Below are positions 1 through 64,000 of a stretch of 64,000 bases of DNA, piece by piece. The notes beneath the pieces are model-generated. The model ran no database searches. It was not told the origin of the DNA and saw only the letters and a list, made by a program, of their open reading frames with translations. Source of the DNA: Bacteroidia bacterium (lineage in GTDB: Bacteria > Bacteroidota > Bacteroidia > NS11-12g > UBA9320). Position 1 is the stretch's first letter; each line of letters opens with the position of its first letter. Position numbers and translations under genes: made by a program. The stretch spans positions 1,665-65,664 of the forward strand of contig JAFMCI010000004.1 in NCBI GenBank assembly GCA_017857855.1, in the 5' to 3' direction.

Positions 1-407
1 CTTGTAGAGGGCAAGTAATCGTAAGTGAACGCATTGAAAATCTGCCATGCAAAGGACCCCATTTTTACGATAGCGGGTATTACTATTGGCGAGATATAGA
101 CCAAAGAATATTACTTGGAGGAGCACGTAACAAGGATGTGGAAGGCGAAAATTCGTATGACCTCGTCCCAAATGATACGGTATTGGCAGAATTGAAACGC
201 TTTATGAATGAGCAAATTTTTGGCAGAGAAGTAGCCATAGATTATGAGTGGAGTGGTATTATGGGGATGGGAAAAAGTAATGAAAAACAACCCATAGTAA
301 AGCGATTATCTACGAATAGTATAGTTGCGGCAAGGCTAGGTGGAATGGGCGTAGCTTTAAGTGCAAACGTAGCAGAAGAAGTGGTAGGATTGATTTATGA
401 CGTATGA
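1..407 (+). CDS. FAD-dependent oxidoreductase (DAO family), C-terminal part; 5' end lies outside the window
   Basis: Reading phase 3 is open from the window edge to TGA at 405-407. The translation CRGQVIVSERIENLPCKGPHFYDSGYYYWRDIDQRILLGGARN...WSGIMGMG resembles the C-terminal half of DAO-type flavoenzymes. Confidence 0.6.
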   Translation, partial: CRGQVIVSERIENLPCKGPHFYDSGYYYWRDIDQRILLGGARNKDVEGENSYDLVPNDTVLAELKRFMNEQIFGREVAIDYEWSGIMGMGKSNEKQPIVKRLSTNSIVAARLGGMGVALSANVAEEVVGLIYDV

Positions 408-440
408 CGAAGGATGTAAGACGATTTAAAAAAATACATT

Positions 441-474
441 AAAAAAACGCATCACTTTCGAGATGCGTTTTTTT
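441..474. terminator. Bidirectional intrinsic terminator between convergent genes
   Basis: AAAAAAA-CGCATC-(8 nt loop)-GATGCG-TTTTTTT. An A-tract and a T-tract flank a GC-containing stem, so it could terminate transcripts from either strand. Confidence 0.6.
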
Positions 475-566
475 AATATCTAAGGACAAGATTGTCTTAA
501 ATCTTGTGTCCTATATCCTAAATATGGCTGCAAAGCCGTCCTAAATCATAAATCTGGCACAGCCAA

Positions 567-1715
567 TTAGTCCTTCAAAATGCTTCTAGCAATAACGATA
601 CGTTGTACTTCGCTAGTTCCCTCGTATATCTGAGTTATCTTAGCATCGCGCATCATACGCTCTACGTGATATTCTTTTACAAAGCCATATCCACCGTGTA
701 TTTGTACTGCTTCCGTAGCTACCCACATAGCGGTTTCAGATGCAAATAATTTTGCCATACTTGCTGCTTGAAGAAAATCTTCACCTTTATCTTTTAGGTA
801 AGCTGCTTTGTAGCAAAACAGTCTTGCAGCCTCTATTTTTGTAGCCATATCTGCAAGTTTAAATTGGATTGCTTGGTGGTTCATGATTTCCGTACCAAAG
901 GCTTTTCTTTCTTTTGAATATTGCAGTGCTCTCTCGTATGCACCACTTGCTATACCCAAAGCTTGTGCAGCAATACCAATACGACCGCCACTTAATACTT
1001 GCATCGCAAACTTAAATCCAAACCCTTCTTCTCCAATTCTATTTGCTTTAGGTACTTTTACATCTTGGAACATTAGCGAGTGTGTATCAGAACCTCTAAT
1101 GCCGAGTTTGTCTTCTTTCTTGCCAACTTGGAAACCTTCCATGTCTGAAGTTACAATAAGGCAATTAATTCCTTTGTGTCCTTTTTCAACATCGGTTTGC
1201 GCCATTACCAAAAATGTTTTTCCAGTGCTACCGTTGGTGATCCAGTTTTTGGTTCCATTTAAAAGATAATAGTCGCCCATGTCTATGGCAGTTGTGCGCT
1301 GGCTGGTGGCATCACTACCTGCCTCTGGTTCACTTAAGCAAAAGCCACCGTGAATTTGTCCGCTGGCCAGTGGACGTAAAAATTTTTCTTTCTGTTCATC
1401 AGATCCGTGTTTTTCTATTCCCCAACAAACTAAAGAGTTATTTACACTCATTACCACACTGGCACTTGCATCTATTTTAGATATCTCTTCCATTGCTAGC
1501 ACATAGCTAATGGTATCCATTCCGCTGCCTCCCCACTTAGGGTCAACCATCATGCCTAACATACCAAGTTCGCCTAGCTTTTTGATTTGCTCATACGGAA
1601 ATCGTTGCTCATTATCTCTTTCGATAACGCCTGGTAGTAATTCAGTTTCAGCAAAATCACGCGCAGCTTGCTGTATCATTAAGTGTTCTTCGGATAGTTC
1701 GAAATTCATTTTCAA
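567..1715 (-). CDS. Acyl-CoA dehydrogenase (short/medium-chain type)
   Basis: 382 aa with ACAD hallmarks GGFCLSEPEAGSDA and C-terminal QIYEGTSEVQRIVIAR. The length is typical of the family. Confidence 0.9.
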   Translation of the reverse strand: MKMNFELSEEHLMIQQAARDFAETELLPGVIERDNEQRFPYEQIKKLGELGMLGMMVDPKWGGSGMDTISYVLAMEEISKIDASASVVMSVNNSLVCWGIEKHGSDEQKEKFLRPLASGQIHGGFCLSEPEAGSDATSQRTTAIDMGDYYLLNGTKNWITNGSTGKTFLVMAQTDVEKGHKGINCLIVTSDMEGFQVGKKEDKLGIRGSDTHSLMFQDVKVPKANRIGEEGFGFKFAMQVLSGGRIGIAAQALGIASGAYERALQYSKERKAFGTEIMNHQAIQFKLADMATKIEAARLFCYKAAYLKDKGEDFLQAASMAKLFASETAMWVATEAVQIHGGYGFVKEYHVERMMRDAKITQIYEGTSEVQRIVIARSILKD

Positions 1716-1726
1716 AAATATTGTTG

Positions 1727-1734
1727 CAAATGTA
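1727..1734 (-). promoter_or_regulatory. Bacteroidota -7 promoter box TACATTTG
   Basis: Exact match to the TAnnTTTG consensus on the minus strand, 11 nt upstream of the acyl-CoA dehydrogenase ATG. Confidence 0.5.
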
Positions 1735-1944
1735 ACAGATTAGATGACCAAATAGTTGAGTAAATAAGTAAGCATCCTTGTTTAAATTGGGTTAAAATAA
1801 TAAAAATAGGAATAGAAATATTTTTTAAATAAATGATTATTAGGGTTGTAAATCTGAGAATAAGTTAATAACATGCAGTGCACTAGCAAATTTTATCCAA
1901 ATATAGGATTTCGTATGCGTGCTCATTTTCCCCGTTGAGTTTTT

Positions 1945-1985
1945 AAAAAAAAGCCGTTAGTAAACCAATAGCTACTACCCAACGG
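1945..1985 (-). terminator. Possible intrinsic terminator downstream of msrB-msrA
   Basis: On the minus strand CCGTTGG...CTAACGG forms a 7-bp stem (one G-U) followed by C-U8. The loop is large (about 18 nt), so the call is weak. Confidence 0.35.
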
Positions 1986-2106
1986 ATGAGTTGGTTAACT
2001 AATTCCATTGTTAAAATATAGAATTTAGTTCACGTTCATTTAAACTATATTGGAAAAGTATCGTATAGCAGCATTTCTAATGCTAACCAAATAAATGTGT
2101 AGCCGA

Positions 2107-3144
2107 CTATTCTTTGATTAAGTCTTTATACTTCAACTGAAACTTCACCACCTTAGGACCAATTACAGCGTTGCAATACCCGTTGGTTTCTTTGTTTAAG
2201 TTGTAATAGTTTTGGTGGTACTGCTCTGCGGTGCTATAATTCCGAATAGGTTCTATGGCTGTAACAACAGGGTTACTCCAAAGGTCGCTGGCATCAATGC
2301 GTTTTAACACTTCACTTGCAATGGCCTTTTGCTCATCGTTATGATAAAAAATTACAGATCGATATTGTGTTCCATGATCACCTCCTTGTTGATTAAGCGT
2401 AGTAGGGTCGTGCACATGGAAGAGAATATCTACCAGTTTTTCGTAGGTGATAATACTTGGGTCAAATACAATTTGAGCTACTTCCACACTTCCTGTATTG
2501 CCCTCGCAAACCATTTTATAGGTCGGATTTTTTAATTTTCCAGCGGCATAGCCACTTTCTACATGATGCACGCCTTTTAGTTTTTGAAAAAGAACTTCTA
2601 CGCACCAAAAACAACCTGCACCAAAAGTTGCTGTATCTAGTTTACTCATGTCTAAAGGTTCGTTTTTTATAATGGCGGGTAAGGCTTCTCCACCTTCCAC
2701 AAAGTTCATTGATATGCCATTTACACAATGACGCGTATTTTTGGGTGTCATCATTTCACCTTCAAAAACGTGGCCCAAGTGACCTTGGCAATTAGAGCAA
2801 ATGATTTCTGTTCTGCGTCCATCAGCATCTCGCACTCGGGATACCGCTCCAGTTATCTCGTCATCAAAGGATGGCCAACCACAGTGACTGTTAAATTTAG
2901 TTTCTGAAGTATAAAGTGGCTGATTGCATTGCTTACAGATATAAGTTCCGTTGGCTTCGCTGTCGGTAAACTCGCTGGTGCCTGGATACTCTGTTCCTTT
3001 GTTCAGAATAACCCGCTGTTCCGCTTCTGTTAATACGTTAAATTTCATTTCGCTGTTTTGAGATTTGCTTGATTTATGGGTACTTGTTTGCGCATTGCAT
3101 GCTACTACAAAGAATAAACAAATAAGATAATAAATTGACTTCAT
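2107..3144 (-). CDS. msrAB: Exported bifunctional methionine sulfoxide reductase, MsrB domain followed by MsrA domain
   Basis: The MsrB domain has Zn CxxC pairs (CKQC, CSNC), GWPSF and the catalytic RHCVNG. The MsrA domain has GAGCFWC. I moved the start to ATG 3144 (MKSIYYLICLFFVVAC, a signal/lipobox-like N-terminus) because the track start at 3228 is a TTG lying inside a promoter box. Confidence 0.85.
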   Translation of the reverse strand: MKSIYYLICLFFVVACNAQTSTHKSSKSQNSEMKFNVLTEAEQRVILNKGTEYPGTSEFTDSEANGTYICKQCNQPLYTSETKFNSHCGWPSFDDEITGAVSRVRDADGRRTEIICSNCQGHLGHVFEGEMMTPKNTRHCVNGISMNFVEGGEALPAIIKNEPLDMSKLDTATFGAGCFWCVEVLFQKLKGVHHVESGYAAGKLKNPTYKMVCEGNTGSVEVAQIVFDPSIITYEKLVDILFHVHDPTTLNQQGGDHGTQYRSVIFYHNDEQKAIASEVLKRIDASDLWSNPVVTAIEPIRNYSTAEQYHQNYYNLNKETNGYCNAVIGPKVVKFQLKYKDLIKE

Positions 3145-3225
3145 CTTTAGTAGAAACCATTGAGGTGTGCTTTTTGATTTTGTCGTTATACATTTTTCTA
3201 TGAAAGATATGAAGAGTGGGATGAA

Positions 3226-3233
3226 CAAAGCTA
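3226..3233 (-). promoter_or_regulatory. Bacteroidota -7 promoter box TAGCTTTG
   Basis: Exact TAnnTTTG on the minus strand, 81 nt upstream of ATG 3144 of msrB-msrA. It overlaps the TTG used by the ORF track. Confidence 0.4.
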
Positions 3234-3336
3234 ATGACCATCTATTCCTTTATTTATAATTTAATTAAATACGAATAAATCTTGGCTGCCTGAGCCTTGT
3301 GCACTTTTAAACTAAATCGTGGCACGCAATTTTTCT

Positions 3337-3344
3337 TAGTTTTG
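3337..3344 (+). promoter_or_regulatory. Bacteroidota -7 promoter box TAGTTTTG
   Basis: Exact TAnnTTTG, 7 nt upstream of ATG 3352. This implies a leaderless or near-leaderless mRNA. Confidence 0.5.
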
Positions 3345-3351
3345 CCACAGA

Positions 3352-4119
3352 ATGAATGCAATAGATCAAGGTGATGTAACTTACACCATAGAAAATGGAA
3401 TTGCTACCGTACAATTTTACCACCCTTTAAGCAACTCGTTACCAGGCAAAGTACTTGCTAAACTTGCAAATACGATTACTGCTCTTGGATCAAATAACGA
3501 TGCGGTAGTCATTATCGTAAGAAGTGAAGGAGATCGTGCTTTTTGTGCAGGTGCCAGTTTTGATGAGCTCGTAGCTATTGAAAATTTAGCTAAAGGCACC
3601 GTATTCTTTTCTGGATTTGCCAATGTTATAAATGCGTGTCGTAAATGCCCTAAACTTATTATTGGCCGCGTGCAAGGTAAGGCGGTAGGCGGCGGAGTTG
3701 GACTAGCAGCTGCATTCGATTATACACTTGCCACCGTTCAAGCTTCCGTAAAACTGAGCGAATTGGCTGTGGGGATTGGTCCTTTTGTAGTTGGCCCAGC
3801 AGTAGAACGCAAAATTGGCTTATCCGCTATGAGTCAACTTGCAATAGATGCTACCGAATGGCAATCAGCAAAATGGGCTCAAGGCAAGGGTCTATACACC
3901 AATGTGTATGACACCGTAGAAGAAATGGACGCTGCTATTGACAACTTAGCTCAAAAACTAAAAAATAGTAATCCAGAAGCGATGCGATTACTAAAAGAAG
4001 TATTTTGGAGAGGAACAGAAGACTGGGATACTTTACTTTCGGAACGCGCTGCCATCAGTGGACAATTGGTGCTTTCTGACTTTACTAAAAACGCGATTAA
4101 CAGCTTTAAAGCTAAGTAA
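3352..4119 (+). CDS. Enoyl-CoA hydratase/isomerase family protein
   Basis: 255 aa with crotonase-fold motifs AFCAGASFDEL and GKAVGGGVGLAAAFDY. Confidence 0.85.
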   Translation: MNAIDQGDVTYTIENGIATVQFYHPLSNSLPGKVLAKLANTITALGSNNDAVVIIVRSEGDRAFCAGASFDELVAIENLAKGTVFFSGFANVINACRKCPKLIIGRVQGKAVGGGVGLAAAFDYTLATVQASVKLSELAVGIGPFVVGPAVERKIGLSAMSQLAIDATEWQSAKWAQGKGLYTNVYDTVEEMDAAIDNLAQKLKNSNPEAMRLLKEVFWRGTEDWDTLLSERAAISGQLVLSDFTKNAINSFKAK

Positions 4120-4146
4120 AGGATGAAAACTAGTAGACAATTTATT

Positions 4147-4722
4147 TTAGATTTTCTTCACGTATTTGGTAATAATAACCACCGTTTGGCCATCTACCTT
4201 GCCTTCTATATACTCTTCGTTATCGGGGTCTAATCGAATATTTCTCACCGCAGCACCTCGCTTAGCTGTAAGACTACTGCCTTTTACATCTAAGTCTTTA
4301 ATAAGCACCACAGCATCGCCAGTAGATAAAACTACACCATTACTGTCTCTGTGAATAATACCGCTGGTAGGTGCAGCTTCCACACCTTCTTTAGCCCACA
4401 ATGTGGTTTCCTCATCCATATACATCATATCCAATAGGTCATTGGGCCAACCTTGTCCTTTTAGCTGGGTTAACATGCGCCACGCTACTACTTTAACTGC
4501 ATTCGCTTCTGACCACATACTATCATTCAAACATCTCCAATGATTAGCATCTACCTTGGTTTCATCCCCTAACTGATCATAACATGTTTCACAGGTCATA
4601 ACACAATTATCGGCTAGTTTACCCTCTTTAGGCGCAACAGTATAGACAGTAAGTCCTTCTTTGCCGCCACATAGCTCGCAACTATCATTACCTCTATCTC
4701 TTAAATCTTGTTCTACACTCAT
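4147..4722 (-). CDS. phnA: PhnA family zinc-ribbon protein
   Basis: N-terminal Cys4 zinc ribbon (CELCGG...CETC) and the conserved PhnA C-terminal domain (VVLIKDLDVKGSSLTAKRGAAVRNIRL...EGKVDGQ). Confidence 0.8.
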   Translation of the reverse strand: MSVEQDLRDRGNDSCELCGGKEGLTVYTVAPKEGKLADNCVMTCETCYDQLGDETKVDANHWRCLNDSMWSEANAVKVVAWRMLTQLKGQGWPNDLLDMMYMDEETTLWAKEGVEAAPTSGIIHRDSNGVVLSTGDAVVLIKDLDVKGSSLTAKRGAAVRNIRLDPDNEEYIEGKVDGQTVVIITKYVKKI

Positions 4723-4851
4723 TGTATATCTATTAAAGTGCGCAAAGTAGCAATTTGGTTACGGTAAACTCATACCGCTTAACTATAAAATGCCAACTAA
4801 ATAAAGATTTGCTTTCGCTAATAACCTTTTATGTATCCTAAATTAGTTACA

Positions 4852-4859
4852 TACCTTTG
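4852..4859 (+). promoter_or_regulatory. Bacteroidota -7 promoter box TACCTTTG
   Basis: Exact TAnnTTTG inside the 5' end of the track ORF 4831-5214. In-frame ATGs follow at 4864 and 4870, which argues for a shorter dgkA. Confidence 0.45.
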
Positions 4860-4863
4860 CTTT

Positions 4864-5214
4864 ATGCTTATGCAACAGTTACGCGCATTTGGTTACGCAT
4901 TAAATGGCATTGGATTGTTTTTTTGGAAAGAACGCCACGCTAAAATACATGCAGTAGCCGCTTTATTTATTATTATACTGAGTTTTTATCTCAATATAAC
5001 CTCCTCAGAATGGCTCTGGGTCCTACTCTGTATTACGTTAGTCATTGTAAGTGAAATGATTAATACTGCAATTGAGCGCCTCTGTAACAAGCTAACCATA
5101 GAATTAGATCCTGATATTAAAATTATAAAAGACGTAAGTGCAGGTTTCGTGCTAATAAGTTCATTGTTTGCCGTGGCCGTTGCTGCAATCATTTTTTCTC
5201 GTTATTTGTTATAA
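4864..5214 (+). CDS. dgkA: Diacylglycerol/undecaprenol kinase family membrane protein (DgkA type)
   Basis: Small protein with three TM segments and the DgkA signature SEMINTAIERLCN. The start was moved from 4831 to 4864 (4870 is also possible) because of the promoter box at 4852-4859. Confidence 0.75.
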   Translation: MLMQQLRAFGYALNGIGLFFWKERHAKIHAVAALFIIILSFYLNITSSEWLWVLLCITLVIVSEMINTAIERLCNKLTIELDPDIKIIKDVSAGFVLISSLFAVAVAAIIFSRYLL

Positions 5215-5219
5215 ATATT

Positions 5220-5846
5220 ATGGACGCACAAGTACTTTATGATGCAGGAAAATTTGATCAAGTAATCTCTTTACTTAAAAAAGGAAAACCAAGCCCACTT
5301 TTGGCTTTCGCCTATCAAAAAAGTAAATTATGGGACGAGGCCATGAATACATGGACCACGCTTATTGCCATGTATCCAGATGCTGCAGAGTATTATGTGG
5401 AGCGTGGAGTGTGCAAGTTTAATTTACGATTTAAACATGCTATACAGGACTTTGATTACGCCATAGAAATGGTAGACGACAATGCTTATTTTTATAGCTG
5501 TAGGGCCTATATCCGAGATAAAATAGGAGACTCTGAGGGTGCTATCGCCGATTATAGCAAAGCGCTAGAATTAGATCCTGAAGATGCTATCATACTTAAT
5601 AATCTTGGTCTTGCTGAGCAAAAGTTAGGTTATACCGCAAGAGCACGTGAGCGTTTCAAAAATAGCGATGATTTGTTGGGTATAAAAACGATAGACTCAC
5701 GCGAGGATCTCACTGAAAACGGCACCGGATTTGCCCCAAATGTTAAAAATACCACTGCGGCAAAACCATCCATTTGGTTAGAATTTAAAAAGATGTTAAG
5801 CGTAGTCGGATTTAAACAATTCCTAAAAGATTTAAAACGTAAATAA
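5220..5846 (+). CDS. TPR-repeat protein
   Basis: 208 aa with several 34-aa TPR-like units (AEYYVERGVCKF.., AYFYSCRAYIRDKIGDSEGAIADYSKALELDPEDA, ILNNLGLAEQKLG). Function unknown. Confidence 0.6.
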   Translation: MDAQVLYDAGKFDQVISLLKKGKPSPLLAFAYQKSKLWDEAMNTWTTLIAMYPDAAEYYVERGVCKFNLRFKHAIQDFDYAIEMVDDNAYFYSCRAYIRDKIGDSEGAIADYSKALELDPEDAIILNNLGLAEQKLGYTARARERFKNSDDLLGIKTIDSREDLTENGTGFAPNVKNTTAAKPSIWLEFKKMLSVVGFKQFLKDLKRK

Positions 5847-5974
5847 TTTATGCCAATGTCTTTTCCGACTTTTGAAAAGCATAACGAGTAACATCCAAAA
5901 TTTAAAACAGTACATTGACGTCTTTTCGGAACTGAACATAACCGTCATTAAATCTCGCTGATACATTGGTTAAA

Positions 5975-5982
5975 TAATTTTG
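5975..5982 (+). promoter_or_regulatory. Bacteroidota -7 promoter box TAATTTTG
   Basis: Exact TAnnTTTG, 15 nt upstream of ATG 5998. The track TTG start at 5980 lies inside this box. Confidence 0.45.
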
Positions 5983-5997
5983 TTAATTTGCACTTCA

Positions 5998-6927
5998 ATG
6001 ATTTCAATCATTTTACCTATTTATAATGAACAAGATGGACTTGCATCTTTTATGCGATCTCTTGAAAGTGAATTAACTAAATTAAAGGAAGATGTTGAAG
6101 TCATTTTTATAAACGATGGAAGTACGGACGATTCATTGGTTCTGGTTAAAAACTACTGTGACTCGAATAACCGTTACAAATACCTTGATTTAAGTAGAAA
6201 TTTTGGGCATCAAATAGCCGTAACTGCAGGCATAGACCACGCATTGGGCGATAAAATAGTGCTTATGGACGCCGATGGTCAAGATCCACCATCTGTAATA
6301 CCTGAAATGTTAGCTAAAATGGAAGAGGGATATGACGTAGTTTATGCTAAACGCATTAAACGTCAAGAAGAATCGTTACTTAAGAAAATGACCGCTTCTT
6401 TCTTTTACAAACTGCTCAATAAAATAACCTCCATAGAAATACCTGTAGATACTGGCGATTTTAGAATTATGAATCGCAAGATTGTAGAAGGCCTAAAAAA
6501 AATGCCCGAAAAACAACGGTACTTGCGTGGTCAAATTGCCTGGCTTGGATACAAACAAACCAGCGTGAGCTATGAGCGACATGGCAGAAATGCGGGCACT
6601 ACTGGTTATACCTATCGAAAAATGATTCACTTGGCATTAGACGCTATAACATCTTTTTCAAATCTGCCACTTAGACTAGCTACAATCTCAGGTTTTGTGT
6701 GTGCATTAATCGGTTTTTTACTTATTCTTTACACCCTCTATTCTAGATTTATACTGCAAGTTTATGAACCAGGTTGGTCATCGCTTATGATAACTATTGT
6801 TTTTTTGGGTGGAATACAGTTGATGGGCATTGGTATCATTGGCGAGTACATAAGTCGCATAAATGATAATGTAAAAAACAGGCCTTTGTACTTAATCGCT
6901 GAAACCAATATTACATTGAATGCATAA
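5998..6927 (+). CDS. Family 2 glycosyltransferase, polyprenyl-phosphate sugar transferase type (GtrB/ArnC-like)
   Basis: ISIILPIYNE, NDGSTDDS and MDADGQDPP (GT-A DxD) motifs, plus two C-terminal TM helices as in GtrB/ArnC-type enzymes. Confidence 0.85.
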   Translation: MISIILPIYNEQDGLASFMRSLESELTKLKEDVEVIFINDGSTDDSLVLVKNYCDSNNRYKYLDLSRNFGHQIAVTAGIDHALGDKIVLMDADGQDPPSVIPEMLAKMEEGYDVVYAKRIKRQEESLLKKMTASFFYKLLNKITSIEIPVDTGDFRIMNRKIVEGLKKMPEKQRYLRGQIAWLGYKQTSVSYERHGRNAGTTGYTYRKMIHLALDAITSFSNLPLRLATISGFVCALIGFLLILYTLYSRFILQVYEPGWSSLMITIVFLGGIQLMGIGIIGEYISRINDNVKNRPLYLIAETNITLNA

Positions 6928-7477
6928 CATCGAGCCTTTTTACCTTTGGCGAGACCTGTACAGTTCTGACCAAGATCCCAATGCGTTAAACTATAACCAA
7001 GAGTATTCTGAATTTCATTATACTAATAAAGTATACAACTACTTGTTGCATCCTCAGTGGGATGATTTTGGCAGCGAAACACTTTTTTATAAACTACTTT
7101 TTGCCGACTACGAAGAAGGTTTTTGCATAATAGAACTTATAGGAGAATGGAATGATGCCATTAACAATGATATTATGCAGCTCAAAGTTGAGCTCATTGA
7201 TCACTTGATCAGTTGTGGTATTCAAAATTTTGCTATTATTTTGGAGAATGTCCTCAATTTTCATGGAGATACTGATGATTATTATCAAGAATGGAAGGAT
7301 GATATAGATGGCGCTATTTATTTTATTAATGCTTTACCTCATGTTCTGAGTGAGTTAGGTCATTATCACTTGAAGTATAGCATTAATTTTGGAGATCACT
7401 TGAACGATATTAATTGGAGAAGTACTAAGCCTGATGAGTTATTAGAATTACTTGAGACACGTTATTTAGATCTTTAA
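6920..7477 (+). CDS. Hypothetical acidic cytoplasmic protein, translationally coupled to the GT2 gene
   Basis: 185-aa ORF whose ATG overlaps the GT2 stop (8-nt overlap). It has no signal peptide, no TM segment and no motif I recognise. Confidence 0.5.
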   Translation: MHNIEPFYLWRDLYSSDQDPNALNYNQEYSEFHYTNKVYNYLLHPQWDDFGSETLFYKLLFADYEEGFCIIELIGEWNDAINNDIMQLKVELIDHLISCGIQNFAIILENVLNFHGDTDDYYQEWKDDIDGAIYFINALPHVLSELGHYHLKYSINFGDHLNDINWRSTKPDELLELLETRYLDL

Positions 7478-7610
7478 AACACACCATCCAGCGATAAATT
7501 ATAGTCTAACTTTATGTGTTATTTCTTTTAAAAATAGCGGCCAACCTTTACACTATTTAGAGTTTTCTCCAGCACCCTTATATTGCACTATTTTTTAGGT
7601 TCATCTTTAA

Positions 7611-10466
7611 GTGAGAGTAGATAATCAACAAGGATATAAATTAATTTTTAGTATTTCAGTACATCCTCAATTAGGTGTGCTCATACATCCCCATGTTGTA
7701 GCGTTGTCTATTCACCAAACACTTACACTTACCTATCAAAAAGTATTTTCGGGAAGCGCAGCGCACTACCATAAATTAAGTGTGCAAGACTTAACACTAA
7801 TCGCTAGTCTAGACGACTTGATGGAAGAGGCTATCGTACGTAAGTTTTCACCTGAAAAAAAAATACGCCCTAAAGAATATTTCAAAAAGTATCACACTGA
7901 ATTATTGCAAGCCGATTTAATTAGGCCATGGTTAGAAAAACAAATTGCAAATTTTCTAGCCATTTTACCATTGGATGCAGACAATCTTTATGTGGCTGAC
8001 GAAATAAACCCCGCAGCATTCCCGATAGAAATCAACCGAGATTTTACTAAAATTCTTTTCCATTTTCATAAGACGGAGTTGGGTACCAACTATTTTGTAA
8101 CCCTTAAGCATAATGAAGAGCGTATTCCGTTCATGAAAATTGGAGGCCTAATGCTCACTAAAAAACCGGCTAGAATGGTAGTTAACGGTCAACTTTACCG
8201 GTTTTACGACTTTGTAGATGGGGCAAAACTGGCGGTATTCCTGAATAAAAAACTCGTCTTTATCCCTAAAACCAGTGAAAAAAAATATTACACTAACTTT
8301 ATCAAACCATTACTTGAAACTTCACCAGTTTTTACCAAAGGTTTTGAAATTGTTACGTTAAGAGAAGAGGCTAAACCCAATCTCTCATTAGCATTAAAAA
8401 ATGGGAAATACGGATTTAATGTAATGATTAACTATGGCGGCCTGAGTTTCCCGTTTCATCAAGACAAACTCTTCCACGTAAAACTAGAATGGAACAGAGA
8501 TCAGCCCATTTTTACCAAATATAAACGATCACAAATATGGGAAGCCAACAGAATAAACGCGCTTAGCGAAATAGGCCTTACATTAGTTTCAGGTTCATTT
8601 TTTAGTTTAATAGATAAAGATTTACAATCATGCATTGACTGGCTCAGAACTCATAACGAGGTGCTAGCAGCTAGCCATTTTGATGTATCTTCTACAATTG
8701 ACGAAAAATACTGTATTTCACCCTATAAACTTCATTATAACATAGCAGATAAAATTGATTGGTTTGATCTAAACGCGCAAATTATCATTGGCGAGTATAC
8801 CATTCCTTTTAGCCAGGTTGTGAATGAAATACGACGAGGTAACAATCGGATAATACTACCAAACCATGAAGTTTTTCTATTTCCAAAAGAGTGGTTTGCG
8901 CTAGGTGAAGCATTAGCGGGGCAAAGCACTAAGAGCAATACCTACAGTATAAAAAAGTACCAAGTAGACATCCTAGGGCTAATACAGTCTAGAGAAATCA
9001 AGCAACATCTTACCAAGCTAGTTGCCATAGGTGCTGAAAAACCTCATTCTAACTTTGTAGGCATTTTAAGAAAGTACCAACTAGATGGTCTAAGTTGGCT
9101 AATGTTTTTAAAAAACAACAACTTTGGAGGTGTATTGGCAGATGACATGGGCTTAGGAAAAACTGTGCAAACCATTTCATTCTTGCAACGAGTGAAGTAC
9201 GATATGTTAAAAAGTTCTGAGAGAAAAGCTAAGTTTCTACTTGTTGCTCCTACCTCATTACTTTACAACTGGGTGTATGAATGTACCCAATTTAGTCCTG
9301 ACCTCTCAACCGTAATTCACTCGGGCGCCAAAAGAGCTAAATCGCCAGCTGAATTAGAAAAGTATGACGTAGTCATCACTACATACGGGCTCATTCGCAA
9401 TGACGAGTCTCTTTTTACGCAACTGCATTATGACGTGCTTGTTTTAGATGAAAGTCAAAATATAAAAAACCACACCGCAAAAACGACTCAAAGTATAGCC
9501 AAACTAAATGCTGCATGTAAGATAGCGCTTACTGGCACGCCAATAGAAAATAGTATACGCGATTTATGGAGCCAGATGAATGTGCTTAACAAAGGATTAT
9601 TAGGCACTTTAAAGCAATTTGAAACCCGATACGCTAAGCCTATTGAAAAGGAGGGAGATGAAGTAAAAGCAAAAGAACTCAGAAAAATCATCAAACCATT
9701 CTTACTCAGGAGAACAAAGGAAGAAGTGGCCAAAGAACTTCCTCGTCTCACAGAAAAAATCATCTATTGCGACATGACAGAAGAGCAAGCCGAGTATTAT
9801 GAAACCATCAAATCTGAATACCGCAATAATATACTCGACCTGGTAGATGTGAAAGGATTTGAAAAGTCAAAATTCTCTATCTTACAAGGATTATCAAAAC
9901 TACGTCAATTGGCAAATCATCCGTCTTTAATTGACGAACAGTATACTGCTAAGAGCGGTAAACATGATATTTTACTTGAAAAAATCGCATCAGCAATTTC
10001 TGATGGGCATAAGCTCTTGGTATTTTCTCAATTTGTGAGATACCTAGAAATTATTGAAAAAGATTTACAACGATTGGGGCTATCTTATTATAAACTTACA
10101 GGTGCTACGAGCAAGGAAAACAGAGCAAAACGCGTAAAGGAGTTCCAAGCTCAACTAAATCCTGCTGTTTTTCTTATTTCACTGAAAGCGGGAGGAACTG
10201 GCTTGAATCTTACCTCTGCCGATTATGTATTTATTGTGGACCCTTGGTGGAATCCTGCTTCAGAAGCCCAAGCAAGAGATAGAACACATAGAATAGGACA
10301 AAAAAAGAGTGTATTCAGTTACAAGTTTATCTCGAGGGATACCATTGAAGAGAAAATATCCTTGCTACAGCGAAAAAAACAAGGTTTCTCAAAAAACATT
10401 ATCGTGTCAGAAAACAATGTTTTAGCTAATCTTGACATGACTGAGATACATTATTTACTGAGCTGA
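7611..10466 (+). CDS. SNF2-family DEAD/DEAH-box helicase with a long uncharacterised N-terminal region
   Basis: The C-terminal half carries SNF2 motifs LADDMGLGKT (I), LVLDESQNIKN (II), TGTPIEN (III) and QARDRTHRIGQ (VI). The first ~480 aa have no motif I recognise. The start is GTG, and the first in-frame ATG is far downstream. Confidence 0.9.
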   Translation: MRVDNQQGYKLIFSISVHPQLGVLIHPHVVALSIHQTLTLTYQKVFSGSAAHYHKLSVQDLTLIASLDDLMEEAIVRKFSPEKKIRPKEYFKKYHTELLQADLIRPWLEKQIANFLAILPLDADNLYVADEINPAAFPIEINRDFTKILFHFHKTELGTNYFVTLKHNEERIPFMKIGGLMLTKKPARMVVNGQLYRFYDFVDGAKLAVFLNKKLVFIPKTSEKKYYTNFIKPLLETSPVFTKGFEIVTLREEAKPNLSLALKNGKYGFNVMINYGGLSFPFHQDKLFHVKLEWNRDQPIFTKYKRSQIWEANRINALSEIGLTLVSGSFFSLIDKDLQSCIDWLRTHNEVLAASHFDVSSTIDEKYCISPYKLHYNIADKIDWFDLNAQIIIGEYTIPFSQVVNEIRRGNNRIILPNHEVFLFPKEWFALGEALAGQSTKSNTYSIKKYQVDILGLIQSREIKQHLTKLVAIGAEKPHSNFVGILRKYQLDGLSWLMFLKNNNFGGVLADDMGLGKTVQTISFLQRVKYDMLKSSERKAKFLLVAPTSLLYNWVYECTQFSPDLSTVIHSGAKRAKSPAELEKYDVVITTYGLIRNDESLFTQLHYDVLVLDESQNIKNHTAKTTQSIAKLNAACKIALTGTPIENSIRDLWSQMNVLNKGLLGTLKQFETRYAKPIEKEGDEVKAKELRKIIKPFLLRRTKEEVAKELPRLTEKIIYCDMTEEQAEYYETIKSEYRNNILDLVDVKGFEKSKFSILQGLSKLRQLANHPSLIDEQYTAKSGKHDILLEKIASAISDGHKLLVFSQFVRYLEIIEKDLQRLGLSYYKLTGATSKENRAKRVKEFQAQLNPAVFLISLKAGGTGLNLTSADYVFIVDPWWNPASEAQARDRTHRIGQKKSVFSYKFISRDTIEEKISLLQRKKQGFSKNIIVSENNVLANLDMTEIHYLLS

Positions 10467-10478
10467 GCTACATTAGTT

Positions 10479-10486
10479 TAAATTTG
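10479..10486 (+). promoter_or_regulatory. Bacteroidota -7 promoter box TAAATTTG
   Basis: Exact TAnnTTTG, 24 nt upstream of ATG 10511. Confidence 0.45.
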
Positions 10487-10510
10487 CCAAACAAATTAAA
10501 AACACAATAA

Positions 10511-11248
10511 ATGAAAAAAACCTTTACAATCCTTCTAAGTATTATTTCAACTATGTCTATCGCTCAATTAGACTGGGCCGTTAAAAGCATAGACAAACCG
10601 GTAGATTTATACACCAATGATGACGGAACTACAGACGTTGTTGCTCAAGTAACATTAGAAAATCTAGGCGAAACCATTCCTGCAGGCGATACGTTCACCA
10701 TTGCTTTAGCCATTTTTAGAGCGGGAGATGGAGCTCTATTAGTTTCTTCACCAAACTATACTCTTTTAAACCCAAGTGAATCTGTAAAAGGCAGTGTATT
10801 GACTACAACGGAAATTAGCTTTAAAATTAATGCGGGCATCACGGGTGCTGCCGACCTGCCAATTTTTATGGGAGCATTGAGTTACCATAGAAATAGAACT
10901 AATCCAAAAGTAGACATCGATTCTAACAACAATTTTCTTTTGAAGGAGATGAAATGGAAATCTATTGGCAAATTATCGTTGAACACTGTTGCTTTTGAAA
11001 ACAATATTTCTGCATACCCTAACCCTGCAAATTCTAACATAAACGTTGCCTTGAATTATGTACAGCAGGGAGCTACTACAATTGAACTTATTAACTTAAA
11101 TGGACAAGTAGTCGTAAGCCAAAATGCGCAAGACATGTTCAACACTAGCAACACAATGGATGTTTCAAATTTAGAGAAAGGACTTTATATCTTAAGAATA
11201 ACGAATGGAGATGCTACCTATACTCGAAAAGTTAGTGTTGCTCACTAA
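10511..11248 (+). CDS. Secreted protein with a T9SS type A C-terminal sorting domain
   Basis: Signal peptide MKKTFTILLSIISTMSIAQ. The last ~80 aa (ISAYPNPANSNINVAL...IELINLNGQVV...VSNLEKGLYILRITNGDATYTRKVSV) fit the Por secretion tail pattern. Confidence 0.75.
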   Translation: MKKTFTILLSIISTMSIAQLDWAVKSIDKPVDLYTNDDGTTDVVAQVTLENLGETIPAGDTFTIALAIFRAGDGALLVSSPNYTLLNPSESVKGSVLTTTEISFKINAGITGAADLPIFMGALSYHRNRTNPKVDIDSNNNFLLKEMKWKSIGKLSLNTVAFENNISAYPNPANSNINVALNYVQQGATTIELINLNGQVVVSQNAQDMFNTSNTMDVSNLEKGLYILRITNGDATYTRKVSVAH

Positions 11249-11272
11249 TCCCAACCGTTAAATTATCTTCTA

Positions 11273-11308
11273 AAAAGCCGCATTCTTAGCTGAATGCGGC
11301 TTTTATTT
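11273..11308 (+). terminator. Intrinsic terminator
   Basis: GCCGCATTC-(6 nt loop)-GAATGCGGC gives a 9-bp GC-rich stem followed by TTTTATTTT. Confidence 0.8.
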
Positions 11309-11407
11309 TAGTAAAAAACATACTATTAACCTTAATATTGTACTCTTCCAGGAGAAAGAATACTCACACAATTAAGTGCATCATACAGAATACAATATAC
11401 CGCATTA

Positions 11408-12946
11408 ATGAATAAACGAAATATACTTACCCAAAAACTTGCTGCAGCTAAATTAGGTGGTGGTCAACATAGAATAGATGCTCAGCATAATAAGAAAAAG
11501 CTAACCGCTCGAGAAAGACTTGACCTACTCTTAGACCGCAACTCGTTTGAAGAAATAGGGGCGCTTGTAAAGCATAGAAGTACCGACTTTGGCATGGAGA
11601 AAATGCACTACCCTGGCGATGGGGTGGTTACAGGTTACGGTACAATTCATGGCAGATTAGTCTATGTTTTTTCGCAAGATTTTACTGTTTTTGGGGGATC
11701 TTTATCTGAAACGCATGCTGAGAAAATATGCAAGATAATGGATATGGCAATGCGCAATGGTGCTCCCGTTATTGGACTTAATGATAGTGGTGGCGCTCGT
11801 ATTCAAGAAGGTGTTGTTTCCCTTGGTGGTTATGCAGATATATTTTACAGAAATACATTGGCTAGCGGGGTAATTCCTCAACTTTCTGCAATCATGGGCC
11901 CTTGTGCCGGCGGAGCAGTTTACTCGCCTGCCATAACAGACTTTATTCTCATGGTAGAAGACACCAGTTACATGTTTGTAACCGGCCCAAATGTGGTTAA
12001 AACCGTCACCAATGAAGAAGTATCTTCAGAAGATTTAGGCGGTGCATCTGTACATAGCGAAAAGAGTGGAGTAGCTCACCTTACTTCCGCAAATGATCTT
12101 GAAGCGATAGAAGACATTAAAAAACTTCTTAGCTATATGCCTCAAAATTGCGAGGAAAAAGCACCAAGAATTGCTTATGAACTAGGGGACGAAATACGTC
12201 ACGAGCTTGAAAAAATAGTGCCCGATAGCGCAAATCAACCATATGATATGAGAGATGTTATTCAAGGTATTATTGACCGAGAATCATTTTTTGAAATACA
12301 TAAAAATTTTGCACCCAATATTGTTGTAGGATTTGCACGATTAGCTGGCCGAAGTATTGGTATAATAGCTAATCAACCAGCTTATCTTGCAGGTGTTTTA
12401 GATGTGCAATCTTCTCAAAAAGGAGCACGTTTTGTGCGATTCTGCGACTGCTTTAATATTCCACTTCTCGTTTTAGAAGACGTACCAGGTTTCTTGCCTG
12501 GCACAGATCAAGAGTGGAATGCCATTATTACCAACGGAGCAAAATTACTGTACGCGTTTAGTGAAGCGACCGTGCCTAGAATAACGGTTATTACCCGAAA
12601 AGCCTATGGCGGAGCGTATGACGTTATGAATAGTAAACACATTGGGGCAGACTTAAATTTTGCGTGGCCAAGTGCAGAGATCGCTGTTATGGGTGCAAAA
12701 GGAGCAGCCGAAATTATATTCAAAGGCGAAATAAGTGCCGCTGCTGATCCAGCTGCAGCATTGCTTGAAAAGGAGAAAGAATATGCGGAAATATTTGCTA
12801 ACCCTTATCGGGCGGCAGAAAGAGGCTTTGTGGATGAAGTAATAGTGCCAGAAGAAACAAGAGTCAAACTTATTAAAGCATATGCTATGCTGGAAAATAA
12901 AGTATCAACACTACCCAAGAAGAAACACGGGAATATCCCACTTTAA
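11408..12946 (+). CDS. Acyl-CoA carboxylase carboxyltransferase (beta) subunit (propionyl/methylmalonyl-CoA type)
   Basis: 512 aa with carboxyltransferase motifs [23 protein letters not shown] and [11 protein letters not shown]. Confidence 0.9.
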
Positions 12947-12999
12947 TGTCATTTGTATATTATGAAATTAATCATAGAATGATAGCGATTATTATTAGT

Positions 13000-13007
13000 T
13001 AAATTTG
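13000..13007 (+). promoter_or_regulatory. Bacteroidota -7 promoter box TAAATTTG
   Basis: Exact TAnnTTTG, 16 nt upstream of ATG 13024, the first gene of the 13.0-16.1 kb cluster. Confidence 0.45.
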
Positions 13008-13023
13008 AACGAAAATTAAGTTA

Positions 13024-13728
13024 ATGAAGAAAATAATTTCTGCATCAATAGTTACATTAGTTCTATTTTTAATGATTAGCGCACAATCCTGTAAGCATCA
13101 ACCTGATGTTACTCCTAATAACAATTCAACAGTTGCCACGAGCAGTGTAAGCTGCGATCCCGATAGTGTATATTTTGAAAATTCAATTCTTCCTTTACTC
13201 ATATCTTCCTGTGCTAAAAGCGGATGCCACGATGCAGCTTCCCAAGAAGATGGTGTCATTTTGGATAATTACACGAATATTATGAAAACTGGCCGCGTTA
13301 AGGCTGGAAATCCAAGTGACAGTAAACTATACGAAGTCGTAATAGAAACGCGTTCAAGTAAAATAATGCCTCCCCCACCTTATAACGCGCTGAGCTCGGA
13401 ACAACAAGCGCTAATCAAAAAATGGATTGATCAAGGTGCCAAAAACAATAAATGTATCGAATGCGACAGCGTTAACGTAACTTTTTCAAAACAAGTAACC
13501 TCTACACTTAATGCGAATTGTGTTTCTTGTCACAACGCTTCTTCATCAAGTGGAGGTGTGAGCTTACATAATTACGCAGCAGTAAAGACCAACGTTGACA
13601 ATGGTAAATTAGCTGGATCAATTAACCATAGAATTGGGTTTGTAACCATGCCCCCCAGCGGAAAGTTAGATAATTGTAACCTCACAATAATTAATAAATG
13701 GATAAATGATGGAGCTCCAAATAATTAA
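13024..13728 (+). CDS. Lipoprotein with two PSCyt1-like (planctomycete cytochrome c-like) domains
   Basis: Signal peptide with lipobox-like SAQSC. There are two copies of the pattern hydrophobic-x-C..CH...G(V)xL..Y...(K/R)...G...S.L...MPP...L...(I)..W(I).(D/Q)GA.NN. Copy 1 has CAKSGCH (CX4CH) and copy 2 has CVSCH (CXXCH). Confidence 0.6.
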   Translation: MKKIISASIVTLVLFLMISAQSCKHQPDVTPNNNSTVATSSVSCDPDSVYFENSILPLLISSCAKSGCHDAASQEDGVILDNYTNIMKTGRVKAGNPSDSKLYEVVIETRSSKIMPPPPYNALSSEQQALIKKWIDQGAKNNKCIECDSVNVTFSKQVTSTLNANCVSCHNASSSSGGVSLHNYAAVKTNVDNGKLAGSINHRIGFVTMPPSGKLDNCNLTIINKWINDGAPNN

Positions 13729-14092
13729 GGTTAAGACATTACTCCTAGGTTTGATAGGATTACTTTTTATGGGTTGTTATAACGACGTGGAAGAAGAGCT
13801 ATATCCTACTGTTAACTGTAATACTGCCGGCATGTCTTATTCCACCGATGTTGTTACGATTCTTACGAATAACAGCTGTATTTCGTGCCATAATAACACT
13901 AACCCACAAGGCAGTATCAAGCTAGACACCTATTCAGATGTAAAAATTTATGTAGACAATGGAAGACTTTTTGGAAGTGTAAATCACGACGTTGGTTTTA
14001 AATCAATGCCTCAAGGAAGTACCACTAAAATAAATCAATGCTCAATAGACCAATTGCAGGCTTGGATTAAAGATGGAGCGTTAAATAATTAA
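13706..14092 (+). CDS. Lipoprotein with one PSCyt1-like CXXCH domain
   Basis: Lipobox LLFMGC. The domain VVTILTNNSCISCHN...GSIKLDTYSDVKIYVDNGRLFGSVNHDVGFKSMPQG...LQAWIKDGALNN is paralogous to copy 2 of the upstream protein. It overlaps the upstream gene by 23 nt. Confidence 0.6.
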   Translation: MMELQIIKVKTLLLGLIGLLFMGCYNDVEEELYPTVNCNTAGMSYSTDVVTILTNNSCISCHNNTNPQGSIKLDTYSDVKIYVDNGRLFGSVNHDVGFKSMPQGSTTKINQCSIDQLQAWIKDGALNN

Positions 14093-14102
14093 GTTTAAGA
14101 AA

Positions 14103-14549
14103 ATGACCAGACCAATTATAATATTAATCATAGTACTCGCATTAGGCGCAGTCTTCTATGGCTACAACACGTACAATAAACCTCATACAAATGTGGGTAA
14201 AAGTGAAGCAGCTGAAACATTACTAGCCACTGAAATCTTTGTTGCATTTGACACCAATGAGCAAGCTGCAATGGCCATCTATTCTGATAAAGTAATTCAA
14301 GTAGAAGGTCAGTTATTAAGCAAGGATTTATCCAACGAAAAAGAACCCCAAATACTCTTAAAAGGCAATGGTGACGAGGGCTTTGTGAGATGCGGGTTTA
14401 AACCAACTGAGTTAAGCAAAGTTCTCGCTCTAACCGACAGTTCTACGGTAAAAATTAAAGGAGTCTGTATGGGTTGTAATGGTTCTGAAGAACTAGATTT
14501 ACTCGGAAGCAAAGACGTCGTATTATCTAATTGTATTATAATCAAATAA
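14103..14549 (+). CDS. Membrane-anchored OB-fold protein (tRNA_anti-like family, as I recall PF12869)
   Basis: N-terminal TM helix followed by YNKPHTNV...A.E(I)F..F..NE..A...Y..KVIQVEG, which matches my recollection of the Bacteroidota tRNA_anti-like family N-terminus. Confidence 0.5.
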   Translation: MTRPIIILIIVLALGAVFYGYNTYNKPHTNVGKSEAAETLLATEIFVAFDTNEQAAMAIYSDKVIQVEGQLLSKDLSNEKEPQILLKGNGDEGFVRCGFKPTELSKVLALTDSSTVKIKGVCMGCNGSEELDLLGSKDVVLSNCIIIK

Positions 14550-14565
14550 TTAAAAATAGCAACTC

Positions 14566-15129
14566 ATGAATAAAACAAGCATTCTTTTCGCAGCCATAAT
14601 TACATTTGGTTTAATGGCATTTACAAACCACAGCGGTGGTATTTACAAAACAAATACGGGTAATATCAATTTTTTTAGCCACACCCCTGTTGAGGACATA
14701 ACTGCAGATAATCATAAAGTTAAAACTGCTTTTGATGCTGAAACAGGTAAACTTCAGTTTAGTGTCCTAATTAAGGATTTTGAATTCCCTAAAGCGTTAA
14801 TGCAAGAACACTTTAACGAAAATTATATGGAGAGTACGAAATATCCTAAATCAACTTTTACAGGTACTATTGATAAAATGAGTGCTGTAAATTTAGCGAA
14901 AGACGGTACCTATAAATCTTCCATTACCGGTAAATTAACTATGAAAGATGTGACAAAAGAAGTAAGTACTATGGCTACGTTCGTGGTTAAAGGAGGAATT
15001 GTAAATGCTAAAGCTAGCTTCACTGTAAACCCTGTAGACTACCATATTGCAATACCCAAGACAGTGGCTGCTAAAATTTCCAATGAAATAAAAATTAATG
15101 TGGACGCTGATTACACGCACTCTCACTAA
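14566..15129 (+). CDS. YceI-family (polyisoprenoid-binding-like) periplasmic protein
   Basis: Signal peptide and ~165-aa mature part with the YceI-like pattern (NINFFSHTPVEDITADN..., FEFPKALMQEHFNENYMESTKYPKSTFTG, FTVNPVDYHIAIP). Confidence 0.6.
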   Translation: MNKTSILFAAIITFGLMAFTNHSGGIYKTNTGNINFFSHTPVEDITADNHKVKTAFDAETGKLQFSVLIKDFEFPKALMQEHFNENYMESTKYPKSTFTGTIDKMSAVNLAKDGTYKSSITGKLTMKDVTKEVSTMATFVVKGGIVNAKASFTVNPVDYHIAIPKTVAAKISNEIKINVDADYTHSH

Positions 15130-15207
15130 ATAAAACCCTAAAAAACCTTTTGAAATTTTTCAAAATATTTTTTTAGTTAACACCACGTCCAAAGACATAT
15201 CGTATAA

Positions 15208-16071
15208 ATGAACAAGATCCTTTTCTTTTTTATCCTCTTAGCAACTACTAAGTTATGCCTAGCTCAAGACCTAGATTTGTTAGATGAACCAGAATTAGAA
15301 ACTATCGATTATACTACGGCCACATTTAAAACCAATAGAGTGGTAAACGGGCATAGCATCGAAACCGTAGCTAAAAATGAATTCGATTTTAAAATATCGC
15401 ATCGATTTGGTTTTTTGAGCGGAGGGCCTTATGATATGTTCGGACTTGATCAAGCCACTATGCGTATAGGTGGAGACTATGGAATAACCGATAACTTAAA
15501 CGTAGGACTAGGTAGAAGTACGGTGGACAAAACCTATGATGGTTTTGTAAAATATAAATTCCTGAAACAAAGTACTGGACTTAAAACAATGCCCGTAACT
15601 GCTACTTGGATAAGCCATATGGGCATAACTACCTTAAAATGGCCGCAACCGGATCGTCAAAACTACTTTTCTAGCAGATTACATTATACGCACCAGCTAC
15701 TCATTGCACGAAAATTTACGGAAGGATTAAGCGTACAATTAAGTCCTACACTAGTACATAAAAATATTGTCGATTCCACTAAATTTAAGAATGACATATT
15801 ATCTTTAGGAGTGGGAGTTAGGCAAAAGCTTACCTCCAGGACCACACTAAACCTAGAGTATTATTACGTAATACCCAATCAATTGGAGGAAGATAAAACC
15901 AATGTGCTATCAGTAGGTTTTGACATAGAAACGGGTGGACACGTTTTTCAGCTGTTTTTTACAAACTCAAGCGGTCCCTTTGAAAAAGCATTTATTACCG
16001 ATACCAAAGCTAAATGGCTTGATGGAGATATTCGTTTCGGATTTAATATTGCAAGAGTATTTAATTTTTAG
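15208..16071 (+). CDS. Putative outer-membrane beta-barrel protein (DUF5777-like)
   Basis: Signal peptide ending LAQ, alternating-hydrophobic strands throughout and a C-terminal aromatic residue (..ARVFNF). The motif ATFKTNRVVNGHSIE...HRFG resembles DUF5777 as I remember it. Confidence 0.5.
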   Translation: MNKILFFFILLATTKLCLAQDLDLLDEPELETIDYTTATFKTNRVVNGHSIETVAKNEFDFKISHRFGFLSGGPYDMFGLDQATMRIGGDYGITDNLNVGLGRSTVDKTYDGFVKYKFLKQSTGLKTMPVTATWISHMGITTLKWPQPDRQNYFSSRLHYTHQLLIARKFTEGLSVQLSPTLVHKNIVDSTKFKNDILSLGVGVRQKLTSRTTLNLEYYYVIPNQLEEDKTNVLSVGFDIETGGHVFQLFFTNSSGPFEKAFITDTKAKWLDGDIRFGFNIARVFNF

Positions 16072-16155
16072 TATGTTTGATAGACTACTTCTGCCTGTTT
16101 TAACAGGGCCCTAACTAAAAAACGTATTAAAAAGCTACTAATCATAACACTTACC

Positions 16156-18630
16156 TTGCTGTCAACCATATTCGTTGAAGCTACTCATATAGTTGGAGGC
16201 GAGATATATTACCAGTTATTAAATGCAACTACCAATTCGTACAGAGTAACAGTCAATGTGTATTTTGATTGCTACAACGGGGATCCTGACGCAATAGATT
16301 CTGATAAAACTATTTTCATCAGTACATGGGACGCAAAAACCAATAACTTTATTTCCGATTTTACCTTAAGAGGATCTGCCCCTAATCGACTTAAAAGCAC
16401 AAACTACGAATGTGTAAAACAGCCAAGTGGCGTATGCACGGATGCTTATGTTTACACGGCTGTTCGAACTATTAATCCAGGGACCAATGGCGTAATTCTA
16501 GCATGGCAACGGTGCTGCAGAAATAACACCATCGACAATATTGTTAGCCCTGAGGCATCTGGATTTACGGCATGGACTGTTATACCACCTAAATCTACCG
16601 CCAATTCCAGTGCATATTTTACAACAGTACCTCCTGTATATATTTGCGTAGACGCTCCGCTTACGCTTCAGCAACCAGCTATCGATCCAGATGGAGATTC
16701 ATTGGTTTATCTTCTCACAACTCCTTATTTAGGAGCCAATCAAAACAGCCCGCGACCTAGTTCTGCTGGTGCATATGACAGACCCCCTTTCTCTGAATTA
16801 AATTGGAGCGCTAGTTATTCTGAGTTTATGCAAATGAAGGGAAGCCCTTCTCTCAACATGAATTCATCTACAGGAGAGATAACAATTACGCCTTCTGAAA
16901 CAGGTCAATTTGTAGTTGGATTTACGGTGCAAGAATACAGAAACGGAAAGCTGATTGGGGAAACCCGCCGCGACTACCAATTTAATGTAATACAATGTGA
17001 ATTTGATATCCTGGCTAATTTTGATATGCCCAACGGTACAACTGTAGGTGGTGCTTATACCTTTGAATGCGGAGATACTGTTTGCATTCGAAATAAAAGT
17101 TATACTAAATTCCCCGCTAAAACTAAATACTTTTGGGACTTTGGTGATCCAACAACTACAAGTGATACCCTTACTACGTTTAGCTTAGCAGGCAATATAT
17201 GCTATACCTACCCGGGAAATGGGAATTACACAATAAGTTTAAAAGCCACTACGTCTATTTGTGAATCCAATTACAAATATGACGTGCGAATACGTTCTAC
17301 CAAGTCATTTGACTTAGGTCCTGACCTCATTTTTTGTGACGACTTTTCAATTAGATTAGATACTAAAACCGCTGACGCAGTCTCTGTAAAGTGGAATACC
17401 GGCCAAACTGGATATCGTATTAACGTAAGTGATACCGGAAGATATGTCGCAACTGTTTCTTATGGAAATTGCAGTTACGTAGATTCTGTTCAATTACGCT
17501 ATGACAAAGTCCCTCCTGTGTCTCTCCCCAGAGATTCACTTCTGTGTGACACCGTTAATGTGACACTAGATGTGGGCGTACCTGGACTTTTTTATCAATG
17601 GAGCACTAGCCCTCTAGACAACAAGCAAACGATAAATGTTCGAGATACTGGCGAATACTCTGTTATTGTACGAAATGCAAACTGTTTTTCGTATGATACC
17701 ATTAGAATTTGGACTGCGACGATACCAGACATCGATGACCAGTTTTATTGCAACGAATTTACGTTTGAAGCTGAGGCTACTTCCATAGAAGAAGCAGAGT
17801 ACAAATGGTCTACTGGTGAAACCACCCAAAAAGTAACACTAACTCAGGCTGATAATTACTGGGTTCAAGTCAAACAAAGGTATTGTGTTAAAACGGATTC
17901 CTTTAAGATAACAAATCCAATCATTAATCTCGATTTGGGAATAGACAGGCATTTTTGTGATAACATTAATCTGGAGCTTGATGCAGGACCTGACGGAATA
18001 AAATACGATTGGAGTAATGGAGCTACTACACAAAAAATAAAGGTGAATGTGCCCGATACATTCAGAGTAACGGTGTATGATGAATATGGATGCAAGGCAG
18101 CTGATTCTGTGATAATAACTGTATCACAATCACCAGAAGTTGACTTAGGTGACGACCTCACTATCTGCGTAAATAGCCCAACCAAAATTGAAGGACCCGC
18201 AGGATATGCGTATCAATGGAATACCGGATCTAAAGACCAGAGCATCACCACTATGGCCCAAGGCAAGTATACACTCAAAATAATAGATCAATTTGGATGT
18301 ATGGCTATGGACAGTTTGTTTATCACCGTAGATCCTGAAGCGCTACCCAACGAACTTAATGTGCCTAGCGCCTTTAGTCCTAATGATGATGGGCTTAATG
18401 AATTATTCCCGTTTGCCCTCCCAGTTTCTCAACCTTCTTATTACATTACCATCTTTTCTAGGTGGGGAGAAAAAGTTTTCGATTCACGAGACGATAGTAC
18501 TAAACCCAATTGGGATGGTTATTATCAAGGAGAAAAAGTTCCAAATCAATTGTACATCTATTTTATGTACTACCGAGGTTGTGATGGTAACGCTCGTACA
18601 GCAAAAGGCAACGTATATCCGCTACGTTAA
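16156..18630 (+). CDS. Cell-surface protein with a T9SS type B (gliding-associated, CHU_C) C-terminal domain
   Basis: N-terminal THIVGGEIYY module, one PKD-like unit (YFWDFGDP...GNYTISL), five tandem Cys modules and a C-terminal AFSPNDDGLNELF...IFSRWGEKVF...NWDGYY...type B CTD. The start is uncertain (see findings). Confidence 0.85.
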   Translation: MLSTIFVEATHIVGGEIYYQLLNATTNSYRVTVNVYFDCYNGDPDAIDSDKTIFISTWDAKTNNFISDFTLRGSAPNRLKSTNYECVKQPSGVCTDAYVYTAVRTINPGTNGVILAWQRCCRNNTIDNIVSPEASGFTAWTVIPPKSTANSSAYFTTVPPVYICVDAPLTLQQPAIDPDGDSLVYLLTTPYLGANQNSPRPSSAGAYDRPPFSELNWSASYSEFMQMKGSPSLNMNSSTGEITITPSETGQFVVGFTVQEYRNGKLIGETRRDYQFNVIQCEFDILANFDMPNGTTVGGAYTFECGDTVCIRNKSYTKFPAKTKYFWDFGDPTTTSDTLTTFSLAGNICYTYPGNGNYTISLKATTSICESNYKYDVRIRSTKSFDLGPDLIFCDDFSIRLDTKTADAVSVKWNTGQTGYRINVSDTGRYVATVSYGNCSYVDSVQLRYDKVPPVSLPRDSLLCDTVNVTLDVGVPGLFYQWSTSPLDNKQTINVRDTGEYSVIVRNANCFSYDTIRIWTATIPDIDDQFYCNEFTFEAEATSIEEAEYKWSTGETTQKVTLTQADNYWVQVKQRYCVKTDSFKITNPIINLDLGIDRHFCDNINLELDAGPDGIKYDWSNGATTQKIKVNVPDTFRVTVYDEYGCKAADSVIITVSQSPEVDLGDDLTICVNSPTKIEGPAGYAYQWNTGSKDQSITTMAQGKYTLKIIDQFGCMAMDSLFITVDPEALPNELNVPSAFSPNDDGLNELFPFALPVSQPSYYITIFSRWGEKVFDSRDDSTKPNWDGYYQGEKVPNQLYIYFMYYRGCDGNARTAKGNVYPLR
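17308..18330 (+). repeat. Five tandem ~65-70-aa Cys-containing beta-sandwich-like modules inside the 824-aa protein
   Basis: The recurrent pattern (D)LG.D...C.......LD.G.....Y.WS.G.T.Q.I.V...G.Y.V.V....C...D(S)..I is seen five times between aa 385 and 725. The repeats are recognisable at the protein level only. Confidence 0.7.
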
Positions 18631-19050
18631 CTTCGCCAAAGCCTGCTTGTCCATATCAAAAGTTAGTTCAGTTAGTAATAGCTGATCAAGTGTTCGCCAT
18701 TCAAATAGATGTATATTATCTCCACCTAGCTTGGTAGGCTGGACGGTGTGCATGTTATCTATTGTATCGGCACTACTTACCCTATAATGTACAGCTATAA
18801 TTTGCTCATCTTTCCTGAAAGCACTTTGAATAAAATTTTCAGTCACATGCAGGAGTTGCTCTATTTTTACGGTGACATCTAATTCTTCCTTAAACTCTCT
18901 GACTAGACATTCTTTAGTCCCTTCACCCAACTCTAATCCACCACCTGGCAGTTTTAACATCTTAAAACCATTGATATTTTCGTTGCTGACTAAAATTTTA
19001 CCTTCTTTTATCCAAATACCATACACGCGTACATTAAATTTGCTGACCAT
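18622..19050 (-). CDS. NUDIX hydrolase
   Basis: Nudix box GGGLELGEGTKECLVREFKEELD. I prefer ATG 19050 (MVSKFNVRVYG...) over the track TTG at 19062. Confidence 0.8.
   Translation of the reverse strand: MVSKFNVRVYGIWIKEGKILVSNENINGFKMLKLPGGGLELGEGTKECLVREFKEELDVTVKIEQLLHVTENFIQSAFRKDEQIIAVHYRVSSADTIDNMHTVQPTKLGGDNIHLFEWRTLDQLLLTELTFDMDKQALAKLT
19035..19042 (+). promoter_or_regulatory. Bacteroidota -7 promoter box TAAATTTG for pyrC, embedded in the Nudix coding sequence
   Basis: Exact TAnnTTTG, 10 nt upstream of pyrC ATG 19053. It lies within codons 3-6 of the divergent Nudix gene. Confidence 0.45.
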
Positions 19051-19052
19051 AT

Positions 19053-20390
19053 ATGCCTTCAATTTTAATCAAAAACGGACTGCTAATTAACGAAAACCAA
19101 CAATTTATAGCTGACATCTATATCGAAAATGGTTTTATAGCAGAAATATCGAAAAATGGAATTAGCCGCAGTGCGGACAAAACCATCGACGCATCAGGAA
19201 AATGGGTAGTCCCAGGCGTAATAGATGACCAAGTGCATTTTCGTGAACCGGGGCTCACCCATAAAGCAGAAATATACACCGAAGCAAAGGCTGCTGTTGC
19301 AGGAGGCACTACTTCCTATATGGAAATGCCAAACACCATTCCCCAAGCCACCACGCAGGAAGAACTGGCCAAAAAATATGCAAGAGCAAACGATTGTTCT
19401 CTGGCCAATTATTCATTCTTTATGGGCGGAACCAATGACAATATTGAAGAGGTACTAAAAACGGATCCCAAAACAGTATGCGGTGTAAAATTATTCATGG
19501 GAAGTAGCACTGGAGACATGCTCGTAGATAATGAAGATACGTTAAGGGGTATTTTTTCGCAAACCCCAATGCTTATTGCTACACATTGCGAAGACGAAGA
19601 AACAATTCGTAGAAATACCGCAAAGTTTGTGGCTAAATACGGTGAAGACATTCCTATGGAAGCTCACCCTATAATTCGTGATGAGGAAGCTTGTTATCTG
19701 AGCAGCAAAATGGCAAGTGACCTAGCCAGAGAATACAATGCTCGTCTTCACATACTACACATATCCACAGCCAAAGAAATCGCGCTTTTTACCAACGCTA
19801 TTCCTCTGTCTCAAAAAAGAATAACCGCAGAAGTATGTGTGCACCATCTCTCTTTTAATGATACGCATTATGCTCAAAAAGGGAGTCTAATAAAATGTAA
19901 CCCCGCTATAAAATCTGAAGCAGACCAAAATGCACTATGGCATGCATTAAATAACGATTATTTTGACATTATTGCAACCGACCACGCACCGCACACGTGG
20001 GAAGAAAAGCAGAACAAGTACACCAAAGCACCAAGTGGTTTACCCTTAGTGCAGCACAGCTTACAACTTATGTTGGAGCATGCTAAGACAGGTAAAATAA
20101 CCGTAAACAAAGTCATAGAGAAAATGTGTCACGCTCCCGCCGACTTATTTGGAATCCAAAAAAGAGGCTACTTAAGGGAAGGGTATTATGCAGACATCGT
20201 AATCCTGAATCCTGAAACACAAGAGACTGTAAGCAAAAATAACATCTTATACAAGTGTGGATGGAGCCCGCTAGAAGGTGAGACATTTACAACCACTATC
20301 GAACAAACAATTGTCTCTGGACACCTAGCTTATTCCTTTGGCAAATTTGACGAAAGCAAAAAAGGAGAAAGGCTCATCTTCAACCCATAA
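19053..20390 (+). CDS. pyrC: Dihydroorotase (cyclic amidohydrolase superfamily)
   Basis: 445 aa with metal-binding motifs VIDDQVHFREPG and IATDHAPH. The overall layout matches Bacteroidota class I dihydroorotases. Allantoinase or hydantoinase cannot be excluded by eye. Confidence 0.75.
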   Translation: MPSILIKNGLLINENQQFIADIYIENGFIAEISKNGISRSADKTIDASGKWVVPGVIDDQVHFREPGLTHKAEIYTEAKAAVAGGTTSYMEMPNTIPQATTQEELAKKYARANDCSLANYSFFMGGTNDNIEEVLKTDPKTVCGVKLFMGSSTGDMLVDNEDTLRGIFSQTPMLIATHCEDEETIRRNTAKFVAKYGEDIPMEAHPIIRDEEACYLSSKMASDLAREYNARLHILHISTAKEIALFTNAIPLSQKRITAEVCVHHLSFNDTHYAQKGSLIKCNPAIKSEADQNALWHALNNDYFDIIATDHAPHTWEEKQNKYTKAPSGLPLVQHSLQLMLEHAKTGKITVNKVIEKMCHAPADLFGIQKRGYLREGYYADIVILNPETQETVSKNNILYKCGWSPLEGETFTTTIEQTIVSGHLAYSFGKFDESKKGERLIFNP

Positions 20391-20393
20391 AAT

Positions 20394-20879
20394 ATGAATT
20401 TCATCAAAATAAACTCACTCCTCCTATTCGTTGTTTTTTCACAGATTTGTTTAGCACAAACAGACTCTACAAAATCAACAAAACCTGTTTTTACAGATTA
20501 TGAAACGCTGGCAGAGTTCCCCGGCGGACAAGATAGTTTAAACTGGTTTATTATGGAAAATCTAGAATATCCCAAAGAGGCATTAGAGAATGATATTTCA
20601 GGAATTGTTTACCTGATGTTTGTAGTTGATAAAAACGGTTATGTAAATGATGTTACCGTTGAAAAAATAAAACTATATCAAGACAAAAAAATCAAGGGTG
20701 CAAAAGGGAGAAAAACACTACGATTAGAAAAAGAGGAAATAATTTCGTCTAATGATTATTGTTTGGGAACGTGCGCAGCAAACCTTTTGGCAAATTCACC
20801 AAGATGGAAACCTGCCACACAAAAAGGTAAAACCGTAAATATGCGATACCGCTTACCCATAAAATACTCTATATATTAA
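20394..20879 (+). CDS. Secreted TonB C-terminal-domain protein
   Basis: Signal peptide followed by AEFPGGQDSLNWFIMENLEYPKEALENDISGIVYLMFVVDKNGYVNDVTV (TonB_C pattern). A Lys-rich ~40-aa insertion precedes the last strands (PATQKGKTVNMRYRLPI). Confidence 0.6.
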   Translation: MNFIKINSLLLFVVFSQICLAQTDSTKSTKPVFTDYETLAEFPGGQDSLNWFIMENLEYPKEALENDISGIVYLMFVVDKNGYVNDVTVEKIKLYQDKKIKGAKGRKTLRLEKEEIISSNDYCLGTCAANLLANSPRWKPATQKGKTVNMRYRLPIKYSIY

Positions 20880-20943
20880 ACTCCGCAGGGGACATCATTT
20901 TTCTCAGAATAAAAATAATACTTTCTCAGTGTATATTCGCCAA

Positions 20944-23772
20944 ATGCACAGAAAGACATTCGCATTAAGCGTTATACTATTATGTGGTTTTACGTGCTTG
21001 GCTCAATATCCCTCTAATCCAGTAAAACCAACTAGTGAAAAGGAGCGCCTAGAGGCCGTTCAACAACGCGAAGAGCTGCAAAAAAAATCGAGCTATTTAG
21101 GCATTGAAGCAACGAATATAGGTCCCACTATAATGAGTGGACGAGTGGTTGACATGGCCATAGATCCCTACGACACCAAACACTTTTTTGTAGCCTACGC
21201 AACAGGCGGTGTATGGGAAACCAAAAACAACGGACAAAGCTTTACTTCGGTTTTTGATGACAATGGATATACGATACATTGTGGCGCACTTGCTGTAAAT
21301 TGGGTAGAGAAAGTAATATATGTGGGAACGGGCGAGGCTAACTCCAGCCGATCTAGTTATGCTGGTTTTGGGGTTTTTAAATGTGATTTTAGCATAAACG
21401 ACCCCCAAGTGTGGAAGTTTTGGGAGTGCCTCGGACTTGCTGCCACACAGCACATTAGCCGAATTATTCTTCATCCTACCAAGACCAATATTATTTACGT
21501 TGCAAGTATGGGCAGCCTTTTTTCTCCCAATAAAGAACGTGGAATATATAAAACGATAGATGGTGGTAAAACCTGGAAACAAACACTCTTTGTTGATGAA
21601 AATACCAGTGCTATTGATTTAGAAATCGACCCCACAAATTCGAATAGACTCTATGCCGCTATGTGGCAAAAAGAACGAAGAGCTTGGAATTTTTGGGAGG
21701 GAGGCAAAAATAGCGGAGTACATATTTCTGAAGACGGTGGAGACACTTGGAACAAATCTGCATCTTTCCCTTCAGGTGAAAACATTGGAAGGATCGGTCT
21801 TAGCGCTAGTGGGAATTCTATTTACGCTTTACTTGATAATCAAGAGCAATACAAAAAAGAAGAAGCTCCCAGTGAAGGATTAACCAAGAAATCGTTTCAA
21901 ACCATGACGCTGGATTCGTTTAAAAATTTGAGTGACTCCTCATTGAATACCTTTCTAAAACAGAATCGATTTCCAGACAAATACAAAGCAAAAGACATTC
22001 AAAAGATGGCAAAAAAAGGCACACTAAAGCCTTATGATTTTTATGAATATCTGCACGATGAAAATGCCGTAATGTTTGAAGATCCCGTGAAAGGCCCCGA
22101 ACTCTATCGTAGCACAGATGCTGGCAAAACATGGACTAAAACACACGAAAATGTTCTCGAAAATGTTTGCTATTCGTACGGTTATTACTTTGGAGTGGTT
22201 GCTGTAAATCCCAAGGACGAAAATCATGTTTTTATAGCGGGTGTACCTTTATTGCAATCAAAGAATGGTGGGTCCAGTTTTACATTTTCGGGTGGCGATA
22301 ATGTGCACGTAGATCATCATTACATCTGGGTAAATCCTGACAATCCTCTTCACCTTATCAATGGCAACGATGGAGGGGTAAACATTAGTTATGATGGCGG
22401 AGACCACTGGACTAAGTGCAACTCTCCAGCAGTTGGGCAGTTTTACACCATTGCAGTTGATAATCAAAAATATTACAATGTTTACGGTGGGTTGCAGGAT
22501 AACGGGGTTTGGAAAGGTCCAAATAATTATAATTACAGCACCTCGTGGCATCAAGAAGGCAAATATCCCTATCAGCGCATTGCCGGCGGCGATGGTATGC
22601 AAATCCAGATAGACAATAGAGACCAAACAGTATATACAGGTTCTCAATTTGGACACTATTACCGCAGAGATGCTAACGGGGGCTATGCCTACATACATCC
22701 TATGCACGACCTGAAAACGGAGAAACTGCGCTGGAATTGGCAGACGCCTATCCTGCTATCCATGCACAATCAAGATATTCTGTATATGGCGAGCAACAAG
22801 TTGCATCGCAGTAGGAATAAAGGCAAAACTTTTGAAGAGATAAGCCCAGACTTGAGTAATGGCAGAAAAGATGGGGATGTGAGCTATGGCACTATTTCGT
22901 GTATATCCGAAAGTAAATTCGAATTTGGATTAATCTATGCAGGCACAGATGATGGCAACATTCAACTTACCAAAAATGAAGGCAAAACTTGGAGCAACAT
23001 ATCACAAAAACTCCCCCAACACCTTTGGGTACGAAAAATTGTAGCTAGCGAACATAAAAAAGAACGTGTGTATGCCCTATTGAATGGTCATACTTGGGAT
23101 CACTTTAATTCCTACATTTACATCTCCGAAGATTATGGAACTACTTGGACACAAGTAGGCAATAATTTACCTGCAGAATGCTTGAATGCACTGAAAGAAG
23201 ATGCAATAACAGAAGATATTTTATACGTAGGATCTGACGCAGGATTATATATTTCGACAGATAGAGGAACTAGCTTTCAAGCATTTAGCAATTTGCCTCC
23301 TGTGGCGATTCATGACTTGGCCATTCAACAAGAGCAAAGAGACTTATTGGTGGGCACCCATGGCAGAAGTATTTATAAGATTCAACTTGAACCTGTTTAC
23401 CAATCTGCTACCTACCTAGATTCGGGCTTTTTATTTTTAAAAATGGATCCGTTAAAATACAGTGAAAACTGGGGTACACTCAGCTATGAATGGAAAGAAA
23501 CCGCACCTAGAAAAGAGGTGGTTTTTTATCTTAGTGAGCGATCTAACGTAACCATAGCAATTACAGATGAAAAAGGAAATCTATTACTTGAAAAAGATAT
23601 TAACGGTAAAAAAGGATTCAATACACATTCTATTGAACTTAAATTTCAAGAAAACCCAAGTAATAACCTTAAGAAAGGAGATCTTGGGAAATACTATCCT
23701 GTAAAAGGCAAGTATATCATCTCCGTAAATAACGGATCTCAAACCTTAGAAAATAGCTTAATGATTCAATAA
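20944..23772 (+). CDS. Secreted BNR/Asp-box repeat beta-propeller protein (sortilin/VPS10-like)
   Basis: About nine Asp-box motifs (TIDGGKTW, SEDGGDTW, STDAGKTW, SYDGGDHW, TKNEGKTW, SEDYGTTW, STDRGTSF and others). The start was moved to ATG 20944 (MHRKTFALSVILLCGFTCLAQ signal peptide) from the track GTG at 20929. Confidence 0.8.
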   Translation: MHRKTFALSVILLCGFTCLAQYPSNPVKPTSEKERLEAVQQREELQKKSSYLGIEATNIGPTIMSGRVVDMAIDPYDTKHFFVAYATGGVWETKNNGQSFTSVFDDNGYTIHCGALAVNWVEKVIYVGTGEANSSRSSYAGFGVFKCDFSINDPQVWKFWECLGLAATQHISRIILHPTKTNIIYVASMGSLFSPNKERGIYKTIDGGKTWKQTLFVDENTSAIDLEIDPTNSNRLYAAMWQKERRAWNFWEGGKNSGVHISEDGGDTWNKSASFPSGENIGRIGLSASGNSIYALLDNQEQYKKEEAPSEGLTKKSFQTMTLDSFKNLSDSSLNTFLKQNRFPDKYKAKDIQKMAKKGTLKPYDFYEYLHDENAVMFEDPVKGPELYRSTDAGKTWTKTHENVLENVCYSYGYYFGVVAVNPKDENHVFIAGVPLLQSKNGGSSFTFSGGDNVHVDHHYIWVNPDNPLHLINGNDGGVNISYDGGDHWTKCNSPAVGQFYTIAVDNQKYYNVYGGLQDNGVWKGPNNYNYSTSWHQEGKYPYQRIAGGDGMQIQIDNRDQTVYTGSQFGHYYRRDANGGYAYIHPMHDLKTEKLRWNWQTPILLSMHNQDILYMASNKLHRSRNKGKTFEEISPDLSNGRKDGDVSYGTISCISESKFEFGLIYAGTDDGNIQLTKNEGKTWSNISQKLPQHLWVRKIVASEHKKERVYALLNGHTWDHFNSYIYISEDYGTTWTQVGNNLPAECLNALKEDAITEDILYVGSDAGLYISTDRGTSFQAFSNLPPVAIHDLAIQQEQRDLLVGTHGRSIYKIQLEPVYQSATYLDSGFLFLKMDPLKYSENWGTLSYEWKETAPRKEVVFYLSERSNVTIAITDEKGNLLLEKDINGKKGFNTHSIELKFQENPSNNLKKGDLGKYYPVKGKYIISVNNGSQTLENSLMIQ

Positions 23773-23808
23773 TTAGAAAGCTACCTGCTAATAACCTATT
23801 ACTAACCT

Positions 23809-23816
23809 TATTTTTG
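23809..23816 (+). promoter_or_regulatory. Bacteroidota -7 promoter box TATTTTTG
   Basis: Exact TAnnTTTG, 14 nt upstream of ATG 23831. I found no comparable box before the sigma, anti-sigma or adhesin genes downstream. Confidence 0.45.
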
Positions 23817-23830
23817 CCCTTCAAACAATC

Positions 23831-24295
23831 ATGCAAGTTACAGAGGCCATATCGATATTCGAAAAAGTAGTTAAAGAACACTTAAACCTTACGCCAGAGC
23901 AAATTCGTTGTGAGAACGACGGCGAATACCTAATACAAAGAGGAGATGAAACGGAGCTATACGTGGATATATGGCAACCTACCGAAACTACGCAATGGCA
24001 GTACTTTGACCGACAAAAGATTGCGGGTATTTTTCAAATTGTTGCACCTATATGCGAATATCCTGCCGATGAGCATTTAGCAATGTTTATGGAAGAATTG
24101 GCACACCTTAATTTTCATCTTTTTTCAGCATCCTTTATTGCTAATTCAGAACAACGCGTAGTAAGCATTCAATTTAAACGGGTTCTTGAAGGCCTAAACG
24201 AAACTGAAGTTATAGAACCATTAGAAGCAGTAGGTTACTATGCAGAGAACCTGAAAGAATACCTTTCAGAAAAGTATCACGTAAAAAAAATCTAA
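23831..24295 (+). CDS. Hypothetical cytoplasmic protein, possibly YbjN / secretion-chaperone-like fold
   Basis: 154 aa, acidic, with no signal peptide. There is a loose resemblance to YbjN-type proteins (LAMFMEELAHLNFHLFSASF...VVSIQFKRVLEGL). The family call is weak. Confidence 0.35.
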   Translation: MQVTEAISIFEKVVKEHLNLTPEQIRCENDGEYLIQRGDETELYVDIWQPTETTQWQYFDRQKIAGIFQIVAPICEYPADEHLAMFMEELAHLNFHLFSASFIANSEQRVVSIQFKRVLEGLNETEVIEPLEAVGYYAENLKEYLSEKYHVKKI

Positions 24296-24346
24296 CCCTC
24301 GGGCAACCTCCCTGTATCTGAGTACATCTAAAGCACATCCAGCGCA

Positions 24347-24889
24347 ATGAGCCCTAGTGAATCACACGATGAAATATCTTTGATTAAAGCTTGCAGCAAT
24401 GGAGACCATAACGCTTTTAAAAAAATTTACGATATACACTCAGGAACCATGTACAGCATTTGCTTACGATATATGACCAACGAAGACGAAGCCAAAGATG
24501 CTTTGCAAGAAGGCTTTATCAAGGTTTTTAATAGCATAGGCAAGTTTCAATTTACGGGTAGTTTTGAAGGTTGGATGAAGCGTATTTTTGTAAATACGAG
24601 CATAGAACAAATTCGCAAACGTAAGTTACACTTTGATGTCTCTGAACTAAATACCAATGAGCTCCCGCTTACTTCCCGAATAGAAACTGGCAAGTTAGAC
24701 GCAGAAAAAATGATGCGCTTAGTGCAACAATTACCTTTGGGCTACCGCACGGTTTTTAACATGTTTGTAATTGATGGATATAGCCACAAAGAAATAAGCG
24801 ACTATTTAAATATTAATGAGAATACTTCAAAATCTCAATTATTTAAAGCACGCAAGCAGTTACAAATTTGGTTAAAGGACTGGTTTTAA
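24347..24889 (+). CDS. ECF-type RNA polymerase sigma-70 factor
   Basis: 180 aa with region 2 (DEAKDALQEGFIKVF, FEGWMKRIFVNTSIEQIRKR) and region 4 (LPLGYRTVFNMFVIDGYSHKEISDYLNINENTSKSQLFKARKQL). Confidence 0.9.
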   Translation: MSPSESHDEISLIKACSNGDHNAFKKIYDIHSGTMYSICLRYMTNEDEAKDALQEGFIKVFNSIGKFQFTGSFEGWMKRIFVNTSIEQIRKRKLHFDVSELNTNELPLTSRIETGKLDAEKMMRLVQQLPLGYRTVFNMFVIDGYSHKEISDYLNINENTSKSQLFKARKQLQIWLKDWF

Positions 24890-24892
24890 ACA

Positions 24893-26122
24893 ATGCCGAA
24901 ATTCAACGACATATCTGATTTTGAAAATTTGCTCAAAGAGCAAATGTCAGGTCATAGTGCACCACCGCCAGTTGATGCTTGGACGGCTATTTCATCATCT
25001 ACAGCTCAAGCGGGAGGAATAATTAGTTCGCTATCAACCTATTTTAATGCTAGTGTAACACTTGTAAAAACTGGATTAATCATAGTTAGCATTGGAACTA
25101 TTAGCACCGTGGGCTATTTCCAAACTATTAATTCATTCGAAATTCCTCAAACAAAAGAGGAGAATACCCTTAGCCTACCGGAGTCTATTACAACGGATTC
25201 ACAGTCTACTTTTGTAACAATAGAATTAGCCGATAATACGATAAAGTCACCTAACGAAAACAGAACTAGTCGACGTGTAGATTCTAAAAAAACAAATCCT
25301 TCTAGGTCCGCGAGCGTTCCTCTCACCGTTGACACTTCATCTTCAACGCCTCAAAACTACACGAATCAACCCATCAAAACCTTAGAGAATAAAAGCAGTA
25401 CCCCACCCAGAATCACTGCGTCTAACTATAACCCATGTGTTGGAGAAACAGTGGTACTTAAAGCATCAGAAAAGGGCGATTGGTTTTTAAACGAAACTAA
25501 AGTGGCAAGCAACACAGCGGCATATAATGCCCAATGTCGAGATATAGGCACTTATACTTATTACTTTAAAACGGCAGAGATAACTACACGCACTTCATTG
25601 ACCGTTACTGAATTTAATGGGCAAATTATAAAAACTCAAGCGGAAAATGGACACTATTCATTTAGCTTAAGCAATCAAAATCTTATTGCAAACTGGTTTA
25701 TCAATAACAAGTTATATAGCACCAATGCTCCGTTCATCAATGTAACCTTAGAAACGGTCGGTAAACATCAGATTAAAGCAGTGGTAATTAATCATCCTTG
25801 TTCCAAAACCTTGACTTTTGACGTTCAATTAGCACCCATTGGTCACTTTGAAGCCATAAATATTTTCACGGTCGGAAACGATGGTTTGAATGACACGTAC
25901 AAAGTGAATATTTCGGGTTACGACAATTTTTCCATACAGATTTTTAACAGCAATTCTAATCTAGTATTCAGCACTTTAGATCCTGAAGAAGGTTGGGATG
26001 GAAGAATAAATAATATAGGAATAGAATGTCCTCAGGGTGAATATTTTGCCAGAGTTAGCTATAAGCTAAAAGGCGAATTACCTCAAATAAAAAATATAAA
26101 ATTAACACTATTACGTCCATAA
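24893..26122 (+). CDS. Anti-sigma-like single-pass membrane protein carrying a T9SS type B C-terminal domain
   Basis: It starts 4 nt after the sigma stop. It has a ~55-aa N-terminal segment, one hydrophobic span (VTLVKTGLIIVSIGTISTVGYF), an S/T/P/N-rich linker, Ig-like segments and a final ~90 aa (INIFTVGNDGLNDTYKV...IQIFNSNSNLVFS...GWDGRINN..CPQGEYFARVSY) that fits the type B CTD pattern. The anti-sigma role is inferred from position only. Confidence 0.6.
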   Translation: MPKFNDISDFENLLKEQMSGHSAPPPVDAWTAISSSTAQAGGIISSLSTYFNASVTLVKTGLIIVSIGTISTVGYFQTINSFEIPQTKEENTLSLPESITTDSQSTFVTIELADNTIKSPNENRTSRRVDSKKTNPSRSASVPLTVDTSSSTPQNYTNQPIKTLENKSSTPPRITASNYNPCVGETVVLKASEKGDWFLNETKVASNTAAYNAQCRDIGTYTYYFKTAEITTRTSLTVTEFNGQIIKTQAENGHYSFSLSNQNLIANWFINNKLYSTNAPFINVTLETVGKHQIKAVVINHPCSKTLTFDVQLAPIGHFEAINIFTVGNDGLNDTYKVNISGYDNFSIQIFNSNSNLVFSTLDPEEGWDGRINNIGIECPQGEYFARVSYKLKGELPQIKNIKLTLLRP

Positions 26123-26201
26123 TTTGAAAATTAACATGAACCTCATTAAATTTACCAACTTTTTGGATTTTAAAAACAAGAATAACAAACCGAATAAACG
26201 T

Positions 26202-29200
26202 ATGAATAAATCATTCAATTCAGCTAGCCTAACCAGGTATTTAGCGTCATTTGTGTTACTGGTGACAAGCTTCTTGGCTTACTCACAGTGTAACCCTAAG
26301 GTAATGTACAATGGAAATTGGTCCTCAACAGGGGTGTTTTGTTTAGGAGAAATTCTAAGTTTTGACGCTAACTCACCAGGTTACAACAGTAGCACTGTTT
26401 GGGATTTTGGTGATGCCGGACCTGGTACAAGTACGCAAGAAAAACCATCTTACAGCTACGCTACAGCAGGAACTTACACTGTAAAATATACGGGTACGGG
26501 AGGAGCAGGTACGTGCACAGGCACCGTTACGGTGATTGTAAGGCCTTCACCTGAGATACACGTTCGCCAGCTCGCAAATGATACGCAGTGTTACTCTGGC
26601 AACAGCTTCTGCTTTAGAGATTCGATTGTAGCGCCAGACGGCTCTATTGAGCGACTTGTAATGCTATTTAGTGACGGTACGAAAGTGGATACCACTTTTG
26701 CTGGAGGAGCTGGAAAACTAAAAATATTTGATTTTTGTGTAACTATAAACGATCCTGACGGCGGTTTCTTTGACATGGTCGTTGAAGCATATGACACCAG
26801 TGGATGTTTAACTAAATACACTTTTCAGGATTATATATATGTTCATCCTAAGTTAGGCATTAAGTTTGACAATATTACGCCAAAGCCTAATCCAGGTTGC
26901 GACTCCACACTCGGAGTCTTCCTTAACACATCACTTATAGCATTAGCAGATATCGATTCCTTTGTGTGGGATTTTGGGGATGGCACTATTCAAAAAGGTT
27001 CATCCACGGTGAATACGCAATGGTGGTTTGGCATTGACGGGAAAGACACGATAAAACACATGTACACTACCAACGGCACCTTTAATGGAACATTGTATGT
27101 TTCTGCCTATGGATGTAGTGAGACCTTTACTTGGAAAAATGCAGTTACCAACTTTGTGGTAGATCCAAAAATAGTATCTACACCCAATCCTGCTTGTGTC
27201 TCCGATAATCCCATCGAGTTTTCGGTTACCAATTTCAACACCGCAGGTATGTCTTCATTCTTGTGGAACTTTGGTGATCCTCCGTCTGGACCTGCCAATT
27301 TTGATAAAGATAATTTTAGCCCAACAGCTCACGGCTACGGACCTGGACCTTGGATGATTAGTTTACGTATTCAACAAGGCCCTTGTGATGTTACTATCTA
27401 TGACACTATTCAAGTAATAGGACCCATCTCAACCATTGGAGTTCCTTTTGATCAAGTTGCCTATAACCAAACCTATCAGTGTTTGATTACAGACTCTGTT
27501 CAAATGGTAAATAACTCCAGTTATTATCAAAATGATTACAATCAATTGGATGAAGATTCTATCGTTTTTTATTTTGATTATAGTTTTGATTATAACTTTG
27601 ACAACACCACTGGACTTACTAAATTCATAGTAAGAAAATGGAAAGAAGATAAAAACGGCAATAAAATATTGTCGGCAGACACTTTCCCAAAAACTGATAC
27701 GCTGTCTGTCATAGGGTATAAAGCCTACTTTGATACAGCTAAAGACTCCATCGCCGTAATAAACGGTACAGATACCGTTTGGCAAAAATACTATTACAAT
27801 GCCACAAGCTACAGAGGTGGTATAAACGGCCGAAAGCGTTATGCATTCAATTACATTCCACCAGTTGGAGGAAAAGGAGTGGGTACTGGTGATCAAACTG
27901 CCATTGATCCAAACTTAAATGTTAGAGACTATAATCCTAATGTTTGGAGAGTATGGTTTATGGATGATAGATATGCACCACAATGTACGACCGATAGCAG
28001 ACCATGGGTTAATAGAAATGTTGGGATTAATTGTAATTGGAGCATCGATAGTGTGCCAATACACTGGTATACGCCATGGGATGATGTTTACAGAACTTTT
28101 AATAATGGACAGAACTATAGAAGACCTAAGGTTGATAAGCGTTTGTTCAAAGAAGATACGATCTGTTATGAAGTAAATGTTTATTCTGACTCATTCATGG
28201 TTGTACCAAGGTTTATCTATATAAACATTCCAGCAGATTCTGCTTTTACCTACTTTATGCCTTATGACGGATTAAATCCTGCTGTAAACGGATACAGAGA
28301 TACTTTAGTAATTACCGCATCAACGCTTGGAAGAACTATACATTACATGGATAGCTCTCACTTGAGTGTTTTTCAACAAGAAACGTATATCGTAATTAAT
28401 AGACCTCCAAGTAGATTTATCGGAACTGAGTTTTACTATGATGCTGCTGTAGATTCTTTTTATGCAGTAAATAATTTAACCGATACCACCGTACTTGCTG
28501 CCGATCCATTAGGACGATGGAATAAAACTGCTGGCAACGGAACTACCAGATGGTCTACCACCACTAGCGAAATGAGTTTCTACGTTCCGGATGGTGTAAC
28601 CATCACCACTATAAATCTTCCAGCACCGGGTGGTGGAGGTGGAGTGCCTACTCCAGGCCCTTCGTACACCGGACCTAAGACCATTATTTTACCTGCAAAT
28701 ACGCAATTTACATTGCAATCTAAAGATTCATTGTTTAGTGCAGTGCATATACAAACAGTGGCTAGAACCACCACAAATGCGCTTCCATCCTCATATCCAT
28801 ACAAAGATATGTTTGGTAAAACTAGATTTGGTTCAGCCATTTTTGTTGATTCTGCACTGCATAGAGAAGATTGGTTTGATAATAATGCAGTTTGTTTTAA
28901 TGTAGTTTTATGGCAAAAAGACACTATTCATCCGCTTCTGTGTGAGTCTCAAGCGACTAAATCATTAGCGCTCGTTCCACCAAATGCAAAAGGATTAGAA
29001 TGGGTAGATGGTACACCATGTCCATTTACAGGTAACTTCCAATACATATTAGGTTTTGATATGGCAAATACTAAACCAGGTTGTACCCAATCGTGGTTTG
29101 CTGTAAACTATGATACCGTACAATTACCGACTAATCAAACTGGCTCTTGGGCGGTATTTAATGGTGGTGGGGTATTAGCTCCAAGTAGACCAGGTAGTGC

Positions 29201-32183
29201 ATTGCCATTCCAATTACCTTACGCAATTGTAGGAAACACAGGAACACAATTCCTTAAAGGTTACACTCCTGGTCAGATAGGTTCTGGTCAACGTACACCT
29301 GCAGGTTCGTTTACCGTAGGTTTAATAGTAGGTAACGGTGTGCCCCAAGCAAATGGATTACCTGCTTGTTTAGATACTGCTTACTATCCTGATATGTTCA
29401 GAATTCTGTATATGAATCCTGCATTTACTTTATTAAACAGCTCACCACACATGTGTGCAGGAGCTACTGCTTATTTCCAACTAGAAGATCCTATACAAGA
29501 TAGTATTACAGCACTTAGATGGAACTGGGGTTATCCAGGTAACGTAGGCCGTGGACCTCAACAAGGTGGTTATTCTGAAGAGTTTTATTACTACAAAGAA
29601 TATAATGGCCCTCAAGCTAATAGAAATGACGCCAATATCGCTTATAATGGTGAAAAATGGTTGTATAATTTTATCGTAAGGTACAATATAGATGACCTTT
29701 CGGGTACTAAACTGATCGATACTATTGTGGTAAATATTATCAAGAAGTGGGAGGTAGTTGCTTCTAAAAAGCAAGTTAGTAAGGAAGTAATTGACCTTTT
29801 CCTACGTGAAAATTTAGTTTATCAAGACATACCTGCCGCCGATATCCCATTCTACTTAGGTGATGGTTCTAATAATTGTGTTGATACCACAAGTTTTGGT
29901 TCATTCTTCCAATTTGGAATAAAAGCATACCATCAAAACTCTGATCCTGATGTATGGCAAGTTGGAGATAAACGTTACTTATGTAAAACCTATAACCCTG
30001 CTATAGTATCTGATACTACTTTCTTCGTGAATGGTTCGGGCAATAGGGTTCCTTCTTTAAAATATGCAGGTGTAGATTCGTTCACAACCATACAAGATGT
30101 TACAAATCGTAATAAGGCTAATTGTACAAGTTCAGAAGAAGTAACTCAAATACTTCACTTTAGAGATTCTTCTCTAAGAGGTTATGATACCTATGAAAGA
30201 GATATTGATAATGATGGCGTGATAGATGAAGTTATAACCGGTGTTTATAAGCATACCTACAGATATCCTGTGGTACGTGCAATTGACCCTTGCGATCCTT
30301 CGGTAAAAGATACCATTTGGGTGAATGCAAACGCGCCAATGACGCCTAACTTTAGATTAAACAACACAACTGGTTGTAGCGGATTTGGAGCGATATCTAT
30401 GAACGTTGGTTTCTACAACGACTTCTGGATGGATTCAACGGCTATTTGCCAAGGATTAACCTTATTTGTGGAAGATTCTATCAGATACTACCAGTTAGGT
30501 GAGCAAGATCCTCCTACCTACCCAATACACGATTTTGCACTATGGCAAGATCCTGCTAGATTTATTCCTAACATTGAAACCGTTTATTATGATTGGGACA
30601 GTACAGACGGTGTTTGGGATAATTACCAGTCTATAGTACCCAATCATTTCTATCCAGAACCAGGAAAATACACCATCACTATTATACCTAAAGATAGTAC
30701 AGGATGTAGAGATACCTCATACATCGATGTAACCATATCAAAGGTTAATCCTGTGATTTCATTTGCCACATCTTTAGTAAATTGTGCTTCTATTGTTGAC
30801 TTCAAGGATTCTACTTGGTACGTAGATCCGTGCGACACCTTATGTCCTAACGGCAATAATGTTTCGTGTGAGAAATTACTGACATGGAATTGGGATTTTG
30901 GAGATGATACCAGAAACAGTAAGCTTCAAAATCCTTCACACAACTTTACATCAGCAGGGACCTTTGATATTACCCTTACAGTTACTTCTCTGCTAGGTTG
31001 TGAAGAAACCATTACCAGAACTATCTATATACCTGGACCACAGCCTGATTTTGAATTTGACTTGGACGACTTTAATTTGAATGATACCGCTACTATATGT
31101 GTTGGTGATTCGCTACTACTAGTCAACAAAAGTAAAGGAGACATCACAACACCTAAATTCATAATGGACTGGGGAGATAAGACTTTTTCTCAACCAACCA
31201 ATACTACTGGGAAATTCGGACACACCTACAATAAGGCTGGAACCTATTTACTATTCTTAACTCAAGAAGACGAGATACCAGGTACATCTAGCAGATGTCA
31301 AAGAATGTTCCCCGATACGAATCCTGATATTCAAAATCAACGACGAATAGTTGTAATAGTAAAACCACTTCCAGATGTTAAAATTACTGCATCAAAGGAT
31401 ACTATCTGTTTAGGAGACGAGATTACCTTTAATGGGACGCTTGATCCAAGATACACCCGAGTAAAATGGGATATGGCACAATTAGATACTATAAATGGAA
31501 TTGTTCCTCAGGATACAATAGTTAAATATATCTTTAAACAACCTGGAACATTTACGGTAGTATTAAGACCCGAGTATGATTTATTACCTCGTTGTTGGGC
31601 AACGGATTCCGTAGATGTATTTGTACAATCGGTAACTGCAGCATTTGATATTATTCCTGATGGAGCTCCAGAATTCTGCTTTACGAATACTTCCACTACC
31701 AGTCCTTCTGGTAATGTCTTGACGTATGAATGGACGTTTGAAGATGAGACTCCTCCCGGACCAGGAAGTAGCACGGATACAGATCCTTGTTACAATTGGA
31801 ACGAGCACGTAGGTATTTATGAGGTATGTCTTATCGCTACTGATGTATTAGGATGTAAAGACACCGTATGCCAAGATATCGAAAATGTATTCCAAACGAA
31901 ACTTGTTCCTTACAACGTGTTTACACCTAACTCAGACGCTCAAGGGCTAAACGAAGAATTTGTAATTGAAGGTGAAAGCTTACAAGAATATCAAATTAAA
32001 ATCTTCAATCGTTGGGGCGAGCTAGTTTTTGAATCTACAGATGTGAAGTATTCTTGGAACGGAAAAGTTAAAAATAGCGGTAACGATTGCCCTGAAGGAA
32101 CATACTTCTATGTAATTAAATACATGTTTGAATTTGATGATAAATCAGAAACAATAGAAGGTACCGTTGACATTATCAGATAA
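26202..32183 (+). CDS. Giant (about 1990-2019 aa) PKD-domain adhesin-like protein with a T9SS type B C-terminal domain
   Basis: Signal peptide from ATG 26202 (MNKSFNSASLTRYLASFVLLVTSFLAYSQ). At least six PKD-like signatures are present (WDFGDAGPG...GTYTVKY, WDFGDGT..., WNFGDPP..., WNWDFGDDT...GTFDITLTV, MDWGDKT...GTYLLFL, YEWTFEDET...). The C-terminus FTPNSDAQGLNEEFVI...IFNRWGELVFES...WNGK...CPEGTYFYVIKY is a type B CTD. Confidence 0.85.
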   Translation: MNKSFNSASLTRYLASFVLLVTSFLAYSQCNPKVMYNGNWSSTGVFCLGEILSFDANSPGYNSSTVWDFGDAGPGTSTQEKPSYSYATAGTYTVKYTGTGGAGTCTGTVTVIVRPSPEIHVRQLANDTQCYSGNSFCFRDSIVAPDGSIERLVMLFSDGTKVDTTFAGGAGKLKIFDFCVTINDPDGGFFDMVVEAYDTSGCLTKYTFQDYIYVHPKLGIKFDNITPKPNPGCDSTLGVFLNTSLIALADIDSFVWDFGDGTIQKGSSTVNTQWWFGIDGKDTIKHMYTTNGTFNGTLYVSAYGCSETFTWKNAVTNFVVDPKIVSTPNPACVSDNPIEFSVTNFNTAGMSSFLWNFGDPPSGPANFDKDNFSPTAHGYGPGPWMISLRIQQGPCDVTIYDTIQVIGPISTIGVPFDQVAYNQTYQCLITDSVQMVNNSSYYQNDYNQLDEDSIVFYFDYSFDYNFDNTTGLTKFIVRKWKEDKNGNKILSADTFPKTDTLSVIGYKAYFDTAKDSIAVINGTDTVWQKYYYNATSYRGGINGRKRYAFNYIPPVGGKGVGTGDQTAIDPNLNVRDYNPNVWRVWFMDDRYAPQCTTDSRPWVNRNVGINCNWSIDSVPIHWYTPWDDVYRTFNNGQNYRRPKVDKRLFKEDTICYEVNVYSDSFMVVPRFIYINIPADSAFTYFMPYDGLNPAVNGYRDTLVITASTLGRTIHYMDSSHLSVFQQETYIVINRPPSRFIGTEFYYDAAVDSFYAVNNLTDTTVLAADPLGRWNKTAGNGTTRWSTTTSEMSFYVPDGVTITTINLPAPGGGGGVPTPGPSYTGPKTIILPANTQFTLQSKDSLFSAVHIQTVARTTTNALPSSYPYKDMFGKTRFGSAIFVDSALHREDWFDNNAVCFNVVLWQKDTIHPLLCESQATKSLALVPPNAKGLEWVDGTPCPFTGNFQYILGFDMANTKPGCTQSWFAVNYDTVQLPTNQTGSWAVFNGGGVLAPSRPGSALPFQLPYAIVGNTGTQFLKGYTPGQIGSGQRTPAGSFTVGLIVGNGVPQANGLPACLDTAYYPDMFRILYMNPAFTLLNSSPHMCAGATAYFQLEDPIQDSITALRWNWGYPGNVGRGPQQGGYSEEFYYYKEYNGPQANRNDANIAYNGEKWLYNFIVRYNIDDLSGTKLIDTIVVNIIKKWEVVASKKQVSKEVIDLFLRENLVYQDIPAADIPFYLGDGSNNCVDTTSFGSFFQFGIKAYHQNSDPDVWQVGDKRYLCKTYNPAIVSDTTFFVNGSGNRVPSLKYAGVDSFTTIQDVTNRNKANCTSSEEVTQILHFRDSSLRGYDTYERDIDNDGVIDEVITGVYKHTYRYPVVRAIDPCDPSVKDTIWVNANAPMTPNFRLNNTTGCSGFGAISMNVGFYNDFWMDSTAICQGLTLFVEDSIRYYQLGEQDPPTYPIHDFALWQDPARFIPNIETVYYDWDSTDGVWDNYQSIVPNHFYPEPGKYTITIIPKDSTGCRDTSYIDVTISKVNPVISFATSLVNCASIVDFKDSTWYVDPCDTLCPNGNNVSCEKLLTWNWDFGDDTRNSKLQNPSHNFTSAGTFDITLTVTSLLGCEETITRTIYIPGPQPDFEFDLDDFNLNDTATICVGDSLLLVNKSKGDITTPKFIMDWGDKTFSQPTNTTGKFGHTYNKAGTYLLFLTQEDEIPGTSSRCQRMFPDTNPDIQNQRRIVVIVKPLPDVKITASKDTICLGDEITFNGTLDPRYTRVKWDMAQLDTINGIVPQDTIVKYIFKQPGTFTVVLRPEYDLLPRCWATDSVDVFVQSVTAAFDIIPDGAPEFCFTNTSTTSPSGNVLTYEWTFEDETPPGPGSSTDTDPCYNWNEHVGIYEVCLIATDVLGCKDTVCQDIENVFQTKLVPYNVFTPNSDAQGLNEEFVIEGESLQEYQIKIFNRWGELVFESTDVKYSWNGKVKNSGNDCPEGTYFYVIKYMFEFDDKSETIEGTVDIIR

Positions 32184-32211
32184 GATAAGTCAGTATTTAA
32201 ATTAATAATAT

Positions 32212-32247
32212 GCCGCCTTGATGATTAATCATTAAGGCGGTTTTTTT
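32212..32247 (+). terminator. Strong intrinsic terminator after the giant adhesin gene
   Basis: CCGCCTTGATGATTAATCATTAAGGCGG is a near-perfect palindrome (stem of about 11 bp) followed by TTTTTTT. Confidence 0.85.
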
Positions 32248-32261
32248 ATGTTTAAAAAAAA

Positions 32262-32269
32262 TAACTTTG
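32262..32269 (+). promoter_or_regulatory. Bacteroidota -7 promoter box TAACTTTG for the riboswitch-metH transcript
   Basis: Exact TAnnTTTG, 5 nt upstream of the first P1 nucleotide of the SAM riboswitch. Confidence 0.5.
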
Positions 32270-32273
32270 CACT

Positions 32274-32393
32274 GCTTATAAAGAAAGACTGAGGGATTAG
32301 GCCCAGAGAAGTCTTAGCAACCTGAAAGCGAATGTTAACATGCTATTCAAGGTGCTACATCCTATCAAGAATATAAATCTTGAGCAGATAAGT
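32274..32393 (+). promoter_or_regulatory. SAM-I (S-box) riboswitch
   Basis: Conserved core in the correct order: P1 CUUAU (32275-79) / AUAAG (32388-92), AGA.AG, GAGGGA, GGCCC, GA, GCAACC, GGUGCUA.AUCC, a P4 hairpin UCAAGA/UCUUGA (32365-70 / 32378-83) and GCAGAUAAG. It sits directly upstream of a methionine-synthesis gene. Confidence 0.8.
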
Positions 32394-32427
32394 TTCTCTA
32401 CTCTCCTAATTTGTCAGCATATAATAA

Positions 32428-35082
32428 ATGGGAAAATCAATATATAATTATTTGCGCTTGAGCGGTTTAGAGCCAATGGTGCAAACTCCAAATATTAATT
32501 TCATAAATATCGGAGAACGAACAAATGTTACCGGTTCTAAAGCATTCGCTAATCTAATACTCAATAATAAATATGACGAGGCACTCTCTGTGGCTAGATC
32601 TCAGGTAGAAAATGGTGCACAGGTCATAGATGTAAATATGGATGAAGGAATGCTGGATGGCAAAGCCGCTATGGTCACGTTTCTAAACCTAATAGCCGCT
32701 GAACCAGACATTAGTCGAGTTCCTGTGATGATTGACTCTAGTAAGTGGGATATTATTGAGGCCGGACTTAAAGTGATTCAAGGCAAAGGCATTGTAAATT
32801 CTATCAGCTTAAAAGATGGCGAAGAAGCCTTTATTGCCAGAGCAGAAAAAATCAAACGTTATGGAGCTGCCACAGTTGTGATGGCATTTGACGAAAATGG
32901 CCAAGCAGATTCATACGAAAAAAAAATTGCTATCTGTGAACGATGTTACCACATACTCACTCAGAAAGTAAACTTCCCTCCTTCCGACATTATTTTTGAC
33001 CCTAATATTCTCACGGTAGCGACAGGGATTGAAGAGCATAATAATTATGCGGTTGACTTTATAAAAGCAACCAAATGGATTAAAGAAAATTTGCCATATG
33101 CTAAAGTAAGTGGCGGGGTAAGCAATATATCATTCAGTTTTAGGGGGAATAATATTGTACGGGAAGCAATGCACTCTGCCTTCTTATATCATGCTATTCA
33201 AGCGGGATTAGATATGGGTATTGTCAACGCTGGCATGATAGAAGTTTATGAAGAGATCCCAAAAGAACTATTAATCAGGGTAGAAGACGTTTTGCTTAAT
33301 AGAAGAGAAGACGCCACTGAACGATTAGTAGATTTTGCCGAAACAGTCAAAGGAGATGGAAAAAAGATAGTACATGACTTAAGCTGGAGAAATCAAAGTG
33401 TTGAAGAACGACTCAAACACTCCCTTATAAAAGGTATAACAGATTACATAGATGAAGACACGGAAGAAGCGCGTTTAAACTATGCTAAACCCTTACACGT
33501 CATTGAAGGACCGCTAATGGCAGGCATGAACGTAGTAGGAGACTTATTTGGAGCGGGTAAAATGTTCTTACCACAAGTGGTAAAAAGTGCCCGTGTGATG
33601 AAAAAATCAGTAGCTTACCTAAACCCATATTTAGAAGAAGACAAAAGTGAAGGCGATACTCAAGGTAAAATACTAATGGCCACCGTTAAGGGAGACGTTC
33701 ATGACATTGGAAAAAACATTGTAGGCGTTGTATTGGCTTGTAACAATTATGAAATAGTTGACTTAGGCGTAATGGTTCCTGCAAATAAGATTTTAGACGA
33801 AGCTATAAAACATAATGTAGACGTAATTGGGCTTAGTGGACTCATCACTCCTAGTTTAGATGAAATGGTAGATGTTGCTTGTGAAATGGAACGTAGGGGC
33901 ATGAAATTGCCTTTACTTATTGGTGGAGCAACTACGAGCAGAGTACATACTGCTGTTAAGGTGGCACCTCATTATAGCGGACCTGTGGTCCACGTGCTGG
34001 ATGCATCGCGGTCTGTTCCTGTAGCAGGTAAACTTATTGGGCAAAGTACCCGAGAATTATTTGAAGCTGAGATAAAAGCAGAGTATACCGAGTTAGCTAT
34101 ACAGCATGCTGCTCGTCAAGCCGATAAAGTAATTTTACCATGGGGCGAAGCCAATGCTAATAAGTTAAAATTAGATTGGGAAACATATACTCCAGTACCC
34201 CCAACACAACTAGGGATAACTGTTTTTGATGACGTTGATTTAAATGAAATTAGGGGCTTTATAGATTGGACGCCATTCTTCTCTACTTGGGAATTGCGCG
34301 GCAAATATCCAAATATTTTTGAAGATGAATATGTGGGTGAAGAAGCAAAAAAACTTTTTGCTGACGCTAAGGCCATGTTAGAAGACATCATAACACACAA
34401 AAAACTTCAAGCAAAGGCTGTATTAGGTGTATTCGAAGCAAATGAAGAAAATGGAGATGTACATCTTGCCAATGGGACAAAATTTAATTTCTTAAGACAG
34501 CAACGCAAAATGGGGAATGACATTCCTAATCTTTCGCTTGCCGACTATATAGCACCCAAAACCAGTGGCAAAAAAGATTATCTAGGTGCCTTTGCGGTAA
34601 CCGCAGGTATCGGCATAGAGTCACTCATTGACGCATTTGAAGCAGACCATGATGATTATAACTCCATAATGGTTAAGGCAATTGCCGATAGACTCGCAGA
34701 AGCAATGGCTGAATTCATGCATCAAAAAATACGAAAAGATATTTGGGGGTATGCTGCAGATGAAACGCTAACTAATGAAGAACTCATCTATGAAAAATAC
34801 CAAGGTATACGTCCCGCAGCGGGTTATCCTGCAAGTCCTGATCATACAGAAAAAGAAACGTTGTGGAAACTATTAGACGTGGAGAATAACACGGGAATTA
34901 GCCTTACTGAAAGCTATGCTATGTATCCTACTGCATCTGTTTCTGGATTATATTTTGCTCATCCAGAAGCTAAATACTTTGCGGTAGGAAAGATAGATAC
35001 GACTCAAGTAGCTGATTATGCCGAACGAAAAGGTGCTGATTTCAATGCTACCCAAAAATGGCTTGGTCCTAATTTATTTTAG
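32428..35082 (+). CDS. metH: Cobalamin-dependent methionine synthase lacking the homocysteine-binding domain (pterin-binding, B12-cap/B12 and AdoMet-activation modules)
   Basis: It starts at LRLSGLEP...[17 protein letters not shown], the linker and pterin-binding domain start of E. coli MetH (about residue 350). The B12 motif [11 protein letters not shown] and a C-terminal activation domain are present. Length is 884 aa versus ~1227 aa for full-length MetH. Confidence 0.9.
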
Positions 35083-35229
35083 CCGCATAAATAAATGGTA
35101 GTGTCTTCCATAAACAAATATGTTCCTTAATACATTTTTAACCACACACTGATCTGTTTAAAGCTATTTTTTTATTTTATTCTTTTAGTTTCTAAACACT
35201 TATACCCTCATCTTTGTATACTTAATTAG

Positions 35230-36333
35230 ATGAATATAGGAATTGTATGTTACCCAACTTATGGGGGCAGTGGTGTAGTTGCCACTGAACTTGGCAAGGC
35301 ATTAGCTATCAAAGGAAACAATGTACATTTTATATCCTATGATCAACCTGTTAGACTAGACGCATTTGCTCAAAACATCTACTACCACGAGGTCAGTATT
35401 AATAACTATCCCTTATTTAAGTACGCCCCATACGAGATAGCGCTAACTAGTAAGATAGTTGACATTGTAAAAGCACACAAAATAGAAGTTTTGCATGTTC
35501 ACTATGCTATACCGCATGCTGCTGCTGCTGTTACAGCCAAACATATATTAGCCCGTGAAGGAATTAATCTTAAGATAATTACAACGCTACATGGTACCGA
35601 TATAACTTTAGTTGGGAAAGATAAATCTTACGAACCCGTAGTTACCTACTCACTTCAAGAGAGTGATGTGGTTACGGCAGTCTCAGAGAGCTTAAAAAAA
35701 GATACCTATTCGTTTTTTAACTACAGTGGAGAAATATACGTAGTACCTAACTTTATAGACTTTGAGCGATTCAATAAGCAACCGAAAGATCACTTTAAAA
35801 AAGGGATTGCTCCGAATGGCGAAAAAATTTTGGTGCACACTTCTAATTTTAGAAAAGTAAAAAGAGTACCGGATGTACTCGATATTTATCGAAAAGTAGC
35901 TTCCAAAATACCTGCAAAACTTCTTCTTATTGGAGATGGACCAGAAAGGGCCAGCATTGAGGAAGAATGCCGTAATTGTGATATATGTTCTGATGTAATT
36001 TTTCTTGGTAAACAAGAAGCAGTTGAAGAAATATTAAGTGTGGCAGACCTATTCCTTATGCCTTCCGAAACCGAAAGTTTTGGTCTCGCAGCACTGGAAG
36101 CCATGGCTTGTGAAGTGCCTGTAATAAGCACGAATACAGGAGGTTTACCAGAAGTAAATATTGACGGAGTAACCGGTTTTATAAGCAATATTGGCGATAC
36201 GGAAAAAATGGCGGCTGATGCGCTAACCATTCTTCAAGATGATAACCTTACGCTATTCAAAGCGAGAGCAAAAGAGCATTCATTAAAATACAAATTAAAA
36301 AACATACTCCCTTTATACGAGGCGCTATACTAA
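35230..36333 (+). CDS. bshA: N-acetyl-alpha-D-glucosaminyl L-malate synthase (bacillithiol biosynthesis GT4)
   Basis: MNIGIVCYPTYGGSGVVATELGKALAIKGNNVHFISY at the N-terminus and the GT4 motif ESFGLAALEAMACEVPVISTNTGGLPEV are characteristic of BshA. Confidence 0.75.
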   Translation: MNIGIVCYPTYGGSGVVATELGKALAIKGNNVHFISYDQPVRLDAFAQNIYYHEVSINNYPLFKYAPYEIALTSKIVDIVKAHKIEVLHVHYAIPHAAAAVTAKHILAREGINLKIITTLHGTDITLVGKDKSYEPVVTYSLQESDVVTAVSESLKKDTYSFFNYSGEIYVVPNFIDFERFNKQPKDHFKKGIAPNGEKILVHTSNFRKVKRVPDVLDIYRKVASKIPAKLLLIGDGPERASIEEECRNCDICSDVIFLGKQEAVEEILSVADLFLMPSETESFGLAALEAMACEVPVISTNTGGLPEVNIDGVTGFISNIGDTEKMAADALTILQDDNLTLFKARAKEHSLKYKLKNILPLYEALY

Positions 36334-36372
36334 ATATGCGGCAAGCTATGTTAATCAACTAGCCTTTTCACC

Positions 36373-36894
36373 ATGAGATTTATCTTACTACTATTATTCT
36401 GGTCCATCGTGGGAAATCTTGTTGCACAAACAGATTCTTTAGAAAATGTAAAATCAATGAATTTGGATAGCACTGAAATAAAAAATATTTGTGCTAAGCT
36501 CCAGATTCCCAATAATCTGGAGGCAAATAATGATCTGTTAAACTTTATCACGGATTGGATAGGAACTCCTTATTGCTACGGCGGAGAGACCAAAAAATGC
36601 ACCGATTGCTCTGGTTTTACTACCAATTTATATATGACAATTTTCGGAAAAAATATACCCCGCAGCTCTAGAGATATATTTAATAATTGTTTGCCTATTT
36701 CAAAACACGCTTTATATGAAGGAGATTTAGTATTCTTTGCTACATCAGGAGGATCTAAAATATCACACGTTGGTGTCTATCTTTGGGATGGATTCTTTGT
36801 GCATGCAAGCACTAGCCGCGGCGTAATTATAAGCAACTTAAAACAAGGCTATTACCGAAAAACGTACGTTAGTGGTGGAGCTTGGCTTGATTAA
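36373..36894 (+). CDS. NlpC/P60 (C40) family peptidoglycan peptidase
   Basis: Signal peptide, catalytic Cys context DCSGFTTNLY, and His context ISHVGVYLWDGFFVHAS. Confidence 0.8.
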   Translation: MRFILLLLFWSIVGNLVAQTDSLENVKSMNLDSTEIKNICAKLQIPNNLEANNDLLNFITDWIGTPYCYGGETKKCTDCSGFTTNLYMTIFGKNIPRSSRDIFNNCLPISKHALYEGDLVFFATSGGSKISHVGVYLWDGFFVHASTSRGVIISNLKQGYYRKTYVSGGAWLD

Positions 36895-37003
36895 AAAAAA
36901 ACTAGTTTACTGATTAAATTTTATCTAAACTAAAGGTTTAGACTTGTGCTTCAAAACATTTGTAGTCAATTTAATAGGCGTCCTATTTGAATCTGATTAT
37001 TGC

Positions 37004-37594
37004 CTACTTGTTAATCGTAAATTCTACGTCAGAAGTAGCATCAATGGTGAAGAATTGCACGGGGATTTGTGTCGTAAAACTACCTGAGAAGATTATTTCA
37101 CTGCTCGTACTGCTCAACACGGCAATAGGTTTTCCGCCATCATCCGTTAAAGTGATTTTGCCGTTCGTTTCCACCCAAGTGCCAGCAGAAGTTTGTTTAT
37201 TAACTGGCGCCGTTTGAGCTTGACTTTGTCCCCCAAGTACCGCATCAATGTTGGCTGTAAAAGCAACCTCTGTACTATATCTATTTGGTTTTTCGGTAAT
37301 TACAACCTTACCTACTATATCTGTTCCTTTACCGGTAAAGGTTCCTACATCATTGCCCATAACATTTAAAATACCATTTTTTAAATCTATTTTCGTATAG
37401 TTCCAGGTACCAACATAAGGACTGACTTTAACCTCGCCTCCACCAGTTCCACCTCCTGTTCCAGTGGTATCTTTTGTAGTATCATCTATTATCGGCAATG
37501 GCGGTTTTTTACAACTTTGAGATCCAAAAACAAATAAAGTTACGGCGATGATTAGAAATATATTTTTCATTAAAGTAGAGCTAAAATAATACAT
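37004..37594 (-). CDS. Hypothetical lipoprotein
   Basis: Lipobox-like FGSQSC, a Gly/Thr-rich linker (TGTGGGTGGGE) and a predicted beta-rich mature domain. No family recognised. Confidence 0.5.
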   Translation of the reverse strand: MYYFSSTLMKNIFLIIAVTLFVFGSQSCKKPPLPIIDDTTKDTTGTGGGTGGGEVKVSPYVGTWNYTKIDLKNGILNVMGNDVGTFTGKGTDIVGKVVITEKPNRYSTEVAFTANIDAVLGGQSQAQTAPVNKQTSAGTWVETNGKITLTDDGGKPIAVLSSTSSEIIFSGSFTTQIPVQFFTIDATSDVEFTINK

Positions 37595-37596
37595 TT

Positions 37597-38322
37597 TTAC
37601 TTATTCCAAATCTCCCAGGATTTATCTGCTTGTATTTCAAGCATTTCCAATCCGTTTTCAATCTTAGCTCCTTGCTTTTTTGCCTTTTGGAGAAATACGG
37701 TTTCTGCTGGCGTATATATCAAATCAAAACAAACGTGTTTTTTAGCAATGGCAGAATAGGGAATATTAACACATTCATCAATACTAGCAAGACTGCCCAG
37801 CGGTGTAGTATTAATTAAAAGATTATGTTCTTTGATATCCTCTTCCGTTAAGTCCATGTACGAGAAGTCTACTAGATTACCGCGCGACACCGTCGCGTGA
37901 GGTATTCCAAGTTGCTTTAGCGCGTATCTTACCGCATTTGAGCTGCCACCCGTACCAAAAATGAGTGCGTAGTTAAAATAAGGATGCAAGTGCTTTCTGA
38001 TGCTATTTCTAAAACCTATAAAATCTGTATTATCACCTATCCAACCATTATCCGTTACTGTAACGGTGTTCACAGCGTTCATGGCTTTAGCTGCTTCGCT
38101 TATTCCCGTAAGGAAGGGTATTATCTCTTGTTTAAAGGGTATCGTAACATTAAAACCCAGTAAATTTTCATCCTTGACTAAATCCTTAATACCCGATAAG
38201 TTCTCCATTTCATAAGCTTTGTATTGACAATCTGAAAGTCCGAGTACCTCAAATTTTTGTTTAAAGTAACGGGGAGAAAAGGAATGCTTTACGGGAAATC
38301 CTATTACACCATAATTTCTCAT
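37597..38322 (-). CDS. aroE: Shikimate dehydrogenase
   Basis: GVIGFPVKHSFSP, FNVTIPFKQ and the nucleotide-binding GTGGSSNAV motifs. Length 241 aa. Confidence 0.85.
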   Translation of the reverse strand: MRNYGVIGFPVKHSFSPRYFKQKFEVLGLSDCQYKAYEMENLSGIKDLVKDENLLGFNVTIPFKQEIIPFLTGISEAAKAMNAVNTVTVTDNGWIGDNTDFIGFRNSIRKHLHPYFNYALIFGTGGSSNAVRYALKQLGIPHATVSRGNLVDFSYMDLTEEDIKEHNLLINTTPLGSLASIDECVNIPYSAIAKKHVCFDLIYTPAETVFLQKAKKQGAKIENGLEMLEIQADKSWEIWNK

Positions 38323-39275
38323 GATGCTTTTACACTATACTTATTCATGAGGTAAATAATCCCAATAGCAACAAGCATAAGGGTAGTAGCTCCCCCTAAA
38401 TGCGGATCGTTTCCATATAAAAAGTTTTCTGATAGTTTAGTAAAAGTAGAAGGAAGCACACTTTCTGAAAACAGCACTTTTTCTACTCCTTTGCTATTCA
38501 TTCTGGTTTCCAACACCTGTTGCCAAGGCCAGACTTTATTAAGCGAACCTATTAAAAATCCTGTAAGTAAAGCCATTGTAGGATTTGGATATTTTTTAAA
38601 CGTAAAGGTAAGCACGCGTGCAAAGCTCAGAAGTCCTACAATCATTCCCACTCCAAATACTATTACGACTATAGTACTTGGCCCAAAAGGGTTATGGGTA
38701 CTTTCCTCTACCGCAGGCATTATGATGGTATACATTCCCATAAGCAAAAGCACAAAACTCCCCGATAAACCAGGTAACATAAGCGCAGAAACACCAATTA
38801 CACCCGCCACAAAAACCATGAGTAAATGCTCACTTCCTTGTGAAGGCGCCGCAACAGTTACCCAATAAACTAGCACTGTGCCCACTATCGCAAGCACCAT
38901 TTCTAATAATCCCCATTTTTTTACTTCCTTTCCTATCATAGGGATGCTGGCCAAAATTAAACCAAAGAAAAAGCTCCAAATAAGTACCGGATGTGTTTCT
39001 AGCAGACCTACTATTATTTTAAGCCCCAGTATAAAACCCAAGGCCATACCCGAGAGTAACTTGACTAAAAAAGTGCCATCCATTTTTTGCCACACAGCTT
39101 TGACACCTCCATCCTTAAAAACAGTAATCAAATCTACATTGATAGCACTAATCGCATTGAGCAATCGCTCATAAATTCCGGTGATAAATGCTAAGGTTCC
39201 TCCAGATACGCCGGGAATAACTTCTGCTACACCCATAGCCGCACCCTTTAGCATTGTTTGAATGGTTTCTTTCAT
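38319..39275 (-). CDS. DUF368 family membrane protein (PopT-like polyprenyl-phosphate transporter family)
   Basis: Duplicated signature EVIPGVSGGTLAFITGIYERL and LPGLSGSFVLLLMG in a polytopic membrane protein. It overlaps aroE by 4 nt. Confidence 0.8.
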   Translation of the reverse strand: MKETIQTMLKGAAMGVAEVIPGVSGGTLAFITGIYERLLNAISAINVDLITVFKDGGVKAVWQKMDGTFLVKLLSGMALGFILGLKIIVGLLETHPVLIWSFFFGLILASIPMIGKEVKKWGLLEMVLAIVGTVLVYWVTVAAPSQGSEHLLMVFVAGVIGVSALMLPGLSGSFVLLLMGMYTIIMPAVEESTHNPFGPSTIVVIVFGVGMIVGLLSFARVLTFTFKKYPNPTMALLTGFLIGSLNKVWPWQQVLETRMNSKGVEKVLFSESVLPSTFTKLSENFLYGNDPHLGGATTLMLVAIGIIYLMNKYSVKAS

Positions 39276-39285
39276 AAAATTTGGA

Positions 39286-39293
39286 CAAATGTA
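39286..39293 (-). promoter_or_regulatory. Bacteroidota -7 promoter box TACATTTG
   Basis: Exact TAnnTTTG on the minus strand, 10 nt upstream of the DUF368 ATG (39275). Confidence 0.45.
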
Positions 39294-39333
39294 CTAACTC
39301 ATTGTTAGTTCCGTTTTACTTTCGCGCTACCGA

Positions 39334-39462
39334 ATGAAAAAAACCTTTGCTATTCTTTTATTGGGCTTAAGCCTAATTTTGATTTTTGACAGCTGTAAAG
39401 CTAAAAAAAGGTACAGATATAATGGCCCAAGCAGAGGTTGTGACTGCCCTACAGGCCGTTAA
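39334..39462 (+). CDS. Candidate 42-aa Cys-rich small lipoprotein (not in the ORF track)
   Basis: ATG 39334 to TAA 39460-62 encodes MKKTFAILLLGLSLILIFDSCKAKKRYRYNGPSRGCDCPTGR. It has a classic K-rich n-region, a hydrophobic core and a Cys, followed by a basic tail with a CDC motif. A 7/8 promoter box (TACTTTCG) lies 9 nt upstream. Confidence 0.35.
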   Translation: MKKTFAILLLGLSLILIFDSCKAKKRYRYNGPSRGCDCPTGR

Positions 39463-39464
39463 TA

Positions 39465-40589
39465 CTAGCCTAGATTCAACTTACGCTTTCCCGAAGTGAA
39501 ATGCCATCTTAGGTAGTTTTCCATGGTAACATCCAACTTGTTGGGGTGTACATTGTAGTTAAATCCTAGTCGGTTTAAAAACACCAAGTGTTTCCCAATA
39601 GTTACTTCATAGCCCACTCTCGCTCCTATCATCTTGCGGTAATTATGAATTACAGGATAACTTTTATTGCCAACCGAATGATATAGCTGCTCTCCCCACG
39701 GTGCTTGAAACTGGTAACTATCCCAATAGTTAAGGACAAACTGATATTCTTTATGGGTTAATCTAAGTACTCCTAACTGACCTACCCCGTCTATAATCCC
39801 ATGTACTTTGTCATTGCTTCTGTCTTCATAAAAAGCAGCATGACCGGCTACAAATAAGTTTGTATGTTCATTGAAAAAGTGCGTGTATTCCAGTCCATAG
39901 GCGAAATTATATTCTACAGAATTTGGGGTGCTATTTACGTCTATTTCACCTGCGCTGTGCACTGTCATTCCTTGTGCGTTTAAGCTTAATTTATTTTTTG
40001 CATTATGTATAGGATTAAGATAAACGTTATACCCCGCCACAAAACGCTCATTTTTTGTGTCTTTGTCGTATATCATATCGTGCCAATCTATCCAAGCGTC
40101 ATACGTTAGTACTTTACCTGGTTTGGTGATTTGTAATCCTTGTTCAAAACGGTCTGTTATCACTTTCTCATAATCATACAGCGGCTCTATCATTTTGTGC
40201 TGCAAGGTTCCGTTCAAACTACCGAAAATGATGTTGTGTTTTAGCACCCCTTCATACGTAAATTTAAAATAAGGCTCAATGCTTTTAATGTCTGGATTAC
40301 CAAAATCATATCGCATGTTAAAACCTCCGTAAATTTGAGCTTTTTCATTAAATGAATATTGGATATACGGCAATATTTGAACCCCAATGTAAGTAGACCC
40401 TTTATCTATTCGCGAAAGATACTCCGCATTGCGGAAGTAGCTCATTTGGTCTACATGCACCAACATGTGTGAAGAATCAATGCTATGTTCGTACTTGTCA
40501 TTATCAAAAAATGAATTTTCATATTGACCGAAGACATTGATGCACAATATCAGACCGACCAGAACACCTGAGAATTTATTAAATAGCAT
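39465..40589 (-). CDS. Hypothetical outer-membrane beta-barrel-like protein
   Basis: Signal peptide (LILCINVFGQ), abundant alternating aromatic/polar strands and many Tyr/Asn/Gly turns. No family recognised. Confidence 0.45.
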   Translation of the reverse strand: MLFNKFSGVLVGLILCINVFGQYENSFFDNDKYEHSIDSSHMLVHVDQMSYFRNAEYLSRIDKGSTYIGVQILPYIQYSFNEKAQIYGGFNMRYDFGNPDIKSIEPYFKFTYEGVLKHNIIFGSLNGTLQHKMIEPLYDYEKVITDRFEQGLQITKPGKVLTYDAWIDWHDMIYDKDTKNERFVAGYNVYLNPIHNAKNKLSLNAQGMTVHSAGEIDVNSTPNSVEYNFAYGLEYTHFFNEHTNLFVAGHAAFYEDRSNDKVHGIIDGVGQLGVLRLTHKEYQFVLNYWDSYQFQAPWGEQLYHSVGNKSYPVIHNYRKMIGARVGYEVTIGKHLVFLNRLGFNYNVHPNKLDVTMENYLRWHFTSGKRKLNLG

Positions 40590-40694
40590 TAAAATGTATT
40601 AGAATTAAATGCAAATAAGCAACTTTGTAGCGTTATATCATAGCAATACGTCTATTGGCATATTAATTGTAACCCTAGCTAGACACAGAGTAAT

Positions 40695-41489
40695 ATGAAC
40701 CAATTAAAATTTTTATCGCTTATCTCTCTCCTTGTATTAAGCAGCTCTTATATCTCAGAGAGTACTCAATACACTCAACTTCGTGTTACTAAAAACATTG
40801 CCTTTACCTATGGGGAAGAACTAAAGTATAGGGTACACTACGGGTGGATAAACGCTGCAGATATAAGTGTTACCGTAGATGCTAAACCCACTATGATCAA
40901 AGGAAGACCGACGTTTAAAGTATCTGCCTTTGGCAAAACCTATAAATCGTTTGATTGGGCCTTTAAAGTACGCGATAACTTTGTAAGCTATATTGACAGT
41001 CAGAGTGTTGCCCCGCTCAAGTACTGGAAAAAAGTGCAAGAAGACAACTATAAAGACGAAGACTTGGTGTATTATGACCATGAAAAAAAATGGTTAACCG
41101 GCAAAAAAAAGAATATGGAGATGCCAGCCTACTTACAAGATATTGTAAGTGGTATTTTCTACGCACGTACTATTGATTTTAGCAAGGCTACCGTAGGACA
41201 ATCATTCCCATTAGACATTTATCTGGATCAACAGATATACAATCTACAGTTTAAATATATGGGTACCGAAACCATCAAAACGGATTTAGGAAAAATAAAC
41301 TGTTACAAGCTAAGACCACAGCTGGTCGTAGATCGTGTTTTCAAAGATGAGGACGACATGACTATTTGGGTGAGTGCCGATGCCAATAAAATACCCGTTC
41401 GTGTAGAAGCAGCTATTTATGTGGGCAGTGTAAAGATAGATATTACAAGTGTTAGCGGTTTGAAGAATGCTTTTACAAGTAAGCGATAA
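40695..41489 (+). CDS. DUF3108-like secreted protein
   Basis: Signal peptide, then GEELKYRVHYGWINAADISV... and a C-terminal IPVRVEAAIYVGSVKIDI, as I recall for DUF3108 proteins. Confidence 0.55.
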   Translation: MNQLKFLSLISLLVLSSSYISESTQYTQLRVTKNIAFTYGEELKYRVHYGWINAADISVTVDAKPTMIKGRPTFKVSAFGKTYKSFDWAFKVRDNFVSYIDSQSVAPLKYWKKVQEDNYKDEDLVYYDHEKKWLTGKKKNMEMPAYLQDIVSGIFYARTIDFSKATVGQSFPLDIYLDQQIYNLQFKYMGTETIKTDLGKINCYKLRPQLVVDRVFKDEDDMTIWVSADANKIPVRVEAAIYVGSVKIDITSVSGLKNAFTSKR

Positions 41490-41516
41490 TTTGAATTTAA
41501 CAGTATAAAAGGATAC

Positions 41517-41556
41517 AAAAAGTCTGCAATCATAAAATTGTGGACTTTTCTTATTT
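41517..41556 (+). terminator. Intrinsic terminator
   Basis: AAAAGTCTGCAAT-(cataaa)-ATTGTGGACTTTT forms a 13-bp stem (two G-U pairs) followed by a T-rich tail (CTTATTT). Confidence 0.65.
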
Positions 41557-41579
41557 ACATACCTTTACCGCTTTAAATA

Positions 41580-43466
41580 ATGAACTACTTAAACGGCGAA
41601 AACCTGAGCAAAGATCTTGGCGAGCGCATACTCTTCAAAGACCTAGATATCAGTATTAATAAAGGTGATAAAATAGCGCTAGTTGCCAATAACGGCACAG
41701 GTAAAAGTTCGTTACTGAAAATATTGGCTCACGCTGAGCAACCCGATAATGGAATAGTACGGTTGCGAAAAGGACTGCGGTCTGCCTACTTACCTCAAGA
41801 ACCTGTTTTTGACGAAGGAACAATTCAAAATCTCATAGACCATAGCAGTTCGCATATAATGGCAACCATACGGGCTTATGAGGCTTCTCTAGAAGCACAA
41901 ACAGAAGATTACAATACAGACACCCAAAGAGCCTTTGAGCACGCTTCTGCGGCTATGGATGAGGCCGATGCGTGGGATTTTGAGCGGAAACTAAAAGAAC
42001 TGCTTACCCGCTTTACTATTACCAACTATGACCAGCAGATAAGTTCGCTAAGCGGCGGACAAAAAAAACGACTCGCTATCAGTTTGGCCATACTCCAAAA
42101 TCCCGATTTACTGCTACTTGATGAGCCTACGAATCACCTAGACTTGGACATGATAGAATGGCTAGAGAAATACTTGAGTAATTCTAACATGAGTATCTTA
42201 ATGGTAAGTCACGACCGTTATTTTCTAGACTCCGTATGCAACCAAATCGTAGAAATGGTAGACGGAAGATTGCAATATTATACAGGCAACTACGCTTATT
42301 ATTTAGAGAAAAAAGCCGAAATGGAAGCTGCAAATGCTTCTGAAATAGGAAAGGCTCAACAGCTCATGAACAAAGAGTTGGAATGGATGCGCAGAAGCCC
42401 AAAGGCGCGAACTACTAAATCTAAATCGCGAATTTCGGCTTATTACGAAACCGAAGCAAAAGCCAAAAGCGGCAAAAAGACACAAGACCTCGAACTGGCC
42501 GTAAAAATGACGCGCATTGGCGGCAAAATACTCGAACTCAAAAAAGTATATAAAAGCTATGGCGACAATGTCATTTTAAAAGGACTTGACTACACCTTTA
42601 AAAAAGGAGAACGCATAGGCATAGTAGGCAAAAATGGCTGTGGTAAGTCCACTTTCCTTAATATGGTAATGGACCTAGAACAACCAGATAGTGGGAAGAT
42701 AAACAGAGGCGATACCATTGTGTTTGGCTACTACAGCCAAGATGGGATGAAGCACCTTAAACCTGAAAAAAGGGTTATAGACGTGCTCAAAGATGTAGCC
42801 GAGGTGATCACACTGGCAGACGGCGCTACCGTTACTGCAAGCCAAATGTTAAACCTATTCCTTTTTCCACCGCAAATGCAACATCAGTTCGTAGAGAAAC
42901 TGAGTGGTGGAGAGAAGAGACGTTTGTATTTACTCACTGTGCTTATGCTAAATCCAAATTTTCTTATTTTGGATGAGCCTACCAATGATTTAGACATTGT
43001 GACACTCAATAAGTTAGAGGATTTTCTAGCTGATTTTGGTGGTTGTATTTTACTGGTAAGTCACGACAGGTATTTCTTAGATCGTATTGTGGAGCACATC
43101 TTTGTTTTTGAGGGACAAGGAGAAATAAAAGATTATAACGGCAGCTACACCGAGTACAGATTAGAACAAGAAGAACAAGCCAAGCAAGATAAGAAAGACG
43201 CTAAAGCGGCACCCTTAGTTTTAGAAAAAGCCAAGACTGAAGCGCCTAAGCTTAAACTTAGTTTTAAAGAAAAATACGAATTGGAAACCTTGGAAAAAGA
43301 ATTGGAAGATTTAGAAACCGAGAAAGAGCAATTAGAATCTCGGCTAGCAAATAATCCTTCAGATTTTGACATCATTGCTAAAGCAAGCGAACGATTGGGA
43401 ACAATACTCCAAGAAATCACCATTAAATCTGACCGGTGGCTGATTTTAAGTGAATACGAAAGCTAG
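41580..43466 (+). CDS. ABC-F family ATPase (Uup-like, with a C-terminal coiled coil)
   Basis: Two nucleotide-binding domains (Walker A NNGTGKSS and GKNGCGKST, signatures LSGGQKKRL and LSGGEKRRL), no TM domain and a Lys/Glu-rich coiled-coil tail. Confidence 0.9.
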   Translation: MNYLNGENLSKDLGERILFKDLDISINKGDKIALVANNGTGKSSLLKILAHAEQPDNGIVRLRKGLRSAYLPQEPVFDEGTIQNLIDHSSSHIMATIRAYEASLEAQTEDYNTDTQRAFEHASAAMDEADAWDFERKLKELLTRFTITNYDQQISSLSGGQKKRLAISLAILQNPDLLLLDEPTNHLDLDMIEWLEKYLSNSNMSILMVSHDRYFLDSVCNQIVEMVDGRLQYYTGNYAYYLEKKAEMEAANASEIGKAQQLMNKELEWMRRSPKARTTKSKSRISAYYETEAKAKSGKKTQDLELAVKMTRIGGKILELKKVYKSYGDNVILKGLDYTFKKGERIGIVGKNGCGKSTFLNMVMDLEQPDSGKINRGDTIVFGYYSQDGMKHLKPEKRVIDVLKDVAEVITLADGATVTASQMLNLFLFPPQMQHQFVEKLSGGEKRRLYLLTVLMLNPNFLILDEPTNDLDIVTLNKLEDFLADFGGCILLVSHDRYFLDRIVEHIFVFEGQGEIKDYNGSYTEYRLEQEEQAKQDKKDAKAAPLVLEKAKTEAPKLKLSFKEKYELETLEKELEDLETEKEQLESRLANNPSDFDIIAKASERLGTILQEITIKSDRWLILSEYES

Positions 43467-43582
43467 CCATTAAATAATCATTCAATTAGCAAAGTAACTT
43501 CTTGCTCCTTGAAACTTAGTCCTTTCTAAGCTTACGTCTTTTTCTGATATACTTGATGACAAGTAATACGATAAGTGGCATT

Positions 43583-46396
43583 TTATAATTTAAAGCTAAC
43601 GCCGAATAGTATTTGTCTAGGAGCGGTATAACGAGCAGGATTGTTAGGAGGTGTTCCGCTTTCCTCTGGTCCAAGGTAGCGATCATCCCGCTGGTTATTG
43701 GGCAAATCGTCTCCTGGTTCCCAAGCTCTGCCTGTCACGGGATTAATAACCTGCGCATTCTTATAGTTAAATAAATTTCTTGCTTCCACACTCAGTGTAA
43801 CTCCTTTACCCTTTCCTTGTGCAAATGTCTTTGTGAGTTTAATATCACTGTTTACCCATGGCGTAGCTCGTTCAGCTAAATAATTATTCAGATCTGAAAC
43901 ATACAGTGGTCTACCTAAATCATTATATCCTTCTAAAAGCATTGGCGTATATCTAAATCCACTCTGGTACGATGAGCTAAAGTAGATTTGCGTTCCTTTC
44001 ATCCATTTTCGATAGATGCTTAAATTAGTATCTGGTGCAAAGACCACCCCAAGATTAATATTCCATGGTCTATCCCAAGCCAAGTACTGCTCTGTGCTTA
44101 GCGGTACTTCCCCATTTTGCTCTATTTGCAAACTACTTTCTCTCGCACTGTTACTTTTACCTTTGGCGAGCTGGTAGGCTACGTTGGTAAATGTTCGCAA
44201 GTACGATGTCATTCGCCAGATAACATTAGCCTCTGCGCCTTGCACTTTCGCATAATCCTGGTTAATGTACATGGTCTTGCTTACAGGTCTTCCCGTTTGA
44301 TCCGTTACAATAACCTTGCGGCTTACGATGTAGTCAAAACGATTGTTATTATAGGCCGCCAATGTTAGGCCTAAATTTTTCTTAATCTGAGATTTAAACC
44401 CTATTTCGTATGCTACATTTACCTCTGGATTTAAGTCTGGATTACCCAAAAACGAAAGAAAACTTCTATCCTGATACTCTGGATCTAAGCCTGCATATAC
44501 AAAACGAGGATGCGGTAAACGCATACTATGACTATAATTAAAGTACAGTACGTTATTATTGGTTACCGGAAACGACACATTTATTTTAGGCAATATTCTA
44601 GCCTTATAACGAAGTCCAAATACCTTCACTGTATGGCTTTTGTAGTCTTCTCTTACTTGATTGATAACAGGTGCAGTTGGATTATTAACCGCATCATCCG
44701 CAAACTTACCCGGCGCCCAATAATTGAAACGCGCTCCTAAATTGGCGATTATCCCTTTGTATAGTATTTTATCACTAAAAAATAGACCTCCATTATTTGG
44801 TTTTACACGCCAAATGTCATTGCTAGAACCAATGCTAATACTCGGAGTACTTATACTATCATTGATTTGTATGGGTGCGCCAACCCAAGGTCTTGTCACA
44901 TCTACCCACTGATATTCATTGAGCTTATGCTCCCAACCGAAATTCATCTGATGGGTTTTATCCTTTGGATAATATTTAAAACTCGTTTTAATGGTGTGCT
45001 CACTTGCAAAGTGATCGTGCCACGTAGAACTTATACCTCCATTATTTATTAAACCTGGACCCGGCAGTACATATTGAATAAAACCATTAGGGTTAAAAAC
45101 TTGCACTGGATTGGTTACTATGCTTTGCTCGTCATACACTTGGTCTACCGAATTAGTTCTAAAAGGTCTTCCGTTGGCGTCTGCTCTCAAATTGGTAAAA
45201 AGTCGACCCAAGGTAAGTGTTCCCACTAATTTTTCGGTGATGGTACGTCTTATATTTATAGCTGTAAGATTAGAGGAATGGGTGTAGGTAGTAGCGTTAT
45301 CTAAATTTAAACTTCTATCAAACTGATAACCTGGTGCTAAAATCGCATCAAATCCGACAATTTGCAGTGATCGTGTACTTTGATTTACAGTTAAACTGTG
45401 TTGGTTGGTTATCGTGATTTTCGTTTTTTGATTAAGCTCGTGCGAGAGTTTTAAGGTATGGGTAAATTGATTGGATTGTCTTGGTGCCCAAAAACTATCG
45501 TTTTCCGTTAGTAAAGAACTATGCAATTGCTTCGCAGTAGGACCAAAATAATCGTCGGTAAGGTTTAGCGTAACATTGTTAAAGAAATAAAATTTTCTCT
45601 TCTTCACTTTAATTTTCCCGCCGAATGAAAATTCGCCTATATCTGTATTCCAACCCGAATTTGTACTTCCTCCAAGATTATCTCTTTGCCAACTTCCCGC
45701 AACTTGAAATTCATCTGAACCTTCCTTTATAGATGTGCTAATAACACCGGCGGTACCCCCGTCATGCTCAGCTCCTGCGCCGCCTGTAATCAACTCTAAT
45801 TCGCCTATTGAACCACTGGATACTTGTACCCCGAAGCCGGTCCCTGCCAAAGGATCTTGTGCGCTTATGTTATCTATATTAAAAGACGTTTCATACACAC
45901 GAGCTCCTCTAATTTGGATACCATCTGGAGATTTAGATACACCTGCTTGAATTGCAACCACCTCTTGAACGTCTCGCACATTCATCTCCTCGATATCTTT
46001 TTTGTTTAAAGTTATTGTACTTTTAGCATCGTCTAGTTCAACAACTTTTTTTCTGCCTACTATTTTTACTGTTTCGAATGAGTTGGTTTGTGCCGTCATT
46101 TTCACATTGAGTACAGTTGATTTATCCGCCTGAATCTCCATGTCATTATAGATTTTCTGCTGGTAACCCATAAATGATATGTTTATAGTGTACGATCCTG
46201 GTTTTATATTGGGTATTTTAAATGACCCATCTACCTCTGTGATAGCTGCTCCGTAAGTGCCTACTATTCTTACATAAGCTCCTATCAGCTTTTCACCGTT
46301 TTCTTGATCAGTAAGCACCCCTTTAAGAGTGCCGTTTTGAGCAATGCTAAACAATGTACATAATAAGCCTAGAATGCTACCAGTTAAACGCTTCAT
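43583..46396 (-). CDS. TonB-dependent outer-membrane receptor with an N-terminal carboxypeptidase-regulatory-like domain
   Basis: Signal peptide, a CarboxypepD_reg-like beta-sandwich (GTLKGVLTD...VDGSFKIPNIKPGSYTINISFMGYQ), a plug (ITLNKKDIEEM...IRGAR) and a ~700-aa barrel. No SusD-like gene is adjacent. Confidence 0.9.
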   Translation of the reverse strand: MKRLTGSILGLLCTLFSIAQNGTLKGVLTDQENGEKLIGAYVRIVGTYGAAITEVDGSFKIPNIKPGSYTINISFMGYQQKIYNDMEIQADKSTVLNVKMTAQTNSFETVKIVGRKKVVELDDAKSTITLNKKDIEEMNVRDVQEVVAIQAGVSKSPDGIQIRGARVYETSFNIDNISAQDPLAGTGFGVQVSSGSIGELELITGGAGAEHDGGTAGVISTSIKEGSDEFQVAGSWQRDNLGGSTNSGWNTDIGEFSFGGKIKVKKRKFYFFNNVTLNLTDDYFGPTAKQLHSSLLTENDSFWAPRQSNQFTHTLKLSHELNQKTKITITNQHSLTVNQSTRSLQIVGFDAILAPGYQFDRSLNLDNATTYTHSSNLTAINIRRTITEKLVGTLTLGRLFTNLRADANGRPFRTNSVDQVYDEQSIVTNPVQVFNPNGFIQYVLPGPGLINNGGISSTWHDHFASEHTIKTSFKYYPKDKTHQMNFGWEHKLNEYQWVDVTRPWVGAPIQINDSISTPSISIGSSNDIWRVKPNNGGLFFSDKILYKGIIANLGARFNYWAPGKFADDAVNNPTAPVINQVREDYKSHTVKVFGLRYKARILPKINVSFPVTNNNVLYFNYSHSMRLPHPRFVYAGLDPEYQDRSFLSFLGNPDLNPEVNVAYEIGFKSQIKKNLGLTLAAYNNNRFDYIVSRKVIVTDQTGRPVSKTMYINQDYAKVQGAEANVIWRMTSYLRTFTNVAYQLAKGKSNSARESSLQIEQNGEVPLSTEQYLAWDRPWNINLGVVFAPDTNLSIYRKWMKGTQIYFSSSYQSGFRYTPMLLEGYNDLGRPLYVSDLNNYLAERATPWVNSDIKLTKTFAQGKGKGVTLSVEARNLFNYKNAQVINPVTGRAWEPGDDLPNNQRDDRYLGPEESGTPPNNPARYTAPRQILFGVSFKL

Positions 46397-47834
46397 TTAG
46401 TATTTTAGAGATTAATTGATTTTGGTTAATACTATTTTTATTAAGCTTATGTAGTTCAACAGAAAAGAGCACTAAATTCACTTGATTATTATTGTTTCTT
46501 CTTCTAATGGCAATGCACCTTGGACCACTCCAGCCACCGCTAGGTGTAAGTTGAGCATTATAAAACACTTCTGCATTTACTCCTGGGTAAAAAGGATCTG
46601 CAGCGAGTAGGAAATTAGCAGGTTGTACCACAGGATATGCGACATCTTTACTTATCGCAGCACTGTCGTTGGTAAAAAAAGCTTGACCTCTAGCCGAGCT
46701 AAAACTATCAATTGATAGTACATCTCCAATTATGCTTAAATCAGCTCCGTTAGAAAACGAAGTAGAAACCAGTACTTTTTTATTATTGTCAATTAGTTGT
46801 TGAATGACAGGCGCAGCAAAATCTAACAAAGTGCCGTCAAGGCCTGAGAAAGGATTACTTGTGGTGCCTTCTTCGGTATGAAAGAAAATTTTATCGTATT
46901 CCATGGCAAGAAGCCGGAATGTGGGATCCCAAAACTTAGGTTGGTATTTGCCGCCATCACGGGCATAATCTACTACGTCTAGGTCTTGGTAATTAGTTGC
47001 AATTAGAGCATTGTATGTAGCCGATAAACTTTTGTTGTGTCCACCTACGGCAAGCAAATCACTTGTTTTAGCCTTGGTGTAAATATTTATGGTACTATCT
47101 ACTTTACTTTCTGAATTAGCAATGTCGGAAACTTTAAGTTGGATGATATTGTCACCTCCATTTACAAAACCATCTATGGTCAGACTAGCATTTTTTTCAA
47201 TTCCGTAATAGAGTTTCGCTTTGCCTTTGCCTAACGTAGAAGTGTTTTCTGCGATGAGTGAAATTAATTTTTGATTGAGATCAATCTCTGACCATGCTCC
47301 CTCATTGGCGCGTATAAAGCCTTTTTTTAGCGTAGCATCTCCATCTGGATCACTGGCTCGGTAACGAAAAGATATAACAAGATTTGTGGTGTCTTCGGTT
47401 ACACTTGTTTTGTCAAACGACACAATCGGTGGACTATTTTTAAGAGGAACTTTTATGTAAGCAGGTGTTGGATCAGCAACGTTTTCATCATCCACCGCTC
47501 TTACATAAAACTCAATATCTGTTGAGTCTGCGTCTGGATCAATATCAAATAAAAATGTACTATCTTGTATTTGAGTTTTAAACCATTCGCCTTCATTTAT
47601 TTTAATTTCATAATGCCGAACATAACCATCTACGTCCGTACCAAACCACGTAAGGTTAACTGTGCTATTTAGCCGTTTGTCTCCTGAAAGGTTGATATTT
47701 TCTACAGACAATTTAGTTTCGGGTGCCATGTTTGGCAACTCTTCTCCTGTTTTACAGGAAAAAATAAAAACAAGAAGACCGAGCACGAGAGTGCTCAGTC
47801 TTCTTGTTGTATATGATAAGATCGTATTTATCAT
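46377..47834 (-). CDS. Hypothetical lipoprotein of the TBDR operon
   Basis: Lipobox LVFIFSC. Two Ig/FN3-like N-terminal modules (APETKLSVENI...WFGTDVDGYVRHYEIKI..., PPIVSFD...YRASDPDGD) are followed by an alpha/beta-looking C-terminal half. Its stop overlaps the TBDR start by 20 nt. Confidence 0.55.
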   Translation of the reverse strand: MINTILSYTTRRLSTLVLGLLVFIFSCKTGEELPNMAPETKLSVENINLSGDKRLNSTVNLTWFGTDVDGYVRHYEIKINEGEWFKTQIQDSTFLFDIDPDADSTDIEFYVRAVDDENVADPTPAYIKVPLKNSPPIVSFDKTSVTEDTTNLVISFRYRASDPDGDATLKKGFIRANEGAWSEIDLNQKLISLIAENTSTLGKGKAKLYYGIEKNASLTIDGFVNGGDNIIQLKVSDIANSESKVDSTINIYTKAKTSDLLAVGGHNKSLSATYNALIATNYQDLDVVDYARDGGKYQPKFWDPTFRLLAMEYDKIFFHTEEGTTSNPFSGLDGTLLDFAAPVIQQLIDNNKKVLVSTSFSNGADLSIIGDVLSIDSFSSARGQAFFTNDSAAISKDVAYPVVQPANFLLAADPFYPGVNAEVFYNAQLTPSGGWSGPRCIAIRRRNNNNQVNLVLFSVELHKLNKNSINQNQLISKILNEAFNW

Positions 47835-50047
47835 TAAAGTTTCACAAACTTAGCAGAAGCTCTCTGCCCAGTTGCGTTGGTATATTCCAGGAAATAAACA
47901 CCACTTAATAATGAACTTATATTCACAGAGGTGCTTCCAAGTATTTCAGTTTGACTAACTAATCTTCCTTCAAGACTGCGTATTGCAAGTGTGCCGTTAC
48001 CATTGTTTCCTACCTGAATATTTAACACATTATTGGCAGGATTAGGGTAGAAAGAAACACCTAAATTGGTAAGTTCTACCACACTATTTTTAGCGGTATC
48101 GCTCGCATATTTTGCTGATTCTAGTGTTTGGCTAAAACCTATAATATCGTCGTTATTTCTTGGCTTAAGTGCAAACTGGCTGAATCCATAATAAATAACA
48201 CCAACTATAGCGTCCATATCCATGTCTTTGGTAGCTTCCACTGCTGTTACTTCCATGATACCATCTATGTTGGCAAAAGTGTCGTTAGACACTAAAGACA
48301 CCCAAAGCGAAGAATTATTATTGCTATTTTTTACGCCGGTTTGAACCTTGGTACTGTTGGCAAAATTAGCAGCAGTATCATTAGAGATCATGAATTCTCC
48401 AAATGGATTTAAACGTGGGTTAGCTATTTTTACTTTACCTCCTGAATTAACCATTTTTACAAGCATAGATTCGTATTTTTCCATTCCTCCATTTGCTCTG
48501 CCTGCACTATCGCTTACTGGTAATTCTATAGGCGCTACATCAAATGTTTTACCTGTTTTAGATACTGAAGTTACTTCTAGTTGGGTGTTTCCGAAGGATT
48601 CTACCACTTTACCAGTTACTTCTACTTCTTCAGTTCTCCATAAGTCTAACAAGTCAGCGTTGCCTGTTAATTTTATGCCGGCAAACTCTGTTGCGTCTTT
48701 ATCTTGAATGTAAATATCTTCCAGGTCGTAAGGCTTAGCACTTGCGATAACATATCCTTTTACGGTAACTGTTTGATCTTTGTATGGACTCGCATCTTGA
48801 ACAGGGTTTAATACTTTTTGAAGGTCAACAATACTTAAGCCATTGTCTCTCACGGTATAAAAAGAGGTTGAACCCGATGCTTTTGCTGCACTAAAAGGTT
48901 CGTAGCTTTTATTACCATCGTTATCATCAGCAGTAATGTAGTATCTAACTATTGTGCCATCTGTAAAAGCTGGAATATTCGCTTCAAATTCATCAGTTGA
49001 ACCTGACTTTAATGTCATAGAAACTGGAGTGAAAGCGGTATTGTCTTGATTTAAATTTGTTGAATAAAATAATTTTTGGTCTACTACCGTGCCGTTAAAA
49101 TCTACCATTTTGGCTGTAAGCGTTACCACATTACCGCTAGCAGGAACCAATGGACTTCTGCTTACTTGTGTAATGCTTGGAGGTGTGTCTCCTACTTTGT
49201 AATGATCCGCAGAGAATGGATTTAATTCATAACCTCTTCCTGTTCCACCTGAACAACCATTTTGAGAATGAAGCACTATGCCAGTCAAAGACTCGTATTT
49301 AGTACCTACTACTGGTGGTGTAAATTGTCCTTTTGTTTGAGGAGATGAACCATTAAGTGCATTCCAACTTGCTTGTTTTTGAGCAATAAATCTATCAGAA
49401 ACATTTATTAAATTACCGTTTACATCACTCACATCAAAACTAACTCTATTGCCACTGAAAATAGAAACACCAACCACGGTTACGTTTTCTAATGTTACTA
49501 ACGAACCTTCGTACTCTTCCCCCGAAGTGTATACATTACTTCTTGAGTTGTCATTTAGTACACCCAAGTTTATTACTTTAGGAGTAGGAGCAGAGGTTGT
49601 TCCTATAACAGTTACTGACGAATTGTCTTTAGGATAGATTTGTGTTTCACCGCTGAAGTTATTTACTGTTCCCACGATTTCTACAATCATACCTGCTACT
49701 AGATTATTAAGTGCAGTTACCGGCTGAGATAGTTGACCAGAATATACCCCGTGAATTTGAATACCTGCAAAATTGCCCATTACTCCACCCGCAGCGGTAT
49801 CCATAATGTGTACACCAGGTCTGTAACCTCCAGTAACTGAACCTGACGCTAATTCTGTAAGACCTCCGTCATGCATAACTACACCTACAGTCTTTATTTC
49901 TTGACCGTCATACGCACTTAAATCTTTACAACTTGCTAAGTCACTAGGACTTACATACTGTATATCGTGCACCGATACAGTCGTTTGAGCAGACGCAAAA
50001 AGGATACTGAATAATCCCAATGCTAGTGTTAGAACTTGTTTTTTCAT
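47834..50047 (-). CDS. T9SS type A-sorted surface protein with repeated OB-like modules
   Basis: Signal peptide, at least two modules resembling the N-terminal barrel of ExeM/NucH extracellular nucleases, and the C-terminal VSFYPNPANNVLNIQV...LSGVYFLEYTNATGQRASAKFVKL type A CTD. Confidence 0.7.
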   Translation of the reverse strand: MKKQVLTLALGLFSILFASAQTTVSVHDIQYVSPSDLASCKDLSAYDGQEIKTVGVVMHDGGLTELASGSVTGGYRPGVHIMDTAAGGVMGNFAGIQIHGVYSGQLSQPVTALNNLVAGMIVEIVGTVNNFSGETQIYPKDNSSVTVIGTTSAPTPKVINLGVLNDNSRSNVYTSGEEYEGSLVTLENVTVVGVSIFSGNRVSFDVSDVNGNLINVSDRFIAQKQASWNALNGSSPQTKGQFTPPVVGTKYESLTGIVLHSQNGCSGGTGRGYELNPFSADHYKVGDTPPSITQVSRSPLVPASGNVVTLTAKMVDFNGTVVDQKLFYSTNLNQDNTAFTPVSMTLKSGSTDEFEANIPAFTDGTIVRYYITADDNDGNKSYEPFSAAKASGSTSFYTVRDNGLSIVDLQKVLNPVQDASPYKDQTVTVKGYVIASAKPYDLEDIYIQDKDATEFAGIKLTGNADLLDLWRTEEVEVTGKVVESFGNTQLEVTSVSKTGKTFDVAPIELPVSDSAGRANGGMEKYESMLVKMVNSGGKVKIANPRLNPFGEFMISNDTAANFANSTKVQTGVKNSNNNSSLWVSLVSNDTFANIDGIMEVTAVEATKDMDMDAIVGVIYYGFSQFALKPRNNDDIIGFSQTLESAKYASDTAKNSVVELTNLGVSFYPNPANNVLNIQVGNNGNGTLAIRSLEGRLVSQTEILGSTSVNISSLLSGVYFLEYTNATGQRASAKFVKL

Positions 50048-50066
50048 TTTATTCTTTATTTATTCT

Positions 50067-52190
50067 TTATTTTATGACGGCAAATTTGCTTTTGTATAAT
50101 TTGCCAGTATCTAAGTCTTTTACGGTAAAAATATATAACCCCCTGGCTATAATTTGTGTGTTCTCTGTAAGCAAGTCCCATGCATGCTCTCCTCCTGAAA
50201 ATACGTTTTGGTCCGCATTCTCTGCCCCAAATGTTTGATTCCAGCGGATATCACTGCCATCATATTGGGCGTTGTGCGTTATCTGATCTAAGAAATCTCC
50301 TGCTGCTGTGTAAACATATATTTCACAATTAGCGGGTAGGTTAGCAAAGTATAACTTACGACTTTGTTCTTGAAATGAACTTTTCCCTTCCCAACTTGCT
50401 CCTGCGATGTAGGGATTAGGATACGCAAATGGCTCATTGACACTTAAGTTCTCATTTGCGGGCTTCCCTGCATACGCTCTATAATTATTCGCAAGCGGGC
50501 TACTTTCTAGACTCTCTAGGTTACTGGCCGCATTACCTCTGTCAAAAGCAGTTACCGATATAGCATATTGCCAGCCGTTTAACACATTGTTTACGGTGTA
50601 TTTATACCAATATTCGGTATCATCTCCTTCAAACTTAAAAGGTTGATCAAGTCTTACTGCGCCAAAACCTGTCTCATAATTATAACCATTAGCAGCTATA
50701 TCGTATTCCGCTATTTTCACCAAATCGCGTTGCAAATTAGGGACGGCACTTACGTCAAAACCTAATTTAGTCATATAGACTCTGTATCCTTCAAAATCCA
50801 TGGTTTGACTTATAGGGTCAATACTAGACTCTGCGTTTTGCGCCCAATAAATCTCGATTTTATTTTCAGCAGTTACTACTTTAGTTACCGGAATTTCTGG
50901 AGGAGCGGGAAGTATGAAGCGTGTAAGTTTTCCGTCTCCATCTATATCTTCACCAGCATCTAAAAGGCCATTTGCATTAACATCTTCACCATTATATGCA
51001 GTTTGCGCCCAAGAAGCATTGGCTAAGAAAATACTCTGTTGCTCCAAATTATTGGCGCTATTCGCATTACCATCTTGTTTCTTTCTACCAAAAATAAAGG
51101 CATAACTAACCTTTATCTTATCTCCTGGTTTGAAATCTTTAAATGGACCAACGGAAACTAAGTCTGAACGATTACCTGCTTCATTCAACTGCTGCTGATA
51201 GCTTTTAGTTCCGCAACTTGAGTTAGTGGTATTGTTTTCATCCCAACATTGATGTTGGTTTAATCCTCGGGTTAATTTTTGATAGCGCGTGTTGTCGTTG
51301 GTAGGTTGGAAGTATATAGGATCTGTAGTACTATTAAACTGCCAAGCATTGTAATTCGCTTTAAATGAAGACCCATTATTAGGATGGTGAAAGCCATTTT
51401 TATCTTCTGCACCTAAAAATTTTTGCCCCACATAGCTATCTGTAAAACCTACATCCCCCGCATTATCATAGCAGTATGCCATTTGTAAGCTATCAAAATA
51501 ACCATTACCTCCTTTATTATAGAAAGAGGCACCGCCACTTCCCGCAGGAGTAACATTGATATTTCGAACAACGGTATTAGCCCAAAGCCCAAAAAAGGCA
51601 CTGTCGATGGTGTTCGTACCGATATTTTCTAGTTCATAATCTAAAATAACAAAAAAATCACTGAAGCTGTAGTTCCAATTATATGACTTTGCGGTTATTT
51701 GAACAAAAAGAGGGTCGAGGTGAGATCCTATTTGAGTATTCGTACCTGGCACTTTTACATTTTTATCAGAAAATGTGGCTACAAAATCTTGGTGAGAAAC
51801 TGCAGATGTATTGTAATAGGGACTATTTCGAAGCGATGAGATTTCTTTAAGTGTGGCTCCTGGTTCCGGATAAAACTCAAAACCGGCAGAACCCGTGCTA
51901 TATCCTTGGGGGGCATCTACTGCTGCAGTACTCACTGCCACGGTAGATCCATTTATTAATCCGCCAAACCAAATACCACTTTCAAACAGATGTTCTACGC
52001 CGCTTCCTGCGGGATATTCTCCAGAAGGGTTACCCGAACCATCGCGATATCCTCGAAATGCATTGCCAAACGTACCTGAGTTGGACACATTTAGACGTAC
52101 ATTAGAGGCCGTGGTAGTTTTCTCACTAAAGGTTTGCGCAGATACACAAAACGAAAACGAGAGGGAGACTATAAAAGCACTTAACTTCAT
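50067..52190 (-). CDS. Secreted protein with a DxDxDG Ca-binding loop, an FN3-like domain and a C-terminal CTD-like beta-sandwich
   Basis: Signal peptide (FSFCVSAQ), DVNANGLLDAGEDIDGDGKL and an FN3-like stretch (PPEIPVTKVVTAENKIEIYW...FEGYRVYM...WQYAISVTAFDRGN). The last ~110 aa begin AYPNPY and end GLYIFTVKDLDTGKLYKSKFAVIK. Confidence 0.55.
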   Translation of the reverse strand: MKLSAFIVSLSFSFCVSAQTFSEKTTTASNVRLNVSNSGTFGNAFRGYRDGSGNPSGEYPAGSGVEHLFESGIWFGGLINGSTVAVSTAAVDAPQGYSTGSAGFEFYPEPGATLKEISSLRNSPYYNTSAVSHQDFVATFSDKNVKVPGTNTQIGSHLDPLFVQITAKSYNWNYSFSDFFVILDYELENIGTNTIDSAFFGLWANTVVRNINVTPAGSGGASFYNKGGNGYFDSLQMAYCYDNAGDVGFTDSYVGQKFLGAEDKNGFHHPNNGSSFKANYNAWQFNSTTDPIYFQPTNDNTRYQKLTRGLNQHQCWDENNTTNSSCGTKSYQQQLNEAGNRSDLVSVGPFKDFKPGDKIKVSYAFIFGRKKQDGNANSANNLEQQSIFLANASWAQTAYNGEDVNANGLLDAGEDIDGDGKLTRFILPAPPEIPVTKVVTAENKIEIYWAQNAESSIDPISQTMDFEGYRVYMTKLGFDVSAVPNLQRDLVKIAEYDIAANGYNYETGFGAVRLDQPFKFEGDDTEYWYKYTVNNVLNGWQYAISVTAFDRGNAASNLESLESSPLANNYRAYAGKPANENLSVNEPFAYPNPYIAGASWEGKSSFQEQSRKLYFANLPANCEIYVYTAAGDFLDQITHNAQYDGSDIRWNQTFGAENADQNVFSGGEHAWDLLTENTQIIARGLYIFTVKDLDTGKLYKSKFAVIK

Positions 52191-52202
52191 GTATTAAAGT
52201 CG

Positions 52203-52210
52203 CAAATATA
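52203..52210 (-). promoter_or_regulatory. Bacteroidota -7 promoter box TATATTTG for the four-gene TBDR operon
   Basis: Exact TAnnTTTG on the minus strand, 12 nt upstream of ATG 52190. Confidence 0.5.
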
Positions 52211-52243
52211 AGAGGTGAACTTTAGTCTCGTGTAATCCTATCA

Positions 52244-52924
52244 TTAAACTTTAGGCTTGGCTTTTGTCACAAAAACTGATTTAATATAATTGGGCTCATA
52301 ATACGCCACACGCTCTAGCTCACCCGCTTCCCACTTTTTAAGGGCTTCAGGAAGTAAATTTCGAGCATTAATACCTGTATGTGAACTAATTAAAATGTTT
52401 TTGGGATTAAATTCTTGAACCCATTTTAAGGCTCCAGATCCACAAGCAATTGTCTCTCCGTGGGTATAATCACCAGCTAGTTGAGCATCGATTGTGATAA
52501 ACTGTTCATCAGCAATAGAATTTAGTTTTTTGTCAAATACACCCAAATAGGCATCCATTCTACGTGCATCTATCAATGAGATAAAACGTTCCGCTTTGGG
52601 AAATTCTAATTGAGCTGAAGCTGCAAAAGCGGCTAATGTAGAGCATGCGATAAGTGGTAAATCTGATCCGAAACAAAGGCCTTTGGCCAAACTGCACCCA
52701 ATACGCAATCCGGTATATGAACCAGGACCTCCGCCAATAATAACCGCGTCAAGTGTAGCTATTTCTAATCCGCTTTCTTTTAAAACATCGTCTACAAATT
52801 GTGCTAAATAAATAGAATGTGAGTTGGGTTCTTGAATAGATTTTTCAGCAATAATCTGACTACCGCGAGAAACTGCGACTGAGCAAACATCTCCGGAAGA
52901 TTCTATTAAAATAAATTTAGGCAC
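52244..52924 (-). CDS. tsaB: tRNA threonylcarbamoyladenosine biosynthesis protein TsaB
   Basis: 226 aa with ILIESSGDVCSVAV and IIGGGPGSYTGLRIG, characteristic of YeaZ/TsaB. Confidence 0.85.
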   Translation of the reverse strand: MPKFILIESSGDVCSVAVSRGSQIIAEKSIQEPNSHSIYLAQFVDDVLKESGLEIATLDAVIIGGGPGSYTGLRIGCSLAKGLCFGSDLPLIACSTLAAFAASAQLEFPKAERFISLIDARRMDAYLGVFDKKLNSIADEQFITIDAQLAGDYTHGETIACGSGALKWVQEFNPKNILISSHTGINARNLLPEALKKWEAGELERVAYYEPNYIKSVFVTKAKPKV

Positions 52925-52936
52925 TTCAGGAACTAA

Positions 52937-53428
52937 TTAGCTGCTTTCTAACGATTTTACTCTTTTAAACGCCCAAGATTTTTCAAAAGGAACTTGCCAT
53001 CTTGTACGTAATTCCGAAAGCACTCCCAGCGTATTATCCAGAAACGTAGAATTAGCATGAATAATACCCACACGAAATGCTTGTGTTAGCTCCGGAAGCT
53101 GCACTAAGCGAATCTTATCGTCTTCTAAAAAGGTGAGATTCATTCTGTTAAAAAGATCCAAGTTCATTTCGTTATCAATTTGTCTGAATATAGCAGAAGT
53201 CTGATCTATGCTGCACCCCGATGCTGCTTCTATCTCCTCATCTACCCCTAATACCAAGAGTTGGTTGTAAAAAATAGCAAATTCGGCTGTAAGTTGATTA
53301 CCATGAGCTGCCCAGTTTTTGCAAAAAACAGAAAGTCTTTCTTCTATGATTGATGATTCTGCTAATGTCAGAGATCTATTGGCTACATAAATCCATATTC
53401 GTCCATTTCCGGTAAGTGTTGGGAACAT
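52937..53428 (-). CDS. Conserved hypothetical cytoplasmic protein
   Basis: 163-aa ORF with good coding character, 12 nt upstream of tsaB on the same strand. No motif recognised. Confidence 0.5.
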   Translation of the reverse strand: MFPTLTGNGRIWIYVANRSLTLAESSIIEERLSVFCKNWAAHGNQLTAEFAIFYNQLLVLGVDEEIEAASGCSIDQTSAIFRQIDNEMNLDLFNRMNLTFLEDDKIRLVQLPELTQAFRVGIIHANSTFLDNTLGVLSELRTRWQVPFEKSWAFKRVKSLESS

Positions 53429-53715
53429 GATGCGAAGATAAAGGGAAACCTATTCAACTAGCAAATGAAACACGATGTTGTTAACTTATAATGACAGCTT
53501 ACCCCAACAATTATGCACAGAGTTGCTCAACACAGCAAACTCGATAATTTTTACCAATTAAATAAATGGTTAGTTCAATCAGTGAATTAGCGCAATTCCT
53601 ATCAGGAGGCATTCGCTTAAATTATTTTTTGGTGCAAGTAATTCTGATATTTCTTTTTGTTTTCAAATACGTACGTATATTCGACTCGATTGTAACGCAA
53701 TTTTTTAATTATAAC

Positions 53716-55452
53716 ATGACCAAAACCAACTACCCAGCCCTGTATACACTAATAACCGTGTTTTTCTTTTGGGGATTTATTGCTGCAGGAAATAGCATAT
53801 TTATTCCCTTTTGTAAATCGTACTTCTCGTTGGACCAATTTCAGTCGCAGCTTGTAGACTTTGCATTTTATACCGCTTACTATTTAGGTGCCCTTTTACT
53901 ATTTGCATTTGGGACCTTAGGAGGTACTGACATCGTAGGTAAGTGGGGTTATAAAAAAAGTATCGTCTACGGATTACTTTTTTCTGCACTTGGAGCTGGA
54001 GCTATGATAATAGCAGTTCAGGCTAATTTATATGCAGGGATGTTGATAGGGCTATTTATTGTAGCATTAGGTTTTTCACTACAACAAACAGCAGCTAATC
54101 CGTTTGCCATCTTACTTGGCGACCCGAAAACTGGTGCTAGCCGCGTTAATTTAGGAGGTGGAATAAATTCTTTGGGAACCACGATTGGCCCAATAGTAGT
54201 AGCATTAGCCTTATTTGGCTCTGCAGTGAGCATAACCGATGAGCAAATAAAAATGCTTGAACTTAGTAAGGTTATATATTTATACATGGGCGTAGGATTA
54301 TTATTTATTCTGGCGGCAGGACTTTTCTTTTTCTCCCAAAAAGTGCCTGATGGTATAACCACTGAGCCTGTAGAAAAAGCAAATAAAGCGCTTATCACGT
54401 TGACCGTTATGACTGTATTGTTGGCTATTATGTTTGTGCCTGTATTTAGCAGTTATAAAAGCGCTGAAGCAGCTGAAATATTAACCTTAGGGAATGAAAT
54501 AGTTGAACTAAACGCTGCGAATTCAGAAACCATTAATCTTGATTTAATTTTATCCAAAGAGACCAAGTTGGCACAAATCAGTAAAGGACTTGAAAACTAT
54601 AGAATGTCTTGGTTGATAGGCGCTTTAATTACGGTTGTGGGAGGTTTACTATTTTCATACACTTCCGCTAAGAAAAAACAAGATGGATGGGGAGCAATGC
54701 AATATCCTCAACTGGTTCTTGGAATGCTTGCCATTTTCACGTACGTCGGCGTAGAGGTTGCCATAGGTTCTAATCTGGGCGAACTCTTAAAACTAGATTC
54801 CTTTGGCGGATTACAATCATCGGAGATTGCTCCATATATATCCATGTACTGGGGCAGCTTAATGATAGGGCGCTGGGCAGGAGCCATTAGTGTATTTAAC
54901 CTAAACGGAATAAAAAGAACTATGGCCCTCATAATTGTTCCCATAGTTGCGTTCGGGCTTATCCTTGGGGTAAATATACTTTCAGGTAAAGACATGACTC
55001 CTCTTTATTACTATGTAGTGTGTGTTTTCTTGCAAATTGGAGCTTTCTTCTTTAGCAAGGATAAGCCAGCTAGAACTCTGATGGTTTTTGGAGCACTTGG
55101 CATTTTGGCTATGCTAATAGGATTATCCACCACCGGCACTTTAGCTATCTATGCTTTCCTTGCGGGTGGTTTAGCTTGTAGTATCATGTGGCCCGCAATT
55201 TTTAGTCTTTCTATCATAGGTCTTGGGAAATATACTTCTCAAGGATCAGCATTTTTAGTAATGATGATTTTAGGCGGCGGTATTATTCCTCCAATACAAG
55301 GAAAATTGTCAGACCTTATCGGGATACATCAATCATTTATTGTAGCAGTAGTTTGCTTTGCCTATTTAACCTTATTCGCCTTTTTAGTAAAACGAATTTT
55401 GAAAAAGCAAAATATTGACATAGACCATTTAGAAATTGAAGCAAGTCATTAA
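53716..55452 (+). CDS. MFS sugar transporter of the FucP/GluP (fucose, glucose/galactose) family with an enlarged central loop
   Basis: [25 protein letters not shown] and [23 protein letters not shown] match the FucP/GluP N- and C-half starts. The start was set at ATG 53716 ([10 protein letters not shown]...), and the upstream 50 codons in the track look non-coding. Confidence 0.8.
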
Positions 55453-55591
55453 AAAATTCGATTCTAATAGAAAAATTAATACATACCTTTTTTAGTCGTG
55501 AATTTATTTGGGCGATAGTCGCATTGTACGGTTTGGTGCGCACAAAATAGACTTTGTAAAGTTGCCCAATGAGATGGAATTAACCGTAATA

Positions 55592-55864
55592 CTATCGTTT
55601 GCTAATTTTATTATTTGAAATGGTTCGTTGAAGATTGCACTTATGTCTACCTTCTACCCAGCCTCTCAATTTATTATGCTTAGTTACTCTTCCTTGTACT
55701 CGCTTTCGCCAAAGTCTAAAACTACTGGGTTTTAATTCTCTGCGCATGATTTGAATCACCTCTTGCTCCGTTATACCGAATTGTAGTTTAATGGTATCAA
55801 AACTAGTGCGGTCTTCCCACGCCATTTCTATGATACGATTTAAGTCTAACGGTGTACTACTCAT
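55592..55864 (-). CDS. TIGR03643/DUF2805 family small protein
   Basis: IIEMAWEDRTSFDTIKLQFGITEQEVIQIMRRELKPSSFRLWRKRVQGR matches the DUF2805 pattern as I recall it. Confidence 0.65.
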   Translation of the reverse strand: MSSTPLDLNRIIEMAWEDRTSFDTIKLQFGITEQEVIQIMRRELKPSSFRLWRKRVQGRVTKHNKLRGWVEGRHKCNLQRTISNNKISKR

Positions 55865-55944
55865 TACAATCTTACAAACATGAGAATCTCAATTTAGTTC
55901 ATTCGAATACCAATGTATTTTTTTAGTAACTTCGTCATCTTACA

Positions 55945-58320
55945 ATGCAAAAAGTACTTGGAATTATATCATTGATTATTGGGCTCGGCTTAGTTTATTT
56001 TTTTAACAACTCACATACCCTAGGTGAGAAGCCTATCCCGCCTATTGGTAAACTGTTAAATCCGTTTACGGGAGCATGGCAAAACTCTGAAAAAAGTACG
56101 GATTATTCAGACTTTAAGCTTACAAGTGAGCTTATTAAAGAAGAGGTTACTATCGTTTTTGACGACCGAATGGTGCCTCATATTTATGCAAAAAACTTAC
56201 AAGATGCAATGTTTGCACAAGGCTACGTAGAAGCTTATCATAGGTTGTTTCAAATGGATTTATCGACTCGCTCACCTGACGGTAAATTGGCTGAAATTCT
56301 CGGACCTAATCTGTTAGAGTATGATAAGAAACAACGTAGATTAGGACTTGGTTTTGCGGCAGATAATGCACTTAAAGGGTGGGATAATTTCCCCGAGGAG
56401 CTAAAAAATGTAGATGCGTATACTGCTGGCGTCAACCATTTTATAGATAACCTAGCTCCAAAAGATTATCCAATAGAATATAAACTCTTGGATTTTAAGC
56501 CAAGTTCATGGACCAATAGACACTCTGCCTTGCTACTTAAGGCAATGACGCAAACACTGGCCGGTTATGAAAATGATATTGAAATGAGCAATGCGCTTCG
56601 TGTATTGGGGAAAGAAGACTTTAATTTAATTTATCCTGATAGGAATCCAAAAGATATTCCAATTGCTGAAGGACCGTATAACTACGCTAAAGAACGTACA
56701 GATTCTTTTAAAGGCGCTATTACGAGTCTTAATTTGCCTAGCATCCAAAGGCCACGTTCTCCAGATGGTATAGGTAGCAATAACTGGGCTGTGAGTGGTT
56801 CTAAAAGTGCTACAGGATTACCCATGCTTGCCAATGATCCACATTTAGGATTGAGCCTACCATCGGTATGGTATGAGATAGCTATTACCACTCCCGAATT
56901 TTCTGCACAAGGTGTGACCTTACTTGGGATGCCAGGCATTATGATTGGGTTTAACGAAAATATAGCATGGGGTGAGACGAATGTTGGTCATGATGTATCA
57001 GACTACTATACCGTAAAATGGACCGATAAAAGTAAAACCAGTTATATGCTAGACGGTCAGCAAAAAAAGGCAGATCTCAAAATAGAAAAGATATTGGTTA
57101 AAGGTGAGAAGGTGGTATTTGATACGGTTAGGTATACTGTTTGGGGCCCAGTAGTAGATGATGAGACCAATTTAGCCCTGCGTTGGATAGCGCACGATGC
57201 GGCACCTACGCCTGAGTTTATGGCTTTTGTTAATGGAATGCAGTGTGATAATTATGACGATTATTTGAAATCTACAGCTGCATTTTATGCGCCTGCACAA
57301 AACTTTATTTATGCAGATAATAAAAATGAAATAGGGATACGGATAAACGGTTCACTGCCTATAAAAAAGTATATGCAAGGAGTTACCATTACCGATGGTT
57401 CCAGTTCTAAAAATGGGTGGTCAGGGTTTATCCCACGCGACGCCAATCCTCAAGAACGTAATCCTGAAAGAGGATATGTTAGCAGTGCAAACCAATACAG
57501 TGCCAATGAAGATTATCCTTATTATTACAATGGGAATTTTGAACCTTATAGAGGCAGAATAGTAAACAAGTATCTTGCCGATAAAAAGGTTGTCGATTTA
57601 ACCTATATGAAAGCCATGCAAAACAGTACATACAGTATGTTGGCAGAAGAAGCACTTGCCGTTATGCTGCCAAGACTCAATGGGAAAGTTGCTATGCACG
57701 CCTATGCTAAGGAATTAGCTAAGTGGGATTTTCATTATGATGCTTCATCTGTAGCTGCAGTTTTGTTTGACAGATGGTTCAGTACTTTTCACGAAATGCT
57801 ATGGGATGAAGTGTATACACAAAATAAAAAAGTTGCTCTTCCCGAACCGGATTATTGGGTTACGGTTAATATGATGGAAAGCATGAATACTAGTAAATTT
57901 TACGATGTAGCATCCACTTCAAAAGTAGAATCCTTGGACGACCTTATAAATCAATCGTTTAGGATTGTTATGGGGTTAGATAGACTCACATTGAGCGAGT
58001 CTAAAGACGCTCAAATACTACACCTTACTCGTTTACCTGCATTCTCAGAAATGGAACTAGCCTTGGGCGGCACCAAGTATAGTTTGAATGCTATGCAACA
58101 GAAGTTTGGACCCAGTTGGCGCATGATTGTCTTGTTGGGCAAGACCCCTGAAGCTTATGGGACATATCCAGGAGGCCAAAGTGGGAATCCTGCAAGCCCT
58201 TTCTACAAAAACCGTATATCCACCTGGGCAAAAGGAGAATATGATAAACTTGTCTTGGCCCGAAAATCTTCAGAAATATCTACATCACTTTTTACCATTC
58301 ATATAAATCATGAAAAATAG
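55945..58320 (+). CDS. Penicillin acylase family (Ntn-hydrolase, S45) protein
   Basis: 791 aa with an N-terminal anchor or signal. The autoprocessing site context GIGSNNWAVSG (Ser nucleophile) and ANDPHL are typical of penicillin/AHL acylases. Confidence 0.85.
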   Translation: MQKVLGIISLIIGLGLVYFFNNSHTLGEKPIPPIGKLLNPFTGAWQNSEKSTDYSDFKLTSELIKEEVTIVFDDRMVPHIYAKNLQDAMFAQGYVEAYHRLFQMDLSTRSPDGKLAEILGPNLLEYDKKQRRLGLGFAADNALKGWDNFPEELKNVDAYTAGVNHFIDNLAPKDYPIEYKLLDFKPSSWTNRHSALLLKAMTQTLAGYENDIEMSNALRVLGKEDFNLIYPDRNPKDIPIAEGPYNYAKERTDSFKGAITSLNLPSIQRPRSPDGIGSNNWAVSGSKSATGLPMLANDPHLGLSLPSVWYEIAITTPEFSAQGVTLLGMPGIMIGFNENIAWGETNVGHDVSDYYTVKWTDKSKTSYMLDGQQKKADLKIEKILVKGEKVVFDTVRYTVWGPVVDDETNLALRWIAHDAAPTPEFMAFVNGMQCDNYDDYLKSTAAFYAPAQNFIYADNKNEIGIRINGSLPIKKYMQGVTITDGSSSKNGWSGFIPRDANPQERNPERGYVSSANQYSANEDYPYYYNGNFEPYRGRIVNKYLADKKVVDLTYMKAMQNSTYSMLAEEALAVMLPRLNGKVAMHAYAKELAKWDFHYDASSVAAVLFDRWFSTFHEMLWDEVYTQNKKVALPEPDYWVTVNMMESMNTSKFYDVASTSKVESLDDLINQSFRIVMGLDRLTLSESKDAQILHLTRLPAFSEMELALGGTKYSLNAMQQKFGPSWRMIVLLGKTPEAYGTYPGGQSGNPASPFYKNRISTWAKGEYDKLVLARKSSEISTSLFTIHINHEK

Positions 58321-58657
58321 TATTCTCTTTGTCTCCATATGTGTACTAACTGTTGTGTGCTCACTGGTTGCGCCTTGGTGGGTAATAGCGCCTATTTCCT
58401 TTACAGTGGCATACCTAGGTAAAATGAAATCATCAGCGGGTTTTGGTGTCCCTTTTCTATCAGTATTGATTACTTGGCTCATAGCTATTTACCTTAATGA
58501 CAATGGCGTAGTAGCTGAATTAATGGGTAAGTTACTTTTATTGCCCAACTGGTCTACACCCTTTCTTAGCGCATGTTTAGGGGGTTTAGTAGCTGGCTGT
58601 TTTGGACTTTCAGGCGCATTATTTAGCTATCGCAAGAAAACATGGGTTAATGGATAG
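58310..58657 (+). CDS. Small hypothetical membrane protein
   Basis: 115 aa with 3-4 hydrophobic helices. Its ATG overlaps the acylase stop by 11 nt. Confidence 0.45.
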   Translation: MKNSILFVSICVLTVVCSLVAPWWVIAPISFTVAYLGKMKSSAGFGVPFLSVLITWLIAIYLNDNGVVAELMGKLLLLPNWSTPFLSACLGGLVAGCFGLSGALFSYRKKTWVNG

Positions 58658-58661
58658 TGAC

Positions 58662-59324
58662 TTACTTAGGTAGTTTTCGAAGTGCTTCTTTGATGCTTAG
58701 TGGCTGTAATTTGTTGTTTTTTACAAAAGAAATCACCCATGATGGATTTACATCGGCATAACTACGAAGTGCCCAGCCAATCGCTTTTCGAATGAAAAAC
58801 GCCTTGTTTTGGGTGTGGGGTAAAATGCTATTTGCCAATAGGATTGTATCCACTTTTGCTTTGTATTTTAGTTGAAAAATAATAGAGGTTCTAATTAACC
58901 ATATGTCTTCACTTACATTCCAACGGTGTGTAATGTTGGCTTTATTATCTGGCCATTTTTGAAAATAGGCTCCGACCACTTTACTAGCTAAAAAGTCTAC
59001 CGTATCCCACCAACTATTTTGTAAAATAACCCATTCTATGGCTTCTATGTGATGCTCCTTCCATTGTTTTTTTGCCTTTAGAAGTAGTTCTTGCGCTATG
59101 TAGTGACACTCCCGGTGCGGTCGTAAAAATAGTACTTTCGCTACTTCAATAGCATTTTCGGGTACGCCGTATTGGTCGTAGATTTCTTTACAAATGAGTT
59201 TTCGTGTAGAGCTATTAATACCATAAAAAACAAACTGGTTTTTCATATAGGCTGCCATTTTAAGTGCTTGTTTTGGATTAGCGTTTGCCTCTAGTTGACT
59301 TATAATTGCTTGTTCGAAGTTCAT
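58662..59324 (-). CDS. DNA alkylation repair protein (AlkD-like HEAT-repeat family)
   Basis: NPKQALKMAAYMKNQFVFYGI and FFIRKAIGWALRSY motifs. The start was set at ATG 59324 (MNFEQAI...). Confidence 0.7.
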   Translation of the reverse strand: MNFEQAIISQLEANANPKQALKMAAYMKNQFVFYGINSSTRKLICKEIYDQYGVPENAIEVAKVLFLRPHRECHYIAQELLLKAKKQWKEHHIEAIEWVILQNSWWDTVDFLASKVVGAYFQKWPDNKANITHRWNVSEDIWLIRTSIIFQLKYKAKVDTILLANSILPHTQNKAFFIRKAIGWALRSYADVNPSWVISFVKNNKLQPLSIKEALRKLPK

Positions 59325-59383
59325 TTTAGTACACGAGATGTACAAATTTGAATGTTAAGATGCTACGAAAAGTAGTGGATTAC

Positions 59384-60517
59384 TTATTTTTTTGGAGCAT
59401 TTACAGCCGCACGTATGCTAAATACGTGAGACAATAGGGCTGCGCTTTGGTTACTTACGTCAGTAAGCGCGTAGTCTATACTTAAATTTTTGAGTTTTAA
59501 TCCAACGCCTATGTTAGGCATAAACGTCCATTCTGATTTATAATTCGTAATAGTCTTCCCATCTATAATCTCAGTGCTTAATATATCTTCGGTTTTAACC
59601 TGTTGCACGTTGCCTACTCCCCCTCGTAAAAAGATTATGTCTTTGTAGCCCGCTTCTACACCTAAATGTGGGTCTCCACTAACTAAGTTGGTTTGAAGCA
59701 AGGTATTACGTCTACCGTCGGTATTTAAATCCATGTTCAACTCTGTTAATAAAGAGTAATCGTCATTAAAGTTGATTTTTTTAGAAACTCCTAAAAGTAG
59801 CTTTGGCAAGGTGAATTCTAAGGAGTTTACGGGAACCTCATTTCCTGTGCTTTGAAACGTTTGAATTTCAGCGTCTGTAAAATTATATTTCCAGGCATTA
59901 AAAGTGGTAGTCACGTCGCGAGCCACGGCTGCAAAAATCCATTTATTCTGAGTTTCATAACGAGCACTTGCGTCTATACCAAATCCCCAAGCTGTCGTAA
60001 ATTCACCTGCTTTACGATTTATTATTTTGGCGCTACCGCCAATGCTTAGTCCGTTTTTGATGGCTTTTTGGGCGTAGCTAATGATAAAAGCATAATCTAC
60101 GGCACTAAACTCTGTTACTCTATTATAGTCTATCTGACCGTTTCGAACAAGGTCTAGTGTGTTAGGAATGCCGTCTACCCCAAATCGAATCATCGAAAAA
60201 CTGAGGGCTGCATTATCGTTAACTTTTGTACTAATGCCTAAATAATCATAATTGGCAATTCCGCTAAATAAAGCAGAGTGCATAAATGATAGTTGTATTT
60301 TATCCTGTTGTTTTACAAGGGCCGAAGGGTTCCAATATCCTGCAGTTACATCTTCTACAGATGCTATTACGGAGTTGGACATACCAAAAGCTCGAGCACC
60401 GACGCCTATAGATAAAAATTCGTTACTGTATTTAGGAGCGGATTGTGCATACAAATTAGTACCTGCAAAAAGTAAAATGGATAGTAAGGCAAGGACTAGT
60501 TTTGTATGATGTAGCAT
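59384..60517 (-). CDS. PorV/PorQ-family outer-membrane beta-barrel (T9SS-associated)
   Basis: Signal peptide ending YAQ, then NEFLSIGVGARAFGMSNSVIASVEDVTAGYWNPSAL. This resembles the conserved N-terminal strand-and-loop of PorV/PorQ-type FadL-like barrels. Length is 377 aa with a C-terminal beta signal. Confidence 0.5.
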   Translation of the reverse strand: MLHHTKLVLALLSILLFAGTNLYAQSAPKYSNEFLSIGVGARAFGMSNSVIASVEDVTAGYWNPSALVKQQDKIQLSFMHSALFSGIANYDYLGISTKVNDNAALSFSMIRFGVDGIPNTLDLVRNGQIDYNRVTEFSAVDYAFIISYAQKAIKNGLSIGGSAKIINRKAGEFTTAWGFGIDASARYETQNKWIFAAVARDVTTTFNAWKYNFTDAEIQTFQSTGNEVPVNSLEFTLPKLLLGVSKKINFNDDYSLLTELNMDLNTDGRRNTLLQTNLVSGDPHLGVEAGYKDIIFLRGGVGNVQQVKTEDILSTEIIDGKTITNYKSEWTFMPNIGVGLKLKNLSIDYALTDVSNQSAALLSHVFSIRAAVNAPKK

Positions 60518-60522
60518 ATTTT

Positions 60523-61179
60523 TTATAGGAGTTGAATTTCTAAGGCACCAATAGAACGTTCTAATTCAGGTTCTATTGTTTCGCAAATATCAACTAGTAG
60601 TTGTCTCTGATCATCATTAAGTTCAATCATGCCTAGTTTAGCGCAAACTCCTTCAACGGCCGCAACCACATTTTCTAGACTTGTATAGTTGGCTAAGAAA
60701 CGTGCTTTCATAAATCGGCGATGTTGCCCCTTCCATAACTCGTCATCTTGTAACCCAGCATATCGCATAAATTTAAGCACCCAATCTTGTTCTACGCTGT
60801 CTATCATGTTATAAAAATCGTCAGCTAAACTTGGATTTTTATCTAATAGTATCTTGTCAAGTAATACTTCAACCATAATATGGGTAATAAAATAATCACG
60901 GTTAATGTCTTTGTCTCCACTCTCTCTAATCATGTCAGTAGCCTTGTTGGTCAAGTCTACAAATGTCATCCAGTTATGAAATTTACGATCACTAGCAAAG
61001 TGTCTATTTGTACCGTCATTCATACTGGATATCTCCTTGGTAGTAAAGGTTATATTCTTGTATGGATTTATTCTTAGCTTTGAGATATGCGCTCTAGCAA
61101 GGTCTGGCAGTATTAGTCCAATGTTATAATACTTATTCTCCTCGTCTTTGTCGAAATAGTAATGACTTAAATAATTCAC
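60523..61179 (-). CDS. Hypothetical protein, possibly acyl carrier protein phosphodiesterase-like (AcpH family)
   Basis: The N-terminus (M)NYLSHYYFD....GLILPDLAR is reminiscent of AcpH (MNFLAHLHLA...LADF.R), and the size is similar (218 aa). The start is GTG. The assignment is weak. Confidence 0.3.
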   Translation of the reverse strand: MNYLSHYYFDKDEENKYYNIGLILPDLARAHISKLRINPYKNITFTTKEISSMNDGTNRHFASDRKFHNWMTFVDLTNKATDMIRESGDKDINRDYFITHIMVEVLLDKILLDKNPSLADDFYNMIDSVEQDWVLKFMRYAGLQDDELWKGQHRRFMKARFLANYTSLENVVAAVEGVCAKLGMIELNDDQRQLLVDICETIEPELERSIGALEIQLL

Positions 61180-61300
61180 TAGTGCAAAGAAAATGAAATG
61201 TATTCAATTAATAGCAAAGTATTAATATTGAGATTAATAAAGGGTAGCAAATCGGTAACCTACAATATTTCAAAGGATAAATTTACACTCTCTAAAACAG

Positions 61301-61308
61301 TACATTTG
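61301..61308 (+). promoter_or_regulatory. Bacteroidota -7 promoter box TACATTTG
   Basis: Exact TAnnTTTG, only 5 nt upstream of the TTG (61314) that opens the MATE ORF. Confidence 0.4.
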
Positions 61309-61313
61309 CGGCT

Positions 61314-62720
61314 TTGGAAAAGCAAAGTAAAACCTCCGATAGACTTGGGACTGAAAAAATAAGTTCTCTGTTGCTTAAACAATCACTTCCTGCAGCTTTT
61401 GGCTTCTTGGTGATGTCATTGTATCAGATGGTAGATGTTTGGTTTGTAAGTCATTATGCAGAAGGAGAGCTGGCCATAGCTGCCATTACGGTAGTTCTTC
61501 CTATTACGTTTCTCATTTCTTCTTTTGGTATGGCAATTGGTGTTGGTGGAGCATCTGTTTTAGCGCGTGCCTTGGGTAAAGGCGATGCGGAAAAAGCGCA
61601 GAAAACGTTTGGGAACCAAATAATATTAACCTTGTTTTTTGTAGGAGTTTTTGTATTACTTGGCTTTCTTTTTCAAGACCAGATATTAAAATTATTTGGC
61701 GCTAACGATCAAATATTACCATATGCTAAGAAGTACTTTAATATTTTGCTTATAGGTCTTCCTTTCCTCGGATGGGCTATGATGACCAATAATGTAATAC
61801 GAGCAGAAGGCAAGCCTAAAGTGGCGATGTTAACCATGATTATCCCCGCTATTTCTAATATTTTTTTAGATTATATACTTATCTATCATTTCGACATGGG
61901 GATAAGCGGCGCTGCATGGGCTACTACTGCGGGATATTGTTTGAGTGGCGGATATACATTGTGGTTTTTCTTATCGGGTAGAAGCGAGTTGAAATTAACT
62001 AAAAGTAATCTTAAGCTAGACCTGCCCATCTCTGCGGAAATTGCTTCAATCGGTTCTATAACACTTGTTCGACAAGGTATGTTTAGTCTCTTGGCTATTG
62101 TATTGAACAGTCAACTTAATATTTGGGGCAATATTGAATATGCTGATACGCTTGGAGACAAAGGGGGTTCACATGCTTTAGCTATTTATGGTTTAATAAG
62201 AGGCTACAGTTTGTTTATTGCTTTTCCTATAATAGGAGTGATGCAGGGGCTTATGCCTATTATAAGTTATAATTACGGCGCTAAAAATTGGAATAGAGTG
62301 AGTGATACTATTATTTTAGGATTGAAATGGACCTTTAGTATATCTATCCTAATGCTAGGGATTCTGTTTCTGTTTCCTCAAACATTGATACAAGTTTTTA
62401 CTGAAGACAAAGAATTACTGGCGCATACGCCCCGTGTTCTTAAGTGGATTTTTATATCACTGCCACTGATGGGTGTTGGTTTTATCGGAGGAGCTTATTT
62501 CCAAGCCATAGGCAAGCCAATGCCGGCGTTAGTTCTTACCCTAGCTAGGCAAGGAATATTTATGATTCCTCTAATGTTTGTTTTCGCGCATTTTGTAGGC
62601 CTAGATGGTGTTTGGTTTTCAATGCCAGTAGGGGAGATATTAGCTGGCCTATGGGCTGGAATTTGGTTGTACATGGAGGTAAGCAAGATGAACAAGAACG
62701 CAAAAGTTATTACAGAATAG
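61314..62720 (+). CDS. MATE family efflux transporter
   Basis: 468 aa with 12 TM segments. The N-terminus ISSLLLKQSLPAAFGFLVMSLYQMVDVWFVS and the internal repeat are typical of MATE/NorM. The first in-frame ATG would delete TM1, so a TTG start is assumed. Confidence 0.85.
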   Translation: MEKQSKTSDRLGTEKISSLLLKQSLPAAFGFLVMSLYQMVDVWFVSHYAEGELAIAAITVVLPITFLISSFGMAIGVGGASVLARALGKGDAEKAQKTFGNQIILTLFFVGVFVLLGFLFQDQILKLFGANDQILPYAKKYFNILLIGLPFLGWAMMTNNVIRAEGKPKVAMLTMIIPAISNIFLDYILIYHFDMGISGAAWATTAGYCLSGGYTLWFFLSGRSELKLTKSNLKLDLPISAEIASIGSITLVRQGMFSLLAIVLNSQLNIWGNIEYADTLGDKGGSHALAIYGLIRGYSLFIAFPIIGVMQGLMPIISYNYGAKNWNRVSDTIILGLKWTFSISILMLGILFLFPQTLIQVFTEDKELLAHTPRVLKWIFISLPLMGVGFIGGAYFQAIGKPMPALVLTLARQGIFMIPLMFVFAHFVGLDGVWFSMPVGEILAGLWAGIWLYMEVSKMNKNAKVITE

Positions 62721-62747
62721 GATAAAGTAATAACCTTTTCTTTTTTT

Positions 62748-62755
62748 TACATTTG
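62748..62755 (+). promoter_or_regulatory. Bacteroidota -7 promoter box TACATTTG
   Basis: Exact TAnnTTTG, 24 nt upstream of ATG 62780. Confidence 0.45.
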
Positions 62756-62779
62756 TACTACCGTTAAAAAGGGTGTAAC

Positions 62780-63793
62780 ATGAAATTGCATAATACTATT
62801 AATGGGGAAGAATTAAAGGAGAAAATCAAGGCAAGTGACGAAAAACGCACTACTATTTCCTTTTACAAGTATGCCCAAATAGGCAATCCCCAATTGTTTA
62901 GAGATCATCTATTCTTTCACTGGGATCAACTCGGAATACTCGGAAGAATCTATGTGGCTTACGAAGGAATCAACGCTCAACTTAGCGTGCCTACAAAAAA
63001 TTTAGAGGCTTACAAAGCAGAGCTAGAGAATATAACATTTTTAAAAGGTGTCCGTTTGAATTTTGCAGTAGATGACAATGGAAAATCTTTTTTTAAGCTT
63101 GCTATAAAAGTTAGATCTAAGATAGTGGCTGATGGCCTTGAAGACGATCTGTTTGATGTCAGTAAACCAGGCAATTACTTAAATGTGGAGGAATTTAACA
63201 AGCTTACAGATGACGAGAATACATTACTCATTGATATGCGTAATCATTATGAAAGTGAAGTCGGACACTTTGATGGAGCGTGGTGTCCTGATGTAGATAC
63301 CTTTAGGGAGCAACTCCCTTTAGTCGTAAATGAACTAGAAGAGCAAAAAGATAAGACAGTAGTTATGTATTGCACGGGTGGCATAAGGTGCGAAAAAGCA
63401 AGTGCTTATCTCAAGCACAAAGGTTTTAAGGACGTTTACCACCTTGAAGGTGGTATTATTAAGTATGCACGGGATGCCAAAGAGAAAGGACTTCCTAATA
63501 AATTTATAGGGAAAAATTTTGTTTTTGACGAACGAATCAATGAACGAATTACAGATGATATAATTGCCAGTTGTCATCATTGCGGTGAACCTTTTGACGA
63601 TCATAGTAATTGTAAAAACAAAGCTTGTAATCTACTCTTTATTCAATGTCCTAAATGTGCTCAAAAATATAGTAGTACGTGTTCGGTAGAATGTCAAACT
63701 ATCGCTGCACTGCCAGAAGAAGAGCAACGTGCATTGCGTAAAGGAAAAGATACAGGCGTTCGTATTTTCAGTAAAGGCCGATTTAAATTATAA
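62780..63793 (+). CDS. trhO: Rhodanese-domain tRNA uridine(34) hydroxylase TrhO (UPF0176/YceA family)
   Basis: UPF0176 N-terminal domain, a rhodanese active-site loop (VVMYCTGGIRCEKASAYLK) and a C-terminal Cys-rich tail (CHHCGEPF...CKNKAC...CPKC). Confidence 0.85.
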   Translation: MKLHNTINGEELKEKIKASDEKRTTISFYKYAQIGNPQLFRDHLFFHWDQLGILGRIYVAYEGINAQLSVPTKNLEAYKAELENITFLKGVRLNFAVDDNGKSFFKLAIKVRSKIVADGLEDDLFDVSKPGNYLNVEEFNKLTDDENTLLIDMRNHYESEVGHFDGAWCPDVDTFREQLPLVVNELEEQKDKTVVMYCTGGIRCEKASAYLKHKGFKDVYHLEGGIIKYARDAKEKGLPNKFIGKNFVFDERINERITDDIIASCHHCGEPFDDHSNCKNKACNLLFIQCPKCAQKYSSTCSVECQTIAALPEEEQRALRKGKDTGVRIFSKGRFKL

Positions 63794-63841
63794 AAGCCCC
63801 ACACCAGAGGTACGAGGCTTTTATAATTTTGTATACTAGTA

Positions 63842-64000
63842 TTATTTTCTGTACATCACAGCATCCACTGCTTCAACCACACGTTGCACGTTGGGCAACC
63901 AAGCGTCAACCAGCGTAGCAGCATAAGGTAATGGTGTATCACGCGTAGTTACTCGTTTTATCGGCGCGTCCAAATGATCAAATACCATTTGGCTCATCAT
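63842..64000 (-). CDS. C-terminal end of a 2-oxoacid dehydrogenase E1 (beta/transketolase C-terminal domain) gene; 5' part lies outside the window
   Basis: The reverse-strand translation ...MSQMVFDHLDAPIKRVTTRDTPLPYAATLVDAWLPNVQRVVEAVDAVMYRK-stop matches the conserved C-terminus of E1 beta subunits (F..LDAPI.R....D.P.PYA..LE....P). Confidence 0.6.
   Translation of the reverse strand: MMSQMVFDHLDAPIKRVTTRDTPLPYAATLVDAWLPNVQRVVEAVDAVMYRK

What the first reader, a model, noticed from the sequence alone, without database searches (positions are those of the whole stretch)
24893..26122. Anti-sigma-like membrane protein that ends in a T9SS type B sorting domain: possible secretion-coupled sigma-factor switch
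The gene starts 4 nt after the ECF sigma stop (24889 to 24893), the classic anti-sigma position. The protein has a ~55-aa N-terminal segment that is too long and too polar to be a signal-peptide n-region, and a single hydrophobic span (VTLVKTGLIIVSIGTISTVGYF). An S/T/P/N-rich linker and Ig-like segments follow. Its last ~90 aa (INIFTVGNDGLNDTYKV...IQIFNSNSNLVFS...GWDGRINN..CPQGEYFARVSY) follow the same template as the type B CTDs of the 824-aa and 2019-aa proteins in this window (FTPN.DG.NE.F...IFNRWGE.VF...W.G...CP.GTY.Y). A T9SS export tag on the periplasmic end of a sigma-tethering protein is an arrangement I do not know to be described. By analogy with FlgM/sigma-28, where the anti-sigma is exported by the flagellar apparatus, T9SS engagement could extract or cleave this protein. 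That would free the sigma factor to drive the giant type B adhesin gene immediately downstream.
Basis: partly seen in the sequence, partly recalled or inferred. Interest (0 to 1): 0.72.

Follow-up and report, generated by a model that had tools for sequence, protein, structure and literature searches.

The report
Anti-sigma-like protein with T9SS tail
A membrane protein encoded right after an ECF sigma factor ends in the same kind of type IX secretion tag as the giant adhesin gene that follows it; this three-gene unit recurs across many Bacteroidota and probably ties adhesin production to the state of the secretion machine, though no experiment has tested that.

Summary
ORF 24893-26122 (409 aa) starts 3 nt after the ECF sigma stop. 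It has a conserved two-helix N-terminal module, one hydrophobic span (aa 55-76), a ~100-aa unconserved linker, two Ig-like domains and a C-terminal CHU_C/type B CTD (Pfam 47.4 bits, cut-off 27; TIGR04131 32.4, just under 35).

The arrangement recurs. In 16 of 16 loci examined, nine of them outside the window's syntenic clade, a related ECF sigma lies directly upstream. All 44 full-length proteins sharing the N-module end in a type B-like CTD. 11 of 13 informative loci have a large PKD cargo gene directly downstream.

A conserved ECF-type promoter (GGCAACC-N13-GTACATCTA, 24302-24330) and a strong terminator (32212-32251) bracket sigma, candidate and the 2019-aa adhesin as one operon.

The sigma-linked CTDs consistently lack the Trp of the canonical RWG motif.

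No paper describing this architecture was found.

Verdict: a real, conserved, undescribed family of putative anti-sigma factors whose periplasmic end is a T9SS type B CTD. The secretion-coupled switch is plausible but inferred.

The parts
24302..24330 (+). ECF-type promoter GGCAACC-N13-GTACATCTA, about 17 nt upstream of the sigma ATG
   Evidence: Identical motif and spacing, with an unconserved spacer, in all 7 clade loci. It is the only exact hit in the window and occurs once in each orthologous locus. The same geometry, [GT]GCAAC[CT]-N13-nnn[CA][GAT]TCT[AT], lies upstream of the sigma in 8 distant loci, and it is the top PWM hit in each locus.
24347..24889 (+). ECF sigma factor, 180 aa
   Evidence: Pfam Sigma70_r2 (49 bits) and Sigma70_r4_2 (58.9 bits); TIGR02937 sigma70-ECF 80.3 bits against a cut-off of 42.9; no specific equivalog reached. 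It is 80-87% identical across clade loci in which the candidate is 35-39% identical.
24893..25012 (+). Candidate aa 1-40: conserved cytoplasmic N-module (two short amphipathic helices around a Pro-rich turn; M.KF.DISEFENLLK..L.GHS.P.P.DVW)
   Evidence: One of the two most conserved parts of the protein: 55% mean identity against 8% for the linker. AlphaFold predicts helices 7-19 and 27-37 at low pLDDT. No Pfam, NCBIfam or PDB match. The profile finds the module only in proteins of this architecture.
25055..25120 (+). Candidate aa 55-76: single transmembrane span (signal anchor, N-in)
   Evidence: Kyte-Doolittle 1.75 in the window protein. In 63 family members the span starts at aa 41-61, median KD is 2.13, the N-flank net charge is +1.27 and the C-flank -1.33. 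AlphaFold did not model it as a helix.
25121..25420 (+). Candidate aa 77-176: disordered S/T/P/N-rich periplasmic linker
   Evidence: pLDDT below 50 and 8% identity among orthologs, but the length is kept. Across the family there are never fewer than 136 residues between the TM and the CTD.
25421..25846 (+). Candidate aa 177-318: two Ig/PKD-like beta-sandwich domains
   Evidence: pLDDT above 90; Foldseek hits to Ig/FnIII tandems. The domains are optional in the family: members have from none (P0052, P0078, L009, L029) to PKD-positive ones (L005, L030, L063).
25847..26122 (+). Candidate aa 319-409 plus stop: divergent T9SS type B CTD (CHU_C) lacking the RWG tryptophan
   Evidence: Pfam CHU_C 47.4 bits above GA 27; TIGR04131 32.4 below 35. 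56% identity among orthologs. xWG is present in 0 of 41 family CTDs but in 74 of 86 non-sigma-linked CHU_C ORFs.
26124..32183 (+). Giant type B cargo (PKD repeats + CHU_C; 2019 aa from TTG 26124; classical signal peptide from ATG 26202)
   Evidence: Pfam PKD_4 x7 and CHU_C 71 bits; TIGR04131 40 bits, above the cut-off. A large PKD cargo gene lies directly downstream of the candidate homolog in 11 of 13 informative loci.
32212..32251 (+). Intrinsic terminator (13-bp stem, 6 GC pairs, T7 tail) closing the operon
   Evidence: It is the only + strand terminator-like site between 23700 and 32600.
23831..24295 (+). 154-aa cytoplasmic protein with its own TAnnTTTG-type promoter; possible accessory of the module (uncertain)
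   Evidence: A homolog lies directly upstream of the sigma in 11 of 16 loci, including the distant L091 (36% identity, E = 2e-36) and L089. Weak, convergent hints of a T3SS-chaperone/YbjN fold.

Best explanation
The 409-aa protein is the cognate membrane-anchored regulator, most likely the anti-sigma factor, of the ECF sigma encoded 3 nt upstream. Its ~40-aa cytoplasmic N-module would hold the sigma. A single TM helix anchors it N-in. A long disordered linker (plus Ig-like spacers) carries a divergent T9SS type B C-terminal domain across the periplasm. Sigma, anti-sigma and the 2019-aa type B adhesin form one autoregulated operon, running from the ECF-type promoter at 24302 to the terminator at 32212.

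Proposed mechanism (inferred): the CTD is the sensory input. When the type B branch of the T9SS (a PorP/SprF-type shuttle at the SprA translocon) is present and unoccupied, it captures the anti-sigma's CTD. The tethered protein cannot be released, so the linker is cleaved or the protein is pulled out and degraded. That frees the sigma, which then boosts its own operon, including the adhesin. Newly made adhesin carries a canonical CTD and out-competes the anti-sigma for the same shuttle, so fresh anti-sigma re-silences the sigma. The circuit would match production of a very large cargo to free secretion capacity.

Shown here: gene order, domain anatomy, conservation of the module, the promoter and terminator, and the topology signals. 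Inferred: sigma binding, T9SS engagement, and the direction of the switch.
For: (1) Position and coupling. An ECF sigma lies directly upstream (3-nt gap to 23-nt overlap) in 16 of 16 loci. Nine of these (L005, L006, L009, L029, L030, L063, L089-L091) lie outside the window's syntenic clade; where their flanks were examined they differ from the window's.
(2) Anti-sigma-like anatomy. The N-module is conserved and the sigma is 80-87% conserved, while the rest of the candidate drifts. There is one TM at a fixed position with positive-inside charge bias in 63 members and no signal-peptidase site.
(3) The two ends are the constrained parts: N-module 55%, CTD 56%, linker 8% identity.
(4) The N-module and the CTD always travel together. 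All 44 full-length hits of an exhaustive HMMER search with the N-module profile end in a type B-like tail, whether or not Ig domains are present. All six distant sigma-linked proteins pass the Pfam CHU_C threshold.
(5) Reach. At least 136 residues always separate the TM from the CTD, and members without Ig domains have longer linkers.
(6) Operon. A conserved ECF-type promoter sits upstream of the sigma in 15 loci, none sits before the cargo gene, and there is a single terminator after the cargo. A large PKD/type B cargo gene lies directly downstream in 11 of 13 informative loci.
(7) The organism has a T9SS with type A and type B cargo.
(8) Literature. Type B CTDs stay attached to PorP/SprF-type shuttles (PMC9143113). 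Orphan type B cargo shares an orphan shuttle, so competition is possible (PMC12618676). SprF is disulfide-bonded to a moving GldK track, so a captured CTD is coupled to an energised machine (PMC12635249). A CTD protein already signals T9SS status to an ECF sigma in P. gingivalis (PMC7712824).
Against: There is no direct evidence of sigma binding. The N-module matches no known anti-sigma domain: Pfam, NCBIfam and PDB gave nothing, and only 2 of 17 members hit NF052375 'anti-sigma factor' at E ~0.02. Complex prediction could not be run.

The window protein's CTD is below the TIGR04131 cut-off, and 6 of the 10 family members scanned are also below it. The whole family lacks the RWG tryptophan. 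In SprB all five conserved CTD motifs are needed for secretion (PMC12618676), so this CTD may not be export-competent.

Known T9SS substrates have cleavable Sec signal peptides; a tethered substrate would jam the translocon unless it is cleaved. No PorP/SprF gene is in the window. The candidate's CTD is no more similar to its own cargo's CTD than to other loci's cargo CTDs. AlphaFold did not model the TM as a helix. Nearly all the data come from uncultured organisms, and synteny within the window's clade is partly inherited.
Confidence: 0.5

Rival explanations
1. It is the anti-sigma factor (or sigma regulator) of the adjacent ECF sigma, but the CHU_C-like domain is only a periplasmic beta-sandwich sensor that has lost secretion function. 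It would bind something other than the T9SS export pathway, for example unsecreted cargo CTDs piling up in the periplasm, a shuttle protein on its periplasmic face, or a cell-envelope ligand, and it would signal by conventional regulated proteolysis. This makes it an envelope-stress or backlog sensor rather than a secretion-coupled switch.
For: The RWG tryptophan is missing throughout the family (0 of 41, against 74 of 86 ordinary CHU_C tails). TIGR04131 scores are mostly under the cut-off. Every conserved type B motif is required for SprB secretion (PMC12618676). All known T9SS substrates have a cleavable signal peptide (PMC9143113, PMC12618676). All the anatomical and operon evidence fits this reading equally well.
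Against: The other type B hallmarks (FTP..DG.ND, GW.G, G.Y, terminal hydrophobic strand) are kept, and the domain is as conserved as the N-module. The TM-CTD distance never falls below 136 residues, as if the outer membrane had to be reached. The domain is always strictly C-terminal, as a sorting signal must be.
Confidence: 0.27
2. It is not a sigma regulator. It would be an ordinary small T9SS type B surface protein (a mini-adhesin or accessory of the giant adhesin) that is merely co-transcribed with the sigma. The N-terminal region would be an unusual extended signal sequence or membrane anchor.
For: Public databases annotate it only as 'gliding motility-associated' or 'hypothetical'. There is no match to any anti-sigma family. 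The giant cargo in the same clade also has an odd conserved N-terminal extension.
Against: The hydrophobic span starts at aa 41-61, and no signal-peptidase motif follows it in the window protein or its aligned orthologs. The polar 40-aa N-module is one of the two most conserved parts of the protein, which would be unexplained for a leader peptide. Sigma adjacency is 16 of 16 for this architecture, whereas none of the ~86 other CHU_C ORFs in the sampled loci has a sigma gene directly upstream. Only two of those loci (L071, L026) carry an unrelated sigma gene further upstream of a CHU_C ORF, and in L071 a gene on the opposite strand fills the gap.
Confidence: 0.1
3. It is a positive partner rather than an inhibitor: a membrane tether that recruits or activates the sigma at T9SS sites, for example so that the giant cargo is transcribed, translated and inserted next to the machine. 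It might act together with the 154-aa chaperone-like protein.
For: The same conserved pairing and topology apply. A possibly T3SS-chaperone/YbjN-like protein is encoded directly upstream in 11 of 16 loci. The N-module is unlike known inhibitory anti-sigma domains.
Against: No precedent was tested here. In most ECF systems the co-transcribed single-pass membrane protein is an inhibitor (general knowledge; PMC7712824 discussion). The chaperone assignment rests on sub-threshold hits.
Confidence: 0.08

Closest known systems
FlgM / sigma-28 (FliA) flagellar checkpoint
   Same: The logic is the same: an anti-sigma factor carries an export signal for the very apparatus whose late cargo the sigma controls, so a working secretion machine would relieve inhibition.
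   Different: FlgM is a small soluble protein exported whole from the cytoplasm by the flagellar T3SS, and its sigma is sigma-28, not an ECF sigma. Here the protein is inner-membrane anchored, the signal is a folded periplasmic T9SS type B CTD acting at the outer membrane, and there is no sequence relationship (no FlgM family hit). Release would need cleavage or extraction.
PorA - PorXY - SigP signalling in Porphyromonas gingivalis (PMC7712824)
   Same: A CTD-bearing protein associated with the T9SS reports on the system to an ECF sigma factor.
   Different: PorA is a fully secreted surface protein that acts through a two-component system (PorY/PorX) binding SigP, and it controls T9SS component genes. 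Here the CTD sits on the putative anti-sigma itself, giving a one-protein path, and the regulated gene is a cargo gene.
Membrane-anchored ECF anti-sigma factors inactivated by regulated proteolysis (RseA/sigma-E, RsiW/sigma-W)
   Same: Co-transcribed directly after the sigma gene; single-pass, N-in; cytoplasmic sigma-binding end and periplasmic sensing end; autoregulated ECF promoter.
   Different: There is no recognisable class I/ZAS anti-sigma domain (no HxxxCxxC; no Pfam or NCBIfam hit). The cytoplasmic module is only ~40 aa, closer in size to short class II domains such as CnrY (my recollection, not tested). The periplasmic domain is a secretion sorting domain.
FecR/FecI-type cell-surface signalling, including Bacteroidota SusC-like transducer / anti-sigma / ECF sigma systems
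   Same: A trans-envelope relay in which an inner-membrane sigma regulator reaches across the periplasm to an outer-membrane machine and controls genes for that machine's substrate.
   Different: There is no FecR domain. The presumed outer-membrane partner is the T9SS translocon or shuttle, not a TonB-dependent transducer.
RsgI/SigI anti-sigma factors of cellulosome-producing clostridia (from my own knowledge, not checked here)
   Same: The anti-sigma's extracytoplasmic end is a module borrowed from the very class of secreted proteins that the sigma controls.
   Different: RsgI modules bind extracellular polysaccharide. They are in Firmicutes, with no outer membrane and no secretion-signal role.
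Canonical T9SS type B cargo such as SprB, PG1035 and Fjoh_3952 (PMC9143113, PMC12618676)
   Same: A C-terminal CHU_C/TIGR04131-type domain with the FTP..DG.ND, W.G, G.Y and terminal-strand motifs, preceded by PKD/Ig-like domains.
   Different: It has a signal anchor plus a conserved cytoplasmic module instead of a cleavable signal peptide. It lacks the RWG tryptophan, has no adjacent PorP/SprF gene, and is always paired with an ECF sigma.

Membership tests
ECF (group 4) sigma-70 factors (the upstream gene) | Regions 2 and 4 only, with no region 3 or 1.1 | tested here: met
   180 aa; Pfam Sigma70_r2 (aa 28-93) and Sigma70_r4_2 (aa 120-172); TIGR02937 80.3 bits against a cut-off of 42.9.
ECF (group 4) sigma-70 factors (the upstream gene) | Autoregulated promoter with an 'AAC' -35 element and a 'CGT/C.TC' -10 element | tested here: met
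   GGCAACC-N13-GTACATCTA is conserved upstream of the sigma in 15 loci with an unconserved spacer. Use of the promoter by this sigma is inferred.
T9SS type B CTD (Pfam CHU_C PF13585 / NCBIfam TIGR04131) | Pfam CHU_C above the gathering threshold, at the extreme C-terminus | tested here: met
   47.4 bits against 27, aa 321-391 of 409. Six distant sigma-linked homologs score 43-66 bits.
T9SS type B CTD (Pfam CHU_C PF13585 / NCBIfam TIGR04131) | TIGR04131 at or above its curated cut-off of 35 bits | tested here: not met
   32.4 bits for the window protein. Among 10 other family members, 4 pass and 6 score 29-34.5. The neighbouring giant cargo passes with 40 bits.
T9SS type B CTD (Pfam CHU_C PF13585 / NCBIfam TIGR04131) | All conserved type B motifs present (five motifs A-E, each needed for SprB secretion; PMC12618676) | tested here: inconclusive
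   FT.G.DG.ND, GWDG, GEY.A..SY and the terminal IKLTLLRP are kept; 'RWG' is replaced. The paper's motif boundaries appear only in a figure, so I could not map RWG to a named motif.
T9SS type B CTD (Pfam CHU_C PF13585 / NCBIfam TIGR04131) | N-terminal cleavable Sec signal peptide | tested here: not met
   The hydrophobic span lies at aa 55-76 after a conserved polar module, and no small-x-small site follows it. No SignalP or DeepTMHMM was available.
T9SS type B CTD (Pfam CHU_C PF13585 / NCBIfam TIGR04131) | Cognate PorP/SprF-like shuttle gene adjacent | tested here: not met
   No PorP_SprF hit among 34 window proteins scanned against Pfam. It would count as an 'orphan' in the sense of PMC12618676.
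T9SS type B CTD (Pfam CHU_C PF13585 / NCBIfam TIGR04131) | T9SS-dependent export | not testable with these tools
   Needs genetics or proteomics.
Membrane-anchored ECF anti-sigma factor | Encoded directly downstream of the sigma and co-transcribed with it | tested here: met
   3-nt gap in the window; a small gap or an overlap in 16 of 16 loci. There is no terminator between the two genes.
Membrane-anchored ECF anti-sigma factor | Single-pass membrane protein with a cytoplasmic N-terminus | tested here: met
   One hydrophobic span, with positive-inside bias (+1.27 against -1.33) over 63 members. The C-terminal domains are of extracytoplasmic types. This rests on hydropathy only.
Membrane-anchored ECF anti-sigma factor | Recognisable anti-sigma domain (class I/ZAS HxxxCxxC, RskA, FecR, etc.) | tested here: not met
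   No Pfam or NCBIfam hit at E <= 1 for the window protein and no PDB hit for the N-module profile. NF052375 'anti-sigma factor' hits only 2 of 17 members, at E ~0.02.
Membrane-anchored ECF anti-sigma factor | Binds and inhibits its sigma | not testable with these tools
FlgM family | Sequence membership in FlgM | tested here: not met
   No FlgM hit in Pfam or NCBIfam. The resemblance is in logic only.

The most novel reading that the evidence does not exclude
A secretion-coupled ECF switch. The T9SS type B pathway physically captures the sorting domain of an inner-membrane-tethered anti-sigma factor across the periplasm, and its extraction or cleavage releases the sigma. This would be the first case of an outer-membrane secretion signal serving as the sensory input of an anti-sigma factor, and a FlgM-like checkpoint that matches giant-adhesin synthesis to free T9SS capacity. 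It appears to be widespread in uncultured Bacteroidota.
Probability: 0.33. Interest if true: 0.85.

Novelty: new variant of a known kind. Interest (0 to 1): 0.72.

Why it matters
How Bacteroidota match the expression of T9SS cargo, often enormous adhesins, to the capacity of the secretion and gliding machinery is largely unknown. The main exception is the PorXY-SigP-PorA pathway of P. gingivalis. This family offers a compact three-gene circuit (sigma, CTD-bearing anti-sigma, cargo) with a defined promoter, which makes the question directly testable.

If the CTD is engaged by the T9SS, this would be a new sensing principle for ECF signalling, with a sorting signal acting as the input domain. 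It would also be a natural probe of how type B CTDs are recognised. The family-wide loss of the RWG tryptophan marks a residue that may separate docking from export.

Practically, these proteins are currently annotated only as 'gliding motility-associated' or 'hypothetical'. The N-module profile plus the CTD would allow them to be re-annotated.

Tried and rejected
No sigma-binding test was therefore possible.

(2) The genome-contig scan with the full-length alignment was swamped by generic CHU_C tails. It proved useful only because six of the 80 loci happened to contain sigma-linked members.

(4) The word-index search with the N-module found only truncated family fragments; the exhaustive HMMER search was needed.

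(5) Tailored mimicry: the candidate's CTD is no closer to its own cargo's CTD than to other loci's cargo CTDs. Rejected.

(6) A separate ECF promoter in front of the giant gene was not found. A second PWM hit at 41861 lies inside an ABC-F ATPase gene and is probably chance.

(7) The NF052375 'anti-sigma factor' similarity appears in only 2 of 17 members at E ~0.02. Inconclusive.

(8) The unrelated ECF sigmas upstream of type B cargo in L071 and L026 do not look linked. In L071 a reverse-strand gene lies between them; the L026 gap was not examined.

(9) The N-module profile found nothing in the PDB.

(10) Foldseek on the full model gave only generic Ig/FnIII matches.

(11) The single-sequence AlphaFold model of the 154-aa neighbour had too low confidence (pLDDT 44) for a fold search.

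(12) Literature searches for anti-sigma combined with T9SS, CTD, CHU_C or sorting domain found no description of this architecture. The ECF reclassification paper's supplement was not available.
Full report
1. OBSERVATION

The ECF sigma gene runs from 24347 to 24889. It carries Pfam Sigma70_r2 and Sigma70_r4_2 and scores 80 bits on TIGR02937 (cut-off 43), but it reaches no specific equivalog. The candidate begins at 24893, 3 nt after the sigma TAA and in the same frame, and encodes 409 aa.

Hydropathy shows one span: the best 19-aa Kyte-Doolittle window is 1.75 at aa 55-73. The preceding 54 residues are polar and net acidic.

An AlphaFold model built on 15 homologs gives:
- two short helices (aa 7-19 and 27-37, low confidence);
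- no confident structure from aa 28 to 168;
- confident beta-sandwiches from about aa 177 to 406 (pLDDT 85-96).

Foldseek sees only generic Ig/FnIII tandems.

The last 90 residues hit Pfam CHU_C at 47.4 bits (threshold 27, E = 2e-12). They hit TIGR04131 at 32.4 bits, just under its cut-off of 35. The downstream 2019-aa protein (PKD x7 + CHU_C) and the 824-aa protein at 16156-18630 are type B cargo, and the window also holds two type A cargo genes. The organism therefore has a T9SS. It is an uncultured marine Bacteroidota with 38% GC.

2. A FAMILY, NOT A ONE-OFF

Eighteen full-length homologs (33-98% identity, 406-422 aa) all carry CHU_C. In the alignment the conserved parts are the first ~40 residues (M.KF.DISEFENLLK..L.GHS.P.P.DVW) and the CTD. 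Mean identity to six orthologs is:
- N-module 55%
- TM region 25%
- linker 8%
- Ig-like domains 35%
- CTD 56%

For comparison, the sigma is 80-87% identical, the giant cargo 47-53%, and dihydroorotase 85-89%.

All orthologous loci share a long synteny that includes housekeeping genes. Within that clade, gene order is therefore partly inherited and is weak evidence on its own.

The decisive result came from outside the clade. A sigma HMM run over 80 unrelated CHU_C loci found six in which a related ECF sigma (143-194 bits) directly precedes a protein with the same plan, usually overlapping its start. The plan is an N-motif (for example IDELFRNGLKDGGITPPPGVWEAVS), one TM, a linker, and a CHU_C domain passing Pfam's threshold at 43-66 bits. 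In L005, for example, the flanks are a DNA polymerase III delta'-like gene upstream and an mnmE-like gene downstream.

An exhaustive HMMER search of 1.84 billion representatives with the N-module profile gave 60 hits. They break down as follows:
- All 44 full-length single-match proteins end in a type B-like tail. Some have no Ig domain at all (P0052, 295 aa; P0078, 310 aa).
- The remainder are truncated fragments or low-complexity noise.

Three of these distant members were looked up, and each sits directly downstream of an ECF sigma. In total, 16 of 16 loci have the sigma. By contrast, none of the ~86 other CHU_C ORFs in the sampled loci has a sigma gene directly upstream. Only two of those loci (L071, L026) carry an unrelated sigma gene further upstream of a CHU_C ORF, and in L071 a gene on the opposite strand fills the gap.

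Directly downstream of the candidate homolog, the 13 informative loci show:
- 11 with a large PKD cargo gene, carrying a type B CTD wherever the sequence is complete;
- one with a type A amidase cargo;
- one with no cargo gene.

3. TOPOLOGY AND GEOMETRY

Across 63 full-length members the single hydrophobic span starts at aa 41-61 (median KD 2.13). The N-flank is net positive (+1.27) and the C-flank net negative (-1.33), which fits N-in/C-out. In the window protein and its aligned orthologs no small-x-small cleavage motif follows the span, and the conserved polar module ahead of it would make no sense as a leader peptide.

The distance from the end of the TM to the start of the CTD is never under 136 residues (median 252). 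Members without Ig domains have 136-156 residues of pure linker. The spacer is free in sequence but kept long enough to cross the periplasm. That last point is my inference.

4. TRANSCRIPTION UNIT

All seven clade loci have GGCAACC-N13-[GT][TC]ACATCTA about 17 nt upstream of the sigma ATG, and the spacer is unconserved. It is the only exact match in the window (24302-24330) and occurs once in each orthologous locus. Eight distant loci show the same geometry, [GT]GCAAC[CT]-N13-nnn[CA][GAT]TCT[AT]. A weight matrix ranks the site first in each locus tested except L063, where the sigma start is uncertain and no such site was found.

This is the classic ECF 'AAC ... CGT/C.TC' architecture; compare the CGT-box ECF promoters driving T9SS genes in F. 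psychrophilum (PMC9723704). No such site precedes the giant gene. The only + strand terminator between 23700 and 32600 is a 13-bp stem with a T7 tail at 32212-32251, just after the giant gene's stop. Sigma, candidate and adhesin are therefore most likely one positively autoregulated operon.

The 154-aa gene upstream has its own housekeeping-type TAnnTTTG box (consensus from PMC9723704).

5. THE CTD IS TYPE B BUT SYSTEMATICALLY ODD

Every giant cargo CTD in these loci reads FNRWGE.VF. Every sigma-linked CTD lacks the tryptophan at that position (window: FNSNSNLVF). The counts are 0 of 41 family CTDs with xWG, against 74 of 86 non-sigma-linked CHU_C ORFs, most of the rest having another aromatic there. 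The family members are related, so the counts are not independent, but the feature holds over deep divergence.

Six of the ten family members scanned fall just under the TIGR04131 cut-off, as does the window protein.

The candidate's CTD is no more similar to its own cargo's CTD than to the cargo CTDs of other loci, so there is no sign of locus-specific mimicry.

6. MECHANISM

The best reading is a cognate membrane-anchored anti-sigma factor whose periplasmic input domain is a type B CTD.

What the literature says about type B CTDs:
- They are not cleaved and stay bound to PorP/SprF-type shuttles (PMC9143113).
- Orphan type B cargo shares one orphan shuttle (PMC12618676). Both type B cargos in this window are orphans, because no PorP/SprF gene is present.
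- SprF is disulfide-bonded to a moving GldK track (PMC12635249).

I therefore propose the following sequence:
- A free shuttle or translocon captures the tethered CTD.
- The protein cannot be released, so it is cleaved in the linker or extracted.
- The sigma is freed and the operon fires.
- The adhesin's canonical CTD then out-competes new anti-sigma for the shuttle, and the anti-sigma re-silences the sigma.

This is FlgM-like logic with a homeostatic twist. Every step after 'the anatomy and operon are as described' is inference.

My rough odds:
- The protein is the sigma's cognate regulator: ~0.8.
- Its CTD interacts with T9SS components: ~0.55.
- Engagement releases the sigma: ~0.33.

The main rival (0.27) is that the RWG-less CTD no longer functions in export and acts as a conventional periplasmic sensor, for example of cargo backlog. 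Minor rivals are an ordinary co-transcribed cargo (0.1) and a positive tether or activator (0.08).

7. COMPARISON WITH KNOWN SYSTEMS

The protein works like a membrane ECF anti-sigma factor (RseA or RsiW type) in position and topology. It fails the membership test for any known anti-sigma domain.

It resembles FlgM/sigma-28 in logic only. The closest T9SS-specific precedent is PorA-PorXY-SigP (PMC7712824), in which a secreted CTD protein signals through a two-component system.

As type B cargo it meets the Pfam and positional criteria. It fails on the signal peptide, the TIGR04131 cut-off and the adjacent shuttle gene.

Five literature searches found no description of an anti-sigma-like protein with a T9SS CTD. 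Public records call these proteins 'gliding motility-associated' or 'hypothetical'.

8. LIMITS

- Sigma binding could not be modelled.
- No SignalP or DeepTMHMM was available.
- AlphaFold did not model the TM span as a helix.
- The motif map of PMC12618676 is only in a figure.
- Nearly all sequences come from metagenomes.
- The survey covers 16 loci plus an exhaustive profile search; it is not a full genome census.

9. VERDICT

I rate it a new variant of a known kind, with interest 0.72.

Noticed in passing
window 23831-24295 (+); homologs at L091:954-1412 and L089:3-281: A 154-aa cytoplasmic protein with no Pfam hit lies directly upstream of the sigma in 11 of 16 loci. It is 76-88% conserved within the clade and 34-36% identical in two distant clades. 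Weak but convergent hints suggest a T3SS-chaperone/YbjN-like fold. The L091 homolog hits Pfam TY-Chap1 (E = 0.017), CesT_Tir_1 (0.04) and YbjN (0.073). The ortholog profile's top PDB hit is 2plg_A (E = 0.45). The predicted secondary-structure order is a-b-b-b-a-b-b-a, from a model with pLDDT 44. It may be a fourth component of the module.
   Followed up: partly
window 26124-26201 (+), upstream of the classical signal peptide that starts at ATG 26202: The giant cargo ORF stays open for ~25 codons upstream of its MNKSF...LAYSQC signal peptide, and a motif x(A/I)KFT(N/T)F(L/S) is conserved there in all 7 clade loci. At DNA level the conserved stretch is TAAATTTAC.A.C.TTTT. This could be an extended signal-peptide region for a 2000-aa cargo, or a conserved non-coding element such as a near-consensus TAnnTTTA promoter box. 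The extension is absent from the giant cargos of L005 and L009.
   Followed up: partly
window 25847-26119 and all family CTDs: The sigma-linked type B CTDs consistently lack the Trp of the 'RWG' motif (0 of 41, against 74 of 86 ordinary CHU_C tails). This may mark a residue that separates docking from export.
   Followed up: yes
window 15208-16071 (+) and 16156-18630 (+): A DUF5777 outer-membrane beta-barrel gene (321 bits) lies directly upstream of the 824-aa type B cargo gene, roughly where a PorP/SprF-like shuttle gene might be expected nearby. No PorP_SprF family hit occurs anywhere in the window.
   Followed up: no
window 41861-41889 (+): A second sequence (GGCAACC-N13-..GCTTCTC) scores the same as the sigma promoter on the weight matrix. 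It lies ~280 nt inside the ABC-F ATPase ORF 41580-43466 and is probably chance.
   Followed up: no
window 59384-60517 (-): A 377-aa ORF gives a sub-threshold PorV-family hit (19.9 bits against GA 27). It may be a distant PorV/FadL-like outer-membrane barrel.
   Followed up: no
window 46377-47834 (-), 50067-52190 (-), 52937-53428 (-), 39465-40589 (-): Four sizeable ORFs have no Pfam hit at E <= 0.001. Two of them flank a type A CTD cargo gene (47834-50047) next to a TonB-dependent receptor gene (43583-46396).
   Followed up: no
L030:9474-12353: In one Bacteroidales locus the gene after the sigma/CTD-anti-sigma pair is a 959-aa Amidase_2 + PKD protein with a type A CTD (Por_Secre_tail) rather than a type B adhesin. 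The module is therefore not strictly tied to type B cargo.
   Followed up: no

Follow-up and report, generated by a model that had tools for sequence, protein, structure and literature searches.

A conserved four-gene module pairing a T9SS-tailed OB-fold protein with a non-SusC TonB-dependent receptor: candidate machinery for capturing and importing an extracellular polymer

Four adjacent genes (A to D) on the minus strand of a 64,000-nucleotide stretch of Bacteroidia DNA (the window) make up the core of a module that totals six to seven genes. We put the probability at roughly 0.45 that this module works at the outer membrane to bind a polymer from outside the cell, most likely nucleic acid, and to bring fragments of it in. 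An earlier note on this DNA had proposed a surface-capture and TonB-powered import unit. That core idea holds with three amendments: a terminator-like hairpin partly splits the unit, a substrate candidate can be named, and the four genes belong to a larger module for which published systems offer a functional precedent. Nucleic acid is a concrete candidate because B carries ExeM/NucH-type OB-fold modules and because relatives encode EEP nuclease-like neighbors. The features are as follows.

52203..52210, minus strand: TATATTTG, a Bacteroidota -7-type promoter box (direct reading; conservation)
50067..52190, minus strand: gene A, open reading frame of 707 aa
47834..50047, minus strand: gene B, open reading frame of 737 aa
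47757..47808, minus strand: intrinsic-terminator-like element (folding energy, cross-locus conservation, covariation)
46377..47834, minus strand: gene C, open reading frame of 485 aa
43583..46396, minus strand: gene D, open reading frame of 937 aa

The four reading frames and their junctions were reproduced exactly as the note had given them, with a 19-nt gap between A and B, a TAATG at the B/C junction (1-nt overlap), and a 20-nt overlap between the C stop and the D start. The note had also seen neither a SusD nor a glycoside hydrolase, peptidase, or regulator in the unit, and none was found within or adjoining A-B-C-D. The note had suggested checking synteny across relatives, and the gene order held: order and strand were constant in all loci of sufficient length among L001-L085, and a Marinimicrobia-like contig carries A-B-C-D-PorV/Q-NHL with the order unchanged. 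The flanks of these loci are unrelated. Identity across loci was 58-97% for A and 55-98% for D. One further locus (L089) has the module genes in rearranged form. As judged from these sequences, the module ranges from Flavobacteriales to Marinimicrobia, and so into at least one further FCB-group phylum, and synteny over this range supports the view that it is a single machine.

B is a T9SS type A cargo. Its C-terminal domain scored 50.1 bits against TIGR04183 (cut-off 23) and 46.5 bits against PF18962 (Por_Secre_tail; cut-off 27), and the B-family profile matches two T9SS C-terminal domains of known structure, 8glj_D and 8glk_D. Ahead of this tail are two homologous OB-fold modules (approximately residues 24-190 and 404-535), each followed by a sandwich, and a central Ig-like domain; hhalign gave the internal duplication a probability of 96.9%. 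The ExeM_NucH_DNase model (NF033681) was matched by 36 of 37 B homologues (best 2e-22), and B aligns over positions 34-234 of its 546 only, which is the non-catalytic OB region. Weak matches to OB-fold nucleic-acid-binding Pfam models were found in 27 of the 37. The modules are homologous to the YhcR-like nucleic-acid-binding OB region of the ExeM/NucH nucleases (Xds) of Shewanella, Vibrio, and Aeromonas (NF033681; PMC6085458), a double-OB region that in ExeM is essential for DNase activity (PMC6085458). B as a complete ExeM/NucH endonuclease was ruled out: its 63 bits fall far short of the 300-bit cut-off, it had no Exo_endo_phos match, and without an EEP catalytic domain it cannot be a nuclease. 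The note had been unable to name a family for three of the four products. That is still true of A and C, which have no Pfam or NCBIfam family, but not of B with its OB-fold modules.

A catalytic counterpart may be encoded next door in relatives. An EEP nuclease-like gene lies immediately upstream of A, on the same strand, in 42 related loci. Its product combines a T9SS tail with the complete set of EEP catalytic motifs. It matches the MnuA nuclease model and, over positions 230-544, the catalytic part of ExeM/NucH, although these matches are weak (E 8e-7 to 4e-3). In contrast to ExeM/NucH, where binding and catalysis share one protein, each function would reside in a T9SS cargo of its own. EEP enzymes also include phosphatases and sphingomyelinases, which, together with the weak matches, counts against the nucleic-acid reading. 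Two other loci have relevant neighbors: L087 ends with a protein uniting OB-fold and PLDc_2 domains, and L089 has DeoC and RpiB immediately upstream of the TonB-dependent receptor gene. The clade to which the window belongs lacks the adjacent EEP gene, and there is no nuclease, nucleotidase, or nucleoside transporter at the window's locus or elsewhere in its 64 kb, which also counts against nucleic acid.

OB folds also bind oligosaccharides, and the ligand of the B modules is a prediction. It is therefore possible, though rather unlikely, that the same capture and import machine serves a substrate other than nucleic acid (such as a glycan, a polyanion of another kind, or a polymer carrying phosphate), with the OB folds of B and the supersandwich of A acting as carbohydrate-binding modules. 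The lack of a nuclease at the window's locus would fit such a substrate, and so would the structure of A. Gene A encodes an SPI signal peptide followed by a beta-supersandwich of roughly 400 aa, and Foldseek aligned this N-terminal domain with the N-terminal sandwiches of GH116, GH94, GH15-like, and cyclic-glucan-synthase enzymes; for A it also returned FN3. Such sandwiches are attached to glycoside hydrolases and phosphorylases, and this resemblance, like the faint matches of C to CBM-like/PL4 domain III and F5/8 type C models, weighs against nucleic acid. However, the Foldseek matches of A are weak (TM 0.25, 9% identity), no glycoside hydrolase, lyase, or SusD was found in any of about 90 loci, and the homology of B is specifically to a nuclease-associated OB region. 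Among the neighbors, moreover, those that recur are DeoC and nuclease-like enzymes of the EEP or PLD type.

The remainder of A matches the architecture that the note had described (a DxDxDG loop, an FN3 domain, and a C-terminal sandwich). The loop reads GEDIDGDG, within a Ca-binding-like NGEDxNxNGxLDxGEDxDGDG, and the AF2 model (pLDDT 76) places an FN3 domain before a highly conserved 120-aa C-terminal sandwich of seven strands bearing the motifs YPNPY, GxY (GLY), and KxxK or KxxxxK. The family is large (>2000 homologues; 1949 clusters at 50% identity), and not one of 66 members matched Pfam, NCBIfam, or a PDB sequence. None of the 66 tails was recognized by T9SS sorting-domain HMMs, and hhalign of the A tail with the C-terminal domain of B covered 23 columns at a probability of 9%. 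Of the two T9SS-tailed proteins that the note had counted, only B is thus proven as such. More distant homologues of the A N-terminal domain bear canonical Por_Secre_tail or FlgD_ig tails. The extreme conservation of A, tail included, suggests that it may be an enzyme or a docking subunit.

C is a lipoprotein, as its signal peptide has the lipobox FIFSC and Cys27 is invariant in 85 sequences. The AF2 model (pLDDT 90.5) agrees with the two Ig/FN3-like modules and C-terminal alpha/beta half that had been read from the sequence. Foldseek returned FN3/Ig tandems only. None of the 85 members belonged to a Pfam family, and C matched neither SusD/RagB nor a PDB sequence. The modeled fold is Ig-Ig-alpha/beta and not the TPR-rich helical fold of SusD. 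D has an N-terminal CarboxypepD_reg domain (PF13715), a plug (PF07715; 26.1 bits, cut-off 23.9), and a TonB-dependent receptor barrel (PF00593; 84 bits, cut-off 27), and direct reading of the sequence places a TonB-box-like FETVKIVG ahead of the plug. Against the SusC/RagA model TIGR04056 it scored 57.7 bits, where 368 is required, and matched over its N-terminal 125 residues only. D is therefore a TonB-dependent receptor other than SusC, in agreement with the note.

The module resembles SusC/SusD polysaccharide utilization loci (PULs) in clustering surface proteins and a lipoprotein partner with a TonB-dependent transporter that has a CarboxypepD_reg-type extension. However, it has no SusD, CAZymes, or regulator, and the partners are T9SS cargos. 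With D failing the SusC model and SusD absent, assignment of A-B-C-D to the SusC/SusD PULs was ruled out, as the note had supposed. C and D also resemble BtuB-BtuG and other pairs of transporter and surface lipoprotein in Bacteroides (PMC10404256), in that a non-SusC transporter adjoins a lipoprotein that is a candidate cap. BtuG is a beta-propeller, unlike C with its two Ig modules and alpha/beta domain, and the C-D complex is a proposed one.

D need not be an importer, and Oar of Myxococcus is a CarboxypepD_reg TonB-dependent transporter used in protein export. In 33 relatives, a PorV/PorQ paralogue (172 bits, cut-off 90) and an NHL (beta-propeller) lipoprotein are encoded downstream of D, and these genes are also part of the module in two other lineages. 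The module could then be a T9SS-associated device for surface assembly or export, with D as an Oar-like protein or an anchor and the PorV/PorQ paralogue and propeller docking A and B; the tail of A, conserved far beyond a usual cleaved sorting signal, would be in keeping with such a role. We consider this very improbable. A complete plug and a TonB-box-like motif, as D has them, are typical of importers. In the window's clade the system operates with no PorV/Q or NHL gene at the locus, and the nuclease and OB components indicate that a substrate is processed.

Published systems offer a parallel for import of nucleic acid by such an architecture. The ddbABCDEF locus serves DNA utilization in Bacteroides thetaiotaomicron (bioRxiv 10.1101/2025.03.18.642099), and the homologous pair RA0C_RS04915/RA0C_RS04920 serves natural transformation in Riemerella anatipestifer (PMC8459023; bioRxiv 10.1101/2025.03.18.642099). 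In both DdbC/DdbD and the Riemerella pair, an outer-membrane transporter is paired with an OB-like DUF5689 surface protein (bioRxiv 10.1101/2025.03.18.642099; PMC8459023); DdbC is a TonB-dependent transporter (bioRxiv 10.1101/2025.03.18.642099) and RA0C_RS04915 an outer-membrane protein with CarboxypepD_reg (PMC8459023). The present module shares with them the pairing of a Bacteroidota outer-membrane transporter with an OB-fold-like surface protein and a PUL-like logic without SusD, and it shares secreted nucleases with ddb, in relatives only. The window's own locus has none. It differs further in its OB protein: B has two modules and a T9SS anchor, and is not a DUF5689 lipoprotein encoded beside the transporter, whose neighbor here is the unrelated lipoprotein C. 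The module also adds the very conserved A and, in relatives, the PorV/Q paralogue and NHL lipoprotein. B and DUF5689 (PF18942) agree in fold class (OB). Only one of the 37 B homologues matched DUF5689 (E 2.8e-4; E 0.071 for a fragment of the window's B), and the transporters were compared by description, with CarboxypepD_reg the only feature shared by D and RA0C_RS04915. That the kinship of B with DUF5689 and of D with DdbC is at best putative counts against the nucleic-acid reading. Given the ddb and Riemerella precedents, the A-B-C-D architecture is not without parallel; its parts differ from theirs, and the likeness is one of analogy.

The Riemerella pair, in which a CarboxypepD_reg outer-membrane protein is joined by an OB-like surface protein, also raises the prospect that the module serves natural transformation rather than nutrition, as a gate for DNA uptake that hands long DNA on to competence factors of the periplasm and inner membrane. 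The authors of the ddb study see DNA utilization and transformation as evolutionarily linked (bioRxiv 10.1101/2025.03.18.642099), and loss of the adjacent nuclease in the window's clade would favor intact DNA. We nevertheless regard a transformation gate as improbable, since most lineages keep the nuclease-like gene in the module, L089 ties the module to deoxyribose catabolism, and no competence gene (ComEC, ComEA, or DprA-like) adjoined any examined locus.

Under the preferred reading, capture and import of nucleic acid, A and B would be exported by the T9SS and retained at the cell surface, where B would bind DNA or RNA. The bound nucleic acid would be cut by a nuclease, which relatives encode at the locus and which in this organism, if present at all, would be encoded elsewhere in the genome. 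C would sit on D as a surface partner, as BtuG, DdbD, and SusD do on their transporters, and D would move oligonucleotides to the periplasm using TonB energy. A broader version, which we hold only tentatively and think doubtful, is an ancient T9SS-coupled nucleic-acid uptake machine reaching beyond Bacteroidota, with A and C as new families, a docking pair, and a stoichiometry-setting terminator. If true, A might be a new enzyme or docking subunit, C would be a new type of transporter cap, the machine would have its own PorV/PorQ and propeller docking pair, and a terminator inside signal-peptide codons would fix its stoichiometry. It could then be the main route for dissolved DNA, for feeding or transformation, in abundant uncultured aquatic Flavobacteriales and Marinimicrobia.

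Expression of A and B is driven by the conserved promoter box. TATATTTG sits 12 nt before the ATG of A, where the note had placed it, and 18 of 19 close relatives (near-clade loci) keep it 12-22 nt ahead of the ATG within a spacer that otherwise diverges. Motifs of class TAnnTTTG show no enrichment across the window (94 found vs 85 expected), so the evidence for a promoter box is its conservation and not its occurrence.

The description of the unit as a plain translationally coupled operon without an internal terminator did not survive. A hairpin with a U-tract lies at 47808..47757 and is conserved across relatives. The note had counted internal terminators that split the unit as fatal to its proposal; a split of this kind is partly present, as the hairpin parts A-B from C-D. 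It comprises an 18-bp stem, a UCUC loop, and then UUUUUAUUUUUU, and it lies 26 nt past the B stop, inside C codons 9-25, which are signal-peptide codons. At the level of sequence it has the marks of an intrinsic terminator (a GC-rich hairpin, a U-tract directly after it, and a conserved position), and Rfam gave no match for it. The 91-nt stretch containing it folds at -34.6 kcal/mol (z = -9.4). A comparable hairpin follows the B stop in approximately 70 loci with a mean of -22.9 kcal/mol, compared with -15 to -16 kcal/mol at the other junctions and -14.1 kcal/mol at random positions. Eleven of the 18 pairs are altered on both sides by compensatory changes, and 81.9% of alignment cells are paired, vs 72.9% in shuffles (0 of 500 shuffles) and 38-52% in slid controls. 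This hairpin is predicted to split the module into two expression halves, so that the unit is better described as A-B, an attenuator, and C-D. It would pass only a fraction of transcripts into C-D, and with such partial read-through more of A and B, the surface proteins, would be made than of the transporter pair. In distant clades, the ATG of C lies about 10-30 nt after the U-tract, which leaves no room for a separate promoter.

The four minus-strand genes, here called A to D, lie exactly where the earlier note had placed them, and the junctions it described are correct as well: 19 nt separate A from B, B and C overlap at TAATG, and C and D overlap by 20 nt. The TATATTTG box claimed ahead of A is also present.

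52203..52210, minus strand, candidate promoter box TATATTTG, 12 nt 5' of the ATG of A
50067..52190, minus strand, gene A, ORF of 707 aa
47834..50047, minus strand, gene B, ORF of 737 aa
47808..47769, minus strand, hairpin stem of 18 bp with a UCUC loop, then UUUUUAUUUUUU (terminator scan)
46377..47834, minus strand, gene C, ORF of 485 aa
43583..46396, minus strand, gene D, ORF of 937 aa

We compared the four window proteins with 85 related loci, 80 of them from different species-level genomes (Crocinitomicaceae, Cryomorphaceae, Schleiferiaceae, Salibacteraceae, Vicingaceae, Owenweeksia and Phaeocystidibacter). The order and strand A-B-C-D were kept in every locus with a long enough contig, so that synteny in relatives, which had been put up for checking, held. 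The sole departure in the 85 loci was an insert of ~1.3 kb between A and B (locus L043, ~11136-12428). Because this order is kept while the flanks vary between clades, we conclude that A-B-C-D are selected as a unit. In the window those flanks are housekeeping genes (tsaB, a 163-aa protein, an ABC-F ATPase, DUF3108, an MFS transporter and a penicillin amidase), and no regulator is present.

The TAnnTTTG motif class occurs 94 times in the window and 85 times in shuffles, which is no excess, so the presence of TATATTTG alone is no proof of a promoter. The octamer is found 12-22 nt 5' of the ATG of A in 18 of 19 close relatives. Since it is kept while the remaining tsaB-A spacer has diverged, we read it as the phylogenetic footprint of a true -7 promoter element. 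Sigma-70-type promoters were not in excess either (35 versus 31 in shuffles). A TAAGTTTG box 10 nt 5' of the ATG of C was considered as an internal promoter and ruled out, because it encodes K-F-V of the tail of B, reads CAAGTTTG in a related locus (L004), and would start a transcript that still hits the hairpin after B.

That hairpin, conserved and terminator-like, contradicts the view of a plain coupled operon with no internal signals. It begins 26 nt past the stop codon of B and occupies signal-peptide codons of C (codons 9-25); the stretch that bears it has a folding energy of -34.6 kcal/mol (z = -9.4 versus shuffles). Over 71 loci, the strongest hairpin in the 170 nt past the stop of B averaged about -23 kcal/mol, compared with means of -15.2, -16.0 and -15.3 kcal/mol after the stops of A, C and D and -14.1 kcal/mol at random positions. 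Distant clades have a textbook GC stem and T-run in a short B-C spacer; there the ATG of C comes within ~10-30 nt, too close for a promoter to fit in between. The spacer of the window's clade has shrunk to TAATG, and the hairpin has been retained within coding sequence.

Covariation was measured over 16 loci with the hairpin in coding sequence. Both sides were altered in 11 of the 18 stem pairs, and pairing was found in 81.9% of cells versus 72.9% in shuffles (0/500), with slid registers at 38-52%. The signal peptides encoded over the hairpin vary among loci (TTRRLSTLVLGLLVFIF, NNRLSIAMLSLLFVFAF and SNRLGTAVLGLFVFVF). Pairing kept while the encoded signal peptides differ argues that the RNA structure itself is under selection. 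No Rfam family was matched at the hairpin. We interpret it as a probable leaky intrinsic terminator or 3'-stabilising hairpin, and such an element after B would leave A-B transcripts in excess over A-B-C-D transcripts. The move of this conserved putative attenuator into a signal-peptide coding region is clearly new and well supported, and the maintenance of its structure there by compensatory changes neatly illustrates dual coding constraint. Three Owenweeksia/Cryomorphaceae loci (L071, L072 and L077) have a B-C spacer of ~185 nt. Its double hairpin, ~72-76 nt past the stop of B, is unusually rich in GC (-35 to -40 kcal/mol), shows no clear T-run and could represent another sort of element.

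The T9SS type A tail claimed for B is bona fide by domain models, and PDB sequence and profile searches with B found only this C-terminal sorting domain. The earlier note could name no family for B, but B and 36/37 family members match NCBIfam ExeM_NucH_DNase, at model positions 34-234 only, and 27 of the 37 B members have weak matches to the OB-fold nucleic-acid-binding Pfam family. The OB module is duplicated in B (residues ~24-190 and 404-535, hhalign probability 96.9%). In ExeM, DNase activity requires the corresponding YhcR-like region, which comprises two putative OB folds (PMC6085458). The EEP catalytic domain is absent from B, which is therefore predicted to be a binder and not a nuclease. 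D combines a CarboxypepD_reg domain with Plug and TonB_dep_Rec_b-barrel domains, and its failure against the SusC/RagA model (57.7 bits versus 368) bears out its non-SusC status.

Clustering of flanking ORFs from all loci brought out recurrent neighbours. In 42 loci, a same-strand gene directly 5' of A encodes a protein of ~430 aa that has every EEP motif and ends in a T9SS tail. This protein matches Exo_endo_phos, the MnuA family of membrane nucleases and, in ExeM/NucH, positions 230-544, the catalytic half. In lineages with this neighbour, an ExeM/NucH nuclease would in effect be split, its binding half on B and its catalytic half on a separate cargo. In 33 loci, the genes after D encode a PorV/PorQ-family protein (NF033709, 172 bits versus a cut-off of 90) and an NHL-repeat lipoprotein. 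The EEP, PorV/PorQ and NHL genes are absent at the locus in the window's clade (21 loci, tsaB upstream), and no homologues were found within the 64-kb window. A-B-C-D thus look like the core of a larger module, in which a TonB-dependent transporter is linked with T9SS cargo and with a PorV/PorQ paralogue. These parts bear on whether the module is a T9SS-linked export or anchoring device, which we consider the least probable of the readings weighed here; stated generally, surface capture with TonB-dependent import is quite probable.

The phyletic range of the module is wide and previously unrecorded, with at least 351 species-level genomes. One carrier, Phaeocystidibacter luteus LMG 25704, is cultured, and Owenweeksia hongkongensis possibly carries the module, as the L077 MAG is assigned to that species. 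Several MAG records with close relatives (L007, L014 and L077) have implausible species labels, such as 'Chitinophaga pinensis' on a 95-97% relative of the window, whose own source is best described as uncultured and Bacteroidia/Flavobacteriales-like. The module was also found outside Bacteroidota. A Marinimicrobia-like contig (L087) preserves the order A-B-C-D-PorV/Q-NHL, with identities of 25-39%. A 1035-aa protein 3' of that module (21446-22214, running off the locus end) has OB-fold, Pur_ac_phosph_N, PLDc_2 and dockerin domains, and is predicted to be a nuclease or phosphodiesterase of another type, sharing its position class with the EEP gene. Another lineage outside Bacteroidota (L089), with FlgD_ig tails on its cargos, has the order DeoC and RpiB, D, PorV/Q, NHL, A, then one gene resembling C and one resembling B. 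Its RpiB and DeoC (deoxyribose-phosphate aldolase) genes, at 3035-4410, share the strand of the TBDR gene and lie directly 5' of it.

A and D are the most conserved proteins of the unit (A, 58-97% identity across loci). Family A has >2000 homologue hits and, by a separate count, 1949 clusters at 50% identity, and all 66 members tested lack Pfam, NCBIfam and PDB relatives. The AF2 model of A (pLDDT 76) has a ~400-residue beta-supersandwich, an FN3 domain, a 7-strand C-terminal sandwich and a Ca-binding-like loop, NGEDxNxNGxLDxGEDxDGDG. Foldseek aligned the large domain weakly (TM about 0.25) to N-terminal sandwiches of GH116, GH94, GH15-like and cyclic-glucan-synthase enzymes, and we do not take these matches to indicate a glycosidase function. 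The tail of A, among its best-conserved parts, carries YPNPY, GxY and terminal KxxxxK motifs, which we take to be those of T9SS C-terminal domains, and is ~45 residues longer than such domains. No T9SS model recognises it in the 66 members, and hhalign against the C-terminal domain of B gave 23 columns at 9% probability. Of the two T9SS tails claimed for the unit, only that of B is thus confirmed by models. A is nevertheless likely to be secreted via T9SS, because distant homologues of its N-terminal domain bear canonical Por_Secre_tail or FlgD_ig tails. The genomic contexts of distant paralogues of this domain (L088, L090 and L091) were uninformative.

The lipobox of C includes an invariant Cys27. 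In the high-confidence AF2 model of C (pLDDT 90.5), two Ig/FN3 modules are seen together with an alpha/beta domain. Foldseek matched only FN3/Ig tandems, with nothing for the alpha/beta domain. No family was matched over 85 members (one DUF4159 match being too thin to use), and PDB sequence and profile searches with A and C gave no match.

Our preferred reading, at a probability of roughly 0.45, is that nucleic acid would be captured at the surface and then imported by the module. The same machine acting on a substrate other than nucleic acid is a less likely alternative, to be weighed against the nuclease-related matches of B and its neighbours. Since at least one carrier is cultured, the hypothesis is directly testable. 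In water, much organic phosphorus and nitrogen is present as dissolved DNA and RNA, a large pool, and to our knowledge outer-membrane polymer uptake by abundant aquatic Bacteroidota is largely unexplained beyond gut Bacteroides and Riemerella.

No account of the module was found in the literature searched, under several descriptions, and no named family was found for either A or C. The module belongs, as a variant, with TonB-dependent nutrient-uptake loci that have surface binding proteins. The ddbABCDEF locus of Bacteroides thetaiotaomicron encodes secreted nucleases and the TonB-dependent transporter DdbC, whose predicted partner DdbD (DUF5689) resembles OB/HIN DNA binders (bioRxiv 10.1101/2025.03.18.642099). 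A homologous Riemerella pair (RA0C_RS04915/RA0C_RS04920), a CarboxypepD_reg outer-membrane protein and a DUF5689+DUF5017 protein, is essential for natural transformation (PMC8459023). By that precedent the module could be a gate for transformation, which we regard as improbable, though slightly less so than an export device. Compared with both systems, the logic of nucleic-acid import is alike but the parts differ. The OB protein B is an ExeM-type T9SS cargo and not a DUF5689 lipoprotein (DUF5689 was matched by 1 of 37 B homologues); lipoprotein C, beside the transporter, has an unrelated fold; and A has no counterpart. Two large unannotated protein families, A alone with ~1900 clusters at 50% identity, gain from the module a context and a testable role.

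Around the module in the window, the 163-aa protein (52937-53428, minus strand; no Pfam family) is paired with tsaB (52244-52924, minus strand) directly 5' of A, an arrangement kept in ~17-21 near-clade loci. The penicillin amidase family protein (55945-58320, plus strand; PF01804, E 3e-180) lies 3.7 kb upstream on the opposite strand. The sole Rfam match of the window is a SAM riboswitch (32273-32394, plus strand; RF00162, 72 bits).
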